From positions 171,594 to 235,593 of IMG/VR virus record IMGVR_UViG_3300026518_000006: a DNA stretch of 64,000 bases. The stretch is one strand, 5' to 3'. Both the position numbers and the translations under genes were made by a program. Numbering within the stretch: position 1 is the first letter of the stretch; each line of letters begins with the position of its first letter. This document shows, one piece after another, positions 1-64,000 of this stretch. A model generated the notes under the pieces. It did no database searches, was not told where the DNA came from, and saw nothing but the letters and a program-made list of their open reading frames with translations.

Positions 1-357
1 ACTTATCAAAAAGTGATTCGTGATGGCGATTTTGTAGCAATAAGAGCGTCTATTATTTTATCTCACATTGAAACCTCAAGACAATTCATAATTAACCCTG
101 AATATAAAGGAAATGGAGGGTATATAATGAAACAAACCATAAAGACCATTCTTGATTCAGGAAAAACCTATCAATCTTTTTGGAATAGTAAAGTATTGAC
201 AATACTTAACGGATTTTTCAAGAATATGACAATTACTAAAATAAATAGTAAACTTAATTATATCGTTATATTTGATGGTGAATTAAACCCAAAAGAAACA
301 ATAAAGTATAATAGAAATATTGCATAGCAGTTTCATTATGCCCCTTATGGTTAAATT

Positions 358-365
358 TATAAATA
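358..365 (+). promoter_or_regulatory. T4-type late promoter TATAAATA (also at 7051, 15220, 23218, 23245 on +; 20083, 21679, 53962 on -)
   Basis: Consensus gp55 promoter a short distance upstream of structural-type genes. Confidence 0.75.
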
Positions 366-390
366 AGATAAATACCATAAGGATTATTGA

Positions 391-2652
391 ATGGCTAACT
401 CAAAAGATACTATACTTAATCTATTTCCTGATAACAATAATAATGAGATTACAGCTTCTAAAATAAGACAATTTGTAAGCTCAATTTTTGATGAGAAAAT
501 AGATATTAATGAAATCCAAAACCGCTTAACATCTACTGACACAGATAAACCACTATCTGCCAATATGGGTAGAGTTTTATCAGAAAGAGATGATAACCTA
601 CAACAACAAATAGACGGCAAAGAAAACTCTTTACCAAACGGAAATGCAGGGGATATTCTAGTATTAGACCCAAATGGGAATAAAGTATGGGAAGCCCCTA
701 CTGTTTATAACGAAACTATCGTATATGATGGACTTGATTCTTCATCTTCTATAGAAGCTTTGTCTGCTAATATGGGTAGAGAACTTGATAATAAAATTCA
801 AATTCAAGCTAATATAAACACAGCCCAAGACACACTCATCTCAGCCCTTGAAAATAGAGCTACTGTTAATGAAGCCGATATTCTTCAAAATAAAACCGAT
901 ATTTCACAAAATGCGTCTGATATAGCTCAGAATAGAACCGATATAAACCAAAATATTATCAGAATTAATGACAACAGAGCTGATATAGTATCAGCTAATC
1001 AACGAATTTCTCAAAACATCACGGACATCACACAAAATGCTTCTGATATTACAGCTTTGAGAAGTAGCTTAGATGCAACCAATATAAATGTTAGCACAAA
1101 TACTTCAAATATTGCTCAAAACACAGCAAATATTTCCCAAAACATAGGAGACATATCAACCCTACAAACACTTGTTGGCTGGGTAAATATTCCGAACCTT
1201 CAAGCACAAGTATCCGCAAATACAGCAGATATCAGTGGTCTACAGGGGATAGTAAGTGGTTACACAGGAATGATTAATGCGAATACATCAGCAATTCAAG
1301 CCAACACAAATGCTATTCAAGTAAATAAAGACGCAATTGTAGTGCTTGATACAAGAGTTACTTCAAATGACAGCGATATAACGAATCTACAAAATGTAGA
1401 CGCTCAACAACAAACGGAGATTGATGATTTAGAAAGTCGTGTTACACAAAATGAAAATGACATAGCCGTAAATGCGACTAATATAACAGCTAATGCAAAT
1501 GCTATATCAATCAACACTAATAATATCAATTCTAATGTCACGAATATAGCCAATAACCGCTCTGATATAGTCAATTTGAGAACAGACCTTGACACACAGG
1601 GTATTAGAATTACAACAAATGAAACGAATATTGCGGATAATGTGGCGGATATCGAAAGCAACAGACTCAATATTCTAAGACTTGGACAAGACCTTGAAAA
1701 TACTGATACTACCGTTGCTCAAATGCAGGTGCAGATTAACAGCAAAGAAGCATTTTTGGGACTCCCACCTGAAGACGGTATGGTGTTAGCTTCGATGACT
1801 AACGGCACAAGAATGTGGGTAGAAAATCAAGGCAGTGGCAGTGGTAATATCACTGTTATTGACCACTTAAATGGTGTTGGTCTTGCAGATGATGCCTTAT
1901 CAGCGAATCAGGGTTACATATTAAACCAAAAGGTAATCTCTAAAGAAGAATATTTGGGACTTCCATATATGGATAATATGGTCTTAACAAGCACATCTTC
2001 AGGGAATAGAATTTGGAAAGACCCAAGAATACTTAAAATTGATTATGGGGTATTCTATGGTGCAGGAAATAGAATTGTTAGCGCAACAATTACACCATCA
2101 GATGCTACATATTTTGAGAGTTCACAACCTGTTCAACTTATAGCGATAGCGACAAGAGCAGGAGGACAAGTTGAGGACATAACAACAAGAGCCGTTTGGA
2201 GTACAAACAACACGGCTATTCTAACGGTTAGTGATACGGGGGTTATTGTTCCTACAGGTACGGCATATGGTACAGCCATAGTCACAGCAGAAATTGATGA
2301 TGGTTCAGGAAGCAATGTTATCGTAGCTACAGCCAATATTACAATAGAACAGGTGCTTATAACTGATTTAACCCTTACCCCTGCTGATGCTGTTGTTGGA
2401 CAAAATGTGACAATCCATTATGTAGCCACCGCTACAAATAATGACGGTTCGACTGAAGATGTTACACAACTTTGTGATTGGTCGATAAATGACCCAAGTA
2501 TAGCGACTATACTAAATGCGTATCCTGATAAAGGAACGGTTATCACTAATAATAGTTTTGTTACAGGCACAGCCCATATTTCAGCGACAATTGATAATGG
2601 GGCAGGCACAGATATTTTAGGCACTACGAGTTTAAGTGTAACAACTTCTTAA
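391..2652 (+). CDS. Fibritin/whisker-like trimeric coiled-coil virion fibre with two C-terminal Ig-like (Big_2-type) domains
   Basis: Long heptad run with Asn/Ile cores (NxxxIxx); repeated LSANMGRxL/LSANQGYIL motifs; two C-terminal repeats of ITPxDA...ATA...G..EDVT....WS....IATI; TATAAATA late promoter at 358-365. Confidence 0.7.
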   Translation: MANSKDTILNLFPDNNNNEITASKIRQFVSSIFDEKIDINEIQNRLTSTDTDKPLSANMGRVLSERDDNLQQQIDGKENSLPNGNAGDILVLDPNGNKVWEAPTVYNETIVYDGLDSSSSIEALSANMGRELDNKIQIQANINTAQDTLISALENRATVNEADILQNKTDISQNASDIAQNRTDINQNIIRINDNRADIVSANQRISQNITDITQNASDITALRSSLDATNINVSTNTSNIAQNTANISQNIGDISTLQTLVGWVNIPNLQAQVSANTADISGLQGIVSGYTGMINANTSAIQANTNAIQVNKDAIVVLDTRVTSNDSDITNLQNVDAQQQTEIDDLESRVTQNENDIAVNATNITANANAISINTNNINSNVTNIANNRSDIVNLRTDLDTQGIRITTNETNIADNVADIESNRLNILRLGQDLENTDTTVAQMQVQINSKEAFLGLPPEDGMVLASMTNGTRMWVENQGSGSGNITVIDHLNGVGLADDALSANQGYILNQKVISKEEYLGLPYMDNMVLTSTSSGNRIWKDPRILKIDYGVFYGAGNRIVSATITPSDATYFESSQPVQLIAIATRAGGQVEDITTRAVWSTNNTAILTVSDTGVIVPTGTAYGTAIVTAEIDDGSGSNVIVATANITIEQVLITDLTLTPADAVVGQNVTIHYVATATNNDGSTEDVTQLCDWSINDPSIATILNAYPDKGTVITNNSFVTGTAHISATIDNGAGTDILGTTSLSVTTS

Positions 2653-2675
2653 TAAATAAATTAAAAGGAAAATAA

Positions 2676-4961
2676 ATGGCTATTCAATTTAAAGGTTCAA
2701 ATATATCAGGTGTAGTTCCTGATATGTCTGAATTAGCAGAAAGAGAAATCGGGATAAACACTGCTGATGGTAAACTCTTCACCAATGACGGCTCAGGCAT
2801 AATTGAAATTGATGCTTCAAAAACAAACACAGGTTTAGAATTAATCAATGGTGTTGTTAGTTGGAGATTAGTTGGTCAAAATGTTGGTCAAAGTATTGGG
2901 GTTAGTGCTATTGAATTATGTACAGATAATCCAAGTACAGGAGCGATTGGAAATTTTTCTATCGCAATAGGAGATAAAGCGACAGCATTAAATACAAGAG
3001 ATATCGCTATTGGTAATGATGTTGCCGTTGGAAGTCCCGATAGTCTTAGTATTGGTTATGATAATGTTGTTGGCTCAACAAATTCATCAGGCAATATAGT
3101 TATTGGTATTCATAACACCGCAACAAATTCGAATCCATCAAACAACAACACTATAATTTATGGCAATAATAATGATATTAGTGGATTTAACTCTATTGCG
3201 GTGGGATATAACAATACAAATGGAAGCTCAACAAATGAAAATAGTGTACTGTTTGGTGTAGGTTTGTCGGGGGGGGATAAGAAAACTGTAATTGGTATGT
3301 ATAATGACACAACAGCTATTCCAAATAGTGTATTTGAAGTTGGTGCGGGAAATCTTGCAGGAACAAAAACAGTATTCGGTATCAATAATGATGGGGTTGC
3401 TATAGTACCTACCGCTACACCTGCAAACATCACTAATGCAGGCGCATATGCAATAGTAACATCAGGATATCTTGCAGACCCCGCTACACTTGGTGTTTCT
3501 AAGGTAAATAATCAAACAGGTGAAGTATTCCTATACACTAATGATGTACCTACTTCGAATGATAAACTTTATATTAGTCAATCGAAACTTGATTTGATAG
3601 ATACAAATGCCTCAAATATCTCAACACTTGATTCAACAAAACAGGATAATATTATATACGGCAACGCAGGTCAAATTATGACCACAAACGGTGCTTCTGA
3701 TGGATATAATTGGATTGATTTCTCTATTCTAAATAATATCGATGTTGTTGACACAATGGGTTCAGCGGGTCAATATATGAGAGTCAACACAGCAGGCACT
3801 CAAATTATATTTGAAGATATGACTGCTACTGTTATCGGACTTGATAAAGTTGAAAATATGTCGCCATTAGAATTGGCTACTTCTGAGTTTCTACCTGATG
3901 GAACCACAAGAAACCCTATAGACCAACGATTTGATGGATTGGATGAAAACAAAATAAATGCTCCGGGAGTTCCTGACACAGACCAAGTTGGGGCGGTTTT
4001 ACAGGTAGAGTCTACAAATGGCGTGGACGCCTATACTACAAGATGGACGGATTTCACATTTTATGAGCTTGGTGATGTTACTCAATATGTCCCGACAACA
4101 GATGACGGCAAATTTTTGAGATTAGCAACTCCTTTGGTAAATGGTAGCCCTGCTGTTGTTTACGATAACATAGACCTCTCATATACAGCTTCTCCTACTG
4201 ATGGTAGTGTAGATATCAATAGCGGTACAAGTGCTGTTATCCCATTAGCTGATGGTACTAATGCGGGGCTTTTGGCACCTGCGGACTTTAATAAACTTAG
4301 CTACATCACTGTGACTGGAAATGTTGATTTAGATAATGTTGTAAGTGATACTTTAAGTTATGGTACAGCGGGGCAGGTATTAGCCACTAATGCTTCGGGT
4401 GATGGGTATGCTTGGGGCACAATTCCGAACACAGATTTATCTTACACTGCTTCGCCTACAGATGGTAAAGTAACAAGTTCAACAGGTACAGATGCTACAT
4501 TGCCTTTAGCTGATAGTACTAATGCAGGACTTTTATCGCCTGTTGGTTTTGATAAGCTTGGGTATATTAGTGTAACACAGGCTGTTGATTTAGATACAAT
4601 GGAAACGGATATAGCCACTAATGCAACCAACATAGCAAACAATACGACAGCAATCAACACAAAAGCGGAAAAGATTACCTACACAAGCCTTACCTCTAAT
4701 GGGATGGCTTCCGCTAATAATTACTATTTTGCTGATACTTCAGGGGGAGCAATTACATTAACCCTACCAAACGGTAATGCAGGTGATGTGGTTTATGTGC
4801 TTGATGTTGCAAACAGTTTTGCTACAAATAACTTAACTGTTGCGGTTCAAACTGGCGACTCAATAATGGGTGTTACAGATGGAACTGTTACACTATCTAC
4901 AGGAAATGAAGAAGCGAAAATGATTTACGCAGGTTCTGATTGGAGAGTAATAGAGTACTAA
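2676..4961 (+). CDS. Tail fibre / receptor-binding protein
   Basis: N-terminal L.E.EIGINTADGKLF fibre motif; YadA-head-like SIAIG/DIAIG/SLSIG repeats; duplicated DLSYTASPTDG...PLADxTNAGLL unit; C-terminal YFADTSGGAITLTLP...GD.V...D....FATNNLTV domain typical of T4-like baseplate/fibre proteins. Confidence 0.75.
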   Translation: MAIQFKGSNISGVVPDMSELAEREIGINTADGKLFTNDGSGIIEIDASKTNTGLELINGVVSWRLVGQNVGQSIGVSAIELCTDNPSTGAIGNFSIAIGDKATALNTRDIAIGNDVAVGSPDSLSIGYDNVVGSTNSSGNIVIGIHNTATNSNPSNNNTIIYGNNNDISGFNSIAVGYNNTNGSSTNENSVLFGVGLSGGDKKTVIGMYNDTTAIPNSVFEVGAGNLAGTKTVFGINNDGVAIVPTATPANITNAGAYAIVTSGYLADPATLGVSKVNNQTGEVFLYTNDVPTSNDKLYISQSKLDLIDTNASNISTLDSTKQDNIIYGNAGQIMTTNGASDGYNWIDFSILNNIDVVDTMGSAGQYMRVNTAGTQIIFEDMTATVIGLDKVENMSPLELATSEFLPDGTTRNPIDQRFDGLDENKINAPGVPDTDQVGAVLQVESTNGVDAYTTRWTDFTFYELGDVTQYVPTTDDGKFLRLATPLVNGSPAVVYDNIDLSYTASPTDGSVDINSGTSAVIPLADGTNAGLLAPADFNKLSYITVTGNVDLDNVVSDTLSYGTAGQVLATNASGDGYAWGTIPNTDLSYTASPTDGKVTSSTGTDATLPLADSTNAGLLSPVGFDKLGYISVTQAVDLDTMETDIATNATNIANNTTAINTKAEKITYTSLTSNGMASANNYYFADTSGGAITLTLPNGNAGDVVYVLDVANSFATNNLTVAVQTGDSIMGVTDGTVTLSTGNEEAKMIYAGSDWRVIEY

Positions 4962-4987
4962 CCTCTATTACTTGATAGTAGTTTTGA

Positions 4988-5016
4988 AGATTTTACTTTT
5001 CAAAAAAGTAAAATCT
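4988..5016. repeat. Dispersed palindrome copy (no adjacent early promoter)
   Basis: AGATTTTACTTTT-CAA-AAAAGTAAAATCT between convergent genes. Confidence 0.9.
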
Positions 5017-5026
5017 CTCAAAGAGC

Positions 5027-6586
5027 CTACATATCCTCAAAGTTAATTTTTTTGTGATTCTTGAGAGTAGGTGTTACACCATCACCATTTTCTGTAGTAT
5101 TGAGCCACAGAACTTTAGGTTTAAATTTCAACCAATTTTCATCAGTATCCACATCTTCAATATACATATCAGAAATCATAATCAGCACATCGGGCTTCGC
5201 ATTTTTGCTTTCAAGGAACGGCACAATAGCACCCATATATGTACCTCCATACCCTCTTCGTTTAAAGTGCTTATTTTTTTCTCCAAATTCTTCAATGCTT
5301 TTAATTTCTGTATCAATTTGAATAACCTTCAAATCGGTACCGTTAAGTTTAGCTACTTCCAAAATCTCAACAAGACCGTCCAAAATTTGTTCATCACTCA
5401 TAGACCCTGAAGTATCAACTCCAACATAAATTTCGTGTTTATCTTTTGTGACCTTTTTACCTCTTAGGTCAGTTCTTCTTGGAAATCTTCTATCTCTTCG
5501 TTTGATAGTAGGCTCTCTCTTTCCTGTTTTTGAGCTGAGTATTCTTCTCAGTTCTTTTTTCCAAGAAACTTTTGGTTTTCGTCTAAGGATATCCAAAATC
5601 TGCTCAATATCTCCCGGAAGATGACCTCTTTGGGTAGAACTCATAGAATCTTTAACCATTTTTTCTGCAACAGAGCGAGCGAGTTCTTCTGAGTCTTCAT
5701 CACTTTCACACCAAGTAGAATGATTGTCGATTGTATAACTTTTGTCGAGATTTGTTAAGTTAGGGTGTCCGTTAGAAGGCTCCCATTTACCACCATCTTG
5801 TTTTCCTGAGCCACCACAGGATTCACAAGGCTCTTTACCTCCATCTTCATTAGCTTGACTTTGACCATTTTCGTCTTTATTTCCATCTTCTTGACTTTGA
5901 CCATTTTCGTCTTTATTTCCATCTTCTTGACTTTGACCATTTTCGTCTTTATTTCCATCTTCCTTATTTTGACCATTTTCGTCTTTATTTCCATCTTCCT
6001 GATTTTGACCTTGGTTATTCTTGTCTTGTTCTCCTGAGCCACCACAACTTGAACAAGAGCTCTGATTTTTCATAAACTCACTTTTCTCTTTTTCTTGTTG
6101 TTTTTTTTCTTCTAAAAGGAGTTCATAGTATTGTTCAGCGGTAAGGTTTTGGGGGAAATCAAAATCTTCAGGATAAAGGGCTCCACCAACTTTTTTGCCT
6201 GTCACAGGGTCTTTTGTTCCTTGGGGAAGGTTTTTGATAAGTTGATTCATAGCGATATCAGAAGCGTAATTGAACAACTGATGGTCACGCTCACCCTGTC
6301 TGAAAATGTGTCCTGAAATAATATGGCGACTTTCGTGGACAAGAACTGCAATTCTTTCGAGCAAAGACCATTTTTTAAACTCATCCCCAATTGCAAGATT
6401 GTATGAGTTTCCTGAAAATGATACGCCTGCTGTTTTGATTTCGGGAATGAATTTAATGCGACATTTTGCAATAATAAAAGAGTAGAAAGACACATCAAGC
6501 ATCTCAGGGTTAGTCATCATATTCGCCAATGCTTCTTCGAAAGCGTCTCTGTCGGGCTGAATGTTATATTTCTTGTTTTCGGTCAT
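5027..6586 (-). CDS. VWA-domain protein with N-terminal putative metallopeptidase (DUF2201-like)
   Basis: HExxH (VHESRH), then NYASDIAMNQ; C-terminal MIDAS motif VDTSGSMS, GYGGT and MISD. Confidence 0.85.
   Translation of the reverse strand: MTENKKYNIQPDRDAFEEALANMMTNPEMLDVSFYSFIIAKCRIKFIPEIKTAGVSFSGNSYNLAIGDEFKKWSLLERIAVLVHESRHIISGHIFRQGERDHQLFNYASDIAMNQLIKNLPQGTKDPVTGKKVGGALYPEDFDFPQNLTAEQYYELLLEEKKQQEKEKSEFMKNQSSCSSCGGSGEQDKNNQGQNQEDGNKDENGQNKEDGNKDENGQSQEDGNKDENGQSQEDGNKDENGQSQANEDGGKEPCESCGGSGKQDGGKWEPSNGHPNLTNLDKSYTIDNHSTWCESDEDSEELARSVAEKMVKDSMSSTQRGHLPGDIEQILDILRRKPKVSWKKELRRILSSKTGKREPTIKRRDRRFPRRTDLRGKKVTKDKHEIYVGVDTSGSMSDEQILDGLVEILEVAKLNGTDLKVIQIDTEIKSIEEFGEKNKHFKRRGYGGTYMGAIVPFLESKNAKPDVLIMISDMYIEDVDTDENWLKFKPKVLWLNTTENGDGVTPTLKNHKKINFEDM
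5858..6010 (-). repeat. 36-bp tandem repeat x4 encoding GQxxEDGNKDEN
   Basis: TTGACCATTTTCGTCTTTATTTCCATCTTC recurs four times at 36-nt spacing. Confidence 0.9.
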
Positions 6587-6679
6587 TTTTTTACCTCTCT
6601 TTGGTTTTTATATAAGTAATTATAGTGTATAAAACCTTAAAGAGAGGTAAAAACTCATTTAAATATTATTTAAATGAAG

Positions 6680-7030
6680 TTATGCGAGTGGAATTTCTTC
6701 TTCATTAATATCATCTGTATCGTCAGATTTACACTCTTCATTTTCTTGGATAAAGTCATCAACCACAGTTTCAATAAGACGCTCTATTGTTTGGGTGAGG
6801 TCTGCATTAGGAAACAGCTTTGAAAATAATTCATTAAAATCATCTGCAATTTCAATTGTAATGCCACCTTCTTGTGTAAGTTCTGTATCTTCAGGAATTT
6901 TGATAGGTTCTTCACCATTCATAGCATACTCAGCCATTACCTGTACAAATAAACCCATATCAATGACCTGATTTGTGTCGAGTGGTTTTACTTCTGTTTC
7001 GGGTTGTTTGGTGTTTTTGTCTTTACTCAT
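6680..7030 (-). CDS. Acidic hypothetical protein (probable start MSKDKNT)
   Basis: AAGGA RBS before the ATG at 7030; the longer ORF call overlaps the divergent gene. Confidence 0.6.
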   Translation of the reverse strand: MSKDKNTKQPETEVKPLDTNQVIDMGLFVQVMAEYAMNGEEPIKIPEDTELTQEGGITIEIADDFNELFSKLFPNADLTQTIERLIETVVDDFIQENEECKSDDTDDINEEEIPLA

Positions 7031-7093
7031 AAGAGTCCTTTTTTTGTTTTTATAAATATAGTAATAATACAATACCAAAATTAAAGGAAGCTT

Positions 7094-7738
7094 ATGGCAA
7101 CTTATAAAACACCCGATTTCGGAAAATATTTTATGGAAAAAATCAACGAAAAACTCAGAGAGGAAAAATCTGATACCATTGATAAAGTTGATGAGGTTGG
7201 TACGAACCAAACAGAGGACATTATAGAGAGTTCTGTTACAGATGATGTTGCTTCAACTTATCAAGAAGGTGATGGTGATGCTACATATGGTGATTTAGTA
7301 GAACTAATCGGAGTCCTTGATGAAGAAGACTACAATGAAATTGCCGATTGTCTACTTGATTTTATGGACGAAAAATACGGTGATTTAGACGATGAAGATA
7401 TGGAATTTGACGATGAAGATATGGAAGAAGCCGTAGACGCTTTTGTTGAAACATTGATTATATCTGAGGAAAACCTTGATAATCTTACTGAAGATGAGCT
7501 TATTGAAATTGCCAAAAGATTTAAAAACTTCAACAAATCCCGTACATTTTTCACAAAAACTGCTTCTAAAATGAAAGTCGATAGACTTAAAAACAGAACA
7601 GTAAATCGTATCAAGAGAATTAAAGGCAGAGTTCAAAGAAAAAGAACTAGATTTGCCCGTAAAAAATACCAAAAATCAAGAAATCAAGCTATAAAGATAG
7701 GTAAGCATATCGTTAAAAAACACAGAGGTTTAAAATAA
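7094..7738 (+). CDS. Late protein, probable prohead core/internal head protein
   Basis: TATAAATA at 7051-7058; very acidic N-half and very basic C-terminal tail. Confidence 0.45.
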   Translation: MATYKTPDFGKYFMEKINEKLREEKSDTIDKVDEVGTNQTEDIIESSVTDDVASTYQEGDGDATYGDLVELIGVLDEEDYNEIADCLLDFMDEKYGDLDDEDMEFDDEDMEEAVDAFVETLIISEENLDNLTEDELIEIAKRFKNFNKSRTFFTKTASKMKVDRLKNRTVNRIKRIKGRVQRKRTRFARKKYQKSRNQAIKIGKHIVKKHRGLK

Positions 7739-7745
7739 CCTCTGT
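7722..7745. terminator. Hairpin between convergent genes
   Basis: ACAGAGGTT-TAAAAT-AACCTCTGT. Confidence 0.55.
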
Positions 7746-9364
7746 TAAGCGATTTCTATGTCATCGAATAAGCCCTCTAGTTCTTTATCGAGGGCTTCAT
7801 CAAGACTTGATTTAGCTTCTTTTTTTGTGGGGTTTGATGGGTTATTTGTCTCAATTGATGTATCATCTCCTACAGTTACATTTGCATTTTGAGATTTACC
7901 ACCAAACACACCTATATCCATATTTGGTATAGGCTGTGTTATATTCTCACCTTTTAAGTCTTCTGCTGTTTTAGGTGTTGTTTTAGGCGTTGTTTTTTGG
8001 TTGCTGTATATAACATTACCTCCATATTTAGACATATTTTCTTCATAATATCTATCTACAAATCTCATTTTGTTATAATCAAAACCCATTTCAACAGGAA
8101 ATGTTTTACCAGTCATACGGTTTTTTTCAAAGTTTACCTTTAATGTGCCTGTTTCTTTCATCTCTTTGGTTTGGAGTAACATAATCATACTATCACTAAA
8201 CATAGAGATACCCGCTGAATCTGATACTGTTTCTTGTCCTGCTTCAACATTCCCGATAGCCTGTCTGTTAAGTTGATGTGCTGTTAAAATAGGAATATAT
8301 AATTTTTGGGCAACTCCTCTTAATTCTGCCGTGACCGACTTCATATACTCATATGATGATGTTCCTGTAGCCATTCTTGATGAACTCAATAACCCCAAAT
8401 AATCAACGAATACAACCATATTTGAAAAGATGTCTTCAGGCGTTACTTCTTTTTCAGGGGTGCTTCTATCTTTTGCCAACTTAACAGCATATTTCTCCAA
8501 GTAGTTTTGAATCTGAATAGGAGACACACTGTATGATGGGTATTCTTTTACCACAAGAGTTCCAAGGTCGTGTTTAATATTGTCGAATATATTTTTTGTA
8601 TTGGTTTTATTCTCGGTATCAAGAGTTGTTATATCCATATTTAAAATATTAGCATATATACGCTTCATCCACTCAGCTTCATCCATCTCAAGAGTAAACA
8701 CAACAACATCTAATTGTTGTGTTAGAAATTGACAAGCAAAAGCACTCAACGAAGCCGATTTTCCAACCCCAGGAGGTGCAAGAAATGTGTGTAAAGTTTT
8801 CGGCAAAAACCCTCTTCCAAGCATAAAATCAAAAGTTCCTATGTTTGGCAAAAATCCTTGTGTATCGTCTTGATAATAGTCCAAGCAATAATCTAAATCT
8901 TCAACTGATGTTCCAAAATCATTATCAAGAGTTACTTTTTGAGCAATTTCAGCTATTGCAAAACTTTCAGCCAATTTCTCATTGTTATTTTCACTCATTG
9001 CTTCCGCACCCAATATGAGTGATTCTGTATGTATTGCTTTACGAATAAAATCCTCAGTCTTTTCCAAAAGTAGCTTTTCGTTTATGTGGGTGTCGGAATT
9101 TTTTATTTTTTTGAGGGCTTCTACTTCTACTGCTTGAGTTGATTTAGGGTCATCTTTAATCATAACCACCAAATCTTTAAATGTTGGCTTATCTCCTGTT
9201 TGAGTGTAAAAGTTCTTCATCTTTTCAAAGAGAGCACTATTTCCCACATCACTAAAAAATCGTGGCTTCATTAAAGGGACTACACTACCAAAATAAGACC
9301 CATCATTTAATAATTTGTGTAAAATCTCTTCTTCAAACAATCCCCGTGCGTTTATATCTTCCAT
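7745..9364 (-). CDS. gp41: Replicative DnaB-like helicase (T4 gp41-like)
   Basis: Walker A APPGVGKS, FTLEM, VFVDYLGL, TAHQLNR and KNR motifs. Confidence 0.92.
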   Translation of the reverse strand: MEDINARGLFEEEILHKLLNDGSYFGSVVPLMKPRFFSDVGNSALFEKMKNFYTQTGDKPTFKDLVVMIKDDPKSTQAVEVEALKKIKNSDTHINEKLLLEKTEDFIRKAIHTESLILGAEAMSENNNEKLAESFAIAEIAQKVTLDNDFGTSVEDLDYCLDYYQDDTQGFLPNIGTFDFMLGRGFLPKTLHTFLAPPGVGKSASLSAFACQFLTQQLDVVVFTLEMDEAEWMKRIYANILNMDITTLDTENKTNTKNIFDNIKHDLGTLVVKEYPSYSVSPIQIQNYLEKYAVKLAKDRSTPEKEVTPEDIFSNMVVFVDYLGLLSSSRMATGTSSYEYMKSVTAELRGVAQKLYIPILTAHQLNRQAIGNVEAGQETVSDSAGISMFSDSMIMLLQTKEMKETGTLKVNFEKNRMTGKTFPVEMGFDYNKMRFVDRYYEENMSKYGGNVIYSNQKTTPKTTPKTAEDLKGENITQPIPNMDIGVFGGKSQNANVTVGDDTSIETNNPSNPTKKEAKSSLDEALDKELEGLFDDIEIA

Positions 9365-9379
9365 AATATTCCTTTTATT

Positions 9380-9757
9380 TTAATCATAAAGAGTTTTGAA
9401 CTCTTCAATTTGTGGGTCTTTCATAAGCTCAAGATATTCTATTGCCGTTTCTATATTAATATTATAATATCTGCTTATATTTTCTAATAGTTTATTGTTC
9501 AACTTTTCTTTTTTCTGAGGTTGAATAAATTTTATCTTGCCCTTGAGTAGCTGTTTGGCAATATCATACTGAATGTTCAATGGAATTTCATTATAATATC
9601 TATTAATAATATTCCCTACAAATACCGACTGTGGATTATTACTCAAATATCTACAAAAGAAAAAAGAATTTATACTCATCTTTTCTTCATATGTTGGTTG
9701 ATAATCACTAAGAATAGATGTCATAATCTTGTATGGGTTTGGTTTTTTTGCCATCAC
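9380..9757 (-). CDS. gp62: Clamp loader small subunit (T4 gp62-like)
   Basis: NSFFFCRYLS...N...QYD...ISRYYNINIETAIEYL pattern; size about 125 aa. Confidence 0.7.
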   Translation of the reverse strand: MMAKKPNPYKIMTSILSDYQPTYEEKMSINSFFFCRYLSNNPQSVFVGNIINRYYNEIPLNIQYDIAKQLLKGKIKFIQPQKKEKLNNKLLENISRYYNINIETAIEYLELMKDPQIEEFKTLYD

Positions 9758-10140
9758 ATTCCTTTTTTAAAATTAATGTATTTTACTATCTTAAAATCAA
9801 GATAACCTTAAAAGGTTTCTTCAATAAATATCACATCTGTATATATAGTATTATTTGGAAATTTCATAACTATCAGATTGTTTTTATCAAAATTCCCAAT
9901 ATAGTTATCTACTTCTTCCCCATATATAAGGTAGTTTTGTTCTTAATTTAAGTTCATTTTCAATATCTTTATATTCTATTTTCTTCACTTTACAAAATCC
10001 TTTTCTGAAATATGTTTGAGCGAGTTTTGATTCGGGCGAAGTGCCTATAAACGCCTCTTCTTTAGTTTTAATACTTATGGCTCTAATTAAATAGTAATTA
10101 TTAGTCATATATGGACTTTCCATAAGCTTTAACGCACATA

Positions 10141-11593
10141 TCATATTAAAAACTCCGCATTTTCATTTTTAAAATTTTCCAACCTCTCTTTAAGTATCTC
10201 CAACATTTTATTTTCATAACTCCACTGTTTTTTTGCTTGGTTTAACCTTTCTTCATCAGAAGTATATCTCATTATGCTATCATAATATTCCAATGCACTA
10301 TATGTCTGATTTATAGAATTTTCTATATCAGCTAAAGTCTTGTTAAAATCTGCTTTAGTGAGTGGTCTTGTACTCATTTTAATCCCTTTATTATACCCAA
10401 TATTCAGGAAACTTTTTTATGTGTGCTTTTATTTCCCTTTTTATTTGTTCGGGAACTTTGGCGTTTTTGTTTGCTGTTATAATATTATGGTAATATTTAA
10501 ACAAATCCACTTTATTAGTGTATAAATTTTCCATATCAGTATTAAAAGTCATATAAAATATCTTTTCAGAGCGTCTATTTAAATCCCTAAAGCCATATCT
10601 ATATGAATATGGTTTAGGGTAAGTACTAATATTCTCAATATCTTCGACTATATATATTCTATATCCAACTTTAGTTTGAGAACTTCGTATAGCATATATT
10701 TTTTGCCCAAGCTCCAATTTTTCATCGGCTTTTATCATAACAAATCCTTATACAAATAATTCAGGAAATATCTCTTGATATCTCATACAACTCTCTTCTA
10801 AAAATTTTAGGTTCGATGGATTTTCTGTGAGTGTAAATCCAAAAACCTTGTATGCAATATACTCTTCCAAAACATCTAAAAATAAACTTTGGGATATAGT
10901 TAATTTTTTAGAGTGTGACAGCATACCTTCACTTATGTATTGCTCTACCTGCTTTTTAACTTCAGGGTCATAACAAAACTCATCTCCAAGAGGGTCATTC
11001 ATTTCGTTTTGATAATCCATTTATTCGAGTCCAAGATAAGATAGTCTTTCCTCTGCATCAATGAGCTTAATGTAATCTTCTTGAGATAACTTATAGTCAT
11101 TCAAAGTGGAAATTAACTTTCTCTTTTCCTCTTCAGATTTACCAACAACATTTATTTCGTCTAATTTCCTACAAAAATAATTGTAATCTTTTGACAACTT
11201 TGAAGTAATATTTTTAAGCTTGTTATATTCGGCTATAACCGCTCTCCCTGTCATTGGGTTATCTTCTATTTTTAAAAACAGTCTAATGTTAATATCTCCT
11301 GTTCTATCGAAATCATTACTATAATCTATATAGTATTTTCCTAAGAAGTACTCTCTACTTTCTTGAGAGATATCATCAAAATCATACCAATTGTAATACA
11401 TTTCACCATCAGCTTCATCATATCCTTCATCAACAATATTTCTAATATCTCTATAATCACCGTGGTTATTTGAAAACCCAAAATCAGTGAGAATATTAAA
11501 AAAATGCCCCTTATGACCATAGTGTAGGTCTGCCAAAAACTCAATAACTGCTTTAAAATCCTCTTGCTTGGTTAAATCATATGTTCCTACCAT
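10141..11593 (-). CDS. Run of four small hypothetical genes (10141-10377, 10391-10738, 10748-11020, 11021-11593); the first three end in the PEYFI-type tag
   Basis: Closely packed ORFs with RBSs; C-termini NAEFLI, FPEYWV, FPELFV. Confidence 0.7.
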
Positions 11594-11605
11594 AATACAT
11601 CTCCT

Positions 11606-11824
11606 TTATTCATCTATATAATCTGCATCGTGTCCGTGTCTTCGCATATCCCGCACTACTTTTCTGTGAAAGTTTGGGTCTGTTGAAGTACAACCAAAAT
11701 TGATTGTGTTTCCATTTTCATCACGCCACAAATCACCGTGTTTAGCGTGCCTTACCTTTTTATACCCGTGTTTAGTGGATAGTGCCTCTAATTTTTTGAT
11801 GGCTGTTGAGAGTTTCAAATGCAA
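11606..11824 (-). CDS. HicA-like small basic protein
   Basis: 72 aa; GY..VR..KH..W......TI pattern resembling the HicA dsRBD-like fold; no adjacent HicB seen. Confidence 0.4.
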   Translation of the reverse strand: MHLKLSTAIKKLEALSTKHGYKKVRHAKHGDLWRDENGNTINFGCTSTDPNFHRKVVRDMRRHGHDADYIDE

Positions 11825-12630
11825 CCCTTTTGTGGTAATATAATAGTATAGTGTAAAATTATTTAAAATAAACTTAAATTATAGAGGGGATGTTGGGATT
11901 GGGAAAAGCCGATTGGCTTAACCCAAGATAATTTCTTGTTTTGGTACTTCAATACCTGAGATTTGTTGTAGATAGCCCTGAAGAAGGTCGTTATTTTCAG
12001 CTTCAACAGAACATAAAATATGTTCGTTTTTCAGCTCTAATTCAGGCACATTTTGACCGATATGTGCTTCCAAGAATGGAGTTAAAAGGAATGGATTTCC
12101 ATTACCACCTTGGATGCTGTACGGTTTTTTAATAACAATGCCACTATTGGTCTGCTCTGTGTCGCCTATTAAGATTACATTGTTTGTTAAAACAGTGATT
12201 TTATTCATTATCTTATAGCTTTTTCTTCTTTTTCTTCTTTTTCTTCTTCATACTCAGGAGTAACTTCAGTAAATGTGCCTGTTCTTGACAACAGAAAATT
12301 AACAAGATACTGTACAGCATAAGTTAAATCCCGTATTTCAAGTTTTTTTGCTCCAATTTTATCATTGATTTCAATGGCTTGAGTAAAAGCATTTTTACTT
12401 TCTTCGTCAAGTGAATTAAATAAATATTGTTTATTATCAATATTTACAATTTTTTGTTCTGCTTCTTGCTCAGTTTGTGGATTTGGTAGTGTCATAACTT
12501 TCCTTTTATTTTATTTTATTTTATTTTATACCATTATCTTTAATATAAACTTAAATCATATTTTAAAACATAATAGTTTAAGTTATAATTAAATCCTTTA
12601 AGGTAAAATAGCAGATAAAAAAGGATGTAA

Positions 12631-13437
12631 GTGATAGAGAAAAGTGAAAAACAATATCTCGATATTATGAGAGATATTCTTGATAATGGTGAGATAAAAG
12701 ACACTAGAAACGGCAGAACCAAATCTATATTTGGCGCACAAATTCGTGTCACAGAGTTAAAAGAGGGTAGATTCCCCCTTATGACTTCACGAAAAAACTT
12801 CTATAAAGGCATTGCGGGTGAGTGGAGTGCTTTCCTAAATCAACCAAAAACAATCGAAGACTTCAGAAGCAGAGGGTGTAATTATTGGGATTTATGGGGT
12901 AATGAAGATGGGTCTATAAACATTGATTATGGCAACGCTTGGTCGGCTTTTGATGGTGATGAAAACTATAATCAAATTGAGTATGTGTTAAATCTGTTGA
13001 AAAATGACCCGAATTCAAGACGAATTATTTTTACAGGTTGGAACCCAAAGAACATTATAGATGATACTTTAAATTTACCTTGCTGTCATCATACATATCA
13101 ATTTGTAGTTTCTGAGGGAAAATACCTAAATTTAAAATGGATTCAAAGAAGTGTTGATTGGGCGTTAGGCAACAATTTAACCTTAGCTTCACTGATGTTA
13201 TTGAGTTTTGCACGGGCTTCAGGTTATGAAGTTGGGGAAATTCTAATGGATTATACAGATGTACACATTTACGAAGAACATTGGGAAAATGCTCGAAAAC
13301 AAATTGAAGCCGAAACATTTAGATTTCCAACTTTCGCCGATACTATATCTAACGATATTTATGCTTTTAATAAAGATATGATAAATCTTCAAAACTATCA
13401 ATATAGTGATAGTATCAAATATACACTAAAGGCTTAA
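12631..13437 (+). CDS. thyA: Thymidylate synthase
   Basis: RNGRTKSIFG, FPLMT, DPNSRRI, catalytic LPCCH, QRSVD and HIYEEH motifs. Confidence 0.93.
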   Translation: MIEKSEKQYLDIMRDILDNGEIKDTRNGRTKSIFGAQIRVTELKEGRFPLMTSRKNFYKGIAGEWSAFLNQPKTIEDFRSRGCNYWDLWGNEDGSINIDYGNAWSAFDGDENYNQIEYVLNLLKNDPNSRRIIFTGWNPKNIIDDTLNLPCCHHTYQFVVSEGKYLNLKWIQRSVDWALGNNLTLASLMLLSFARASGYEVGEILMDYTDVHIYEEHWENARKQIEAETFRFPTFADTISNDIYAFNKDMINLQNYQYSDSIKYTLKA

Positions 13438-13438
13438 A

Positions 13439-13816
13439 ATGATTGTAGGAATGTTACTTATAGACCAAGACGATATATATGTTAGAGAGGATGGCTCTTT
13501 ACCAAAAAGACCCGCTTTTGATAAAGGCTTATTATTGGGTGTTGCTACTAATCAAGTTGGTATTTGTAGTGATAACACAAAAAAGGATTTTCCCCCATCA
13601 CTATTAAAGGTTATGAAAGATATAACAAATTCAGACAAAGGTGATTTGGCAATGAGTCCTGACAAGATAGATAAAAATGCCCATCTATTAATAATTAGTA
13701 GAAGTAGCGACAGTGGACTTGGGGGTAAGAAATTTCGTTTTGATAAATTCAAACGATTAGTATCTATGTATAGCCTTGAAATTTGGGTTAGAGATTATGA
13801 GAAGGAGATAAAATGA
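13439..13816 (+). CDS. Divergent dihydrofolate reductase-like protein
   Basis: Directly follows thyA; DGSLP.....DK and I.S.NT....P align loosely with the DHFR N-terminal motifs. Confidence 0.45.
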   Translation: MIVGMLLIDQDDIYVREDGSLPKRPAFDKGLLLGVATNQVGICSDNTKKDFPPSLLKVMKDITNSDKGDLAMSPDKIDKNAHLLIISRSSDSGLGGKKFRFDKFKRLVSMYSLEIWVRDYEKEIK

Positions 13817-14033
13817 CACCACCTATAAATGCCCCTGAAGATAAGAATATCGAGTATGATGATTTAAGCTCTGATGGGAAAATGATTGTAAGTATTTTTG
13901 AAGAGAGTAGAAAAATAGACACATATATGAGCCAATCAGAATATGGTAGATTTATTAAACATATGTCGTTTTCAGAGCGTGAAAAACTAATTACAGAAAT
14001 GTTATTTAAAATAAAACTTGAAAAGGAAAGTAG

Positions 14034-14594
14034 ATGAATTTTACAACAAAAGAACTTGAAGAACTAACAGAAATGTGGCTTAGAGATAGAAAGATTACAA
14101 TCAATGGGGTCACTAATAGCCAAATTATTAAATTTTTAGAAGAATTTGGGGAAACTGCGTTAGGTATTTTACAAAAAGATAGTAATGAAATTAAAGATGG
14201 TTTAGGGGATATGGCTGTTGTTATGACTGCTATTACAGGGCTTATTATCCGTGATACTCCTGAATTGTCTAAAAATGGTGTGCCGAACATTTTAGATGTA
14301 TATATAGAAAAAGACTATAGAAACCACTCTATTGAAACACCCGAAAGACAAGTGTTAAAGCTCATTGTATCGCTTGGAAAGACTTGTGGGTATATTGCAC
14401 GGGGTAAGAACGAAGAAGCCTTTAAAATGCTTTCTGAGAACTTTGACAATATTGCACTGTTGGCTATCGCAAACGGATTTGATATTAATGAGAGTTGGAA
14501 TATTGCTTATAATGAAATAAAAGACCGAAAGGGATTTTTAAACGAAGATGGGATTTTTATCAAACAGTCTGATATTGATGAAGGAAAAGCATAA
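14034..14594 (+). CDS. MazG-like NTP pyrophosphohydrolase
   Basis: KFLEEFGE...EIKDGLGDMAVV...AYNEIKDRKG. Confidence 0.8.
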   Translation: MNFTTKELEELTEMWLRDRKITINGVTNSQIIKFLEEFGETALGILQKDSNEIKDGLGDMAVVMTAITGLIIRDTPELSKNGVPNILDVYIEKDYRNHSIETPERQVLKLIVSLGKTCGYIARGKNEEAFKMLSENFDNIALLAIANGFDINESWNIAYNEIKDRKGFLNEDGIFIKQSDIDEGKA

Positions 14595-15208
14595 TGGAAA
14601 AGACTATCATTTTAATCAACGGAAAAAAACGAAGTGGTAAAGATTTTAGTGCGGATATACTGCAAGATAAGTTGAGTAGTTTAGGAGGAGCAGATAAGAT
14701 TTCTTTTGCTACTCCACTTAAACAAATTATAGCTGATACATTCAATATACCTATGGAAGACTTAGAAACCTTTAAAAATGATGTGAATGGTTATGGTATT
14801 GAGTGTAAAGCCTACCCGAACAATCAGCCTGAAGTGACATTTTTATACACAAATTTCAGAACTATTTTGCAAAGATTTGGTACAGAAGGTATGAAGCCTG
14901 TGTTCGGGAAAAGTGTTTGGGCGGATATCACCTATAAGAACTCCATTGAAAGTGACAGTAAATATATCATTATACCTGATTTTAGATTTTATGTAGAACA
15001 CGATGTTTTTTATAAACCATTTAAAGAGGGGAAAATAAAGCTTGTCACCCTAAAAATAGAAAACAGTGATGTGGAGGTTGATGATGCTCACGCTTCTGAA
15101 AAAGAACTTGATGATTTCCACTTTGATTATATTATAGATAATACAGGATATACAGAGCATCTGCCTGAGTATTTGGACAGCTTTATAGATACCCATTTAA
15201 AAGATTAA
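14594..15208 (+). CDS. Deoxynucleoside monophosphate kinase (T4 gp1-like)
   Basis: GKKRSGKD P-loop, SFATPLK, RTILQRFGTE, PDFRF and HASE motifs. Confidence 0.88.
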   Translation: MEKTIILINGKKRSGKDFSADILQDKLSSLGGADKISFATPLKQIIADTFNIPMEDLETFKNDVNGYGIECKAYPNNQPEVTFLYTNFRTILQRFGTEGMKPVFGKSVWADITYKNSIESDSKYIIIPDFRFYVEHDVFYKPFKEGKIKLVTLKIENSDVEVDDAHASEKELDDFHFDYIIDNTGYTEHLPEYLDSFIDTHLKD

Positions 15209-15254
15209 TTTTTAATTTTTATAAATAACATAATAACCTTATAAGGGGACTACA

Positions 15255-15740
15255 GTGGGTATCAAGTACCAATTAAAATTAAATGAAATGCTTGGAAAAT
15301 TATTGACTAATGAGATTTCAGCAAGTTCAATGTATGTTGAGGCTTCAGGATATATAACGGATATTACTCTTTCAAAAGAAATTTTGACACACGCTGAAGA
15401 AGAATTTGGTCATTTTCAAAAACTTATGAAATTTTGTATTAATCACGGACTAAAAACAAATTATGATTTTGACAGAACTGTGATTAAGAAAGTTCCAAAG
15501 AATAAAAAGCAGATAATCAAGTTGATTCAAAATCTTGAGCAACAAGCAATACAAGATTATAAAGAGGCTACTATTTTTGCAAGACAAAATAATGATATCG
15601 AAGCTGAAGCATTATTTACTGAAATAATGAATGATGAGATAGAGCACTTTGATGATTTAGCACAAGAAACAGGTCAAACAAGAAGATTGGGCGAAGGTTT
15701 TAAAAACTTTAAAGCTCAATTTGAAAAGATTGAGGACTAA
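15255..15740 (+). CDS. Ferritin/bacterioferritin-like four-helix protein
   Basis: E...EEFGH...EQQAI..Y...DEIEH ferroxidase-type residues; late promoter TATAAATA at 15220-15227. Confidence 0.75.
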   Translation: MGIKYQLKLNEMLGKLLTNEISASSMYVEASGYITDITLSKEILTHAEEEFGHFQKLMKFCINHGLKTNYDFDRTVIKKVPKNKKQIIKLIQNLEQQAIQDYKEATIFARQNNDIEAEALFTEIMNDEIEHFDDLAQETGQTRRLGEGFKNFKAQFEKIED

Positions 15741-15766
15741 TCAATTACCTTCGGTTAGTCCTTTTT
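15734..15766 (+). terminator. Rho-independent terminator
   Basis: GGACTAA...TTAGTCC stem followed by TTTTT. Confidence 0.6.
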
Positions 15767-15967
15767 AGTACTTAATTATTAGTCGTAGTGCTCAACCTTT
15801 TTCATCTTCTTTCTGTTGTATCTCTTTTTGTTTTGTGTGTTTCGGATAGTCCCTATCTGACACTCACCACGAATACCTGCTAAAATATTCAAATCCCTTG
15901 GTTTAACAGTCTTTTTATTTTTCTTTTTCTTAGCCATTTTCAATCCTTTTATAATATTTATAAGACT

Positions 15968-16065
15968 ATTATACAATAATCTTTGAAAGAAGTCAAGGAT
16001 TTTTGTGTATTTTTTGAGTATTTTGAGGACTTTTAAAGATTTTACTTTTTTAAAAAGTAAAATCT
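15968..16065 (-). promoter_or_regulatory. Early cassette: palindrome plus sigma70 promoter
   Basis: Palindrome 16037-16065; TTGACT-N17-TATAAT at 15996-15968; AAGGATTGAAAATG RBS/start at 15937. Confidence 0.85.
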
Positions 16066-16709
16066 CTTGAAGAGGTGAGAAAAGGTTATATCCCGCACTC
16101 AGGGTAACGCTCATATATACTTAGTAGTTTTTCATTTAGGGTATCGACACTTTTTTGTAGGCTTTCGTTTTCTTTCTGTAGAGATTCTATTATGTCTTGA
16201 GAATATTCCACCTCTCCATTTAAATCTTTAATTTCATTGATAGCCACATCTATCTGAAGTTCAAATTCTTTAATTTCTTCATTTGTTTTTTCGATAATAG
16301 AACAAAGTGGACATTCCATACCGTATCCGATAATGGGGTTATGTCTATTGGCAAAATCACCAACACACACCCACAAAAATTCTTCATCTTCCACGATAGA
16401 ATGTAGGTACTCCTCTATCTCTTTGATGTTTGAAGTCAAGTTATATTTGGCTACCATTTAATTTATTTCCATCACAATGTTTTGAGGTTCGCTATAGAAT
16501 ACTGCTTTGAATACCTTGATGTTCTTTTTTATTGTGGGGTAGTTCAGCATATATTTAAATACCTCATCTTTAGTAAACAACATTGCTTCTTTAAGGTTTT
16601 CTGTGGTGTCAAAACCACCTGTCGAATCATCAATTGTTTTAAAGAATTTCCCTTCATACTCAATATAAAATAGAATATCTTTGATGTCTGTTTTTCTCAT
16701 AATAACTCC

Positions 16710-17267
16710 TTATACAGTTACAGTTTTATAGTACTCTAAGATTCGCCCGCAATCACCACATCTATATTGTGCTTTTTTCTTTTGTACTTTGTTGTGTCTA
16801 ATTGTTGATAGATGCTTCATAGCTTCACAGTCGCATTCATAGAGGTGGATTTGTTTTTTCTTTTGTACTTGTTTTGTTATTGTAGCTCTTTTTAATGCTT
16901 CAGAATTGTTAAATGCTGTAGTGGTTGATTTTCCGTTAGTTCCCAAAATTCTACAAACAGCTTTGAACTCTTTTCCGTGTGGTTGTACTCTTCGATGATT
17001 GTCATATCCTGTAGGAAACCTTTTGTTCACAATAATGTGAGCCAATTCGTGAAGCACAACTTCTTTAATGTAAAGGTCGGCATTTTCTTCAAGCAGAAGA
17101 GGGTTCAGTCTCATAGTGATTTTGTTGTTATACACTACTTTTCCCAAAGCATTTTGAGTTGAAAGGTCATATTTTACATCAAATTCACCAATATCGACAT
17201 CATAAATAAGGTTTGCTCTGTTTCTAACATACTTGATGGCTTCTTGTACTTTGTTTTTGTAATCCAT
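16710..17267 (-). CDS. SprT-like zinc metalloprotease
   Basis: LHELAH, PHGKEFK and C-terminal YECDC...YRCGDC zinc ribbon. Confidence 0.9.
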   Translation of the reverse strand: MDYKNKVQEAIKYVRNRANLIYDVDIGEFDVKYDLSTQNALGKVVYNNKITMRLNPLLLEENADLYIKEVVLHELAHIIVNKRFPTGYDNHRRVQPHGKEFKAVCRILGTNGKSTTTAFNNSEALKRATITKQVQKKKQIHLYECDCEAMKHLSTIRHNKVQKKKAQYRCGDCGRILEYYKTVTV

Positions 17268-17623
17268 TACTTTTCCTTAATCAATTTGTATAATTGGGCT
17301 CATTATAGCCTCTTCACGCTCGACATCAATATCATAATCACATTCACCCGACAAAATTTCTTCTTTATTAATAGAAACTCTCCATTTTTTACTTTCAACT
17401 TCAACTTCCATAATGTCATCAGAATCTTTATCAATATAAATGGCATAAGTAACGATTGGAATATTGGTATTCAAGTCAACTGAAACTGTGCCGAAATCGA
17501 TATTGTCGATGTCTTCTAAAGTTTCTCTGTCAAACCCGTATTCAACAAGAGCTTCCAAAGCCTCTTTTGGTAACTGTGGTATTTGTTGTTTCATTTTCAA
17601 TCCTTTATCTCTTTTTATACCCT

Positions 17624-17652
17624 ATTATACAATAATCTTTAGAAGAAGTCAA
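17624..17652 (-). promoter_or_regulatory. Early sigma70 promoter repeat
   Basis: TTGACTTCTTCTAAAGATTATTGTATAAT. Confidence 0.85.
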
Positions 17653-17690
17653 GTGGTTTTGAGAGATTTTTGTGTACTTAAATAAAGTAC

Positions 17691-18299
17691 TTAAATAAAA
17701 TACTGAGGAAAGTGTTCTTTACCGAACTCAATATATTTTTGTTTAATGTCTTTGTCTAACTCTACATTAGGGTAATAATATTTGTTTTCAAATGAAGTTA
17801 TTTGGTTATTATAACAATAGAATTTGCCCTCAATATCAGGACAGTATTTAAATGAAGTTATTTGATTATCACTACAATTAATATCACCTTTAATATCAGG
17901 ACAGTATTTAAATGAGGTTATCTCGTTATAACTACAATAAAAATAACCACCAATATCAGGACAATACTTGAATGAGGTTATTTTGTTTCCCCTACAATTA
18001 AAATCCCCCTTAATATCAGGACAATACTCAAAGGAAGTTATTTGATTTCCACTACAATAAAAATCACCCTTAATATCAGGACAAAACTTAAATGAGGTTA
18101 TCTCGTTATAGACACAACTAAAGTCACCCTTAACATCAGGACAGTATTCAAATGAAGTTATTTTGTTATAACTACAATCAAAATTACCCTCAACTCTTTT
18201 ATAACAACCCTCTAATGAAGTCAATCCTTTTTCAGAGACATCAAGGTCTCCATAATAGACTTCATTTGATTTGTCTCCGTAGAGGTCTTTGAATGTCAT
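17691..18299 (-). CDS. Leucine-rich-repeat-like protein, paralog 1 (7 x 20-aa repeats)
   Basis: LTSLEGC followed by 60-bp repeats encoding NxITSFxYCPDIKGDFxC; ends FPQYFI. Confidence 0.85.
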   Translation of the reverse strand: MTFKDLYGDKSNEVYYGDLDVSEKGLTSLEGCYKRVEGNFDCSYNKITSFEYCPDVKGDFSCVYNEITSFKFCPDIKGDFYCSGNQITSFEYCPDIKGDFNCRGNKITSFKYCPDIGGYFYCSYNEITSFKYCPDIKGDINCSDNQITSFKYCPDIEGKFYCYNNQITSFENKYYYPNVELDKDIKQKYIEFGKEHFPQYFI

Positions 18300-18318
18300 T
18301 TGAGTCCTTTTTTATCTT

Positions 18319-18347
18319 ATTATACAATAATCTTTAGTAGAAGTCAA
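18319..18347 (-). promoter_or_regulatory. Early sigma70 promoter repeat driving LRR paralog 1
   Basis: TTGACTTCTACTAAAGATTATTGTATAAT; the -35 overlaps the upstream gene's TGA. Confidence 0.85.
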
Positions 18348-19642
18348 GGCATAAAAACCTCTATAGCAATCGTAGTGAAATATTTTACTTCATTAAGTGC
18401 TTCTTTTTCAGTAATATCAGCACCTATCCACTTTCCCTTATCATCATACAGTCCATATAAAGCTTTTCTATATGCTTCTTTATCTGTCATTCCTGCAAAA
18501 TCAAAGTAATATTTTCCATTATAGATATTAAAAAAATTAAAAACTTTGTTATAAAAGTCCTTGTTTTTAACAATAGGAACCTGAAAACCTTTTTCTTTTG
18601 CCATTTCAACAGCTACACTTTTATAATGGTTGAGAATTTCAGGGTACAAGTCTTTAAGCCCTTTCAGTAAGAAAAAAATCTCATAAACAGAGCGGTTTTT
18701 AAGTTCTTCTGCTGTTTTCTCAGCAAGCACCTCATCATTATTATCAACTGATTTTTTGATATTCTGATAAAACTTTTTTATTTCTTTTACTGTCATAATT
18801 TACCTTTCTATTTTGACTTTATTGATTGGATATTCATCACCAAACTTTCCTTGAAGTTCATCAGTGTTACACACAACAACTTTGCTTGTACAGTATCTCA
18901 CTTTATAAACATTTCCGCCTACTTTTAGTGTACCTTTTGTTTTATTAAAAAGTTCCTTTCATCACTTCTTCCCCATTTTTTCTTCTACTTCTTTATACTT
19001 ATTCTCCACATTAACCAACTCCATCTCTGCTTTAGAAAGCTCATATTCATACTTGTGCATAGAGTTTTTCAAAAGGTTTCTTGTCAATGACAACTCTTCG
19101 CCCATTGTATTCAATAATTCCAACTCAACCTTTGCTTTTTCGACATTTTCCTTTTTGAGCCTAACCACATTCTTTTTAATACTAAGCTCTTTTTCAAAAG
19201 GGTTCTCGTTTTTATTGACTTTCTCAATCAAATCCTTTGTCATTTCACTCACATCAGCTTTACCCTTAATACCATTAAAGCCTGTACTATAATTAGCTCT
19301 TGTGGTTACTTTGTTATATCTCTTTTTCTGATTGATTTTTGCCTCGACTCTTTTTTGGTTGATTAGGTAGAAATCGATATAGATTTCTTGAAGTATCTGT
19401 GAATTCGAAACAAAAGCGTTGTTTTTTGGTTTTCCGTTATCGTCATAATAGTCGTTACAGCCATATATCGAAACTCTATCAACAATAGGACTTGTTTTTT
19501 CGTTATAGTCGCTAATACCAACAATCTCCATAACTTCATCAACTTTTACTTTAAGATTTGGTCTATCTTTAACAAACTCTTTCAAACTTTTTAGGTCAGT
19601 TACTTGTACCATTTTCAATCCTTTTCTCTTTAAATATACTGT

Positions 19643-19731
19643 ATTATACAATAATCTTTAATAGAAGTCAAGTGGTTTTGAGGACTTTTTGATGACTTTT
19701 AAAGATTTTACTTTTCAAAAAAGTAAAATCT
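19643..19731 (-). promoter_or_regulatory. Early cassette: palindrome plus sigma70 promoter
   Basis: Palindrome 19703-19731; promoter 19671-19643. Confidence 0.85.
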
Positions 19732-19760
19732 CTTGAAGAGATTAGGAGATAAGAAGACGA

Positions 19761-20075
19761 TTAAAAATCATCTTCTTCTTTAGGAAGTTCTTGACTTGGT
19801 AGAACCTGAAAACCAACGGTGTCTTGTGTGCCATCGCCATTGCTGTCGAATTTTCTAAGGTTTAATTTATAAACATTAGACCCTATCACAATATCATAAG
19901 ATTTCATATTGACTCCATCGCCTGTCATATTTTCAATATGCTTGAAAACAAATTTATCGCCATATTTTCCTTTAAGCCAACCCTCTGCATCTTCAACTGC
20001 TTTAGAAAGATTAAACTCTTCACTTTCTTTTAGTTTCTTGTAATTTTTAAATTTCATAATATTTCCTATTATCAC
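19761..20075 (-). CDS. Late hypothetical protein (possible head-internal protein)
   Basis: TATAAATA on the minus strand at 20083-20090; N-terminal MKFKNYKKLKE resembles cleaved leaders of T4-like internal proteins. Confidence 0.4.
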   Translation of the reverse strand: MIIGNIMKFKNYKKLKESEEFNLSKAVEDAEGWLKGKYGDKFVFKHIENMTGDGVNMKSYDIVIGSNVYKLNLRKFDSNGDGTQDTVGFQVLPSQELPKEEDDF

Positions 20076-20090
20076 TTTTTGCTATTTATA

Positions 20091-20714
20091 TTAGAAGCAG
20101 TTTAAGTTTCTTAAATCAGGATAGTCTTTCCAAGAGCCAAATTTTTTTGGTATATTGTGAATCTGATTTAACAACATAATACCTTTAGAGGCTTCATCAG
20201 GACTCATATTCATATGAAACCCACAAATAAGTTCGCTATTTGTGGTCACTTCATCAACAGAATTTAAATATCTACTTCTACCATCATAAGACAGCTTCTT
20301 TAGTACTTCATAAGCATTTTTGTCATCAAGCAGAATAGCCCCGCCTTTGCCTATATTAAGACGCTTTTTCTGATGAAAAGAAAGACACATCATAGACCCA
20401 CCAATATACATATTTTCATCAAAATAAACAGCGCTGTCTATAATGTTGGCAAATACATAATAAAATCTTTCCCATTTATCATTATTAAATGAAACACTAC
20501 CAAAGAAATTCTTAATAGTCATAGGAACGCTCATATATGTGTGGGGTGTAATTTCGATATTCAGTGAGAGGTTTTCATATTTCTGTTTGTACCACAAAGA
20601 AAGAAATATTGCATTAGTACATCTATCTGTTAAGACTATATAAGGGGCACCCGTATATTCTTTTAGACGAGCTTCAAAAATATCTAAAAAGCAGTCGTTG
20701 TTTGTTATCATCAT
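20091..20714 (-). CDS. DegT/DnrJ/StrS-family PLP aminotransferase, compact form
   Basis: FEARLKEYTGA...CTNAIFL, IDSA, CLSFHQKK.L.IG.GGAIL, GFHMNM. Confidence 0.85.
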   Translation of the reverse strand: MMITNNDCFLDIFEARLKEYTGAPYIVLTDRCTNAIFLSLWYKQKYENLSLNIEITPHTYMSVPMTIKNFFGSVSFNNDKWERFYYVFANIIDSAVYFDENMYIGGSMMCLSFHQKKRLNIGKGGAILLDDKNAYEVLKKLSYDGRSRYLNSVDEVTTNSELICGFHMNMSPDEASKGIMLLNQIHNIPKKFGSWKDYPDLRNLNCF

Positions 20715-21343
20715 AAAGTGTTATCCAAAGTTCTAATGACTTCAAAAGATTCGGCATATTTCATTCCGCATTGTAATCCTCTATACTCTGCGTAAATCAA
20801 AATACCGCTAATACTTCTAGGGTCAGGGTATCGGTTTATTTCATCTTTATAGCACTCCATTGCGCTTATTTTTTTATCGATATGGTTGTGTATGTTCACA
20901 AAATGAGTAGGATTAAATGGTGATGGTTGTAAATTAGACCCCATCACTTCATAAGCAAATATTTTTTCTACAAAATATTTATTAGGTCGTGTTGCTACCA
21001 TTGTAGCTTCATACGCAATTTTATGGTCTTGATTTAAGTCATTTTTAGAGTGGGTGTACAGAATATTAGGAGACACAATATCTATAATATCCGCAATAAC
21101 ATCCGCAATTTTTGATTGCGGAACAGTTTCAAAATGTTGAGCTTCAAACTTTCCAAATAGAATGTTATTCCGACAAACACCCAATTCATTCACAGCACTG
21201 TAAATATGATTTAGGTCTGTTATTCTTCCTGTACTCAAATACAAAATAAAAACATCATCTTGGTTTTCGATATGTTTTGCGATAGTTCCACCACACCCAA
21301 GAACTTCGTCATCAGGGTGAGAAGCTATAAATAGAACATTCAT
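20711..21343 (-). CDS. PIG-L/LmbE-family N-acetylsugar deacetylase
   Basis: ASHPDDEVLGCGG, THS..DLNQDH and KISAM..Y motifs. Confidence 0.9.
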   Translation of the reverse strand: MNVLFIASHPDDEVLGCGGTIAKHIENQDDVFILYLSTGRITDLNHIYSAVNELGVCRNNILFGKFEAQHFETVPQSKIADVIADIIDIVSPNILYTHSKNDLNQDHKIAYEATMVATRPNKYFVEKIFAYEVMGSNLQPSPFNPTHFVNIHNHIDKKISAMECYKDEINRYPDPRSISGILIYAEYRGLQCGMKYAESFEVIRTLDNTL

Positions 21344-21688
21344 TTAACCCCCGTTTCGGTAGGTTCATATTCTTCTGATTTACCACAAAGACCAAAAACA
21401 CCACACAAAACATTAACTCTAAACCAAGACCACATCAATAATCCTTTTTCTTTTGAAATCTATTCACATTCCTCATCGGTTGGAATTGTACCACCGAGAT
21501 TGGACAACTTTTTCATTGCATCTGCCAATTTTGCTTCTTCTCTTGCGATTTTATCATCAAACATCTTTTTTCGTTTGACTTTTAGTTTGTTGATTTTTCT
21601 TTTAATACCAACAACAACACCTTGTTGTTTGACGATTTTAACACTGTCTACGATACCCATAATTATACCTTTTTGGTATATTTATAGG

Positions 21689-22021
21689 TTAATCTCTAAC
21701 ATCTTTCACACGGAGTCCATCAACTCTGTCTTCTGGTACCATTAAGTATTTTTCATCACCCTCGCTTCTAATCATTTCCAAATCAAAAGACGCTTGAGGG
21801 GCAAAAAATACTTGTTGACCAATCTCAAATTTTTTACAGTCAGGTCCTTTGCTTACGATGATGCCTGTGGATGGTCTGTCTGTTACGACTGATGGTTTTG
21901 ACGCTGTTATGATTATCCCTGAAGGGCTCTCTTTTTTTGTCATATCGGGTTTGTTTTTAACCACTAATAAATTGTCTTGTGGAGCAAACTCATACCACTC
22001 TAAATAACCTGTTTCAGTCAT
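21689..22021 (-). CDS. groES: GroES-like co-chaperonin
   Basis: P.DNLLVV...SPSGII.....P.TGIIVSKGP......GQQVFF. Confidence 0.8.
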   Translation of the reverse strand: MTETGYLEWYEFAPQDNLLVVKNKPDMTKKESPSGIIITASKPSVVTDRPSTGIIVSKGPDCKKFEIGQQVFFAPQASFDLEMIRSEGDEKYLMVPEDRVDGLRVKDVRD

Positions 22022-23277
22022 ATAATTTCCTTTTTATATAATTTGTATAGCAGTATAATAAAAAATGTTTAAATTGGTCTTAAACAATTTATATAAATCT
22101 CTCAGGATTGTCTTTCGAGTTCCAAATATCTCTAAGGTGCCAAAATTCAAGTGCGCTTATATAAGGAGTGCCTGCACTTGTTTTCCCGTACATTATAAGC
22201 TCTGAAGTTTCTTTTAAGTCTTTAAATGGAACATCGAAATATACATCAGTTATTATACCCTCATCATAAATTAAAAACGGCATTTTCGGAACAAAAGCTT
22301 TAGGAATATACTCATCTGTTTCTACCCTAATACCACTCTGCCCTTCAATATTACCGTAGCTTTTATCTATAGCTATATATTTTTCTTCATCCAAAAGGTC
22401 GTTTAATGTCAAAAGCTGAGCCTTATACACTATTCCCTTTTCTTTTACTAATTTCATTAAAGTATTATAGGTGGTTATATCTTGTAAGACAGAACTACCG
22501 TCTAATAAATTAGTAATTGTCTCTAACATCCCACTAAATCCAAATCATCTTCTATTTTAGTCACATCGTTTCTACCATCAATAGTCCATATAGTATGTTC
22601 TTGTATTTTTAACAACAACTCTTTTAGTTCACTAATTTCATTGGCTTTGTTAATTTTGTTTTCCATTCAAAATCCTTTTGTTTTTTTTTTTTTAATTATA
22701 GTGCAAATAACTTTAAAAGTATATTATATGATGTATTCAGGATATTTTTCTTCAATTACCCTATTTGTAATGCCTCTTTGATTTAATTCTAAGTTGATTA
22801 CAGTCTTTTCTATGTCCCCAATTAATTTACTGTTTCTTCTTTTTAACAACTCTTCTATGGTCATATCACCAATTTTAGTTTCCTCGTTTGTAGTGGTATT
22901 AGTGACTGAAGCCTTAATCACACCTTCTGAAAGTTTATTTAAATCTAAGCCTAAATGGTCTCTATTAACGTTATGGTTCATATAAAATACTCCATATATT
23001 TTTCTTTTATTTCTTTTTCATTTAAACCCAATCTTTCTTTTAAGATGTTTAGTGTAGCTGTGTGTTTGATTGTTTTTGGTTTTGCTGTAGCAAAAGCTTT
23101 CAATATTTCGTGCACATCTTCACTATTAAAGCGATTAAATAACGCTCGTAATCTTTTATCATATTTATTGTTATATCCCAAAATTTTTTTCATAAGCCAT
23201 AATAACATAAAAATTATTATAAATAGATAAAGATTTTATAAATCTATAAATAAAATAAAACTCCTAAAGGAATATTA

Positions 23278-23925
23278 ATGCCAGCAAGATTTAAAGTAAG
23301 AAGAGGAAATACCCCACCACCTGTAGAAACAGCCACACAACAAGGACTAATTGATTATGAACTTGGTTATGATACTGCGTCTAATCAACTGTATATCAAT
23401 AATGCAGGAACTGTAATGACACTCGATTCTGCGGATTCCGACACTGTAGGTGGAATAGACCCTTCTTCGTTTGTTAGAAATGACGATGGAGACCAATATA
23501 TTGATGGGAACCTTACACTTAATGGTGAATTAATAGCTATTGCTCAGAAGGCTAGATATGCCGATATTGCTGAATATTATGAAACTGATAAGACTTATTC
23601 AGCAGGGGATGTTGTTATGGTTGGTGTTGAGAGCGAAGCCACTTTAGCCGATGGTTCAAGCCCTATTATGGGGGTATGTTCTACTAATCCCGCTTATCTT
23701 ATGAATATTGACATTGAAGCTGAACACTTTGCTCCTGTTGCCTTAAAGGGTCGTGTTCCTGTAAAAATAACAGGTTCAGCGGAAAGAGGGGATTATATTG
23801 TTGTAGATGTTGATAATATTGGAAAAGGAAAAGCTGTAAAAAGCCTTGATGGAATTGATAGAGAAAGATTGTATATAGGCGTATGTATTACAGCAGGAGA
23901 GGATGTTTGTGAAGTCAAGATTTAA
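23278..23925 (+). CDS. Short fibre/appendage protein with C-terminal Peptidase_G2-like intramolecular chaperone
   Basis: N-terminal FKVRRG...ELGYDT...LYI (Mtd_N-like); YADIAEYY...GDVV...GVCSTNPAYLMN...VALKGRVPVK; late promoters at 23218 and 23245. Confidence 0.7.
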   Translation: MPARFKVRRGNTPPPVETATQQGLIDYELGYDTASNQLYINNAGTVMTLDSADSDTVGGIDPSSFVRNDDGDQYIDGNLTLNGELIAIAQKARYADIAEYYETDKTYSAGDVVMVGVESEATLADGSSPIMGVCSTNPAYLMNIDIEAEHFAPVALKGRVPVKITGSAERGDYIVVDVDNIGKGKAVKSLDGIDRERLYIGVCITAGEDVCEVKI

Positions 23926-23936
23926 TTCTTGACTTC
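23911..23936. terminator. Hairpin between convergent genes
   Basis: GAAGTCAAGA-TTTAAT-TCTTGACTTC. Confidence 0.6.
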
Positions 23937-24429
23937 AAGCTTACCATACCTCTACCGTTATTTTTTTGGAGACGAGTTTGTTTCCGAATTTTTCTTTATA
24001 CAGACGATAGGCTATTGAACTACCATTCAGCCTCATAGCGACTTTGCTCACTCTGTCTGTATGAATAATTTCTGTTTTTGCACCAACAGTCTTTTGGAGG
24101 TTAAAGGCACTATCTCTCATATCACAAAAATATACATCCAAATCCACACCCTCTGTATCAACTATTTTCTCGTTTTGGTTTATTACAGGTTTTATTACAG
24201 GTTTTATTACAGGTTTCATCTCTTGTCCTTTATCTCTATTTTGAAGTTTTTGTTGTCAGGAGATAGCATAAGTCCGTAGGTACCATATAGAGATTGAGTG
24301 AGTTTATCTACTTCACACATCGCTTTGTGCTCTTTTCCATTTCTTTCAAAAGTTATATATGCCCTTTGAGACTTTATCTCATTGATGTTTCGTCTTTTCA
24401 TTTCAATCCTTTATCTCTTTTTATACCTG

Positions 24430-24517
24430 ATTATACAATAATCTTTAATAGAAGTCAAGTGTTTTGAGAGATTTTTGAGTAGTTTTGAAGATTTTATTTT
24501 TCAAAAAAGTAAAATAT
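24430..24517 (-). promoter_or_regulatory. Early cassette: palindrome plus sigma70 promoter
   Basis: Imperfect palindrome 24489-24517; promoter 24458-24430. Confidence 0.8.
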
Positions 24518-24610
24518 TTGAAAGAGGTTTAAAACAAGACAAATTAAGTCTTATTTAAGACAGTATTAATTTTTTATAAGTATAATGCGTAAAATTACAA
24601 AAGGAACACT

Positions 24611-25744
24611 ATGGCTTGTTCATTAGAGGGTGGGTGTGGTAGCTCATCAGAAAGTATTCATATAGATATCAATACTACTAGCATTTGTAATATTGCTTGT
24701 ACTTATTGTTCAGAGGGAAATGAGTGTGGTTTGAGTACTCTATATATGGGGAATACTGAGGTAAAAGTAGAAGACTTGATTAAAAAATTAGGCAAAGACC
24801 CCGCTAAACATAAGACTATAAATTTTTGGGGGGGAGAGCCTTTTGTAAATTTTGATTTCTGCAAAGCTATTATAGACGGTTTTAAAGATGACAAAACATT
24901 TAGTTTCTTTTTTTATACCAATGGGTTGTATATACCAAATTATATCGACCAATTAAAGCGATGGAATGAAGAATTCGGGAAAGAGTTAAACGCTGATGGA
25001 CAAAATAGATTGTATCTTCAAATAAGTTATGATGGGCGACACCTCACAAATACAGTGAGAGTGGATAAAGGCGGTCACGGCACTGCTGATAGAGTTGAAA
25101 AGGCATATAAATTACTAAAAGAAAACAATATAGGAACTTCATTAAAAGCAGTGATTAGCACCGATGGTTTTCCATATCTTTTTGAAAGCTTTAAAGATTT
25201 ATATGAGCTTCAAGGTTTTTATTCACCAACACCTGATTTATGGTCTGATAGAAGTGAAGAAGAGTTCAATACTGATTTAGAAATACTTGGAAAAGAGCTT
25301 GAGAAGATAGCAAAGTATATATACCAAAATGATTTGAGTCCTGAAGTATTTAGTTGGTTTGCTAAATCAAGAGCGATTTGTAGTACAGGTGCGGGTATGC
25401 TTAGTATAGACCTTGATGGTGGCATATACCCTTGTCACGCAGGTATGTATGGTGAAAGCGAAGAGCATAAAATAGGAGAGCTTGAAGATTGGGAACATAT
25501 TAGAGAAAATGTTATGGATGACTTTAAAAAAATTAATACCAATCTTCCATTGGAATGTCAAACTTGTGATGTAAATTATTGTATGAAGTGCCAAATATCA
25601 AACTACGCAAAATCTACAAAAGATACATACGAGGAAAGATTTACAGATTATCAAGCAAATTGGCAGGTTTGCAAAATATTTAAAATGAACGACAAATATA
25701 ATAAAACACTGAGATATGCAATGACACAAAAAGGATTGAGATGA
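24611..25744 (+). CDS. Radical SAM/SPASM enzyme 1
   Basis: CNIACTYC, FWGGEP, TNG, ISYDG; SPASM cysteines CSTG...YPCH...CQTC....CMKC. Confidence 0.93.
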   Translation: MACSLEGGCGSSSESIHIDINTTSICNIACTYCSEGNECGLSTLYMGNTEVKVEDLIKKLGKDPAKHKTINFWGGEPFVNFDFCKAIIDGFKDDKTFSFFFYTNGLYIPNYIDQLKRWNEEFGKELNADGQNRLYLQISYDGRHLTNTVRVDKGGHGTADRVEKAYKLLKENNIGTSLKAVISTDGFPYLFESFKDLYELQGFYSPTPDLWSDRSEEEFNTDLEILGKELEKIAKYIYQNDLSPEVFSWFAKSRAICSTGAGMLSIDLDGGIYPCHAGMYGESEEHKIGELEDWEHIRENVMDDFKKINTNLPLECQTCDVNYCMKCQISNYAKSTKDTYEERFTDYQANWQVCKIFKMNDKYNKTLRYAMTQKGLR

Positions 25745-26364
25745 GTGCCAAACTCACATCTCAAGAGCTCAAAGATAAAGCAAATAAAAACAATCCTGAT
25801 GTGCAAATCATAGGTAAATATATAAATTCCAAAACAAACATCTATGTTATTTGTAAATGTGGCAATACGACATCTGTTAGACCCAGTGAATTATATAAAT
25901 CTTGGCGATGTTTTGAGTGTGGTATAAAAGCAAGAAAATACATAAATGGAAATGGAGGATGGTCAACTAAAAGAAATAAAGAAGCTAAAAACAGAATAAT
26001 TCAAAAACACAAAGAATTATTATCCAAAAAATTGCCACATATTGAGTTGGTAGGAGATTATGAGGACAGTAAAACAAAGACAAATTATATCTGTTTTAAG
26101 GTTGGATTAACTCTTTATAAGTATAATGATGTTACGAAATGTATAAAAAATCGCTTTAGAAAAGAGAATAATAATATACTTCTGTTAGGATATATTATAT
26201 TCAAAAATGGAGCGGAAGGTTATGAGTTGGAGCAAAGAATCTTAAATTCTCATCAAAAATATAACTCGGATATTTTGCAATTTGGTGGTAATTCCGAACT
26301 GTTATCTGAGAATATTATTGCTCTCGATAAATACAAATTCATAAAAACAAAGGAAATTATATGA
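25741..26364 (+). mobile_element. Homing-endonuclease-like gene (zinc-ribbon repeats plus GIY-YIG/T5orf172-like C-terminus), apparently internally truncated
   Basis: YINSKT....CKCG...CFECG repeat; a second repeat runs straight into FKVGLT...RF...ELEQ...GNSEL and lacks the YLY segment seen in 34201-34911. Confidence 0.6.
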
Positions 26365-27660
26365 AAACAAACACAACAAACACAACAAACACACAAAAAT
26401 ATACTGAGCTTCAAGACAATAATATAAAAATGAAGTACAATATGAAAACAAACACAACAAACACAACAACCAAAATTAATACCAAAAAACCAACACAAAA
26501 AAGTAAAGGTAATGGATTTAAAACATTTACACTTGAAGTACAAACAACACAAAAATGCAATTTGGGCTGTCCTCGGCTTTGCCGATAAGTTAATTTTTTA
26601 GTATTTAGAGTAAATACCTTATTGCTATGTAGCAAATAGAGACCTTTTTCTTACACCTGAAGTATTTGATAAAAGTTTCGAAAGAATTATTGATTTAATG
26701 CAGAGAAGTGGCACTACCAATTTGAATATTAGTTTTTTTGGTGGCGAGCCTTTATTAAATTTTGAAGTTATCAAGCATATTACTAAAAGAGTTGAAGCAC
26801 TCCCTATTAGAACAGACTTAGTTTTAATTTCAAATATGACTATGATTACAGAAGAAATTTCAGACTTTTTGTTTGAGCATAATATTGGTGTGTCTTGGTC
26901 TTTCGATGGTATGGGGTCTAATGAAACAAGACCACTTTTGCCTATTTTTGAAAACAAGAATAAAGACGGAAAATTATACAATGGAATTTTAGACCTCTAT
27001 GAAGACAAAAAAGACCTTATTTTAAAGCACACCAACGGCTGTAAAATTATGATTTGGGCAGGAAATATGCACCAAATGAGCGAAAATTTAGACTTCTTTG
27101 TTGATTGGGGTTTAACAGGGCTTGATTACTCATTAGTAAGAGATGATGTGTGGACTAAAGATGATTTGATAGCATTTAGAGGACATCTAAGAGACTTAGC
27201 CGATAAGTATATTCAGTACACAAAAAAAGGTGTCCCTTTACATATAGGTTTTTTTGATTTAGCTATTGGTGATAATGTTATTAACTTTACATTTGGCAAA
27301 AGAGATTTCGGGTGTTTTGCAGGTGTAAATGGTGCAAATATGACACCAACAGGAGAGTTCTACCCTTGTGCTAGATTTGCTACAAAATCACTTATGAAAA
27401 TTGATGATGAGTATGATTTTAATTATTGGGCTGAACAATTTAGACCTGCCAATTATGATAAATGCAAGACTTGTGATATTCAACAAGTTTGTAACGCAGG
27501 ATGTACCTTTAGTCAAGTTAGAAATGACAATAAACCTGTGGATAGTGTTTGTGAGTTGTATCATATGATACAAGAAGAAACGATTAGAATAGTACACGAA
27601 TTAAAAGACAACGAGTTGTTTCAAGAACAGGTTATGTCATTATTTAACAATATGGGGTGA
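26361..27660 (+). CDS. Radical SAM/SPASM enzyme 2, interrupted by a 46-nt coding gap (join 26361..26573, 26620..27660; about 417 aa)
   Basis: CNLGCP ends at 26573 and YCYVANRD resumes at 26620, in frame with the 26698..27660 ORF (FFGGEP, SFDG, CFAG...YPCARF, CKTC....CNAGC); joining restores CNLGCPYC. Confidence 0.88.
26574..26619 (+). other. Candidate programmed translational bypass (hop) element
   Basis: CCT take-off (26571-73) and CCT landing (26617-19); hairpin TCGGC-TTT-GCCGA then TAA; hairpin GTATTTA-GAG-TAAATAC; GAG 6 nt before the landing codon. Confidence 0.7.
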
Positions 27661-28046
27661 TTATGGTGGGTTATATTTTAGAGTTTATATTTGAGTTATT
27701 GATTGGAATAATTACTATTGTAACAGCGTTGGTTATTATTATATTTGGGTTTGTATTTTTGTCTGTGGCAAATCTATTTGATAAATTATCTGATAAATTA
27801 TCTGATAAATTCTTTAGTAAAATAGAAACAAAAAAGGATAAAAATTGAGTTGTGAAACTGAACACAAAAACATAGATATAAATGATTTAGAAACAATGTT
27901 ACAAGAAGCCCGTAAAGGCAGAGCCAAAATAGACAAACAATATGTAGATTTTGATGAAAAAGGTCATTTGTTTGAATACAATATAGACTTTAATCAGTTT
28001 TTAGATGATATTAATTATATATTTAAAAAACACAAAGAGCGAAGTA

Positions 28047-28877
28047 GTGGACAAAAGAAATAATATCAGCACTCAAAATACCAACCTTGTGTATTTTACC
28101 ACAGCCTGCAATCTAGGGTGCACATATTGTTTCGAACAACTTGACAATATAAAACCAAAGCACATTCCAATACAAGAGTTGTATAAGATTGCAGACCGAG
28201 TTATAGAAGCTGAAGACCCCAACCTACAAACTCATTTTGTATTATATGGTGGAGAAGCAACACTTCGTTGGAAAGAAGCTGAACTCTTTATGGAATATGC
28301 ACACTCAAAAAAGAACAATGTCACATTTAACCTAATCACAAATGGAATATTGTTTTTAGATGATGAGTTTTTTAAGAATTTCTTTAGTAATAAATATTAT
28401 AATAATGGTATGCTCAGTATTGATATCTCATTTGATGGAGATAAGGGTAATGTTGAGCGTGTGTATAAAGATGGTGGAAGTAGTACTGAAGATGTTATTA
28501 TGGTTTTCAGTAAACTTAAAGTTTATAATCTTCGTTGGAGATTACGATACACAATTCACAAAAAAAACATAGATACTTTTGTTTATGATATTAAGAAATT
28601 GATTAAACATTTCAAACCCGAAAGAGTAATAAAAAATGTAGTATATCACGAACTTGATGAAAACGACCTATCTATGTTGGAGAAAGGCTTTGAGGAACTA
28701 AAGAAGAATTGGGATAACAAAAAAGACACTCCTATTTGTGATTTAGTTTGCGATACTTGTGATGGGTGTTCTATGACATTTGAAAACTATGCTAACCATA
28801 CTCCTGTAGGCACAAGCGTACATCCCAAGCAACAAGCTAAAATATATGATACTCTTGATAAACTAAAATATAAATAA
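28047..28877 (+). CDS. Radical SAM enzyme 3
   Basis: CNLGCTYC, YGGEA, TNG, ISFDG; C-terminal CDLVCDTCDGC; probable GTG start at 28047. Confidence 0.9.
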   Translation: MDKRNNISTQNTNLVYFTTACNLGCTYCFEQLDNIKPKHIPIQELYKIADRVIEAEDPNLQTHFVLYGGEATLRWKEAELFMEYAHSKKNNVTFNLITNGILFLDDEFFKNFFSNKYYNNGMLSIDISFDGDKGNVERVYKDGGSSTEDVIMVFSKLKVYNLRWRLRYTIHKKNIDTFVYDIKKLIKHFKPERVIKNVVYHELDENDLSMLEKGFEELKKNWDNKKDTPICDLVCDTCDGCSMTFENYANHTPVGTSVHPKQQAKIYDTLDKLKYK

Positions 28878-29270
28878 GAAAAGGAAATTTAATGAGCAAA
28901 AATACAACCAGTACTGAAACTACAAATAATAACGAAGTAGCACCTCCATTTGTTGAAGCAACTGAAGAAATTATTGAAATTTCAAAGGTATATGAAGCAT
29001 ATGGGGTTAGAGAGTTATTTCTTGACATCTTGGGGGTTTTTCTTGAGGTGACAAGAAACCTTGGAGCAGAAGCAAAAGGTATAAGTAGAACTGAAGTTAA
29101 AATGAAAATTTTTGAAAAGATGTTTGACATAAATATTGAAGAAGAAATTGAGAAAAAGGTTCAAGAGTATATTCAAAACAATACCTCAGACGCTGATACC
29201 GCAGATGTAGACGCTGAATTATTGGAAAGTATTCGCTCTAATTTCAATGAATATTTAAAGGATTAGAATT

Positions 29271-29783
29271 ATGAGTGATTGGCTAAAAAATCCATACGGA
29301 ACCCCAGGAGGAGACGAAAAAACTTATTCTTCTGAAGAATTAGCTCAAATGGGGGTAAATATAGGTGAGTTAATCACCAATGAAAAATTCAATTATTTAT
29401 CAGGGAAAGTTAAAAACGAATCTGCAAGAAGAGGTGTGGGGGTACCTGATTATGAGCGAAATGACGGTGAACTTATCACCGCTGTGGATTACAATGTGAT
29501 AATTGACAGAATTAATAATGTGTTGGATATTCCGAGAAACCCTGATGGAGCAGATTTACCACATTTGTCAAATGTTGCTATTGGAGATTTAATAACCGCT
29601 TTAATTCACAATAATATAAAAAACAAGCTTGTTGATGCAGGAAATCAATGTATGTGTAACTGTAATTACTGTGCTTGTAACTGTAATCAGTGCATCTGTA
29701 ACTGTAATCACGCTTGTGTGTGTAACTGTAATTATTCTGATGAACGACTTAAAACAAATATCGTTTATATAGGTGTTTTTTAA
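29271..29783 (+). CDS. Cys-rich protein ending in the first motif of a Peptidase_S74 chaperone domain; candidate radical SAM substrate
   Basis: Three G(E/D)LIT....N repeats, then CMCNCNYCACNCNQCICNCNHACVCNCNY (12 Cys) and SDERLKTNI. Confidence 0.75.
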   Translation: MSDWLKNPYGTPGGDEKTYSSEELAQMGVNIGELITNEKFNYLSGKVKNESARRGVGVPDYERNDGELITAVDYNVIIDRINNVLDIPRNPDGADLPHLSNVAIGDLITALIHNNIKNKLVDAGNQCMCNCNYCACNCNQCICNCNHACVCNCNYSDERLKTNIVYIGVF

Positions 29784-30082
29784 TGTTTGGTTGGAATTTT
29801 ATAAAGGCATTAAAGCCCGCCAAATATGAGTACTCAAGTGTGGATGATAATCTTGAAATATCGAAAGATGGTAGAACTCATTTTGGAGTTATGGCGCAAG
29901 ATATTGAAGAATACCTGAAAAGTGTTTCTGATGAAGATTTCGCTATAATAGAAAAAGACGAAAACGGGTATATGATGGTAAATTATACCGAGCTGATTGC
30001 CCCTATGATAGCCACTATCCAACAACTTCAAGAAAGAGTGGAAGAACTAGAAATCCAAGTTTCTAACCACTCTTCAAAATAA
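29783..30082 (+). CDS. Remainder of the Peptidase_S74 / intramolecular chaperone domain
   Basis: FIKALKP..YEY, HFGVMAQDIE, VNYTELIAPMIATIQQLQERVEELE; TAATG overlap with the upstream gene and AGGTG SD. Confidence 0.85.
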   Translation: MFGWNFIKALKPAKYEYSSVDDNLEISKDGRTHFGVMAQDIEEYLKSVSDEDFAIIEKDENGYMMVNYTELIAPMIATIQQLQERVEELEIQVSNHSSK

Positions 30083-30087
30083 TCACC

Positions 30088-30140
30088 AACCTCTTTTAAA
30101 GATTTTACTTTTTTAAAAAGTAAAATATTTCAAAGAGGTT
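30088..30140. repeat. Extended palindrome copy after the S74 gene
   Basis: AACCTCTTT...AGATTTTACTTTT-TTA-AAAAGTAAAATAT...AAAGAGGTT. Confidence 0.85.
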
Positions 30141-30757
30141 GTTTCTTCAAAAAAATTTAAGCCTATTTTTATATAATAATTCAATTTAACATAAGGTATT
30201 ATAATGCTATTCGAGATAAAACGAAACGACAACAAAATTTATATTTTAGGTAAAGCTACTTCAAAAAATGAAAGTTCCCTTGAGTTTGATGATAGTTTAG
30301 AGGCTGTAGTAAATGAAAATAGAGAGAAAAATAAGATAGTATATTATGACACTAATCTTGACAAAATTAAAATTGAAGACTCAAAGTATAGAGATATTCC
30401 GGTGACAGACTTTAATCGAGTAAAAGCCCTTAAAAAGGCTAGATTGGATTTAGAAAGTATCGTAAAAGATGTGGATATGATTGACTACATCAGATATATT
30501 GATTGCAATAACGAGCTTAATTCAAAAGGTTATTTTGTGACCGATGAAAATCGTGAGGAGGTTTATCTTGATATTTTAGAAAAAGGTGACGAAAAAGTGA
30601 TTGATATCCTTGAAGAATTTCTGATTACTAAAGATAAACTTACAATTATAAAATCAGCCAAGAAAAGATATGATGAGCTTGAAGAGGAAATTAAAGCGTC
30701 AAGTGAAGAAAATTTGGACACAAAAAAATTAAGTGAATTGTTGAATATAGAGTTCTA

Positions 30758-31561
30758 ATGGAACATATAGGAGTATTCTACGATTTAATACCACACAAAA
30801 AAATAAACGGAAGTCTATTTTACGCTTTTGAATATTTTGTATTTTTAAATAAGTTTAAAAAAACTGTATTTTATATTTCTAATATTAGAGATGAGTATAT
30901 TGGTGAATTAAAAGAGGTATTTAAAAATAGATATAATTTCAATAATCATCTACTTGATAGAATAATTGCGATAAAAACTATAAAGCAATATACACTGATA
31001 AACAAAAATATCAAAAAGGCTTTGTTTGTAGATGTCCGTAGTTACGAAAACATCCACGCTTTTTTAAATTGTCCACTAGTGATATACTCAAATGAGGCGC
31101 ACGAAATAACCACCAAAAAACCACACAAAGTATTTGGGTACTATGACTATCAAAATTTCCAAATCAAAGAAAAACTAAAGTTTAATTTTGAGATATATAA
31201 GCCCATATCGAACAAGAAAACAAACACTGCACTTGTAACAAGAGTATTGGGAGCTGAAAATGTTATTCATAAAATAGACATAAAAGAAAACAATATAATA
31301 TATAAACCTAAAGAACACGCTATAGAAAGTGTTTTTGAAAAATTTGACACACTGTATTATTATCACAGCTTCTTGGACACAAATAATCGCCTTATAGTTG
31401 AAAGTTTATATTACAACAAGAATGTTGAAATTATATATACAGGACTCAAAAAAGATAGTGTTTATTATCGTTATAATGATATTATGAATAACGGGGTAGA
31501 CGGGTATCGTCTGACAAAAGATGATTTAATAATTCAGGAAATGCTAAGTGAAAATAGTTAA
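30758..31561 (+). CDS. Putative glycosyltransferase-like protein (paralog A)
   Basis: Shares G..F...EY and F..FDT..Y...R.I.E..YY.K.V motifs with the next gene; resembles the GT-B C-terminal domain. Confidence 0.4.
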   Translation: MEHIGVFYDLIPHKKINGSLFYAFEYFVFLNKFKKTVFYISNIRDEYIGELKEVFKNRYNFNNHLLDRIIAIKTIKQYTLINKNIKKALFVDVRSYENIHAFLNCPLVIYSNEAHEITTKKPHKVFGYYDYQNFQIKEKLKFNFEIYKPISNKKTNTALVTRVLGAENVIHKIDIKENNIIYKPKEHAIESVFEKFDTLYYYHSFLDTNNRLIVESLYYNKNVEIIYTGLKKDSVYYRYNDIMNNGVDGYRLTKDDLIIQEMLSENS

Positions 31562-32438
31562 ACTTGACGGTGATTTAACTTTGACTTATAGTTGGAGTAA
31601 CAATAATCACGGTATTTGTGGACACACTTTTGAAGTAATTGAGTACTACTTTATACTGAAGGACTTTTTTGATACAAACATTTTATTATGTGAAGATATT
31701 ACACCTGAAATATTTAAATCGGCTATTGAGGACAAATATGATTTCACAAAAGAAGAAATTGCAGATATTTTAAACAATACAAAGTTTATTAATAGACCTA
31801 TATTATTAAAAGGAAAGAATATTTTATTTGTTGATGGTGGAATTATTAACACCAACAACTACACTCTCCTATTTGACAATATTTTTTACTTTGCTTGCGG
31901 GAATAAAGAGGTCAAACATAACAATAAAAACAATGTTTATATTTTACAAGATGATAGAGTATATGAGCCTGTTGTTAAGAATGGCATAAATTATAAAAAG
32001 AAGTTATTATTTGATAGAATGAAGCCTATCAAAAACAATAAAACAGCAAATCTAATCTATGTTACAAAGAATTGCCGTGATATAAATGATGAGGTATTTA
32101 AAGAGCTTGAAAAAACCTACGATGGAAACTTTTTATACTTAGGAAATGAAGAAAAATACACCTCAAATAGATTTAAATTTATGAAAATGCCCGTCCGTAA
32201 CCTTTTTAGTGAGTTTGACACCTACATATATACTGAAGTTCCAAGACACTTTGATTGTAGCCCAAGGTTCATAGCTGAATGCAAATATTATGATAAAAAA
32301 GTAATATACCACAACATCTATTATTTAGAAGAAGATTTAGGATTAAAGTGGAGAAAGTATGATATAGAAAATGACTTTAATTCACTATTCTTAACTAAAG
32401 ACGATGACTTAATACCTATTATAAAGAGTATAATATGA
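31548..32438 (+). CDS. Putative glycosyltransferase-like protein (paralog B)
   Basis: GHTFEVIEYY...FSEFDTYIY...SPRFIAECKYYDKKV. Confidence 0.4.
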   Translation: MKIVKLDGDLTLTYSWSNNNHGICGHTFEVIEYYFILKDFFDTNILLCEDITPEIFKSAIEDKYDFTKEEIADILNNTKFINRPILLKGKNILFVDGGIINTNNYTLLFDNIFYFACGNKEVKHNNKNNVYILQDDRVYEPVVKNGINYKKKLLFDRMKPIKNNKTANLIYVTKNCRDINDEVFKELEKTYDGNFLYLGNEEKYTSNRFKFMKMPVRNLFSEFDTYIYTEVPRHFDCSPRFIAECKYYDKKVIYHNIYYLEEDLGLKWRKYDIENDFNSLFLTKDDDLIPIIKSII

Positions 32439-33061
32439 GTGAATGCAAAAACAAATACTCTATAGCGGTTACTTATGATTGTAATTGGAATTGTGGTTTT
32501 TGTATAGTTGATACTCATCATCAACCAAAAGTAACCTTTGAGGAGCTTAAAGAAAAGATAGATGAAGTAGAGCCCTTTTCGGAAGTATCGCTTAGTGGAG
32601 GAGAACCAGGACTACTTAAACAAAACGAGCTTGAGTATTGCATAAAAACCCTTAAAAACAAAAACTGTAAAATTAATGTTAATACAAACGGAACATTTTT
32701 TGTAAATCATAAAGAGTATTGTGATGATATAGATTTCTTTTATTATCATTGTTCGGAAAATTTGGATATAGATAAAGGTATATTGCTTGATGGGGTTCCG
32801 TTAGATAAAACCGAGTTTATGGTAGTATTGACAGATGAGAACTTTAAACGACTTGATTGGTTTATAGAAAACTATCCAAACATCTTATTTCGGGTAGCCT
32901 CTGCTGATGAAGCGATGGTAGGTGGAAAAAAGGGGACAACATTAAATACAAAAAATGCTATTAAAGTGTGGAAAAAACACAAAGACAAAATAACTAAAGA
33001 TAGTGTTATGTATCTACTTGAGAATTGTGTTAGTGTTAATAATGAATACAAGATAAAATAA
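32435..33061 (+). CDS. Radical SAM enzyme 4 (short)
   Basis: CNWNCGFC, LSGGEPG, NTNG. Confidence 0.9.
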   Translation: MSECKNKYSIAVTYDCNWNCGFCIVDTHHQPKVTFEELKEKIDEVEPFSEVSLSGGEPGLLKQNELEYCIKTLKNKNCKINVNTNGTFFVNHKEYCDDIDFFYYHCSENLDIDKGILLDGVPLDKTEFMVVLTDENFKRLDWFIENYPNILFRVASADEAMVGGKKGTTLNTKNAIKVWKKHKDKITKDSVMYLLENCVSVNNEYKIK

Positions 33062-33075
33062 ATTAGAGGTGTAAT

Positions 33076-34131
33076 TTGAGTAAAGTAAAGAGTCAAAGTA
33101 TTTTCAATTCAGCCTCTGTTGGAGGGATTATACCTGATACGACAGAGCCTATTTGCGAAAGAGCTAAATTAGATACAGGCACACATTGTCAAGCAAAGTG
33201 TTTTTTCTGCTATTATATTGATAGACTTGATGAGGTAACGCCTTTTGATGTTATTAGAAAAAGAATAGATTATTTGGTTGAATGCAGGATTAAAGAAGCT
33301 GATTTAAGTGGCGGGGAAAGTTCTATACATAAAGATTGGTTCAAGATACTCGACTATTGTCGAGAAAAAGGACTGAAAATTTCAACACTAAGCAATGGTA
33401 TTAAATTTGCGGATTTTGAGTTTTTAAACCAAAGTAAAGAGCACGGATTAAGTGAAATATTATTTAGCCTGCACGGTTATGATGAAGAAAGTCATAATCA
33501 AATAGTAGGGTCTAAAATAGCATTTAAAAATATCATACAATCAATAAAAAATGCTCATAAATTAGGTATAAAAGTGCGTATAAATTGTACAGTCACAAAC
33601 AAAAATTATACACAAATAGATACAAAATTTGTGGAATTAGTAAGAACACTAATGCCTTTTGAGGTAAATTTTATTACACTAAATTATTGGGATGATGCCA
33701 AAACACAAAAAACGATAGATTATAACCAAATAACCCCTCATATACATAAGGCTATCGATGAGCTTAAAGATTTTGTACCATATATTAATGTGCGTTATAC
33801 CCCTTATTGTTTTATGAAAGGGTATGAGAAATATGTGTGCAACTATTATCAGCATATATATGATATATATGATTGGAATATAGCAGTTTATGACCAAAAT
33901 ATAAGCCCTGATGAATACAAGAAAGACCCACTTAAAGCCTTATATGATAGTGCGAAAAGAAATAGATTAAACTCCTATTACAAAACAAAAGAGTGTTTTA
34001 ACTGTAAATACTACTATATATGTGATGGAATTGAAAATTCTATTCAACAAATAGAATTACATCCTGAAAGTGGAGAGAAAATAAGCAATCCAAACTTTTA
34101 TCGTAAAAACTTTTACAGTTATTCAAAATAA
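33076..34131 (+). CDS. Radical SAM enzyme 5
   Basis: CQAKCFFC, LSGGES, SNG, FSLHG; C-terminal PYC...CFNC...ICDG. Confidence 0.9.
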   Translation: MSKVKSQSIFNSASVGGIIPDTTEPICERAKLDTGTHCQAKCFFCYYIDRLDEVTPFDVIRKRIDYLVECRIKEADLSGGESSIHKDWFKILDYCREKGLKISTLSNGIKFADFEFLNQSKEHGLSEILFSLHGYDEESHNQIVGSKIAFKNIIQSIKNAHKLGIKVRINCTVTNKNYTQIDTKFVELVRTLMPFEVNFITLNYWDDAKTQKTIDYNQITPHIHKAIDELKDFVPYINVRYTPYCFMKGYEKYVCNYYQHIYDIYDWNIAVYDQNISPDEYKKDPLKALYDSAKRNRLNSYYKTKECFNCKYYYICDGIENSIQQIELHPESGEKISNPNFYRKNFYSYSK

Positions 34132-34200
34132 ACACTATTAAAGATGTAATTAAGTTTGATTAATTAAAATAATTAATCAAAACATAAGGTTAAACACAGT

Positions 34201-34911
34201 ATGAGAATTTTATCAAGAGAAGAAATCATAAAAGTTTGCGAAGAAAAGCACGGAAAGAAATACAACTACAGTCTTGTCAAGGATAGTTTAGGTTCAGACT
34301 CAATCCCTATTATTTGTGATAAACACGGTATTTTTAAACTATCTGTAAATTCCCACAAAAGAGGCGCAAGATGTCCCGTTTGTCATCCTCCTAAACTTTC
34401 TAATGAGGAAGTGATAGAGCAATTCAAAAAAGCCAATAATAACCAATACATATATGACATCACTAATTATACAAGCAATCAGACAAAAGTAGAAGTAATA
34501 TGTAAAAAACACGGAGTTTTTACGACATCCCCTGATAACCACAAAAGAGGCAACGGATGTCCTGATTGTGCGATTGATAAGATATATAAAAACAAACCTA
34601 CTTATCTTTACCATCTTAGTATTAATAATAATGGGAAGACGCAATATAAATTGGGGGTGTGTTTGAAGCGTGATTTTGATACAGTTGAAGAGGCTGTTAA
34701 TTACAGATATAGTTATGAAAAGAAGCATAATGTTGAATTTCATATACTTGATTATAAATTATATGATGATGGGGTACAGGCATATAAACTCGAACAGGCT
34801 GTCATAAATGAATTGAAAGATAAACATATACCTAAAAATGAAAGTATTATGTTTAGCGGATATACTGAAATATTTAATGAGGATTTTATATCGGATTTCA
34901 ATTTATTTTAA
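34201..34911 (+). mobile_element. Homing-endonuclease-like gene (two C.KHG.F...H..G..CP.C zinc ribbons plus GIY-YIG-like nuclease)
   Basis: ICDKHGIF...HKRGARCPVC and ICKKHGVF...HKRGNGCPDC; TYLY...YKLG...RY...LEQ...GYTEIF. Confidence 0.7.
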
Positions 34912-35032
34912 GGTTGAAATGGTATTATTCATTAATAATTTGTTAATTAATGTTGTATTTTATTAACAGATTACAAATAAAATAAGTCATTCGACTAAAA
35001 AACAAAAAATCCCAAGAGGTAAAGGAATAATT

Positions 35033-35614
35033 ATGAAGCATATTATCGCTTTTTTCGGAATTATGGCAGTTATGGTATCAACAGCAGTTGCAGGTGGGGA
35101 CATCGCACCAGTAGAGCCTGTAGTAGAGCAACCCAAGAACTTTTATGTAGGTGGCGCATTAACAGCTTCGCAAGTATATGACCAAGGTGACTCTCATTGG
35201 TTTAACGACACTGCATCAGCAGAAACAGGATATGGTCTTGGTGTTCAAGCAGGTTATGTATTCTTTAGAACAGGTGATTTTTCTTCGGCTGTAGAGGTTA
35301 GAGCTAACAGAACATTTTGGTCTTTTGCAGATGATGTTGATGGTGAAGTAACCTCTTACGGTGCTTTTGTTAAACCTGAGTATAGCTTTGGTGATTATGG
35401 TGTTTATGGTCTTGTTGGTTATGGTCAAACAAGACTTACAGGTACAGGATTCAAACAAACAGAAAATGGTTTTGCATATGGCGGTGGTGTAGAATATGCA
35501 CTTACTGAGTCATTTGCTGTATTTGTTGATTATGTGGTTAATCCTGAAATCAAAGAAACTCCGAAAGATATCGAAAATGACACTATTTCAATCGGTGTAA
35601 ACTACAAGTTCTAA
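35033..35614 (+). CDS. Outer-membrane beta-barrel protein (OMP_b-brl/porin family)
   Basis: Signal peptide, GGDIAPVEP, alternating beta strands (FYVG, GVQAGY, YGLVGYG, FAYGGGVEY), terminal GVNYKF. Confidence 0.88.
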   Translation: MKHIIAFFGIMAVMVSTAVAGGDIAPVEPVVEQPKNFYVGGALTASQVYDQGDSHWFNDTASAETGYGLGVQAGYVFFRTGDFSSAVEVRANRTFWSFADDVDGEVTSYGAFVKPEYSFGDYGVYGLVGYGQTRLTGTGFKQTENGFAYGGGVEYALTESFAVFVDYVVNPEIKETPKDIENDTISIGVNYKF

Positions 35615-35634
35615 TCCTTAATTAGAGCTATTTG

Positions 35635-35656
35635 AGAACACTCCGAAGAGTGTTCT
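35635..35656 (+). terminator. Hairpin after the OMP gene
   Basis: AGAACACTC-CGAA-GAGTGTTCT. Confidence 0.6.
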
Positions 35657-35679
35657 ATTAATAGTTTGTAAGGATATAA

Positions 35680-36369
35680 GTGAAAATAACCAATTTTAAA
35701 CTACTTCAATCGGAGCAGATGGACTATTTTGATATCAAGATAAATATCAAGATTTCCTCGCAGATAAATCAATGGACAGAAGAAGATTTTGAAACAGTAT
35801 TGGGCTTTATAGCAAAACAAAAATACAACAAAATTTGGGTTATAATTGAAACTATCGACACAAATCATTGGGAATACTTCATATATGAACTAATAAAGAT
35901 ATTCTATAATAAAGAGCTTTTAGTAGAGTTTCCTAAATTAGATATAGATGATAATAGATTGGAACTTTTTGTGACCCAAATCAACGAAATAAAATCATAC
36001 CAACAAGAGTTTGTGTTTTGTGAAGACAATAGAGTGTCGGATAAATACATAGATGATGAGGGTATATACTACAGAGAAAATGACTCCAAAAAACACCATA
36101 GAAATTTTAAAATAATAACGAAAAACAAAGAAAAGATAATCACAGAAAAAGAAGCCTTAAAACTGCCATTTAAAGATATGAAGTGTCAGAGTGGTGTGAA
36201 AAGTCTTTTTATAGATGAGATGTTAAACGCTTACCATTGTATACAAGATTGCCAGTCTGATACAAACATAATTAACTTGAAAACCAATAAAAGCGATAAT
36301 TTTTTTAAGCCCACTATATGTGAGCATAAACAATGTAAAAGCGGTTTAGATTTTGAGAAGTTTATATGA
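35680..36369 (+). CDS. Degenerate radical-SAM-like protein retaining only the C-terminal twitch/SPASM-like cysteines
   Basis: No CxxxCxxC; C-terminal CQSG..SLFID......HC...ICEHKQC matches the C-termini of neighbouring rSAMs. Confidence 0.5.
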   Translation: MKITNFKLLQSEQMDYFDIKINIKISSQINQWTEEDFETVLGFIAKQKYNKIWVIIETIDTNHWEYFIYELIKIFYNKELLVEFPKLDIDDNRLELFVTQINEIKSYQQEFVFCEDNRVSDKYIDDEGIYYRENDSKKHHRNFKIITKNKEKIITEKEALKLPFKDMKCQSGVKSLFIDEMLNAYHCIQDCQSDTNIINLKTNKSDNFFKPTICEHKQCKSGLDFEKFI

Positions 36370-37001
36370 AACTCAGTGTTTTAATACCTACCCATAATAG
36401 ACCAAAAATGTTTAAAAGAGCCCTCAGCAGTATATTGAGTGTGATGGGAAAATATAATGTTGAGATTATTGTAAGATGTGATGACAACAGTGTTACAAAA
36501 AAGGATATACCTGTAGGACATAATATCCACCTCTACCACGCTAAAAAAGACATCAATGGAATGTACAAAGAACTCTATGAAAAGAGCACAGGGGATTATA
36601 TCTATTACTTAGAGGACGATGATTATATTACGCCTTATTTTGAAACAGCATATAAAGAAGTATCAAACGGTTTAGAACTCTTTGTAGGGCTGTATAATAG
36701 TGTTAATAAAGAGACCAATATTTCGCAAATATCCGAATATCGGATAAAACACAACACCTTATATATACCAAGTGATTTTCAATTGAGTCAAATGATTTTT
36801 AAACGAAATTTAATAAAACCAAGTGATTTCCCAACATCATACCATAATGAAAATGATGAGGTGTTATTGAAAACTATTTTAGACAGAGTTAATAAAAAGA
36901 AAGTAAAGTATTCAATGCGATATATATTTAATCAGGACATTGACTATAATAACCTCAGTTTAGATGATATTTTAAAACCAAGAAAGATAAAAAATGGATA
37001 A
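36366..37001 (+). CDS. Glycosyltransferase family 2
   Basis: LSVLIPTHNRP, EIIV.CDD, GDYIYYLEDDD. Confidence 0.88.
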   Translation: MKLSVLIPTHNRPKMFKRALSSILSVMGKYNVEIIVRCDDNSVTKKDIPVGHNIHLYHAKKDINGMYKELYEKSTGDYIYYLEDDDYITPYFETAYKEVSNGLELFVGLYNSVNKETNISQISEYRIKHNTLYIPSDFQLSQMIFKRNLIKPSDFPTSYHNENDEVLLKTILDRVNKKKVKYSMRYIFNQDIDYNNLSLDDILKPRKIKNG

Positions 37002-37893
37002 TTTTGACTATTTTTATGAAGATGTAGTGAATTATAGCAACGACAACACTATTCAATTATTCATAGACATCACTACAGTTTGCAATCTTACCTGTAGCTA
37101 TTGTTTCGCACGAAAAGAAAAGGATTGGGATGAGGTTTTAGAGACAGAAAGAGTGCAGAAAATTATGACACTAATCAAACAAAGTCCTTATAATTTCAAT
37201 GTATTGTTATTCGGAGGAGAACCACTACTTCATAAAGATATAGAAACGATAATCAATATTATTAAAAAGTCAGATAAAGTAAAGAATATTATGGTGCTTT
37301 CAAACGGGACTTTAAGTGACGGATTGTATGATTTCAAAGATGTGTATTATTGCTTGACACTTCACGAACTTACAGATAAACAAATAGATAAGTTTGTGAG
37401 GCATTGTCATAAAATAGAGCCCGATAAATTGAAGATAAATATACCTTTAAATATTTACAACACTTCACTAAAAAGAGCGTACAAAAAACTAATTCAAGAG
37501 GGCTTTAAAGACAAGATATTTTTCAGTGTTATTTATGATGATGATACTAAAAATATAATACCTCTTCCTGAAATAAGAGAACGCCTTGATTATATCGACT
37601 TTACTATAGATGATAATCACTATCTCAACGGAAAGAGAATGAACTATATGGATTATTTAGATTTGCATTTATCACTAAATCCAAAAAGAGATGTAAAGAC
37701 CTGTTATATTAATGAACTAAACATAGATATTGATGGTAATATAAGTAATGATTGTATGGGTATAAATTCCAACATTTATGATGATGTTTTTTTCTTTAAA
37801 CACTTTAAATTAGGGTATAATTGCACAAAAGAACAATGTAAAGATTGTACAGGAACTATCACCTGTGCTAAAGAGTTACAGGAGAGAAAATGA
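36994..37893 (+). CDS. Radical SAM enzyme 6
   Basis: CNLTCSYC, FGGEPLLH, SNG; C-terminal Cys cluster. Confidence 0.9.
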   Translation: MDNFDYFYEDVVNYSNDNTIQLFIDITTVCNLTCSYCFARKEKDWDEVLETERVQKIMTLIKQSPYNFNVLLFGGEPLLHKDIETIINIIKKSDKVKNIMVLSNGTLSDGLYDFKDVYYCLTLHELTDKQIDKFVRHCHKIEPDKLKINIPLNIYNTSLKRAYKKLIQEGFKDKIFFSVIYDDDTKNIIPLPEIRERLDYIDFTIDDNHYLNGKRMNYMDYLDLHLSLNPKRDVKTCYINELNIDIDGNISNDCMGINSNIYDDVFFFKHFKLGYNCTKEQCKDCTGTITCAKELQERK

Positions 37894-38931
37894 CAGAATA
37901 TGATGAGTTAAAGACTGTAGTAGTTGGAAGAGATTTTGACTGCAACTATATTATTGACAAAGAACTAAAATACTCATTAACATTGAAAGGTGATTTTGAT
38001 TATGATAAATTCTATAATGATATTAAAAAGAATTTAAGAGAGCGAAATGAATCACTTGATAAGTTATCAGAAATATTGGAAAGTAAAGGCGTTAAAGTAT
38101 TTAGACCAAAATACAACTCTTATGATGAGATAGTTGATGACTCAGGTAAAGATGTTGCTGATACTCAGAATTTTGATAGCAATGCCCGGGATATTTTTAT
38201 AGTTATCGAGGATAAAGTGATTATTGCGCCTACATTTAACTCAAGAAGAAATAAGTTATATAAACTCTATGAAAATGTGTTTGAGTATTTGTTGGGAAAA
38301 GGGTATAAAATAATTTATCCTCCTGAAACAAACGGAAAGCGTGATTTCGATTATTACCCTATCACAACTCCTGTTGATTTTTTTGTTGAAAAAGCTCACG
38401 ACTATGTTTGAGACAGCCAATTTAATCAAAACAAAAGATGGAGTTGTGTTTAATATAAGTAATCATAATCATTATAGTGGTTATCTTTGGTTTAAAGAAA
38501 TTGTTGATTGTGATGTTTTTCCTTGTTTTGTTGATTATGGTCATATAGATGGGGGAATGAATATAGTCAATGATGACTTATTACTATTATGTTTTAACTC
38601 AGACCATATATCTGAATCTGAAATATTAAAAAAAATACCAACACCATTTAAAAAATGTGATGTAATAACGGTTGACAAAAATCCTAAATCATATAAAAGA
38701 AAAACCGATGTATTTTTGGCTTCAAAGGGAGGAATGGAAATAAACAGTTTATCAATAAATCCAAACACTATTATAATATCAAAAAATAAATCTTTAAAAA
38801 AGAAGCTTAATGATAGAAATATAGATGTTATCGAAATGTCGTTAAAACACGATAGACTGTTTAATGGAGGTGTGCATTGTGTTACTGTAGACTTAGAAAG
38901 AAGTGATGATGAATCCACACTATCAATTTAA
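37890..38931 (+). CDS. Amidinotransferase (glycine/inosamine-phosphate type), frameshifted into two ORFs near 38378-38410
   Basis: EYDELKTVVVG, GVKVFRP and ARD in ORF1; FETAN, HIDG, N.LSI and GGVHCVTVDL in ORF2; removing one T from the T7 run at about 38378 fuses them. Confidence 0.8.
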
Positions 38932-39727
38932 CTATTACATCAATACCATTTGCAATCAGTATTGTGATTATTGTTATGCACGAAATGGGTATGAATGGAA
39001 TAAAATAAAACCTTTAAGGACTATCTTGACAGAATTAAGTTGGTTCAAAGAATTTAAGCATAAATCTATTATAACTCTTATTGGAGGAGAGCCTACTTTA
39101 CACCCAAAATTCAATGAAATAGTCACATTTATAGCTGAAAATCTTGACCATTATTTGCATATATATACAAACGGACAATTTAATGTAGATAAAGTGTCTC
39201 ATACACTTAAACATAATGCGCTTTGGACTTTCAGTTATCACGGTAAATATGTGAAAGATGAAAAATTATTTATAAAGAACATCGAGTATTTTATAAACAA
39301 TAATATAGATTTTAATATTACTATTATAGCGCAAAACACGATTTCTGATGAGTTTTTCAATTTTTTGAAAAACAATAATTTAAAAGAAAAGGTATCAGTG
39401 ACATTTATCCACGAATCAAATGATTATACACCAAACGAAACAATTAATTCGATATTCTTCAGTGATTGGTTCAAAAACACCAAAAATATGGTAAGTTTTT
39501 ATGATGATAACTATTTTAAGAAAAATGCAAGATATAAAGGTCGCAAATGCTATTACAATGAGATTGATATATTGGATGGAAAAATACACTCTAATGAATG
39601 TAATATAGATTTTTGTGAGCCATTTACAAAAGAAGCACTGTTGCAATTACCGCCTTTTTCTCCTGTTGTTTGTGATAGAGACTATTGTAAACAAGATTGT
39701 GCTTTTCTGTTCCCAAAGAAGGTATAA
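38903..39727 (+). CDS. Radical SAM enzyme 7
   Basis: CNQYCDYC, IGGEPTLHP, TNG, SYH. Confidence 0.9.
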   Translation: MMMNPHYQFNYYINTICNQYCDYCYARNGYEWNKIKPLRTILTELSWFKEFKHKSIITLIGGEPTLHPKFNEIVTFIAENLDHYLHIYTNGQFNVDKVSHTLKHNALWTFSYHGKYVKDEKLFIKNIEYFINNNIDFNITIIAQNTISDEFFNFLKNNNLKEKVSVTFIHESNDYTPNETINSIFFSDWFKNTKNMVSFYDDNYFKKNARYKGRKCYYNEIDILDGKIHSNECNIDFCEPFTKEALLQLPPFSPVVCDRDYCKQDCAFLFPKKV

Positions 39728-39728
39728 A

Positions 39729-40679
39729 ATGCAAACTTACAATAACAAAGAAATTGTTAAATTTTATAATAGAAATGAAATTAAAGACCATAATTTTTTA
39801 ATATTTGAACTACTTATAATAGAGGTGTGTAATCTACATTGTTCTTATTGTTATATGCGAAATGAAAGCCCCACTTGGGAAAGTATATACCGAAAAGAAA
39901 AAATCACAGCTATTATAGAAAAATTATCGTCTTTAAATAAACCAGTATCAATTTGTTTGAGTGGAGGTGAAGCAACACTCAGCCCACATTTTATGTATTT
40001 TGTAAAATTGATAACTACACATATAAAAAATCCAAACAGTGCTATAAAGAACTTGCATATAAACACAAACTTCAGATTGTCTAAAGAGAAGATAAAAGAA
40101 ATTCAGTCTATAAATCCTAATGTTACATTTCACATATCTTACCACAGCTCTGACGAAACACCACAAGATGAGTTTATAGAAAAGTTATTATTGTTGCCAT
40201 CTGAACATAGAGAGCTAAATATTATGTTGCACCCAAAAAAATCTGAACTTAAAAAAACCGAAAACTTTATCCAAAAATGTATCGAAGCAGGTATAAACTT
40301 TTATGTCAAACCTGTCTATATAAATGGAAAATATAAACCCCAAAAACACGCCCTTGAAATTATTGAGAAGTATTCTCAATATACCACTAAAGAATATATA
40401 ATAGAAAGTAAAGAAGATAAAACACCAATGAATGATTGGGATTTATACCAAAATAATTTGATACCTTTAGATACTTTTGGTTATAACTGCAAATATACTT
40501 TTTTTACTATTGATGGTAATGGGTATATCAAACAGATGTGTAAATTGTTTGATATCAATAATATTTTTGATGATTTTCAATTTTTCTTAGACTATAATAT
40601 AAAAGATGGTATAATATGTCCATTTAAAAATTCTTGCCTATGGGCTTCGTCTTTAGACCACTTAAAAGAGAAGATATGA
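39729..40679 (+). CDS. Radical SAM enzyme 8
   Basis: CNLHCSYC, LSGGEATL, NTN, SYH; probable start MQTYNN at 39729. Confidence 0.9.
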   Translation: MQTYNNKEIVKFYNRNEIKDHNFLIFELLIIEVCNLHCSYCYMRNESPTWESIYRKEKITAIIEKLSSLNKPVSICLSGGEATLSPHFMYFVKLITTHIKNPNSAIKNLHINTNFRLSKEKIKEIQSINPNVTFHISYHSSDETPQDEFIEKLLLLPSEHRELNIMLHPKKSELKKTENFIQKCIEAGINFYVKPVYINGKYKPQKHALEIIEKYSQYTTKEYIIESKEDKTPMNDWDLYQNNLIPLDTFGYNCKYTFFTIDGNGYIKQMCKLFDINNIFDDFQFFLDYNIKDGIICPFKNSCLWASSLDHLKEKI

Positions 40680-41581
40680 CATACAATAATCAACATACAA
40701 CAATAGTGATTCCAATTGAAAACCATAAACAATTATTAGTACAAACTATAATTTTGATAAGAAGTATAAGACAAAATATCCCAAACAGAAGAGTGTTAAT
40801 AATCAATCACAACAATTCCAATATACCCGAATGGTTTATAAAGCTATTGGATGATGAAGAGTTGATAAATATATCTTTGACTAATAACAAATGGTATTAT
40901 AAGAAAGAAGCTTATTTTTTACTTATGCCCGAAACACTAAAATATGTAAATGAAAATTACAACTTAGATGCCTATTTATTTTTAGACCCCGACACTATAA
41001 TCACAGAGTCTTTACCACCCGCCTCAAATAGTGTAGATGTCTTCAAAACACCGATGAATGAGTACACAGACTTATTACTTTATATGTTTTCTATAGAACA
41101 CCCTGTAATAAAAAAGAACTACACACATTTTGACACTTTTTGTATTTATTCTAAAAACAAAGATTTTATTAACGATTGGTATGAAGAATCAGTAAAACTT
41201 TCCAAATTCAAAAGTAAAATTAATGAGCGTTTTCAACATTTTTGTGAGGAGTTGGCTATTACTATATTAATGGATAAATACACTATAACGAGTCAAGTTT
41301 CAAACGCTTTTTTGGACACAGAACCAATTATGTTTAAACCTGTTTATCATTATGATAATCTCAAAAACATATACAACCATCTACCAAAAAAAGACAAAAT
41401 ATTAGTAGATGTTATATTAAAAGGTGAGTATATGGGGGAGGACAAACACTACAGGGTCATAAATAATTTAGATGTTATAAAAAAAGAAATAGAAGATTTT
41501 ATCAAATATGAAAAATCACCAATCTATTATGAAACAATTAGAACACTACGGTACAAAACCCCATATGATTTTATAGATTAG
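40676..41581 (+). CDS. Putative GT-A (GT8-like) glycosyltransferase
   Basis: LIRSIR...YLFLDPDTI (DxD)...EE.A...YHY. Confidence 0.55.
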   Translation: MTYNNQHTTIVIPIENHKQLLVQTIILIRSIRQNIPNRRVLIINHNNSNIPEWFIKLLDDEELINISLTNNKWYYKKEAYFLLMPETLKYVNENYNLDAYLFLDPDTIITESLPPASNSVDVFKTPMNEYTDLLLYMFSIEHPVIKKNYTHFDTFCIYSKNKDFINDWYEESVKLSKFKSKINERFQHFCEELAITILMDKYTITSQVSNAFLDTEPIMFKPVYHYDNLKNIYNHLPKKDKILVDVILKGEYMGEDKHYRVINNLDVIKKEIEDFIKYEKSPIYYETIRTLRYKTPYDFID

Positions 41582-41589
41582 GAATAAAA

Positions 41590-42579
41590 ATGAGACAGTA
41601 TGATTTTAATTATATTGATAGCAAAGTAGTTGGGTTTATGATAAATGATATTTGTAATATGGCTTGTACTTATTGTTATCAACAAGCAAACAATTTATGT
41701 GAAGACGACCACAAAAAAAATAGAGCTCTTATTGATAAAGTGCTTGATTATGTTGTGCATCTATCAGAAGTAGATAGACCTCATCAGATAAGCATAGAGG
41801 GAGGGGAGCCATTTTTTGATACACAAACATTAGAATACTTTTTCACACAGGTTGAAAAAAAATTAAAACAATACCCAAATTTTTATTCAAGGATATTAAT
41901 TGTAACAAACGGGACTAAAAGAGATAATATAAAATACATTATAGATAAATTTGATTTTAGTGCTTTCAATGTCACAATGGAAGTATCATTACATTATACG
42001 CAAATGTCAAATACAGCACTAAAAAAATTCACATCTAATGTTGTGGAATTTAAAAAATATATTGAGTATGTTAGAGTATTGGCACCATTAAGCCTAAAAA
42101 AGCTCCCAAAATACCTAAATATTATATTGAAAGTGTTAGATTTGCACGATGTATATTATTTTTTTGCACCAATTGTAGGATTAAATGAAATTAATGAGAT
42201 ATATGATATGAGTGGTTTTCCTTTTAAGGGTGAGGTAGATGTTTTAATAAATGGGGAAACAAAGAATATCAATGCAATATACGACAAATCACTAACAACT
42301 GACGGTATGGTGTGTGAAAATAATCAGTGCTTCTTTTTTTATAATACAGGGGATATAAAAATGTTTTCCTGTATTAATAATAGAGAAACAAAAAATATCT
42401 TCAAAGATAGTTTTGATGATATTTTTCAAATGGATAAACGAACAATATGTACTCTTGATTATTGTATGGACTGTAATTTGAATACAAAATATGAGATGTC
42501 TGAGTTAGACCCAAACAATAAAGACGATGCTGACTTAATAAAATATTACATAGAGCAACGAAATAATACATCTTTCTAA
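41590..42579 (+). CDS. Radical SAM enzyme 9
   Basis: CNMACTYC, EGGEPF, TNG, SLH; C-terminal Cys cluster. Confidence 0.9.
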   Translation: MRQYDFNYIDSKVVGFMINDICNMACTYCYQQANNLCEDDHKKNRALIDKVLDYVVHLSEVDRPHQISIEGGEPFFDTQTLEYFFTQVEKKLKQYPNFYSRILIVTNGTKRDNIKYIIDKFDFSAFNVTMEVSLHYTQMSNTALKKFTSNVVEFKKYIEYVRVLAPLSLKKLPKYLNIILKVLDLHDVYYFFAPIVGLNEINEIYDMSGFPFKGEVDVLINGETKNINAIYDKSLTTDGMVCENNQCFFFYNTGDIKMFSCINNRETKNIFKDSFDDIFQMDKRTICTLDYCMDCNLNTKYEMSELDPNNKDDADLIKYYIEQRNNTSF

Positions 42580-42643
42580 TTCCTAAACATTGCCATAAAA
42601 CTATTAAAAGTATTTTTAAAGGTAATTTATGGCATAATAAAGT

Positions 42644-43339
42644 ATGAGTTTAGAAACAAAAGAATTATTAAAATACTCTTATAAAAATAAGTTGGCACAT
42701 ATACCGAGTGCGCTTTCAATGGCTCCCTATATCAATGCTGTATTTAATACAAGAGTAACAAAAGATGATATTATAGTTATAGGTAAACCATTTGGGTCAC
42801 AGGCATATTATCTGACTTGGAAGAAGTTGGGTTGGATAGATGACATTGAATCATTAAGTGTAGGTGTAAAACACGATGAAATTGATTTTGTGGACTACTC
42901 TGAAGAAACTATTGGTAACGCATTGGGTGTAGCCATAGGATTGGCATTAGCTAACCCGAATAAATTGGTCTATGTAAACCTCAGCGATGGTGCTCTACAG
43001 ATGGGAAATACCCTTGAAGCCATTCAATTTATAGGACATAATAATATAAAAAATATTTTTGTAACCGTTGATATGAACAATTATCAGGTTACGGGTAAAA
43101 CTACTGATATAATTGATGTTGCACCTGTGATGAAGTTGTGTGAAGAATATTCTTGGCAAGTTGGTGGGGTTACAGGGTTTTATAAAGATATTTTAGAAAC
43201 TTATTTTAAATCAATGACATTTATAGGCAAACCTAAAATTGTCTTTATATCAACAATAAAAGGCTATGAGGTTCCATCTATGACTAAAGACCCTGTTAAG
43301 TGGCACTATAAGAAATTAGAGCCTGAAGATATGGTTTAG
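42644..43339 (+). CDS. Transketolase-like N-terminal (TPP-binding) subunit
   Basis: AHIPSALS, IGNALGVAIGLA, SDG..QMG..LEA...DMNN.Q, TIKG...WHY. Confidence 0.85.
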   Translation: MSLETKELLKYSYKNKLAHIPSALSMAPYINAVFNTRVTKDDIIVIGKPFGSQAYYLTWKKLGWIDDIESLSVGVKHDEIDFVDYSEETIGNALGVAIGLALANPNKLVYVNLSDGALQMGNTLEAIQFIGHNNIKNIFVTVDMNNYQVTGKTTDIIDVAPVMKLCEEYSWQVGGVTGFYKDILETYFKSMTFIGKPKIVFISTIKGYEVPSMTKDPVKWHYKKLEPEDMV

Positions 43340-43348
43340 GAGAAAATT

Positions 43349-43612
43349 GTGAAGATAGAGCCAAATGATTTAGTGCAATACAAAATAGAAGACCACAGTG
43401 ACAGCAGTCTAAAATATGGTGTTATTGAACATATATCGTAGCGCAAAGATACAAATAATGATATGCTATCAGGCACAATTGCTTTATGGAAAATAAAAAA
43501 TAAAGGCTGTATTAAACAAATGTATCTACTTTCACATTTTAAAGTTATTGAAAATTTTGGTAAAATAACCCCCGCTGAATTCAAAAAACAATACCCTGAG
43601 AGGTTTATATGA
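43349..43612 (+). pseudogene. Small PEYFI-tag gene with an in-frame TAG at 43439-43441 (absent from the ORF track)
   Basis: AGGAG SD and GTG start; reads MKIEPNDLV...EHIS*RKDT...KKQYPERFI. Confidence 0.6.
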
Positions 43613-44410
43613 GATTATACAAGAACAAAAAACTAATGGTTGCCGTAGATGACAATCTGCAAAGTTGGACGAAAATAACCGACAACCCAAACAGCATATT
43701 CAACAATAGTGATAAATACACTCCAAAAGGATATGTGATAAAGATAAAAAAAGACTTTTGTATTTGCAGAGTAGGTTTTGAAACAACTCCTGTTATGGAA
43801 TTATACTATGTTGGTGTTTTTTACAATGAAGATGATTTAAAGAAACTTATACCTGAGAATTTTGTTTAATTATGAGAATATATATTAATAACCAAAAAGA
43901 AACTCCCTTAATGGTGGGCTTGACAGACGACCTTAGACATCATTCAACTGTATCAACTAAAACCAAAGATTTATTTATCACTTTAAAAAAGGTGTATTTA
44001 AAAGATGTTTCAGAAAAATATTGTTATTATACCTCTAAGTATTCTTACAGTGAGATGGGAGGTACTATAAAATTCAAGTACATAGGTCAGGTTGAAAAAG
44101 AGGAAGATGTAATGAGTCTTATAGCGGAGTATTTTATATGACTAAAGAACTCGTGGTTGGCGAATATTGTGTATATGACTATGAGGGTGTTGTGATATTA
44201 ACCAAAATAGAAAAGAATAAAGAATATTTTGGTGGAATTCAAGCTGTGGATATATTTAAAGTTAATAAAGGAGCTGAAAATCCACACATAGACATAATGA
44301 CATCTCCTTGGGAAATTGCGAAGGTCATCACATCAAATGGAATAGATGTACTGGGCGTTTTTAAGAATAAAGAGGAAATGTTGAAAGAATTTGGAGAATA
44401 TTTTATATAA
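43609..44410 (+). CDS. Three small hypothetical genes (43609-43869, 43872-44141, 44138-44410) with PEYFI-type C-termini
   Basis: Ends IPENFV, IAEYFI, FGEYFI; located between the two transketolase halves. Confidence 0.75.
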
Positions 44411-44476
44411 AATATATGAGTTTTATAATATCAAAATAGAGGGCGGTTAATTAGCCTATATTTTAAAAGGACTAAA

Positions 44477-44956
44477 ATGAGAGCGACTTTAGATAAGTTT
44501 TTAAGACGAGTTAAAAATGAAGATATTTGGTTTCTTCACGCTGATATGTGGGGGTTTGACACATCAAAATACCCTAATTCTTTGAATTGTGGTATACAAG
44601 AGCCTACAATGGTTAATATAGCTTCAGGGTTAGCCTCACAAGGAAAAAAGGTTATAATCTACGGGGTAGCGGGTTTTGTGTTGTATAAAGCATACGAACA
44701 AATAAAATTTAATGTTAAAGGTTGGGCTGAAAACTACGGAAGTATTATTTTTGTAAATGCAGGTCATAATGGGTGTTATTCTGTTGCGGGAAGAGGACAC
44801 TTGGTTGAAGATGACTACAAGCTTTGTGATGCTTTAGATTTAGAGCTCTCTACCCCTATGTGTAGAAAGGAATTTTTGAGAGAAGTAAAATTGGGGTTAA
44901 AAGAAAATGGAGCAAAATTTATAAGATTAGGGTGGGATGATGAAAAGTGGCAATGA
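44477..44956 (+). CDS. Transketolase-like pyrimidine-binding subunit
   Basis: LHADM, NCGIQEPTMVNIASGLASQG, KAYEQIK, GH...D, FIRL. Confidence 0.85.
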   Translation: MRATLDKFLRRVKNEDIWFLHADMWGFDTSKYPNSLNCGIQEPTMVNIASGLASQGKKVIIYGVAGFVLYKAYEQIKFNVKGWAENYGSIIFVNAGHNGCYSVAGRGHLVEDDYKLCDALDLELSTPMCRKEFLREVKLGLKENGAKFIRLGWDDEKWQ

Positions 44957-45761
44957 TTTATATGTGGTTTTTGGTGGAACAGGTGTAATAGGAAAAAGTC
45001 TTATAAAAAGATTGGTGTCCGAAAATAAAAAAGTGGTGAATATAAGCCGTGTAAACAAAAATGAGCAAGCTAATAAAAACTATCAGTTAGATTTGGGCAC
45101 CGCTTCTTATGATGATATTATGCGGTTGTATACGAAAATCAGAAATGATTTTTCGGAATATGTTATAAAAGGTACTTTTTATTTAGCAACTTACTCCACT
45201 TCAGAGAAGATGAGCAAAAAGCAATTAGAAAATGAACCTAATGTTGTTGACAATATTATTGGATTATTTGGTGAGCCGTTTTTATATATGAGCTCTTACG
45301 CTGTTATGGATGATACAAAATTTAAAAGTGGTGATGTTAAGATAAATTATAGAAGAGCTAAAACAAATACCGAAAAAGTTATAACTAATTTTTCTGAATT
45401 AGAGGTTTATGCTTTGCGTGTTCCTGCTGTTTATGGTGGCTCTGATAATCATAGAGCAGTCTATAAAATAGCGGAAAGATTAAAAAATAATAAAGATGTG
45501 TGTATTCACGACAATAAGATATTGTTTGTTTATCTTAAAGAAGTTGTAGATGAAATTATGTCGATTTACTCAAAAGATGGGTTGTTTCCCAACTCTTATG
45601 AAGATTTTGATTTAGATAATGTGTTTGTTCTTGAAAAACAAGAATTGCCGTTGTTGAATATTGTGTTCAATCTAAAGACTGTCTTTAAAAGTTCATCTGA
45701 TATAATTATAGATATATCAGATGAAGAGGACGCATTTATCAGAACAATACTCAACGATTGA
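44937..45761 (+). CDS. NAD-dependent epimerase/dehydratase (extended SDR)
   Basis: GGTGVIG, YMSS.AV, YRRAK (YxxxK), LRVPAVYG. Confidence 0.85.
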   Translation: MMKSGNDLYVVFGGTGVIGKSLIKRLVSENKKVVNISRVNKNEQANKNYQLDLGTASYDDIMRLYTKIRNDFSEYVIKGTFYLATYSTSEKMSKKQLENEPNVVDNIIGLFGEPFLYMSSYAVMDDTKFKSGDVKINYRRAKTNTEKVITNFSELEVYALRVPAVYGGSDNHRAVYKIAERLKNNKDVCIHDNKILFVYLKEVVDEIMSIYSKDGLFPNSYEDFDLDNVFVLEKQELPLLNIVFNLKTVFKSSSDIIIDISDEEDAFIRTILND

Positions 45762-45985
45762 GTGGAATATTTTTGTTATCTGAACAGATATCATAAACTC
45801 CATCTTTTTCAACTAAAGCATAAGCTCCATTTGAAGTAAGTACTTTATATCTTACTTCATCTACCATTACTATAAAGCTTTTGTCGAGTTTTGCTGTGTT
45901 TACAAACATCTCAACTAAATCTTCAAACTGCTTTTTTGCTTGGTTAAAAGTCATTTTCAATCCTTTATCTCTTTTAAGGTACCTA

Positions 45986-46084
45986 ATTATACAATAATCT
46001 TTAGAAGAAGTCAAGTAGTTTTAGAGGTTTTTGAGTATTTTTTGAGGACTTTTGAAGATTTTACTTTTTGAAAAAGTAAAATCT
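45986..46084 (-). promoter_or_regulatory. Early cassette: palindrome plus sigma70 promoter
   Basis: Palindrome 46056-46084; promoter 46014-45986. Confidence 0.85.
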
Positions 46085-46093
46085 CTTGAAGAG

Positions 46094-46642
46094 CTATATG
46101 AAATACTGAGGAAAGTGTTCGTTACCGAACTCAATATATTTTTGTTTAATGTCTTTGTCTAACTCTACATTAGGATAGTAATACTCGTTTTCAAATGAAG
46201 TTATTTGGTTATTATAACAATAGAATTTGCCCTTAACATCAGGACAGTATTTAAATGAAGTTATCTGATTATAACTACAATTAATATCACCTTTAATATC
46301 AGGACAAAACTCGAATGAAGTTATTTGATTTCCACTACAATTAATATCACCCTTAATATCAGGACAAAACTCGAATGAAGTTATCTGATTTCCACTACAA
46401 TCAAAATTGTCCTTAATATCAGGACAATACTCAAATGAGGTTATCTCGTTATAGGCACAATTAAAGTCACCCTTAATATCAGGACAGTACTTAAATGAGG
46501 TTATTTTGTTATAACTACAATCAAAATTACCCTCAACTCTTTTATAACAACCCTCTAATGAAGTTAATCCTTTATCAGAGATATTAAGGTCTCCATTATA
46601 GACTTCATTTGATTTGTCTCCATAGAGGTCTTTGAATGTCAT
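46094..46642 (-). CDS. Leucine-rich-repeat-like protein, paralog 2 (6 x 20-aa repeats)
   Basis: Near-identical N- and C-termini to 17691-18299, with one fewer repeat. Confidence 0.85.
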   Translation of the reverse strand: MTFKDLYGDKSNEVYNGDLNISDKGLTSLEGCYKRVEGNFDCSYNKITSFKYCPDIKGDFNCAYNEITSFEYCPDIKDNFDCSGNQITSFEFCPDIKGDINCSGNQITSFEFCPDIKGDINCSYNQITSFKYCPDVKGKFYCYNNQITSFENEYYYPNVELDKDIKQKYIEFGNEHFPQYFI

Positions 46643-47055
46643 AAATACTCCTTATAAATAATCATCAAAAATTTCTACTTTAAAACCACAATCATCCATT
46701 AATGAGTTACAAACAATGACATTCTCCTTAAATATATCTTTTATTTTTAACAAATTTTCCAATCTATCTAACTCTATTGTGTAATACACTATTTCAGTTC
46801 CTGATGGTGCTTTGTGTTTTCGTTTTGTTACGGACAAATTTTTAAAATCCGTACTATTACTTACTCTTGAAATTTCTGCTCTCATAATTAAATCCTTTTT
46901 AATTTGATGTATTTTAACATAATAATCTTTAAAACAAAATTTGTTGTAAACCCACATAACAAAAAATACCTTAAAATAAGATAAATTGGATAACTTTTTG
47001 TAATATTAATACCAAATTTAAAATTAAATTAAGCTTAATATCATAAAATAAAATT

Positions 47056-47946
47056 ATGAAAAATAAGAACGATAACAATAATCAAATTGAATTGCCTAGT
47101 GATATTGAAGAGATGTCGGGAATAGAAATAGACGACCCATCAGTATTACAGACAATTAAAGGAACCACCAAAACAGTTTCCCACTATCTTAGTGAGCCGA
47201 CATTAAATTCTGAATTAATTCTTCGCAATAATCGTCTAAAACTAGAGAAGGATAAAAGCTTATATAATGACGAACATTTAGAAAAATTGCTTGAATTAAG
47301 AGCAGAATATGAAAGATTAGACCAAGATACATCATCAGGACTTCAAAAAATCAAAAGAGAGATACGAAATGAAATTCGTGATTTAAGCTCCAAAACTTAT
47401 GTGTATAGAGATGATAATATTTTTGGGGCAATGGTACTTCAAATTATGAATAATATCGCAACAAGACCTAACTTTAGCGGTTATTCGTATCTTAATGAAA
47501 TGAAGTCGTTAGCCACAGAACATATTTTAAAATACACTTGGAAATTTGACTCTTATAAACAAAGTAAAATCACAGGTCAATATATCTCGGCATTTACATA
47601 CATCAGTACAATTATATTTAATGCTTTTGTGGCGACCATCAATAAACAAAACAAAGAAGCTGAGAAAATAAAACAAGATTTCCTAGAAACACAAAAACTC
47701 TTCCACAGAGAACCGAACCAAAGTACCTATCAAAAAGACCACAGTGAATTTGAAAAAACGGTTAAGATAGTGAATATTCCTAAAAAACTAATCAATGAAA
47801 TCGAAAAAATACCACTTGATGCTGAAGATATTATGGTAAAAATTCCTGAAGACTATGTAATTGAAATGAAAGAATATATTATGATTACGCAATATAGTAA
47901 TAAGAATAACATAAATCTGAGTATTACTAGAATTAAAGAGGACTAA
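47056..47946 (+). CDS. gp55: Late-transcription sigma factor (T4 gp55-like)
   Basis: IA.RPNFSGYSY..EM...A....LKY...FD...AFTYISTIIFNAFV..I.K; TATAAATA promoters present in the window. Confidence 0.8.
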   Translation: MKNKNDNNNQIELPSDIEEMSGIEIDDPSVLQTIKGTTKTVSHYLSEPTLNSELILRNNRLKLEKDKSLYNDEHLEKLLELRAEYERLDQDTSSGLQKIKREIRNEIRDLSSKTYVYRDDNIFGAMVLQIMNNIATRPNFSGYSYLNEMKSLATEHILKYTWKFDSYKQSKITGQYISAFTYISTIIFNAFVATINKQNKEAEKIKQDFLETQKLFHREPNQSTYQKDHSEFEKTVKIVNIPKKLINEIEKIPLDAEDIMVKIPEDYVIEMKEYIMITQYSNKNNINLSITRIKED

Positions 47947-48425
47947 TGCCGACACAACTTGAGCACAAAGATATAAAAGCTTTGAGACTTGAAATTCTTG
48001 AAGAACAGGACGGTATTTGTCCTCTTTGTGGAACCCCAATTGATATCGAGGATGCGGTACTTGACCACGACCATTCAACAACATTAATAAGAGGGGTGTT
48101 GCACAGTTGTTGCAACTCTATAGAGGGCAATCTAAAACACAAGTTTAAACGGGGAGGTGGAGAAAAATATACTGACTTCTTGAGTTATATAAAAAATTTG
48201 TGTGTATATCTTGAAAAAGAGCAATACCCGCTGATACATCCTATTGAAAAACCAAAAGAACCAAAGCTTATGAAGAGTAGCTATAATGAATTAATCCGCA
48301 CATTAAAAAAGAACAAGTACAAGTATAAAATACCACCATATCCGAAATCCAAAAAAATAACAAAACCACTTTTGAGGTTATATGAACAATTCAACATAAC
48401 ACCAAAATTCTACAAAGGAAAATGA
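47946..48425 (+). CDS. gp49: Recombination endonuclease VII (T4 gp49-like)
   Basis: QDGICPLC, VLDHDH, IRGVLHSCCNSIEG. Confidence 0.9.
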   Translation: MPTQLEHKDIKALRLEILEEQDGICPLCGTPIDIEDAVLDHDHSTTLIRGVLHSCCNSIEGNLKHKFKRGGGEKYTDFLSYIKNLCVYLEKEQYPLIHPIEKPKEPKLMKSSYNELIRTLKKNKYKYKIPPYPKSKKITKPLLRLYEQFNITPKFYKGK

Positions 48426-48667
48426 TGAACAACAGTATAGTCGATTTAATCAATAAGATATGGGAAATGAATGGCGATAGTTTAGCGGATAAGATATTAG
48501 ACTATTGTGAAACATTTGGAGAAGATGAAAGAGAAGTTGGGGAATTGTTAGCACAAAGTCCTGATTTTAAGAAAATTCTTTATAAAGACTGCTTAAAAAA
48601 TAATATAATCAAAGATGATGATTTAAAAGCACACTTGAGTCGTACAGAAAAAATTGAGCCTTGGTAA
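48422..48667 (+). CDS. Possible late-transcription coactivator (gp33-like)
   Basis: Size, D.ILDYCE...D..EV..L pattern and position near gp55. Confidence 0.45.
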   Translation: MMNNSIVDLINKIWEMNGDSLADKILDYCETFGEDEREVGELLAQSPDFKKILYKDCLKNNIIKDDDLKAHLSRTEKIEPW

Positions 48668-49320
48668 TTTCTGTTTTAATAATCCTTTAATGGTTAAAAT
48701 GGTAAAATATTTTTTAATTTAACCTAAAAAAGGAAAATATGTGATTACATACAGACAACAAGTGAAGATAATTTACAATATTTTTAAGTCATTTGAAACA
48801 GGAGAGATTAAAGACCACTTTATGCCAAATGACTATAACCAATTCACAAAATTTTTGTACAATCATTCCAAATTTGAGAGTATGACTATACCATATTTCA
48901 AACTAATTCTGATATACACAAATTATTATTTTTCAACAACAAGTATTAAAGACCTATTAGAGACAATCAGCGACTTTACCAAGTCTGATTTGATAGGCGT
49001 AAAACAATTAAAAGAAGATGTGAAATCATACAACTATATTATAAGAACAGACCTATCTAAAATAGAGGAGAGTACTTTAAACTATTTCACGCTTTTACAG
49101 AGAAAAGAAATACACCCTTTCACTTTTGCTTGGTATTACAAAAGACACCCTGAAGAATTGGAAAGTTTTGGTAGACACGAAAAACGAATAATTGAAAAAT
49201 ATTACAAAAGAGCAAGAGTTCTGACAGACTATTTCAAATTGGATAGTGACGATTGATATTGTTTAAGGATAATATCAGAAAGTTACAATATAATTCAAAA
49301 TTAAACAAAGGTGAAATACA

Positions 49321-50277
49321 ATGGCTTCAAAACCGAATATTACTATAAATGAACGAGAGACAATCTTTATTGAGAGATTTAGACCTAAAACCATAGACGA
49401 CATTATTCTACCAAAAAATATCAAAGATGATATACGGAAGTGGAAAGAAGAAGGGCAGATACCAAATCTCCTACTTGTATCAAAAAAAGCAGGTTTAGGA
49501 AAAACATCTTTAGCCCACACTATTATTAATGAGTTGCAAGCCGAAGCTAAGTTTATCAACGCTTCATTAGAAAGTAATATCGACACCCTCAGAAGCAAAA
49601 TCAAAGGCTTTGTATCTACTGAAAGTTTCAACGGAAAACCTAAAATTGTGGTTCTTGACGAAGCAGATTTTCTTAACCCAAATAGCACACAGCCTGCTTT
49701 AAGAGCTTTTATAGAAGAGTTCAGCCAAAGTGCCCGCTTTATCCTCACTGCTAATTATATAGACAAAATTATTGAACCTCTTCAAGATAGACTTATGGAT
49801 TATAACTTTGATGACATCTTTAATGACCATAAAGAACTGGTCAAGGACATTTATGTTAGATGTTCTGCTATTTTAGAGGAACAAAATATCGAATTTAAAA
49901 AGGAAGATTTAGTATATTTAATTAAGCATTTTTATCCAAGTACAAGAAGTATTGTAAAAAAACTTGAACAGTTTTCATATAGTGGGAAACTTGTAATTAA
50001 CAAAGACCGTCTTGACAGCGATACTATCATTGATACTGTTATTGACACTATCAAAACTTCAGACTTCGATAGAATGCGGAAAACGATTATAAACATAAGC
50101 GACCCTGCTATGTTGTTCACTGAGTTTTATGATAGATTAGATGAGTTCCCTATCGAAAAGCGTCCACCTATCCTTATGTGTATCGCAAAATATCAAAGTT
50201 GGGACGGAGTAGTGAGAGATAGAGTAGTAAATACCGCCTCTATGTGTACTGAACTTATGGGTATTATAAGAGATTGA
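49321..50277 (+). CDS. gp44: Clamp loader large subunit (T4 gp44/RFC-like AAA+)
   Basis: ERFRPKTIDDIILP, GLGKTS, INAS, VLDEAD, QPALRAFIEEF, FILTAN. Confidence 0.93.
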   Translation: MASKPNITINERETIFIERFRPKTIDDIILPKNIKDDIRKWKEEGQIPNLLLVSKKAGLGKTSLAHTIINELQAEAKFINASLESNIDTLRSKIKGFVSTESFNGKPKIVVLDEADFLNPNSTQPALRAFIEEFSQSARFILTANYIDKIIEPLQDRLMDYNFDDIFNDHKELVKDIYVRCSAILEEQNIEFKKEDLVYLIKHFYPSTRSIVKKLEQFSYSGKLVINKDRLDSDTIIDTVIDTIKTSDFDRMRKTIINISDPAMLFTEFYDRLDEFPIEKRPPILMCIAKYQSWDGVVRDRVVNTASMCTELMGIIRD

Positions 50278-50278
50278 T

Positions 50279-51505
50279 ATGAGTTTAGATAAATTAATAT
50301 CGAGGTTAAATAACGATACTTTGAGTAAACTTTCTAAAGAGAAGTTGAAAGAGATTAGAGCAAAATTATCATCAATACAAGACGATAGAGTAAAAGAAAT
50401 CATTAAAAAAATCAACATCATAATAGATGATAAAAACTTAATCAGTATTGTGGAGACCGATGAAATCACTGATAGAATTGCATTTGATTTTGATATAGAT
50501 TTTAGTGGAATAAATGTTTTTGAAAAAAAGAAAAAATATACCCATAACCAAGAATTTAACATAGGTTTAATAATTGGTACTTCAGGGTGCGGAAAAACCA
50601 CACTACTAAAAGACTATGGTGATTTGGAAGAATTTAAATTTGATAATTCAAAGGCAATAGCTTCACATTTTGATAGTTATGAGCAAGCAAAAAAAGCATT
50701 TTTCGGAGTAGGACTAAATTCAATACCTGTATGGTTGAAGCCATATAATGTTTTGAGTAATGGGGAGAAGTACAGAGCTCTAATGGCTAAAAAATTAAAA
50801 GATGCTGCTGTTTTTGATGAATTCACATCAATAGTGGATAGACCAACCGCTAAATCGATGTGTTTAAGTATAGGAGAATATATCAGAAAAGAAGATTTTA
50901 AAAATGTAGTTTTTGCTACACCTCATAAAGATATTATAGAGTGGTTACAGCCTGATTGGGTTTATGATTTAGACACTAATGAAATAACTATAAAGGAAAA
51001 TCTTCGGCAACGACCAAAAATTGAGCTCAAATTCAGAGACGGAGAAAAACACCTGTGGGGATTATTTTCCAAGCATCACTATATAAGTGCTTCTTTGAAC
51101 AAATCGTGCAGATTTTTTACTGCATATTGGGATGATGTGTTAGTCGGTATGAGTGCTGTTTTATCATTTCCTTCAGGAACCATAAAAAATGCTTCAAGAG
51201 AACATAGAGTTGTTGTGCTTCCTGAATATCAAGGAATGGGGTTCGGCAAAGCTATATCAGATGCTATTGCACAATTATATATTGATAATAATAGACGGTT
51301 TTTTTCAAAAACAGCACATCCAAAATTAGGTGAGCATAGACAAAATTCTAATATATGGAAGCCGACTTCAAAAAATAAAGTTAAAAGAACCCCTAAAGAA
51401 GCAAGTAACGATACATATTGGGCTGTGATTGTAAACAAAGCTTCATATTCCCACGAGTTTATAGGAACATACCCAATAACATATTTAAAAGACTTCACCC
51501 TTTAA
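50279..51505 (+). CDS. ABC-type ATPase fused to a GNAT acetyltransferase
   Basis: GTSGCGKTT, LSNGEKYRA, FDEFTS, H-loop; then HHY...RVVVLPEYQGMGFG. Confidence 0.85.
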   Translation: MSLDKLISRLNNDTLSKLSKEKLKEIRAKLSSIQDDRVKEIIKKINIIIDDKNLISIVETDEITDRIAFDFDIDFSGINVFEKKKKYTHNQEFNIGLIIGTSGCGKTTLLKDYGDLEEFKFDNSKAIASHFDSYEQAKKAFFGVGLNSIPVWLKPYNVLSNGEKYRALMAKKLKDAAVFDEFTSIVDRPTAKSMCLSIGEYIRKEDFKNVVFATPHKDIIEWLQPDWVYDLDTNEITIKENLRQRPKIELKFRDGEKHLWGLFSKHHYISASLNKSCRFFTAYWDDVLVGMSAVLSFPSGTIKNASREHRVVVLPEYQGMGFGKAISDAIAQLYIDNNRRFFSKTAHPKLGEHRQNSNIWKPTSKNKVKRTPKEASNDTYWAVIVNKASYSHEFIGTYPITYLKDFTL

Positions 51506-51560
51506 TATTTTATTAAGATTTTTTATGGCATAGTGTTACAACCAATATAAAAGGACTTAT

Positions 51561-51872
51561 ATGGACACAGAAAAAAAAGAATTCGGTTTGTGGTGGCTGT
51601 GGACGCTACTTCTTATTGTAGTCACCATTATTGTAATGGGTGTTACAGGAACACTTGGAAAATGGTTTAACACCTACTCTGAGAGAGTTATTTTTGAGAA
51701 CAGTTATCAAAAACAGGCAAGTCTAAAGGAGAGAATTTCTACTCTTGAAGCACAAAAGACCCTACTGCAATCAAAAATTGCTACAGCGGATGTCGATGAG
51801 CTTCAAAACTTGCTACGACAAATTGATATGTTGACTATTCAAATCAACTCAGCTAAAGCACAGATTAAATAA
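51561..51872 (+). CDS. Membrane-anchored coiled-coil protein
   Basis: N-terminal TM helix followed by a coiled coil. Confidence 0.6.
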   Translation: MDTEKKEFGLWWLWTLLLIVVTIIVMGVTGTLGKWFNTYSERVIFENSYQKQASLKERISTLEAQKTLLQSKIATADVDELQNLLRQIDMLTIQINSAKAQIK

Positions 51873-52120
51873 AACAAAAGGATAAATGATGTCAAAGAAA
51901 AATAAAAAAGTTGTACTAAAAGCAAGTGTCGATGAGGAAATGGTTCATACAGAACTTAACGGAACCTTTTCAGATATACAGGTAACTACAACAGGGATGC
52001 TGTATGAGTGGGCTAAACAAATAGCTAAAGTGACTGACCCTTTAACAGCGTCCATTGTACTTCAAGAAATTGTTGTGGATATTTCAAAGCGTCTTCTTAA
52101 TGGAGAAGAGGAGAGTGAAA

Positions 52121-52660
52121 ATGCGTAATGTTATTATACTTTTAGGTGTTTTTGGATTTTTCTTTGCGGGATGTCAAATGCAAGAAAACCCAACCTCCAA
52201 AGAAAAAAAGATGGTGAACCAACAACAACTTCAATACTCTAAAGCACAGCCAATTCCTACTTATGATTGGTCACTTGAAAGAGACCTTGTTATTAAACTT
52301 TATAATCTAAGAAACCAAAAAGTAAGCACGCATAGTGTATGGAGAAGCGATTATGGTATGATTGAGGGGGATTGCACATCAATGGGTTTTGGCATACCCT
52401 ATGACACTTCTTTAACAAACCCATTAAAAGGAGAATATCTTCATAATGGTGCAAGTGCTACTGTAGGACAAGCAGAGCCAAATGGTGTATTCGCTTCGCA
52501 AAATACAAGCGCAACTTGGGTTATGTGTGTAGGTGATAACGGAGCCCTTGAGCCTCATTATGTTGAATCAAAAGTAACAGTATATCCGTATGAGGTTAAA
52601 GTTGATTATGAGAAAAATCGTGTTTATCGTATCGGTAAACAATCAGCTACTTTGAAGTAA
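52121..52660 (+). CDS. Lipoprotein
   Basis: MRNVIILLGVFGFFFAG-C lipobox; GAGGAG SD before 52121. Confidence 0.75.
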   Translation: MRNVIILLGVFGFFFAGCQMQENPTSKEKKMVNQQQLQYSKAQPIPTYDWSLERDLVIKLYNLRNQKVSTHSVWRSDYGMIEGDCTSMGFGIPYDTSLTNPLKGEYLHNGASATVGQAEPNGVFASQNTSATWVMCVGDNGALEPHYVESKVTVYPYEVKVDYEKNRVYRIGKQSATLK

Positions 52661-52664
52661 TACT

Positions 52665-52970
52665 ATGAAGCTAATTCGTGATGGTTATGTAGGGGTAATC
52701 CCTGATGACCAACTTGACACTACTATAAAAAGTTCCGAAGAAAAACTTAACCTTATTCTTGACAAAATCAAAGAAGAGGCTACTGAGTATCTTGAAAGTC
52801 ATCAGAGAGACCCGAATGAGCTTGCTGATTTATTACAAGTCATTATTGATTGGGGTAATATGAATGGACACTCTTTTGATTTAGTAAATAATTTAAGAAA
52901 AGAAAAGTACAATAAACTTGGTGGATTTAGAAACTTTGTGGTCTTGAAAGAAGAAAATCAAAACCCATAG
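52665..52970 (+). CDS. MazG/PRA-PH-like nucleotide pyrophosphohydrolase
   Basis: KLIRD...KIKEEATEY...ELADLLQVI...K....GGF. Confidence 0.75.
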   Translation: MKLIRDGYVGVIPDDQLDTTIKSSEEKLNLILDKIKEEATEYLESHQRDPNELADLLQVIIDWGNMNGHSFDLVNNLRKEKYNKLGGFRNFVVLKEENQNP

Positions 52971-53022
52971 TTAAACCTAAAATTAAGATATGTACTCCAC
53001 AAATTTAATATCGCTCTTCAAG

Positions 53023-53120
53023 AGATTTTACTTTTTAAAAAGTAAAATCTTCAAAAATCCTCAAAAAATACACAAAAATCTCTAAAACTACTTGACTTCT
53101 TCTAAATATTATTGTATAAT
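53023..53120 (+). promoter_or_regulatory. Early cassette: palindrome plus sigma70 promoter
   Basis: Palindrome 53023-53050; TTGACT at 53092, TATAAT at 53115. Confidence 0.85.
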
Positions 53121-53360
53121 TAGGTATATTAAAAGGGAAAAGGGTTGAAAATGAAAATTGAAATTAAAGAGCTCGTTCTTAATGACAAAAGAGTAAAACT
53201 CCAAAAAAGAGGAGTTTTTATAAATGATTCTCAGGTCGCAGTAGTAACAACAAATAAAAATATGAGCACAACGATTAAAACGGATAACCGAACAATCGAA
53301 GCTATGTGGTTGATGAGTGAGCCCCAAATCATCTGTGAGGTACTTGACCTCATTAGATGA

Positions 53361-53936
53361 TTAGTCTACTAAGATAAACTCATTAAATTCAGAAAGCTCA
53401 GTCGCCATTTCTTCAGTAATACCAAGTGATTTTAAGGCTTCTACAACCATTTTTGGGTTTTTATCATAGTCTTTGTTTGTAGAAAAGGCATCCCAGCCTT
53501 TTCTTCTATCTTTCTTAATAAAGGTGATTATTTTTATAGTTCTAAATCTTTGGTCATAATTTATAGCTAATAAATCATACTTTCCCTTTTTATTTCTAAA
53601 CGCCACCATTGTTTTTCCAGGCTTAAAGTTCGGCTTTTTTATAATCTTTTTGATTACTTTTGTAATATATTCGTTATCCATATAATAATCTCTCTGATGA
53701 CTTTGACCATCTCTTACTTCTTTCATATGTCTTGATTTTACAACCAAAATACCATCTATATTTGCAACAAAAAGGTCATCTTCACCTGTATCAATTTCTT
53801 TTGCGTGCGCTGTAGCCTTGTGCATTTCACGGTCATCTTTGCCTTGGTCTCTTGCTCTTTTGACAATTCTAATGCCTCTAATTGCTTCGAATAATGGTGC
53901 AAACTCATTATAAATGATTTCCTTTTTAAAATCCAT
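53361..53936 (-). CDS. Late hypothetical protein (possible head-internal protein)
   Basis: TATAAATA on the minus strand at 53962-53969; N-terminal LFE motif. Confidence 0.4.
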   Translation of the reverse strand: MDFKKEIIYNEFAPLFEAIRGIRIVKRARDQGKDDREMHKATAHAKEIDTGEDDLFVANIDGILVVKSRHMKEVRDGQSHQRDYYMDNEYITKVIKKIIKKPNFKPGKTMVAFRNKKGKYDLLAINYDQRFRTIKIITFIKKDRRKGWDAFSTNKDYDKNPKMVVEALKSLGITEEMATELSEFNEFILVD

Positions 53937-56900
53937 TTCAATTCCTTAATTTTTATTAATCTATTTATAAGCGGGAATAGACTATAATTGTTTATAAAAT
54001 ATTTAAAAGAGGTTTATAAATGGTGTATGATAAAATATATAATGACTATATAGGTGTTGATTTCGTAAAGAAAATTATTGGTGAAGAGGTAGATATTGAG
54101 CTACTTACTCCAAAACAATTGAAAGCCATTTATAAAACGACAATAAAGATATTGCAAAACTATGATAAAACAAAAGAATACCTTGAACCTGAAGCTACAA
54201 AATTTGAAGTTGAAGCCCTCAATAGATTTATAGAGGAAAATTGGAGTGAAGCACTTATTTAAAAGGATAACAATATGTGGTTGGAAGAAATAAGAAAAAT
54301 ACCGCTTAAATCAACAGATAAAACTTTCGTTATATATGACATAAAAACAGGATATGCAGTTCCTATTTTAGAAGAGGTTAAAGATATAAAAACTCAATAT
54401 AAAGAGATTTTAAAATTCTTGAAATTTCCTGTTGTGTCTCCTGATGCTGATTCTGAGAATATAACGAAACTAAAAGAAGACGCAAAAGAAATAAAAGAGT
54501 TGATAGAGCGGTATTATGCTGAACATTTAATATAAGGATGACAAGATGAATACAGGAAAATCTTTTTGTGTAGTGTGTGAACGATTGGTTAATAGTGTCG
54601 AAACTGAATGTACAAGATGTAAAAATCCTACTGTTTATATTGGACAAATACCACGATTTCCGAAACACCCCAAAAAATCGGATTATGAATTTATGGCTAA
54701 TGCTGTGATGAGAGCTTTAAAATACAACAGAAAACGCTATAATAAAACAAATGATGGCTTTTTAGATAAAATTAACAACTTTTTATCGAAATATTCTTCT
54801 ATTTATGACAAAAAAGTAATTGACTCTATAATAAATCCTGAAGAGAAGGAGCCACAGGTGTCTCTTTGTGATTTCGACTCAACACACTTTGACAAAGAAA
54901 GTCCTGATGTGTTCTACATTTTTAAATTTCTTGATAGGTATGCTGTTAAGGAGATAAATATAAACAAAACCTATTACACTTCTAATATTTCTATTATAAC
55001 AAAGCTTATTGATGCAACAACACTAACTGGATTATTCACGATTAAAGAGAGTGAATTACAAAATATCGAATGGTTTAAAACCACAAAGACGAACTATCTA
55101 TCTAAAACAAAACGAATGAGTAACACTGTTGTTTTGGGTTCATTTATGAACAGAGAAGGTGATGATGTATTGAATGTCTATTTTGAAGATAAATTGTTGT
55201 CTAAAATTTTGGCTTCTGAAATGAAATTATTTGTGTTAAAATACCAAAACTTTTTTAACACAGAAATAGTTAGGCAAGCTTTGGAGGCTCCTGATTATCA
55301 TACGATAAGTAGACACTTCCCCGAAATAATGGTATAAAGGATTTTTTATGGAACTCATACACATTTTTGGTATATTAACAACAACATTTTTGAACTATAA
55401 TGGATTTTTTAAAACAGTAATAATTTTAGTGTTGTTGTTTATGGCTCTTTGGGCTAATGATGAAGAAGTTGGTGGCGAAATAGTGGGGTATATTGGCATA
55501 TGGGCGGGGGTAGGTGCTATATTATATTCTCAAATTAGTATTGAAGAAGCGGTTATGGGTTTCTTACAATATTTTATTTTGGGGTTTGTTTGGAGTGTAT
55601 TTATGTATTCAAGGGTTGTAAAACACTTAGTTATAAAAGACAAATTAAGCAAATATGAAAAAGTAAAATCGCTTGATTACTACACTAAACAGATTACAGT
55701 GGATAGAATTATAGTTTGGATATTGATGTTTCCATTGTCGATTTTAAATTTTCTGTTTGAAAGAAGTTTGAGCGGTCTTGTAGCCACATTAAAAAAGACT
55801 AAAAATATATACAAATATTGGGCAAAACATTACTACGAAAAAATAGGAAAATCGAAACCAAATTATAAAGATTAAGCTCTTACTAATATTTTCAATGCTA
55901 TAATTTAACATAAAGACAGAAAGGATTGAAAAATGGAAAATCGAGAATACAACAAAAAATATAGCCGTGCATTGATTGCCATCACCAATATCAAAACCGC
56001 TATGATGAATGCCAAGATAGATATTAATTTTTTGGGTAGAAAAGACATCGATGGAAGTATGTACTCCAAAACAAAACTTCAAGAAGATTTTGAAAAAATT
56101 GAGCAGGCTTTTGAAAAAGAGTACAAATATCTTCTTGAACTAACAAAAGAACTTCAAAACAACACAAAATGCACTAAGGATTGAAAATGAAAATTGAAAC
56201 AGAGCTTAAAGACCTTTACAAAAACAACATAAAAAATAGCGTTTTAATCGCTATGTATATAGTGATGGTTGTGGGCTCCTTTTTTGGAGATGTAGAAATA
56301 CCAAAAACAAATGCAGGTGTTATCTACATAACCACGATGTTTATAGCATTTATGTTGTCAGGTATGTATATAGCGGGAGTTATTGTAGATTTTATTAAAG
56401 TGAGAGAATGGAATAAAGATGTTGCTGATGCCATTAATGGGAAAGAAAATCTTTTAAAACAAGTGTTTGATTTTCATAAAAATATTAAGGCAACTAAAAA
56501 GAAGTACTCTGATTATTTTACCAACAAAAAGGACGATTAATGCCTATTAAACAAGGTGATATTTATTATATGGATATAGGCGATAAGTCTTTTATTGGTG
56601 TAGTAGAAGAGGTTGATTTAGAGGGTGATGGTGCTTCATCGGTATATGTACTTTATTCCTTGAGCACAAATGAAGAGCGATATTTTCCATATATAATCGA
56701 TAACAAAAATCTAAAAGAAAAAATATCAAATATAAAAGTAAAAAGAGTAAAAAATAGAGTGGAGTATTACAAGCCTATACTTATTAACTTATTTCCTGAA
56801 AGGTATGTGTGATGAAAGTTAACAAACCGAATAAGGTGTTGGAATTAGGTTTAGACACACTAGAAAAAGTCACTGGGTATATAGTATTTGTGGAAGATTA

Positions 56901-57424
56901 CAAAAAAAATTTTGATAGAATTGACATTCTCAACAAATACATCGATAATAAAGAGCTCTCTATTGAAGATATTAGGTGGGCTACTAATGAAATAAGAGCT
57001 ATTCTACAAAATGAATGTGTTTGTGAACAGGCAGGAGAACCCAAATACAATATGATGTACCATAAACAAAACTACAAATCTCTTTTGGAAAAGATTTGTG
57101 AAAAATACCCTCAATTTATGGTGTAAAAAATGAAACATATTCCTTTAATTGTTTGGTGTAATGATATTTACGATTTGGAAGAAGTCGAGGGGTATCTTGG
57201 AGTTTATTTTTGTGAAGATGGTTTTCATAAAGATATCCACTATCCCTGTATTTATTATTATGACGAAAGGGAAGAATATTACGATTTACTTGAAACTTCT
57301 ACTATTTCTATAAAAGAATTAAAAGAAATTTTTTACAGAAAACAAAAGGAAAATTCACTTATACCGATGAAGCCATCTGATATTATAAAAGATTTTCCTG
57401 AATATTTAGTCTAAAGGAAACAGT

Positions 57425-57758
57425 GTGAGTACTCGATATATTAAAGTTGTGAGAAAAAAGGCTACCCTGAGTTCAGATTTGTCGCAAGAAAACCAAAAGG
57501 TGTTGTATATCTGTCTTACTCGACAAACCAAAAAAGAATTGAACAAAAAATTTACGAAAAAATTTACTCCGATATGTATGAGAAAGAAGAAGAGCTCTCG
57601 AAGAAATATGAGCCAAAAGAGCAGGAAATCGAGAAAAAATATACGCTCTCCATAGGGAGTTGGATAAACTTAGAGATGAATACAACAATGAATTAGAAGA
57701 CATAATGAATAAAATCGTGTCGGAATTCAAAGAAAATAACCCACAATATTTTATTTAG
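57425..57758 (+). pseudogene. PEYFI-tag gene broken by two -1 indels in GAGAAAAAA runs
   Basis: Adding one A at about 57454 and at about 57634 gives MSTRYIKVVRKKGYPEFRF...EKKIYALHRELDK...ENNPQYFI. Confidence 0.6.
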
Positions 57759-57773
57759 TTGTATCTCTTCAAA

Positions 57774-57859
57774 AGATTTTACTTTTTTAAAAAGTAAAAT
57801 CTTTTGAAGTACCCGAAAAGTACAAAACACTTGACTTCTACTAAAGATTATTGTATAAT
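57774..57859 (+). promoter_or_regulatory. Early cassette: palindrome plus sigma70 promoter
   Basis: Palindrome 57774-57802; TTGACT at 57831, TATAAT at 57854. Confidence 0.85.
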
Positions 57860-59147
57860 TAGGTATCTTAAAAGAGAAAAGGATTGAAAAATGGAAGTAA
57901 AAGTCAAACAAATTGATTTCGGCTTCAATGGTGTTTGTGATGAACATCAAGAACTTAGAAGAGATGTCTCCTGTTATAGAGGAGAAAAGTTGGCAAAGAT
58001 TGTTCTTAAAAACAAAGACAAACTGAAAACTGTTGCTTCTTATCAGGCAGGTGGGAGACTGTCTGAATGCCTTGAGGAGGCATTTCGTTTGACGAATAGT
58101 GTTGATAGAGCTTGGTATGAAAATCCTGAGATTTCAGTTTCAGAGTATGCGAAAGGCGGATGTCGTTCAACTTCTGTTGGTGATGTAATAGAGATTGCGG
58201 GTGTTCAGTATATGGTAGATGGATATGGCTTTATCTGCCTTGATGATGTGGAGGGTGATTAAAATGGTTTCAAATTATTTAAACAAAACAGATGCTGATA
58301 TTATGTTGGATTGGTTGAAATCCTTTTATGCCGATGAGGTTATAACAACAGTATCTTTAAAAAACAAAGAACTACAAGTGACTTTTAAAGATGGTTATGC
58401 TAAAATATTTCAAGATGAAATTCAATCTGACAAAACAAGTATGAAAAATTACTATATCCATAGGTGTGGGGATAAAGTAATTATTACAAAAGGATATTAA
58501 ATGTGCGAAAAAATCAAACAATCTTGTTCAGAGTGGTCTGAACTTTTTAATGCTTAGAAAATCGGAAAACAACTCTTAAAAAAGGTATCTAAAAGACCTA
58601 CAAACTTTAAAGTACAGTTGACTCCCCACAACAAAAAAGAAGTTTTTAAAAAAATGTTAGGTATGTTTTCAGACACTGATATAAAAGTCGTTATGAATAA
58701 CTCGACAACTACCAACAAAAAGCTGACTAATAAAGGTAAATACGGATGGGCATACTTTTTCTCATCAAACTGCCAAACCTCCGATTATTTTTATGTTGGG
58801 TGGTCTTATGATTATAATAACAAAGATGTATTTGGTAAAAATTACTATGAGGAAAAATGGACATTCGAAATCTCACACCTTATAGATGGTGACTTCTATG
58901 TTGAAAAAGAATTAACCTTGGATTGTATTATGAATGGTTCCACTCCTGATGATTGGATTATCAAACCAAATACTCCTGTCTTGGAATATCAGTGGCTTTA
59001 CACAGTTCCTACAGACGATTTGTATTACCTGACGGAAGAGCGTTTTGCCACAAAAGAAGAAGCTAAAAGAAAGATGAAGTGTTATGCAGAAGGTATAAAA
59101 ATAATCAAGCGTATTAAGCGGACTGTGAAAACAAGAGAGGTAAAAGA

Positions 59148-59945
59148 ATGTTAGACCATAAAAAATTAGATGAATTCAGCGGGTTTACCAATGCTACTAT
59201 GAATTTAGAAAATCCTAAGCTGTCTTTTGAAAACTTAAAACTAAATGATTTTACTATATTGGTTGGGGAAAATTCATCAGGTAAATCTTTCGCACAAAAA
59301 ATTATTTGGGCTAATACTTTTGCGCTCAATAGCTTTATAAATGATTATATCCAAAAAACATCGTTGTTTAGCGAAACTTCCAAAGAGGAATTTTTAGAGT
59401 TTTTGTTGAGTAATACTTTTGATGACTTTGATTTTACTGGCAAAATTCGTTTCTATGCTCAAGACAAAATTCTTGATGTGCCTTATTATATTCTTGAGTA
59501 TAAACTTTCTAATGGAAAAATATCAGATTTATTTATCGACTTTCCTACTAATGTTAAATCTGCTACCAAACCAATTTATATGAGCAAACAAACAAGACAA
59601 TTTGAATTTATCACACAATACCTTAATACAAAAAGTATTATGGGAATTGGCTTAAACACAGAAGAAGAGATTAAAGAGATTTGCGAGTTGTACAAACTTT
59701 ATGATGTATTGGCGATGGAGGAATTGGTTCATAAATTCCCATTAGTCGGCAAACTTTTAAATAGCCCACTTATTCCAAAAGAAATTATGGGAGATTTTGA
59801 TGTAAAGACCATATACTATAATAAGGACAGAAAAGCTATTTGTTACACAGATAGTTCAGATAAAGAGAGAAATATAACCACATTAGGTGATGGGCACCAA
59901 GCTATGTTGATTATGCTCTTGGGTTTAGTTCCCGATGAGGTTTAA
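59148..59945 (+). CDS. AAA/ABC-type ATPase (OLD/AAA_15-like N-terminal part)
   Basis: FTILVGENSSGKS; LGDGHQ signature near the end; no Walker B before the stop. Confidence 0.6.
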   Translation: MLDHKKLDEFSGFTNATMNLENPKLSFENLKLNDFTILVGENSSGKSFAQKIIWANTFALNSFINDYIQKTSLFSETSKEEFLEFLLSNTFDDFDFTGKIRFYAQDKILDVPYYILEYKLSNGKISDLFIDFPTNVKSATKPIYMSKQTRQFEFITQYLNTKSIMGIGLNTEEEIKEICELYKLYDVLAMEELVHKFPLVGKLLNSPLIPKEIMGDFDVKTIYYNKDRKAICYTDSSDKERNITTLGDGHQAMLIMLLGLVPDEV

Positions 59946-60276
59946 TCTTTATCTTAAATTATAGTGATATAATACACTAATACAACTAATACACAAAAAG
60001 GAAAATATTATGGTGACTTATATTGGTAGTGAGAAGTATGAAATTGAGCTTGGTGATACAAAATGTATCGTGACATCTCAAAATATTGAAGAGTTTTTAT
60101 TTGACCTGAAAAGTATCGTAGAACTTGATGAAAATATCAGCTTTAATATTATAGATGATGAGGATATGAAAGATACCCTTGAAAGTGAGTACAATTTAGG
60201 GTATGAAGACGCAAAAAAACACTATAATAGAGTTAGTGATATTGTTGATGATATGTGTGGATAATACTTCTTCAAG

Positions 60277-60372
60277 AGATTTTACTTTTTTGAAAAGTAA
60301 AATCTTCAAAAGTTCTAAAAATCCTAAAAATCTCATAAAGTACTTGACTTCTTTCAAGGATTATTGTATAAT
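60277..60372 (+). promoter_or_regulatory. Early cassette: palindrome plus sigma70 promoter
   Basis: Palindrome 60277-60305; TTGACT at 60344, TATAAT at 60367. Confidence 0.85.
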
Positions 60373-60655
60373 AGGGTAAAATAACTAAAGGACTTGAAAT
60401 GAGAAGTTATACTGAAGATTTGGAATTTATTAAAAAAACCAAGACAACCCTGAAATGACTAATGAAGTTCGGAAAGCTGTGCGAAATTTAACAACTATAG
60501 ACTTGAATACCTGTTATGAGGTTCCAAAGTCTATTGTCAGGTATGTTATACAAAACCATTTTGACCAACTTTACACACTTTATGGGAATTCAAAAAAAAA
60601 AACTTGATGAAACTTTGTTAAAATTTTGTAAAAATTATATGGCTAAAGGAATAGT

Positions 60656-61993
60656 GTGAAAACAATAAAAGATATACTTGATGAACTGAACCTTGAAAAT
60701 GGTTCAAACTACAAAATGGAAGTACTGAAGAAACACAAAGACAGCAAACTTCTTCAAAGAGTGCTCAAAATGACCTATGATAAAGTCACATACACTTATG
60801 GTATTACAATGAAAAATATCACTTACACTCCTGAAAGTATGCGTGATATAAATGTGAACCTTGAAGACGCTCTTGATGTTCTTGATGAATTTTTTGTTAG
60901 TCGTGAATGGACAGGAAATAAAGCAATTCAAGCCCTTACAAATCTTTTAAGTAAACTTTCCAAAGACGATGCCGAAGTGCTTGAAAAGGTAATCAATCGT
61001 GACCTTAGAATCAATATGGGTAGAAGTAATATTAACAAAGTGTTTAAAAACCTTATTGTGAAGCCACCTTATATGAGATGTGGTTTGTACTCTGATAAAA
61101 CAGCCAAAAAAATTGACTTCACTAATGGTGCATATATTCAATTGAAAGCTGATGGTATGTTCCAAGCTGTAACAGTTGAAAATGGTAATGTAACATTTAC
61201 AGCAAGAAGTGGTGAAGAAAGAGAATTACCACATCTTGAGCAATATTTTAAAACTTTCAAAGACGGTGTTTACATTGGAGAACTTCTTGTACACGGTGTT
61301 GATAACCGTTCCATAAGCAACGGTATTATTAACTCAGATGATGAAGAAGCAAAAAAAGAAGTTTATATTCAACTTTGGGATTACATTACACTTGATGAGT
61401 ACAGTCGTCCAAAAGATAAAAAGAATAAAACTTTTTATGTAGACCGCTTTAAACAACTACTTGAAAATATTAAAGAGGTTCCTGATACTTTTATTAATAT
61501 TGTTCCAACTGCTGAAGTTTTCAATATTTCAGATGCTCTTCAAAAAGTACAAGAATGGATGGCACAAGGTTTCGAAGGTGGTATTCTTAAAGACAAAAAC
61601 AACATCTTTATTGACCACACTTCACCAACACAACTTAAACTAAAACTTGAACTTGATGCTGATGTTCGTATTACTGGATTTATCGAGGGCAAAAAAGGTA
61701 CCAAAAGAGAGCAGACATTTGGTGCGATGACATTTGAGACTGATGATGGAAAAATTAAAGGGTCTTGTTCAGGGTTTACAGATGCACAACTTGAAGATTT
61801 TAATTCAAGACGCAACGAGTTGATAGGCAAGGTTATTACAGTTGAGTTTAATGACATTACAAAGGGCAGAGATAATGAGTACTATGCTTTAAGCCACCCA
61901 CGATTTATTGAAATTAGAAATGATAAAAATGAGACAGATACACTTGAAAGAGTTCAAGAAATGAAAAATATGGCACTAGGTTTGAAGTCTTAA
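60656..61993 (+). CDS. gp30: ATP-dependent DNA ligase (T4 gp30-like)
   Basis: QLKADG adenylation motif, IGEL, EGGILK, LKLK, CSGFTD, HPRF.EIR.DK. Confidence 0.95.
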   Translation: MKTIKDILDELNLENGSNYKMEVLKKHKDSKLLQRVLKMTYDKVTYTYGITMKNITYTPESMRDINVNLEDALDVLDEFFVSREWTGNKAIQALTNLLSKLSKDDAEVLEKVINRDLRINMGRSNINKVFKNLIVKPPYMRCGLYSDKTAKKIDFTNGAYIQLKADGMFQAVTVENGNVTFTARSGEERELPHLEQYFKTFKDGVYIGELLVHGVDNRSISNGIINSDDEEAKKEVYIQLWDYITLDEYSRPKDKKNKTFYVDRFKQLLENIKEVPDTFINIVPTAEVFNISDALQKVQEWMAQGFEGGILKDKNNIFIDHTSPTQLKLKLELDADVRITGFIEGKKGTKREQTFGAMTFETDDGKIKGSCSGFTDAQLEDFNSRRNELIGKVITVEFNDITKGRDNEYYALSHPRFIEIRNDKNETDTLERVQEMKNMALGLKS

Positions 61994-62294
61994 ACCTATA
62001 TTTCAAAGGATGATTATGATAACTTTAGTAATGGAAGAAACGGAAGGTTTACAAAAGCCTATAGAGTTAAAAATTAATGATAGAGTATTCAAATACCACT
62101 ATAATAATGAAACTCCTGATGAGAGTTTTTTAAACTACTTGAAAGCTATATCAATTACAAAATAAAAGTGGAATTTAAGAGTAAAAGTGGTACTATAACT
62201 AAAGTTGGTGTTATTAGAGATGTTAAACCTACAAAACAAGGGGTTTTTGGTATTGTATTGGACGATATGTTATTGCTTGCATAAGGGGTAAATT

Positions 62295-63984
62295 TTGGTA
62301 TATTCACAAAGAGCAACTGTAAAAGATTATACTACTATTGTTAAAGATGCTGAATATGATAAGTATTATAAAGACCCGAAAGATGTCTTAATCTTAACAA
62401 AAGAAACAATAAAAAATAAGTATTTTTTAACAAAAATTGATGGTAAACTATTTGGATTCAAAGATGAGTTTGAATATGAATTATATTCAGAGGGTGTTTC
62501 AAATATCGAGTTTATTCCGCCTGATTTAATGGGCAGAAGAGTACAAGTGTTTGAAACTACAAAAGATAAAATTAGGTTAAAGAGTAAACACTACAGATTT
62601 GAATATGCCTATATAGGCTTATGGGTGGTAGAGCGTCTTTTAAAACCTGAAAAAGACCCTGAATATTTTATATAGGATTGATATGAAAAAGTTCACTAAA
62701 GATAAGTTTGTTATTGTTTTTAAATCAGATGATTACGATAATACCCTAATACTACACAATTCATATTTTGATGATATTGCAGATGATTTCATTCCTATTG
62801 AACCATCCGATAAGAACTCAAAACTATCACCATTTGCAAGTTCTCCAATAGGATATTTTAATAGTATAGAAGAGGCTAAGGCATATATTTACTCTAAGAG
62901 GTTTATGAAGTTGGAGAATTATATAAAAAGGATTATTAATAACGATGAACATCAAGGTTTATCTCCAAGATATATTAAGGCGGTAGTAGAATCTTATATA
63001 GGAGAAAGAAATAAACTCAAAGAAGTTATTAAGAAACACCAAAAAAATTTCCTGAGTACTATATATGAAAATGCTTAAAAATAACGATGTATATATCTAT
63101 CTACCAAAATTGTTAAGTAAAGAGTTTGTTGAGTTTCTTTATCGTGTAGATAAAGAAAAAGAAAAAACTGTAGTTTTATCTATACTTGCATATGGCAAGG
63201 GAAGATACCAATTTTTTGGGAATTGGACGGAAACAAATAAAGAAGATTTTTTTGAGCATTATATGAAATATGATAAAGCTGTTGAACTATACCCTGAATA
63301 TTTTGTGTGAATTAGATGTGTAAAGTAAAAAATACTAAAGAAGTTGATGTTTTTGAATTGATTAGAAATGGTGACTACAAAACACCTATCGGTAAATTTA
63401 TCTATATTATTGATGCAAACAGCCCCATAATAACAAAACATATGATTGTTGATGTTAAGCTTCCTAATGTAAAATACCACCAATACGGGGTTATTCATTA
63501 CGACTCAGGAAATGGCGCAATCCATTCTTATATAATGGGAAGAATAAATGGGTCTATAAAAAATAGGTTTCACTCTAATATAATAAAAGTAGTCAAGGCA
63601 CTTATGAATAGACACAACTTAACTAAAACACAAATCACAGATGAGTACACAAAAGCTGTACTTAAAAGTGTTGCTGAAGAAATTCCCGAATATTTTGTAT
63701 AGGATATGTTTATGGAGATATATAAAAATGACTTATTTGTATTAAAAGGTAGAAGAGGAGCCTTTTTATTGTATATTGTTGATATTAAAACCGAAAACTA
63801 TGCAAATAAAAGCAAAGTGATGTGTGAATATTATGAAATAGATTCAAATACTTACACTAAAGAGTCGAAGCCTCTATATTTAATATCACAAAGATTAAAA
63901 CATTTTATGTTTTTAGAAAATATTGAGGTTCCTGATACAGAAATTATGAATTTGAGAGATAGATATTTAGAGTATTTTATTTAA
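62295..63984 (+). CDS. Run of five small hypothetical genes; four end in PEYFI-type tags
   Basis: Ends DPEYFI (62675), YPEYFV (63310), IPEYFV (63702), YLEYFI (63984). Confidence 0.75.
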
Positions 63985-64000
63985 AGTTTAAAGATAATAT

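What the first reader, a model, noticed from the sequence alone, without database searches (positions are those of the whole stretch)
26571..26622. Candidate programmed ribosomal bypass (T4 gene 60-like hop) inside the CxxxCxxC motif of a phage radical SAM gene
Seen: the gene reads TGC AAT TTG GGC TGT CCT [CGGCTTTGCCGATAAGTTAATTTTTTAGTATTTAGAGTAAATACCT] TAT TGC TAT GTA. Skipping exactly the 46 nt at 26574-26619 restores C-N-L-G-C-P-Y-C, matching CNLGCTYC in the next rSAM, and opens an intact 346-codon rSAM/SPASM frame. The gap has matched take-off and landing codons (CCT at 26571 and 26617). The next codon is CGG, uncommon here where Arg is mostly AGA. A hairpin TCGGC-TTT-GCCGA starts at the take-off codon and is followed by an in-frame TAA. 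A second hairpin GTATTTA-GAG-TAAATAC places GAG exactly 6 nt before the landing codon. The downstream frame is closed by TAG (26599) and TAA (26611), so a simple frameshift or homopolymer error cannot explain it. Established: T4 gene 60 bypasses 50 nt using matched GGA codons, a take-off hairpin, a stop codon and a GAG mini-SD 6 nt before landing; Magnusiomyces mitochondrial byps use an avoided codon after take-off. Inference: this is a new bypass element in a new gene class, making [4Fe-4S] binding conditional on hopping.
Basis: partly seen in the sequence, partly recalled or inferred. Interest (0 to 1): 0.93.

Follow-up and report, generated by a model that had tools for sequence, protein, structure and literature searches.

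The report
Candidate ribosome-hop cassette beside homing endonuclease
A 46-base insert breaks the iron-sulfur motif of a jumbo-phage radical SAM gene, sits just downstream of a homing-endonuclease gene, and carries the signals that make ribosomes hop the gap in phage T4 gene 60, so it is a strong but unproven second, independent case of that rare decoding trick.

Summary
A 46-nt insert (26574-26619) splits CNLGCP|YC of a radical SAM/SPASM gene. All three frames are closed inside it, and it is flanked by CCT/CCT. Four independent assemblies carry the identical insert. About 45 related lineages have an uninterrupted motif.

New context:
- The gene just upstream (25741-26364) is a free-standing homing-endonuclease-like gene. 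It is intact at 326 aa in two sister contigs and internally deleted here.
- A second lineage (L025) has the orthologous endonuclease at the same place. There the motif is interrupted 2-5 nt away by a genuine 274-nt group I intron.
- Only these two endonuclease-bearing lineages are interrupted.
- The window gene alone has a new N-terminal extension with a consensus ribosome-binding site.

So this is a protective insertion in an endonuclease target site, as in T4 mobA/gene 60. The insert is far too short to be a group I intron. It has matched take-off and landing codons, a rare CGG after take-off, a take-off hairpin, an AU-rich tract and GAG 6 nt before landing. Random 46-mers show the last three signal features jointly at about 2e-4.

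Best reading: a gene-60-like translational bypass that evolved independently (confidence about 0.58). Main rival: a gene killed by an endonuclease-driven insertion. Experiments are needed to decide.

The parts
24611..25744 (+). rSAM-1, an intact radical SAM/SPASM maturase-like gene that forms the left boundary of the cassette
   Evidence: Pfam Radical_SAM 5e-11. NCBIfam PapB and CXXX-repeat maturase-like hits. Syntenic in all relatives.
25741..26364 (+). Free-standing homing-endonuclease-like gene, 207 aa here. It is an in-frame, internally deleted copy of a 326-aa protein with CapR/treble-clef zinc-ribbon repeats and a C-terminal T5orf172/MUG113-like (GIY-YIG clan) domain.
   Evidence: PHROG 559 'HNH endonuclease' 1.7e-11. 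The full-length P0122 in L020/L021 hits phrog_681 'endonuclease' at 3.4e-35 and Pfam CapR at 36.3 bits, above the cut-off. The window copy lacks 119 residues. Homologues aligned over the C-terminal domain carry PF10544/PF13455 above the cut-off. The gene is absent from all uninterrupted relatives.
26361..26514 (+). Element-encoded N-terminal extension (NTE) of the interrupted gene. ATG 26361 overlaps the endonuclease stop (ATGA) and follows an AAGGAAATTAT ribosome-binding site. An in-frame 81-nt duplication places a second ATG at 26442.
   Evidence: direct repeat at 26359 and 26440. The RBS consensus AAGGA is enriched 10-fold upstream of ORFs in this phage. All relatives start only 9-14 residues before the first Cys. 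The ancestral ATG (26512) is out of frame.
26515..26573 (+). Native-type 5' coding segment of rSAM-2 (FKTFTLEVQTTQKCNLGCP), ending in the take-off codon CCT 26571-26573
   Evidence: Matches the N-termini of P0002 and P0003.
26574..26619 (+). 46-nt coding gap. It contains the rare CGG (26574-76), the 0-frame stop TAA (26586-88), an AU-rich tract (26586-26616, 87% A+U) and the landing codon CCT (26617-19).
   Evidence: Single copy in the window. In public viral and metagenome contigs it occurs only in the source contig.
26573..26585 (+). Take-off hairpin TCGGC-TTT-GCCGA. It starts at the third base of the take-off codon and hides a cognate CCG (26582-84) in its 3' arm.
   Evidence: Fold -6.4 kcal/mol, z-score -2.7.
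26601..26617 (+). Second hairpin GTATTTA-GAG-TAAATAC. The GAG (26608-26610) lies 6 nt 5' of the landing codon and is a candidate mini Shine-Dalgarno.
   Evidence: Fold -2.8 kcal/mol, z-score -3.0. Spacing read. In gene-60 cassettes GAG, GGG, GGA or AGG lies 5-7 nt before landing.
26620..27660 (+). Downstream 346-codon part of rSAM-2 (YCYVANR... through the SPASM domain), open and conserved
   Evidence: Pfam, PHROG and NCBIfam hits. Keeps 61 of 62 family-invariant residues. Shows no more deviations than its intact sisters.
26622..26635 (+). Small hairpin TTGCT-ATGT-AGCAA, 3 nt after the landing codon. It may act as a barrier against forward slippage (inference).
   Evidence: Present in the centroid fold. 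It lies in conserved coding sequence, so it is not specific to this allele.

Best explanation
The region 25741-26619 is a homing-endonuclease cassette that has invaded the 5' end of the second of three radical SAM genes.

Composition of the cassette:
- a free-standing endonuclease gene
- a new N-terminal extension with its own ribosome-binding site
- a copy of the native 5' coding segment
- a 46-nt insert placed inside the DNA that encodes CxxxCxxC

Proposed role at the DNA level (inference): the insert disrupts the endonuclease's conserved target and so protects the carrier genome from self-cleavage. This is by analogy with T4 MobA/gene 60 and with the intron-protected L025 allele.

Proposed role at the translation level (inference, not shown):
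1. The ribosome carries peptidyl-tRNA(Pro) on CCU 26571.
2. It stalls with the rare CGG in the A site. The 5-bp GC hairpin folds there.
3. The anticodon disengages and the ribosome slides over 46 nt without decoding.
4. Guided by the GAG 6 nt upstream, it re-pairs at CCU 26617 and resumes at UAU.
5. The product is one 417-residue radical SAM/SPASM protein with CNLGCPYC restored.
6. Ribosomes that fail to hop release a 75-residue peptide at TAA 26586.

The extension lengthens the nascent chain from about 20 to 44-71 residues, enough to fill the exit tunnel, which is what gene-60 bypassing needs. The cassette shows no sequence homology to gene 60, so it would be an independent invention.
For: Shown directly:
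- Insert, frames and matched CCT codons.
- The same insert in four assemblies.
- Uninterrupted CNLGCPYC in all endonuclease-free relatives. Interruption occurs only in the two lineages that carry the endonuclease.
- The upstream gene is endonuclease-like.
- L025 has the orthologue of that endonuclease (28% identity over the full length, E 9e-22) and a group I intron (Rfam RF00028, 86.7 bits, E 9.5e-23) at L025 3876-4149. Its splice junction GGT T|GT CCT is 2-5 nt from the window's insertion point.
- Rare CGG and both hairpins.
- GAG 6 nt before landing and an AU-rich 3' gap.
- Joint chance of the mini-SD, the rare or stop codon and the take-off hairpin is 1.75e-4. With the matched codon added it is 0 of 40,000.
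- The NTE is unique to this allele, has a consensus AAGGA ribosome-binding site, and its 81-nt duplication is in frame.
- The downstream ORF shows no excess decay.

From the literature:
- Gene-60-type cassettes consist of an endonuclease (MobA, or VSR or GIY-YIG in some), an NTE of 44-45 aa, a homologous region and a 20-50-nt gap.
- The gap has matched codons, a stop or a rare 'hungry' Arg codon, a take-off stem-loop, a mini-SD 5-7 nt before landing and an AU-rich tract.
- The endonuclease is often pseudogenised.
- The gap blocks MobA self-cleavage (bioRxiv 10.1101/2022.08.31.505936).
Against: - There is no direct evidence of hopping.
- All insert-bearing alleles are near-identical. There is no covariation, and no selection test is possible.
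- The only two substitutions inside the gene (L004: V60A and F334L, the latter at a conserved aromatic position) are both non-synonymous.
- One otherwise invariant Met is Leu in this allele.
- The take-off hairpin is short (5 bp, triloop) compared with T4's.
- The codon after take-off is not a stop.
- The NTE has no similarity to the T4 nascent-peptide signal.
- The features were picked post hoc by a reader looking for a T4-like pattern.
- A 3-nt junction repeat could be repair microhomology.
- The host, and so the true rarity of CGG and the strength of the anti-SD pairing, is unknown.
Confidence: 0.58

Rival explanations
1. Dead gene. The endonuclease cassette brought, or selected, a 46-nt disruptive insertion that protects its target site. 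rSAM-2 is simply inactivated, and the allele spreads by endonuclease drive despite the loss. The T4-like features are coincidence, and the CCT repeat is junction microhomology.
For: - The frame is broken in all three frames.
- The native ATG is out of frame.
- The two within-lineage substitutions are both non-synonymous, and one invariant Met is lost.
- The endonuclease itself is decaying in the window.
- The alleles are so young that an intact ORF proves nothing.
- Two paralogous rSAM genes flank it and might compensate.
Against: - The joint probability of the mini-SD spacing, the rare codon and the take-off hairpin in a random insert is about 2e-4, and lower still with matched codons.
- The NTE has a consensus ribosome-binding site and an in-frame duplication, which a dead gene has no reason to keep.
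- The gene is intact in about 420 relatives. In the only other endonuclease-bearing lineage it is kept functional by a self-splicing intron.
- There is no excess loss of conserved residues.
Confidence: 0.3
2. Split enzyme. The two ORFs are translated separately: a 75-residue peptide ending CNLGCPRLCR, and a C-terminal fragment re-initiated at ATG 26698 or at a non-canonical start near 26614. They assemble non-covalently, as with the endonuclease-split T4 gp39/gp60 or Aeh1 NrdA.
For: - Endonuclease-split phage enzymes that reassemble are known (PMC2988022).
- The read-through of the insert happens to supply a third Cys (CX3CX3C) before the stop.
Against: - The split would fall inside the 8-residue cluster-binding loop.
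- No ATG, GTG or TTG exists between the last stop (26611) and 26698, so the C-fragment would lack YCYVANR...DLMQ-proximal residues, including the third Cys.
- No ribosome-binding site precedes 26698.
- CX3CX3C is not the family motif. C20, Y22 and C23 are invariant.
Confidence: 0.05
3. RNA-level removal. The 46 nt is excised from the mRNA, as a degenerate or minimal intron, by a trans-acting splicing or ligation system, or as a remnant of a group I intron like that of L025.
For: - A genuine group I intron sits 2-5 nt away in L025.
- Short strings (AAGTTAAT, GTATT..AGAG) are shared with the ends of that intron.
Against: - 46 nt is far below the size of any self-splicing intron.
- There is no Rfam hit, even at E<=1.
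- No choice of boundary gives a terminal G.
- There is no P1-type pairing.
- The alignment to the L025 intron ends is not significant.
Confidence: 0.04
4. Sequencing or assembly artefact, or a small repeated mobile element with a 3-bp target duplication.
For: A 3-nt direct repeat flanks the insert.
Against: - Four assemblies from different samples and pipelines carry it.
- The element is single-copy in the 235.6-kb genome and absent elsewhere in the viral and metagenome collections.
- It has no terminal inverted repeats.
Confidence: 0.02

Closest known systems
Phage T4 gene 60 / MobA bypass cassette (50-nt coding gap; Huang et al. 1988; Bonocora et al. 2011; Manning & Atkins, bioRxiv 10.1101/2022.08.31.505936)
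   Same: - A free-standing homing endonuclease lies immediately upstream, and it is often decayed.
- The downstream ORF has an element-encoded N-terminal extension. It is 44 codons from the second ATG to take-off, against 46 in T4.
- A short homologous coding segment is followed by a 20-50-nt gap in a highly conserved active-site motif.
- The gap has matched take-off and landing codons.
- A stop or a rare Arg codon follows take-off. Some Acinetobacter-phage clades use rare AGG plus a later in-frame stop and a frame change, exactly as here.
- There is a GC hairpin at take-off with a cognate codon hidden inside it.
[quoted passage not shown]
   Different: - The target gene is a radical SAM/SPASM enzyme, not the topoisomerase II large subunit.
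- The endonuclease has CapR zinc ribbons plus a T5orf172/GIY-YIG-like domain, not HNH MobA.
- The gene is not split into two ORFs by the endonuclease, which sits upstream of the whole gene.
- Take-off is at a Pro CCU codon rather than Gly or Asp.
- The hairpin is shorter, with a triloop.
- There is no detectable homology of the NTE or the gap.
- Bypassing is unproven.
Collaborative homing / intron-protected targets of free-standing endonucleases (cyanophage psbA intron with F-CphI; T4 mobE with the nrdB intron; reviewed in PMC2988022)
   Same: - A free-standing endonuclease sits next to a conserved gene whose target site is interrupted by an insertion that gives immunity.
- L025 shows this arrangement, with a group I intron, at the same site and with the orthologous endonuclease.
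   Different: In the window the protective insertion is 46 nt and cannot self-splice.
Magnusiomyces capitatus mitochondrial byp elements
   Same: Short inserts with matched take-off and landing codons, an avoided codon after take-off, and a hairpin.
   Different: Byps are a multi-copy family spread over many genes of one genome. This element is single-copy, bacterial or phage in origin, and endonuclease-linked.
Streptomyces phage Hau3 terminase candidate bypass (PMC10732093)
   Same: A phage gene interrupted by short inserts, with a rare codon in the A site as the trigger.
   Different: The Hau3 gaps are 10 nt. The trigger is UUA with a regulatory tRNA. No endonuclease is involved.

Membership tests
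Gene-60-type translational bypass cassette | Matched (or wobble-equivalent) take-off and landing codons flanking a non-coding gap of 20-50 nt | tested here: met
   CCT 26571-73 and CCT 26617-19 flank a 46-nt gap. The chance of a match is 0.8%.
Gene-60-type translational bypass cassette | [quoted passage not shown] | tested here: met
   CGG is used at 1.09 per 1000 codons, 3.4% of Arg codons. The 0-frame TAA comes four codons later, and all frames are closed. Host usage is unknown.
Gene-60-type translational bypass cassette | Stem-loop that includes or abuts the take-off codon | tested here: met
   Hairpin 26573-26585, -6.4 kcal/mol, z-score -2.7. It is shorter than T4's.
Gene-60-type translational bypass cassette | Mini Shine-Dalgarno (GAG/GGG/GGA/AGG) 5-7 nt 5' of the landing codon, in AU-rich sequence | tested here: met
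   GAG 26608-10 lies 6 nt before CCT. The tract 26586-26616 is 87% A+U. The phage uses SD-type sites.
Gene-60-type translational bypass cassette | Element-encoded N-terminal extension supplying a nascent-peptide signal | tested here: inconclusive
   The extension is present and unique to this allele. It gives 44 or 71 residues before take-off. It has no similarity to the T4 signal, and its function cannot be tested here.
Gene-60-type translational bypass cassette | Linked homing endonuclease, with the gap lying in its conserved target | tested here: met
   The endonuclease-like gene is adjacent. Interruption co-occurs with the endonuclease in 2 of 2 lineages and in 0 of about 45 without it. 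Cleavage specificity was not tested.
Gene-60-type translational bypass cassette | Homology to the MobA element and insertion in the topoisomerase II large-subunit gene | tested here: not met
   The host gene is different. BLASTP gives no alignment for the NTE, and the DNA alignment is out of register. It is therefore not a member by descent, only an analogue.
Gene-60-type translational bypass cassette | One polypeptide made from the two ORFs | not testable with these tools
   Needs protein expression and mass spectrometry.
Group I intron | Conserved ribozyme core, 5' exon ending in U paired in P1, terminal G | tested here: not met
   No Rfam hit in the window at E<=1 or at gathering score. The insert is only 46 nt and has no terminal G. 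As a positive control, L025 scores 86.7 bits.
Free-standing homing endonuclease with a protective insertion (collaborative homing) | Endonuclease gene next to a target gene whose conserved site is interrupted only in endonuclease-bearing genomes | tested here: met
Free-standing homing endonuclease with a protective insertion (collaborative homing) | The endonuclease cleaves the uninterrupted site but not the interrupted one | not testable with these tools
   Needs an in vitro cleavage assay.
Pseudogene | Accumulated secondary lesions or relaxed selection | tested here: inconclusive
   There are no further stops or frameshifts, and 61 of 62 invariant residues are kept. Against that, both substitutions in L004 are non-synonymous, and the alleles are too similar for any dN/dS test.
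Multi-copy mini mobile element (byp / GC cluster / MITE-like) | Several copies in the genome or elsewhere | tested here: not met
   Single copy.

The most novel reading that the evidence does not exclude
Programmed long-range translational bypassing has evolved a second time in phages, independently of T4 gene 60. It would be a general alternative to a self-splicing intron for neutralising the insertion that shields a homing-endonuclease target. Here it sits inside the CxxxCxxC motif of a radical SAM enzyme, uses a Pro CCU hop and a hungry CGG, and has a purpose-built N-terminal nascent-chain extension. The paired natural experiment, in which the same endonuclease family at the same site carries an intron in one lineage and a 46-nt gap in the other, would make the origin of bypass cassettes directly testable.
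Probability: 0.55. Interest if true: 0.92.

Novelty: new variant of a known kind. Interest (0 to 1): 0.85.

Why it matters
Efficient long-range ribosome hopping is known in bacteria and phages essentially from one homologous family, the gene 60/MobA element in topoisomerase genes. Beyond that there is a weakly supported 10-nt case in a Streptomyces phage, and the yeast mitochondrial byps.

An unrelated cassette with the same logic would show that the signal set is a convergent, re-inventable solution. That set is an endonuclease, a nascent-chain extension, matched codons, a hungry codon, a take-off hairpin and a mini-SD at 6 nt. Such a cassette would also give a second, sequence-independent system for dissecting which signals are necessary.

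It would tie the origin of bypassing to endonuclease self-immunity. The sister lineage solves the identical problem with a group I intron.

Practically, it warns that short 'gene-breaking' inserts next to phage nucleases should not be annotated as pseudogenes by default.

Tried and rejected
1. The truncated-looking homologues (320-347 aa: P0004, P0071, P0032) were suspected to be further interrupted alleles. Their DNA is intact, so they are gene-call mis-starts. Only P0081/P0107 (L024/L025) are truly interrupted, by the intron.
2. I looked for other copies of the insert. Exact halves were scanned in viral contigs and a 20-mer in metagenome contigs. Only the source contig was found.
3. Phage GenBank records have no blastn match to the locus.
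4. I tested homology to T4 gene 60. There is none at the protein level, and the DNA alignment is out of register. The shared AAATACCT 8-mer is judged to be chance.
5. I tested whether the insert is an intron remnant. It has no Rfam hit, no terminal G and no significant alignment to the L025 intron ends.
6. I tested for a terminator or promoter inside the insert. None passes the scan.
7. Alignment-based scans found no further relatives of the endonuclease next to interrupted genes. Only the two copies in the same contig were recovered.
8. A search with the 75-residue N-terminal ORF for other truncated exon-1 ORFs found only L088. There the endonuclease 3' end and the first 81-nt repeat are joined to an unrelated ParA-like ORF. 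This is either a second context or an assembly chimera.
9. A selection test is not possible, because L020 and L021 are identical to the window across the gene.
10. No tRNA genes are present in the window that could bear on CGG or CCU decoding.
Full report
**1. The observation**

The window reads TGC AAT TTG GGC TGT CCT, then 46 nt (26574-26619) ending in CCT, then TAT TGC TAT GTA.
- The upstream frame, open from ATG 26361, ends at TAA 26586.
- The downstream 346-codon frame is closed inside the insert by TAG 26599 and TAA 26611.
- The third frame is closed by TAA 26591 and TAG 26606.
- The downstream piece is a radical SAM/SPASM protein (Pfam PF04055, PHROG 1802 at 6e-32, NCBIfam PapB-like and SPASM).
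- CGG is rare, at 15 of 438 Arg codons and 1.09 per 1000 codons.

**2. It is real DNA and specific to one lineage**

The identical 46 nt occurs in three further assemblies from other samples and pipelines: L004, L020 and L021. These differ from the window elsewhere.

About 420 homologues exist.
- The closest intact ones (P0002 at 79%, P0003 at 73%) read ...TLEVQTTQKCNLGCPYCYVAN... without interruption.
- Shorter database proteins that looked truncated are gene-call mis-starts on intact DNA.
- A census of 58 viral loci plus the other fetched loci shows a contiguous CxxxCxxC in every lineage except two.

**3. What surrounds it**

In relatives the order is rSAM-1, a small ORF or nothing, rSAM-2, a small ORF, rSAM-3. 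In the window a 207-aa ORF (25741-26364) sits between rSAM-1 and rSAM-2.
- It matches phage endonuclease families.
- L020 and L021 carry the full 326-aa form (P0122). That form hits PHROG 681 'endonuclease' at 3.4e-35 and has three CapR-homology zinc-ribbon repeats above the Pfam cut-off.
- The window copy has lost 119 residues in frame.
- Homologues that align through the C-terminal domain carry T5orf172/MUG113 (GIY-YIG clan) domains there.
- A paralogue lies at 34201-34911.

The interrupted gene also has an N-terminal extension that no relative has.
- The ancestral-type ATG (26512) is one base out of frame relative to L012.
- Translation must therefore start at ATG 26361 or at the in-frame ATG 26442. 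ATG 26361 overlaps the endonuclease stop and follows AAGGAAATTAT, the ribosome-binding-site consensus of this phage. ATG 26442 is created by an 81-nt direct duplication.
- This gives 71 or 44 residues before the take-off Pro. Relatives have 17-21.

**4. The sister case**

L025 (52% identical rSAM-2) has a 317-aa endonuclease at the same place. It aligns with P0122 over its full length (28% identity, E 9e-22).

Its rSAM-2 is interrupted between GGT T and GT CCT by a 274-nt group I intron.
- Rfam RF00028 scores 86.7 bits against a gathering score of 50, E 9.5e-23.
- The P1 pairing is UAGGUU/GACCUA, and the intron ends in a terminal G.
- A decayed duplicate of the gene's 5' end lies to the left of the endonuclease.

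The intron site and the window's insertion point are 2-5 nt apart. Only these two lineages have the endonuclease, and only these two are interrupted.

This is the arrangement described as collaborative homing (PMC2988022). A free-standing endonuclease targets a conserved coding sequence, and the carrier is protected by an insertion in that sequence. In L025 the insertion removes itself from the RNA. In the window it cannot, because it is 46 nt, has no ribozyme core, no terminal G and no Rfam hit.

**5. Comparison with the only well-understood precedent**

Manning & Atkins (bioRxiv 10.1101/2022.08.31.505936) describe the composition of gene-60 cassettes:
- an endonuclease, often decayed and sometimes GIY-YIG or VSR instead of MobA
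- an element-encoded NTE of 44-45 aa that overlaps the endonuclease ORF
- a short segment homologous to the target
- a 20-50-nt gap

The gap in those cassettes has:
- matched codons
- a stop, or in one clade a rare Arg codon followed by a later in-frame stop and a frame change
- a take-off stem-loop
- an AU-rich tract
- a mini-SD 5-7 nt before landing

The gap blocks self-cleavage by the endonuclease.

Every one of these architectural features is present here. The analogy even extends to a cognate codon (CCG 26582) buried in the take-off hairpin, as GGG is in T4 (abstract of bioRxiv 10.1101/2024.12.09.627546).

There is no sequence homology to T4, which was read from AF158101. The target gene and the endonuclease family also differ. 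If it works, it is an analogue rather than a relative.

**6. How unlikely is the pattern by chance?**

I used 40,000 random 46-mers from the window as mock inserts. The frequencies were:

| Feature | Frequency |
|---|---|
| landing CCT | 0.0084 |
| mini-SD at 5-7 nt | 0.078 |
| stop or rare codon first | 0.081 |
| hairpin of -5 kcal/mol or better at take-off | 0.018 |
| last three jointly | 1.75e-4 |
| all four | 0 of 40,000 |

The features were chosen after the fact, so these are not p-values.

**7. What argues against function**

- Nothing here shows hopping.
- The insert-bearing alleles are nearly identical. L020 and L021 have 0 differences across the gene.
- L004 has 2 differences, both non-synonymous, one at a conserved aromatic position.
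- One family-invariant Met is Leu.
- An endonuclease drive can spread a mildly harmful allele, so a gene-killing protective insert is a serious rival.
- Against decay: the downstream ORF keeps 61 of 62 invariant residues. It deviates at conserved columns no more than its intact sisters do, at 6 of 99 against 6 of 102 and 5 of 102. The age of the insertion is too small for this to be decisive.

**8. Verdict**

- Observation: confirmed.
- Origin: an endonuclease-linked protective insertion. This is well supported.
- Decoding by gene-60-like bypass: the best explanation, at about 0.58. It is inferred, not shown.
- Rivals: dead gene about 0.30. Split enzyme, RNA removal or artefact together about 0.1.
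- Novelty: a new variant of a known kind.
- Interest: high. A second, independent bypass cassette, with a natural intron-bearing counterpart at the same site, would be a notable result and is cheaply testable.

Noticed in passing
L025:3876-4149 (and L025:2812-2874, 2889-3842): A related phage contig carries a bona fide 274-nt group I intron inside the CNLG|CPYC codons of the orthologous radical SAM gene. It also has an orthologous free-standing endonuclease upstream and a decayed duplicate of the gene's 5' end (MFTLEIFITEKCNL...) to the left of the endonuclease.
   Followed up: yes
window 25741-26364 versus L020:6001-6981: The endonuclease gene is 326 aa in two sister contigs. In the window it has a clean in-frame 119-residue internal deletion between zinc-ribbon repeats, so the endonuclease is decaying while the insert stays unchanged.
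   Followed up: yes
window 29271-30082: A fibre-like protein is split from its Peptidase_S74 intramolecular-chaperone domain 15 residues into that domain (SDERLKTNIVYIGVF* / MFGWNF...). The split falls at a T6 run followed by TAA-TG (29776-29785), with the second ORF in the -1 frame. The two-ORF layout recurs in relatives L005, L012 and L020, but L006 has one fused ORF. This may be a programmed -1 frameshift or a genuine split.
   Followed up: partly
window 29271-29783 with 24611-28877: The fibre-like protein contains a Cys-rich repeat (CMCNCNYCACNCNQCICNCNHACVCNCNY). It lies directly downstream of three radical SAM genes, at least two with SPASM domains, whose best NCBIfam hits are PapB ranthipeptide and CXXX-repeat peptide maturases. 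This suggests radical-SAM cross-linking of a virion fibre. The cluster is conserved in many phage contigs.
   Followed up: partly
window 32435-37893: Further radical SAM genes lie at 32435-33061, 33076-34131 and 36994-37893. A second paralogue of the endonuclease is at 34201-34911, with no obvious interruption in its neighbours.
   Followed up: partly
L088:1-909: A 909-bp contig comes from the same sample as L004. In it the endonuclease 3' end and the first 81-nt repeat (equivalent to window 26084-26443) are joined to an unrelated ParA-like ORF. This is either a second genomic context of the endonuclease or an assembly chimera. The breakpoint coincides with the start of the second repeat copy in the window.
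   Followed up: partly
window 26650-26652 (Leu in DLFLTPE): A Met that is invariant in more than 100 homologues (...F/H-M-T/S-x-E) is Leu in this allele only. It is also the site where gene callers often mis-start the homologues.
   Followed up: no
L086 (CAZOBE010000059.1) and L087: The only cellular-genome hits to the rSAM-2 family are short or phage-like contigs, one binned to an uncultured Sulfurovum MAG and one to a Chloroflexota MAG. Together with the 30% G+C this is a weak hint of a Campylobacterota host.
   Followed up: no
L070:3001-4460: In a distant radical SAM relative (31% identity), residues 6-127 of the query span 1460 nt. That gene may therefore also carry an insertion or intron further downstream.
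   Followed up: no

Follow-up and report, generated by a model that had tools for sequence, protein, structure and literature searches.

A large environmental phage encodes a small protein, ORF1, that ends in a cysteine-asparagine-tyrosine repeat. In its family, this repeat gene nearly always sits beside genes for radical SAM (rSAM) enzymes, and in this phage the self-cleaving fibre-chaperone domain (Peptidase_S74) is split off into a separate gene, ORF2. This points to an undescribed, enzyme-modified phage protein, which its genomic context suggests to be virion-associated. The locus lies in a 64,000-nucleotide stretch (the window; positions 171,594 to 235,593 of IMG/VR record IMGVR_UViG_3300026518_000006). 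An initial annotation, made from the sequence alone, had described a Cys-rich array abutting a split S74 domain within an rSAM cluster, and our analysis confirms this observation in every detail. The accompanying interpretation, that autocleavage would leave an array possibly cross-linked by SPASM enzymes or loaded with metal, and that the chaperone may act in trans or be fused by −1 slippage, is supported in part.

Organization of the locus

ORF1 is 170 residues long. The motif GELIT is present at residues 32–36 and 66–70, and GDLIT at residues 105–109. The array, CMCNCNY-CACNCNQ-CICNCNHA-CVCNCNY, contains 12 Cys in 29 residues and is followed by the tail SDERLKTNIVYIGVF, in which Ser156-Asp-Glu-Arg-Leu-Lys161 precedes TNIVYIGVF and a TAA stop codon at 29781–29783. 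The ATG of ORF2 overlaps this stop (TAATG) in the −1 frame; it is preceded by AGGTG at 29771–29775, and the T-run at 29776–29781 is T6. No other SDxRLK tail or Cys array is present in the window. Nine rSAM genes lie between 24.6 and 42.6 kb, so the annotation of an rSAM cluster is correct.

Features of the Cys-repeat locus and its surroundings, with positions in the 64,000-nucleotide window
Position	Strand	Feature	Observations
24611–25744	+	rSAM/SPASM enzyme #1 (377 aa)	Pfam Radical_SAM E 5e-11, weak SPASM hit; best NCBIfam hit PapB ranthipeptide maturase, E 1e-22, 81 bits against a cut-off of 340; TIGR04085 SPASM domain 31 bits against 27; conserved position in related loci
26361–27660	+	rSAM/SPASM enzyme #2	Reading frame interrupted by 46 nt (26574–26619) inside the CX3CX2C motif; best NCBIfam hit PapB, E 1.4e-30; SPASM domain 35 bits against 27
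28005–28877	+	rSAM enzyme #3 (290 aa)	Pfam E 2.5e-14; C-terminal CX3CX2CX2C motif, Cys residues invariant in the alignment; the rSAM most tightly linked to the Cys-repeat gene
28869–28876	+	TATAAATA, T4-type late-promoter-like motif	15 nt before the acidic-protein gene
28892–29266	+	Conserved acidic protein (124 aa), function unknown	Immediately upstream of ORF1; positional orthologues in most loci; predicted five-helix, all-helical (AF2); no Pfam, PqqD or PDB analogue found
29271–29783	+	ORF1 (170 aa)
29271–29648	+	ORF1 N-domain (residues 1–126)	Helical (AF2), with three G-x-L-I-T...N repeats; pLDDT about 90 for residues 14–125, four helices; Glu50, Arg53 and Arg54 conserved
29649–29735	+	ORF1 Cys array (residues 127–155)	Four C-x-C-N-C-N-Y units; proposed rSAM substrate and mature C-terminus; AF2 confidence below 50
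29736–29783	+	ORF1 tail and stop	First strand of the S74 domain with the Ser156/Lys161 dyad; predicted cleavage between Tyr155 and Ser156 (29735/29736)
29783–30082	+	ORF2 (99 aa)	Remainder of the S74 domain with a C-terminal coiled-coil helix, translated separately
30087–30141	+	Long hairpin followed by a U-rich stretch	Terminator-like; −22.1 kcal/mol, z = −8.25, reached by 0 of 200 shuffles
30204–43339	+	Rest of the conserved cluster	184-aa protein (phrog_25260), 267- and 296-aa proteins, six more rSAM genes (32435, 33076, 36994, 38903, 39615, 41590), GT2 (36366), transketolase-like gene (42644); an endonuclease (34201) and an OMP beta-barrel gene (35033) are inserted

The architecture recurs in 142 cluster representatives at E<=1e-30, making it a large family and excluding a chance occurrence. 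The unit consensus is C-T-C-[N/D/Q]-C-N-Y, with Asn at position 6 in 91% and Tyr at position 7 in 93%; position 4 tolerates only Asn, Asp or Gln (95% combined). Searches of the Pfam and NCBIfam copies used here with ORF1 and ten diverse relatives returned no family other than S74. Structural searches with the N-domain model found no analogue in the PDB, while BFVD returned only uncharacterised phage and rudivirus proteins. A tblastn search of isolated phages with ORF1 found nothing; only the DNA of the array matched Campylobacter phages. Literature searches on CXXX-repeat systems, PF27846, the CNCNY motif, phage RiPPs and a trans-acting S74 found no description of this system.

The S74 domain is divided between two genes

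ORF2 matches Pfam Peptidase_S74 (PF13884) above the gathering score (28 bits against 22, E 2.7e-6), its residues 5–46 covering profile positions 18–54 of 58, and also matches the C-termini of tail-fibre PHROGs. PDB sequence searches with ORF2 and with a fused S74 piece gave nothing useful, and a first scan of IMG/VR was swamped by generic S74 matches. The tail of ORF1 is too short to score alone. However, when compared with P0037, an uninterrupted natural homologue with a full S74 match (profile positions 1–56), ORF1 aligns to residues 111–141 and ORF2 to residues 156–228; the two ORFs therefore partition one domain. The Ser, Asp and Lys of the S-D-x-R-L-K start are invariant in the family alignment, and the role of the Ser/Lys dyad is taken from PMC11058221.

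The division is conserved. Of 36 relatives that carry the same short tail, 31 have an S74 remainder of 85–153 residues as the next gene. These comprise 25 distinct junctions, with relative frames 0, +1 and +2 in 7, 11 and 7 cases and gaps of −13 to +25 nt, often with their own SD sequence. In the closest relative, L096, which comes from another sample, the T-run is broken (GTT CTT TAA TG) and the split is the same. Between the two, synonymous and non-synonymous changes are 12 to 1 in the array plus tail and 10 to 2 in ORF2 in its own frame, against 2 to 9 in the wrong frame, showing purifying selection on both ORFs. The initial annotation had proposed fusion by −1 slippage on GTT TTT TAA, and had named the T6 or T7 state of the run as a check on the split. 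A T6 run does precede the stop, a −1 shift would read through into ORF2, and fused homologues exist. Nevertheless, GGT GTT TTT TAA is not an X XXY YYZ heptamer, and the fused forms carry a different, short S74 cassette. A single protein, made by slippage or hidden by a homopolymer sequencing error, is therefore not supported and is largely refuted; we regard it as very improbable.

The remainder most likely acts in trans. Fused-short and split-long S74 forms replace each other as a cassette between near-identical phages (the locus pairs L016/L019 and L045/L053), with similarity collapsing only over the S74 segment, and one relative, L116, has four tandem tail-bearing paralogues and a single remainder gene.

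Cleavage between Tyr155 and Ser156, as the initial annotation had inferred, would leave the array at the mature C-terminus. Trimerization and self-cleavage were not assayed, but indirect support comes from natural members that end exactly at ...CNCNY, and from a separate clade that carries a Hint autoprocessing domain after the array in place of S74.

Association with radical SAM genes

The occurrence of homologues without rSAM neighbours had been named in advance as an outcome that would count against the proposed substrate role, and we examined the gene neighbourhoods accordingly. Clustering the loci on whole proteins merged everything through the array; clusters were therefore defined on the N-domain only, with 50% identity or less between clusters. 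Of 28 informative clusters, 26 have an rSAM gene within 6 kb, and 21 of 24 have two or more upstream, so the association passes this test. In the reverse direction, 39 of 44 loci with an rSAM#3 orthologue carry a Cys-array gene within 5 kb, against 0 of 34 loci with generic phage rSAMs. Gene order is conserved in every longer locus, and is the same in the related loci L005, L007, L009 and L011; in some clades the rSAM gene directly abuts the Cys gene. All loci belong to related phage modules, so these counts are not fully independent, and linkage could reflect a shared pathway rather than an enzyme-substrate pair. In Campylobacter phages, the distant 520-residue relative lies about 100 kb from the rSAM#3-like gene.

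The three upstream rSAMs are most similar to Cys-peptide thioether maturases (PapB, CXXX-repeat, SCIFF, QhpD), and the SPASM domains of #1 and #2 score above cut-off. However, none belongs to a named maturase family: the best scores, 68–107 bits, fall well short of the cut-offs of 340–425 for PapB (NF047865), TIGR04115 and SCIFF (TIGR03974), and rSAM scores are three- to five-fold below the curated cut-offs of every named family. No RiPP recognition element (RRE) was found. A Pfam search of ten small cluster proteins gave no PF05402 hit at E<=1, the rSAM cores start at about residue 20, leaving no room for an N-terminal RRE, and the AF2 model of the acidic neighbour is an all-helical five-helix protein for which Foldseek found no PDB analogue.

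The interruption of rSAM#2, which may leave the enzyme inactive, resembles the T4 mobA/gene 60 ribosomal bypass cassette: a homing endonuclease gene lies directly upstream, and a gap of about 50 nt sits inside an essential motif, flanked by identical codons, with a hairpin and then a stop just after the first one. Here, the stop is not adjacent to the take-off codon and bypassing has not been shown; it could equally be a disabling insertion. An uninterrupted rSAM#2 orthologue is present in L007.

The association bears on a rival, structural reading, which we consider unlikely: that the array is an intrinsic fibre element, a Cys/Asn/Tyr-ladder triple beta-helix held by disulfides or by metal ions along the three-fold axis, as in the HxH iron sites of T4 gp37, with the rSAM genes serving a sugar, cofactor or DNA modification pathway. 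S74 is a hallmark of trimeric fibres and spikes, Asn and Tyr are as conserved as Cys, as expected for ladders in a solenoid, tail-fibre genes are neighbours in L015, L033 and L095, and the cluster also holds GT2 and transketolase-like genes and, in relatives, KDO-synthase-like and epimerase genes; the lack of a detected RRE is also in line with this reading. Against it are the two-way, family-specific linkage, the abutting rSAM genes, the resemblance of the upstream rSAMs to Cys-peptide maturases rather than sugar or cofactor enzymes, the tandem paralogues, which resemble multi-precursor RiPP loci, and the absence of a confident AF2 fold for the array.

A carrier role, in which the array supplies Fe-S, metal or sulfur to the nine rSAM enzymes without being their substrate, appears very unlikely. 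The protein is extremely Cys-dense, the rSAM battery creates heavy Fe-S demand, and an A-type Fe-S carrier gene sits in the same cluster in L007. However, a carrier needs no self-cleaving S74 or Hint module, no variable N-domain and no tandem paralogues, the invariant Asn and Tyr would be unexplained, and tail-fibre neighbours do not fit.

Probable late expression and virion context

The acidic protein, ORF1 and ORF2 form a small unit running from the late-promoter-like motif to the terminator-like hairpin. Of 13 such motifs, 7 lie within 40 nt upstream of an ORF start, against 0.5 expected at random, although the total count of the motif is not enriched. Tail-fibre genes lie directly upstream of the family member in three loci, L015, L033 and L095, but not in this window. 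Only the S74 part resembles fibres, and the predicted N-domain is helical, unlike classical fibres, so that a place among tail fibre or spike proteins is neither supported nor excluded. No virion proteomics are available for this phage; in those of Campylobacter phage IBB_35 the homologue could not be traced in the supplements.

These data also bear on the possibility that ORF1 is a true RiPP precursor, its helical N-domain being a large leader that is removed and the modified peptide being released as a small effector (toxin, signal or anti-defence molecule). Relatives show a large conserved N-domain, a repeat core and tandem precursors, with a frequent A/S-G motif 2–3 residues before the first Cys, and long leaders occur in proteusins. 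We consider this very unlikely: no leader peptidase or exporter is found in the conserved cluster, the N-domain is predicted to be folded and acquires lectin- or Ig-like insertions in relatives, and the S74 trimerization module and fibre neighbours point to a protein product.

Discussion

The explanation we favour, as more likely than not, is that ORF1 belongs to a family of phage proteins with a fast-evolving helical N-domain, a strictly conserved (C-T-C-[N/D/Q]-C-N-Y)n array and a self-removing C-terminal module. In this view, the array is most likely modified after translation by the co-inherited rSAM/SPASM enzymes, above all the three encoded just upstream, the most plausible chemistry being Cys-to-Asn/Asp/Gln (or Tyr) thioether staples of the ranthipeptide/QhpD type. 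The S74 (ICA) domain would trimerize the protein and then cut itself off. In this phage and many relatives, the catalytic Ser/Lys strand of 12–15 residues stays on the substrate, while a separately translated subunit of roughly 85–100 residues would complete the fold in trans; the product is then probably a late, trimeric, virion- or fibre-associated protein. Our data demonstrate the separate genes and the selection that maintains them, whereas trans action, the cleavage site (from the S74 mechanism and the natural variants) and the modification are inferences; neither thioethers nor bound metal were measured, and no multimer was modelled.

Like the S74 intramolecular chaperones, the module starts with S-D-x-R-L-K, continues with the L-K-P..Y, G-V-M-A-Q-D and V-N-Y motifs and a coiled-coil helix, and sits at the C-terminus of its client, so trimerization-dependent self-cleavage is expected. 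It differs in being divided after its first strand, so that the chaperone is no longer intramolecular, in that one remainder gene can follow up to four clients, and in that the client is a protein of about 155 residues with a helical N-domain and a Cys array, not a long beta-rich fibre.

Ranthipeptide and sactipeptide systems (PapB/freyrasin, SCIFF, NxxC) and the QhpD/QhpC intra-protein thioethers (NCBIfam NF047865, TIGR03974, TIGR03906) share Cys-rich repeated targets encoded next to rSAM/SPASM enzymes, acceptor-like Asn/Asp/Gln residues at fixed spacing from Cys and multiple precursor paralogues, with QhpD a precedent for stapling a protein subunit rather than a small peptide. The present system is phage-encoded, its target is a folded protein with a self-cleaving follower, and up to nine rSAM genes share one cluster.

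Curators have already proposed Cys-repeat proteins, many of them viral, as modification targets. Pfam PF27846 (Pfam 38.1), automatically named 'Modification target Cys-rich repeat', was seen only through the ESM Atlas, where neighbouring clusters carry it (score 0.60) and ORF1's own cluster carries no Pfam family; its profile was not run on ORF1. In the CXXX-repeat system (TIGR04114/04115/04119), rSAM#1 and #2 show weak similarity to TIGR04115 and TIGR04119. The repeat described here is a C-x-C-x-C-N-Y unit, not CXXX, and the S74 or Hint follower is not part of those families as far as could be seen.

In the HXS antiphage system (PMC13128918), the HxS-repeat effector HxsA, also a repeat-bearing protein rather than a small peptide, is matured by two or more rSAM enzymes (HxsB/HxsC) together with a small accessory protein, and the rSAM genes at 32435 and 33076 are most similar to HxsC. 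That system is bacterial and periplasmic, with His-x-Ser repeats and no S74 module, and the HxsC scores (39 and 70 bits) are far below the cut-off of 268.

A more far-reaching possibility, which we put forward only tentatively, is that a widespread lineage of large phages builds a virion (fibre-tip or whisker) protein whose C-terminal array is covalently stapled by a dedicated battery of phage-encoded rSAM enzymes, and which is folded and trimmed by a naturally split S74 autoprotease, one free subunit of which serves several clients in trans. This would be the first RiPP-type maturation of a phage structural protein.

Why some phages carry about ten rSAM genes has been an open question since CP220 was sequenced in 2010 (PMC2853527), and this family supplies a concrete, testable substrate for at least part of that battery. 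It would extend RiPP-style chemistry from small secreted peptides to folded viral proteins. It would also provide a natural two-piece version of the S74 chaperone/autoprotease, which is useful for understanding how that domain folds triple-stranded fibres and could be used as a trans-acting trimerization and cleavage tool.

Sequence features of ORF1 and ORF2

The initial annotation described a Cys-rich protein abutting a split Peptidase_S74 domain within a radical SAM (rSAM) cluster, and this description is confirmed. Read directly from the sequence, ORF1 contains three G-[E/D]-L-I-T...N repeats and the array CMCNCNY-CACNCNQ-CICNCNHA-CVCNCNY, followed by SDERLKTNIVYIGVF and a TAA stop. ORF2 begins at the ATG overlapping this stop, with AGGTG located 7 nt upstream of that ATG. 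ORF2 matches Pfam Peptidase_S74 above the gathering score (28 bits against 22), but only over profile positions 18-54 of 58, and it also resembles the C-termini of many tail-fibre PHROGs. In P0037, an uninterrupted natural homologue with a full S74 match (profile positions 1-56), ORF1 aligns to residues 111-141, ending at SDERLK, and ORF2 to residues 156-228. The two ORFs therefore divide one S74 domain after its first strand, and the Ser and Lys named in the literature as the catalytic pair (PMC11058221) stay on ORF1.

Positions of the features discussed (window coordinates unless a residue number or another locus is indicated)
Feature	Position	Strand	Remarks
ORF1	29271-29783	+	170 aa
ORF1 G-[E/D]-L-I-T...N repeats	residues 32, 66 and 105
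ORF1 Cys array	residues 127-155		12 Cys in 29 aa
ORF2	29783-30082		99 aa; -1 frame
Conserved rSAM cluster	24611-43339	+	about 18 kb
HNH endonuclease gene	25741-26364		ATGA overlap with rSAM#2
rSAM#2	26361-27660		interrupted
Duplicated low-complexity stretch, rSAM#2 N-terminus	26361-26480		KTNTTNTTN twice
Region around the rSAM#2 gap	26556-26640
Gap in rSAM#2	26574-26619		46 nt
Inserted endonuclease gene	34201-34911
Outer-membrane beta-barrel protein	35033-35614		193 aa
gp55-like late sigma factor	47056-47946
TATAAATA motifs upstream of ORF starts	358, 7051, 15220, 20090, 23245, 28869, 53969	- for 20090 and 53969	7-35 nt from the ORF start
Distant family member, Campylobacter phage vB_CjeM_WX1	L001:5131-6693
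Distant family member, Campylobacter phage CC_R7	L002:5131-6735
Tail-fibre genes directly upstream of family members	L015:35-1507, L033:538-1026, L095:4597-9582
Putative tail fiber protein, Campylobacter phage WX1	L175:14296-15810

Genomic context

The window belongs to a 235,593-bp contig that IMG/VR lists as viral; it is AT-rich and carries T4-like replication genes, a late sigma factor, a clamp loader and a ligase. The conserved cluster holds nine rSAM genes, a GT2 glycosyltransferase, a transketolase-like gene and several proteins with no family match. Most of its members have no assigned function. The cluster is shared with loci L005, L007, L009 and L011. Among relatives, L007 adds an A-type Fe-S carrier and five upstream 2OG-Fe(II) oxygenase genes, and L010 a KDO-8-P-synthase-like gene. 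Inside the rSAM cluster, next to an inserted endonuclease gene, sits an outer-membrane beta-barrel protein with a signal peptide (Pfam OMP_b-brl, E 2e-19), which looks like a host-derived moron and may hint at a Gram-negative host.

A large family without a Pfam or NCBIfam match

A word-indexed search gave 38 homologues, while a profile search of 1.84 billion cluster representatives gave 2786 hits at E<=1e-3, 397 at E<=1e-10 and 142 at E<=1e-30. ORF1 and ten diverse relatives match nothing in the Pfam and NCBIfam copies searched, apart from S74. The only PHROG hit is phrog_26958, which holds a 520-aa protein of the Campylobacter phages of the CP220 group; its 21-bp repeat was noted in 2010 only as a DNA repeat inside CPT_0180 (PMC2853527). 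In phage vB_CjeM_WX1 this distant family member is annotated as 'putative N-acetylneuraminate pyruvate lyase', which looks like a misannotation, and WX1 carries fewer copies of the 21-bp Cys unit than phage CC_R7. Across 253 proteins, the unit consensus is C-T-C-[N 66% / D 22% / Q 7%]-C-N(91%)-Y(93%), with an optional A/S spacer and 3 to 29 units per protein. AF2 modelling with the family alignment gives a confident four-helix N-domain (residues 14-125, pLDDT about 90) and no confident structure for the array. The predicted N-domain has no analogue in the PDB, and in BFVD it matches only uncharacterised viral proteins.

Division of the S74 domain between two genes

We fetched 92 loci carrying a family member (designated L followed by a number) and classified their C-termini. 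The commonest form ends, like ORF1, 12 residues after the Ser (...CNCNY|SDxRLKxxIxY[LMIF]). Of 36 such loci with room downstream, 31 have an S74-remainder ORF as the very next gene, mostly of 85-103 aa. There are 25 distinct junction sequences, with the relative frames 0, +1 and +2 occurring 7, 11 and 7 times, and gaps ranging from -13 to +25 nt, often containing GGAG-like sequences. The closest relative, L096 (76% amino acid identity, from a different sample), has GTT CTT TAA TG, so that the T-run is broken while the overlap and the frame are the same. Between the window and L096, the array plus tail shows 12 synonymous and 1 non-synonymous changes, and the first 42 codons of ORF2 show 10 synonymous and 2 non-synonymous changes in their own frame, against 2 synonymous and 9 non-synonymous when the same stretch is read in the frame of ORF1. 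A homopolymer sequencing error and the programmed -1 slip suggested in the initial annotation are therefore both rejected; the split is real, old and selected, and ORF2 is a gene in its own right.

Three observations support action of the S74 remainder in trans, which is an inference. Firstly, fused forms exist in 19 loci, but these carry a different, shorter S74 without the coiled-coil helix; on a tree of the N-domain, fused and split forms interleave, and starred branches force at least seven changes for the split state. Secondly, DNA comparison of near-identical pairs shows why: L016 and L019 are 100% identical upstream, L045 and L053 are also close, and in both pairs similarity collapses only over the S74 segment and resumes downstream, the two forms being interchangeable cassettes at one site. 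Thirdly, in locus L116, four tandem Cys-repeat paralogues each end in the 12-residue tail and are followed by a single 88-aa remainder gene, providing a rationale for the split, as one free subunit can serve several clients.

The C-termini of the relatives also bear on the mature end of the protein, which we infer to be the array. Seven loci and several database proteins end exactly at ...CNCNY, and one well-supported clade (100/100; L034, L037, L077, L078, L087 and the database protein P0153) has a Hint/intein-like autoprocessing domain (CFLAGTPV...) immediately after the array instead of S74. Three different solutions (fused S74, split S74 and Hint), and one with no follower, would thus all leave the same end; the evidence for self-cleavage is only indirect.

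Association with radical SAM enzymes

Every longer locus shows the same gene order: rSAM/SPASM, rSAM/SPASM, small ORFs, an rSAM of about 288 aa, an acidic protein of about 125 aa, the Cys-repeat gene or genes, the S74 remainder where present, a homologue of the 184-aa protein, two proteins of about 300 aa, an rSAM, GT2 and then further rSAMs. The initial annotation had proposed that homologues occurring without rSAM neighbours would speak against the array being an rSAM substrate. The loci were clustered on the N-domain alone at 50% identity, giving 36 clusters. Of the 28 clusters with at least 3 kb of flank, 26 have an rSAM within 6 kb, and a 27th, L010, has one by eye; of the 24 with at least 3 kb upstream, 21 have two or more rSAMs upstream. 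In several clades the rSAM gene directly abuts the Cys gene. In the reverse direction, searching IMG/VR with a profile of orthologues of rSAM#3 (the last of the three rSAMs upstream of ORF1) gave 78 loci. A Cys-array ORF lies within 5 kb in 39 of the 44 loci with E<=1e-13, and in none of the 34 loci with weaker, generic rSAM hits. Linkage alone does not separate a substrate from a partner in the same pathway, the loci are related modules, and in Campylobacter phages the distant relative lies far from the rSAM#3-like gene.

The three upstream enzymes, rSAM#1-3, are most similar to thioether-forming Cys-peptide maturases (PapB, the CXXX-repeat family, SCIFF and QhpD), at E 1e-19 to 1e-30, and rSAM#1 and rSAM#2 have SPASM domains above cut-off. 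All three, however, score 3-5 fold below the cut-offs of the named families. No RRE was found: Pfam finds no PqqD in ten small cluster proteins, and the conserved acidic neighbour is predicted to fold as five helices and has no PDB analogue. No leader peptidase or exporter is present. A literature search gave no paper on the related repeats, but the ESM Atlas places ORF1, whose own cluster has no family, near viral clusters carrying Pfam PF27846, automatically named 'Modification target Cys-rich repeat'; curators have therefore already proposed related repeats as modification targets.

The reading frame of rSAM#2 is broken exactly inside its CX3CX2C motif. The sequence reads C-N-L-G-C-P, followed by the gap between the P and Y codons and then Y-C-Y-V-A-N-R in the +1 frame, while the L007 orthologue reads CNLGCPYCYVANR without interruption. 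The gap is flanked by identical CCT codons and begins with a 5-bp hairpin followed by a TAA stop, and a homing-endonuclease gene of the HNH type lies directly upstream. This arrangement resembles the T4 mobA/gene 60 translational bypass cassette, although it could also be a disabling insertion. The interruption of rSAM#2 in this phage is among the points that speak against the rSAM-substrate reading. The N-terminus of rSAM#2 also carries a duplicated low-complexity stretch, which was not examined further.

Indications of late expression and of a virion protein

The T4 late-promoter motif TATAAATA occurs 13 times in the window, which is no more than chance. However, 7 of the 13 lie within 40 nt upstream of an ORF start on the same strand, against 0.5 for random positions. 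These seven are likely T4-type late promoters of this phage, which encodes a gp55-like late sigma factor. The motif at 28869 sits 15 nt before the acidic-protein gene, and a 24-bp hairpin (z = -8.25) follows ORF2; the acidic protein, ORF1 and ORF2 therefore look like one late transcription unit.

In L015, L033 and L095, the gene directly upstream of the family member is a tail fibre or spike (for example phrog_1640 at E 4e-39 and phrog_5073 at E 2e-116). These fibre genes share one C-terminal module (phrog_22593 / phrog_19602, with an ..ADLAE.Y.. motif), which also ends the 'putative tail fiber protein' of Campylobacter phage WX1. Larger family members carry extra, non-helical segments inserted in or added to the N-domain. 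The N-domain evolves quickly, with 40 non-synonymous and 40 synonymous changes against L096, while the array is nearly frozen.

Interpretation

The interpretation offered in the initial annotation is partly supported: a chaperone acting in trans and an array serving as rSAM substrate are supported as far as comparative genomics can go, while the frameshift is rejected. The separate S74 gene, its conservation and the two-way linkage are established by the comparisons, whereas action in trans, the mature end and modification of the array are inferred from them; neither the chemistry nor the location of the product has been demonstrated. The family is best placed with rSAM-matured repeat proteins, from which it differs in being joined to a naturally split S74 module.
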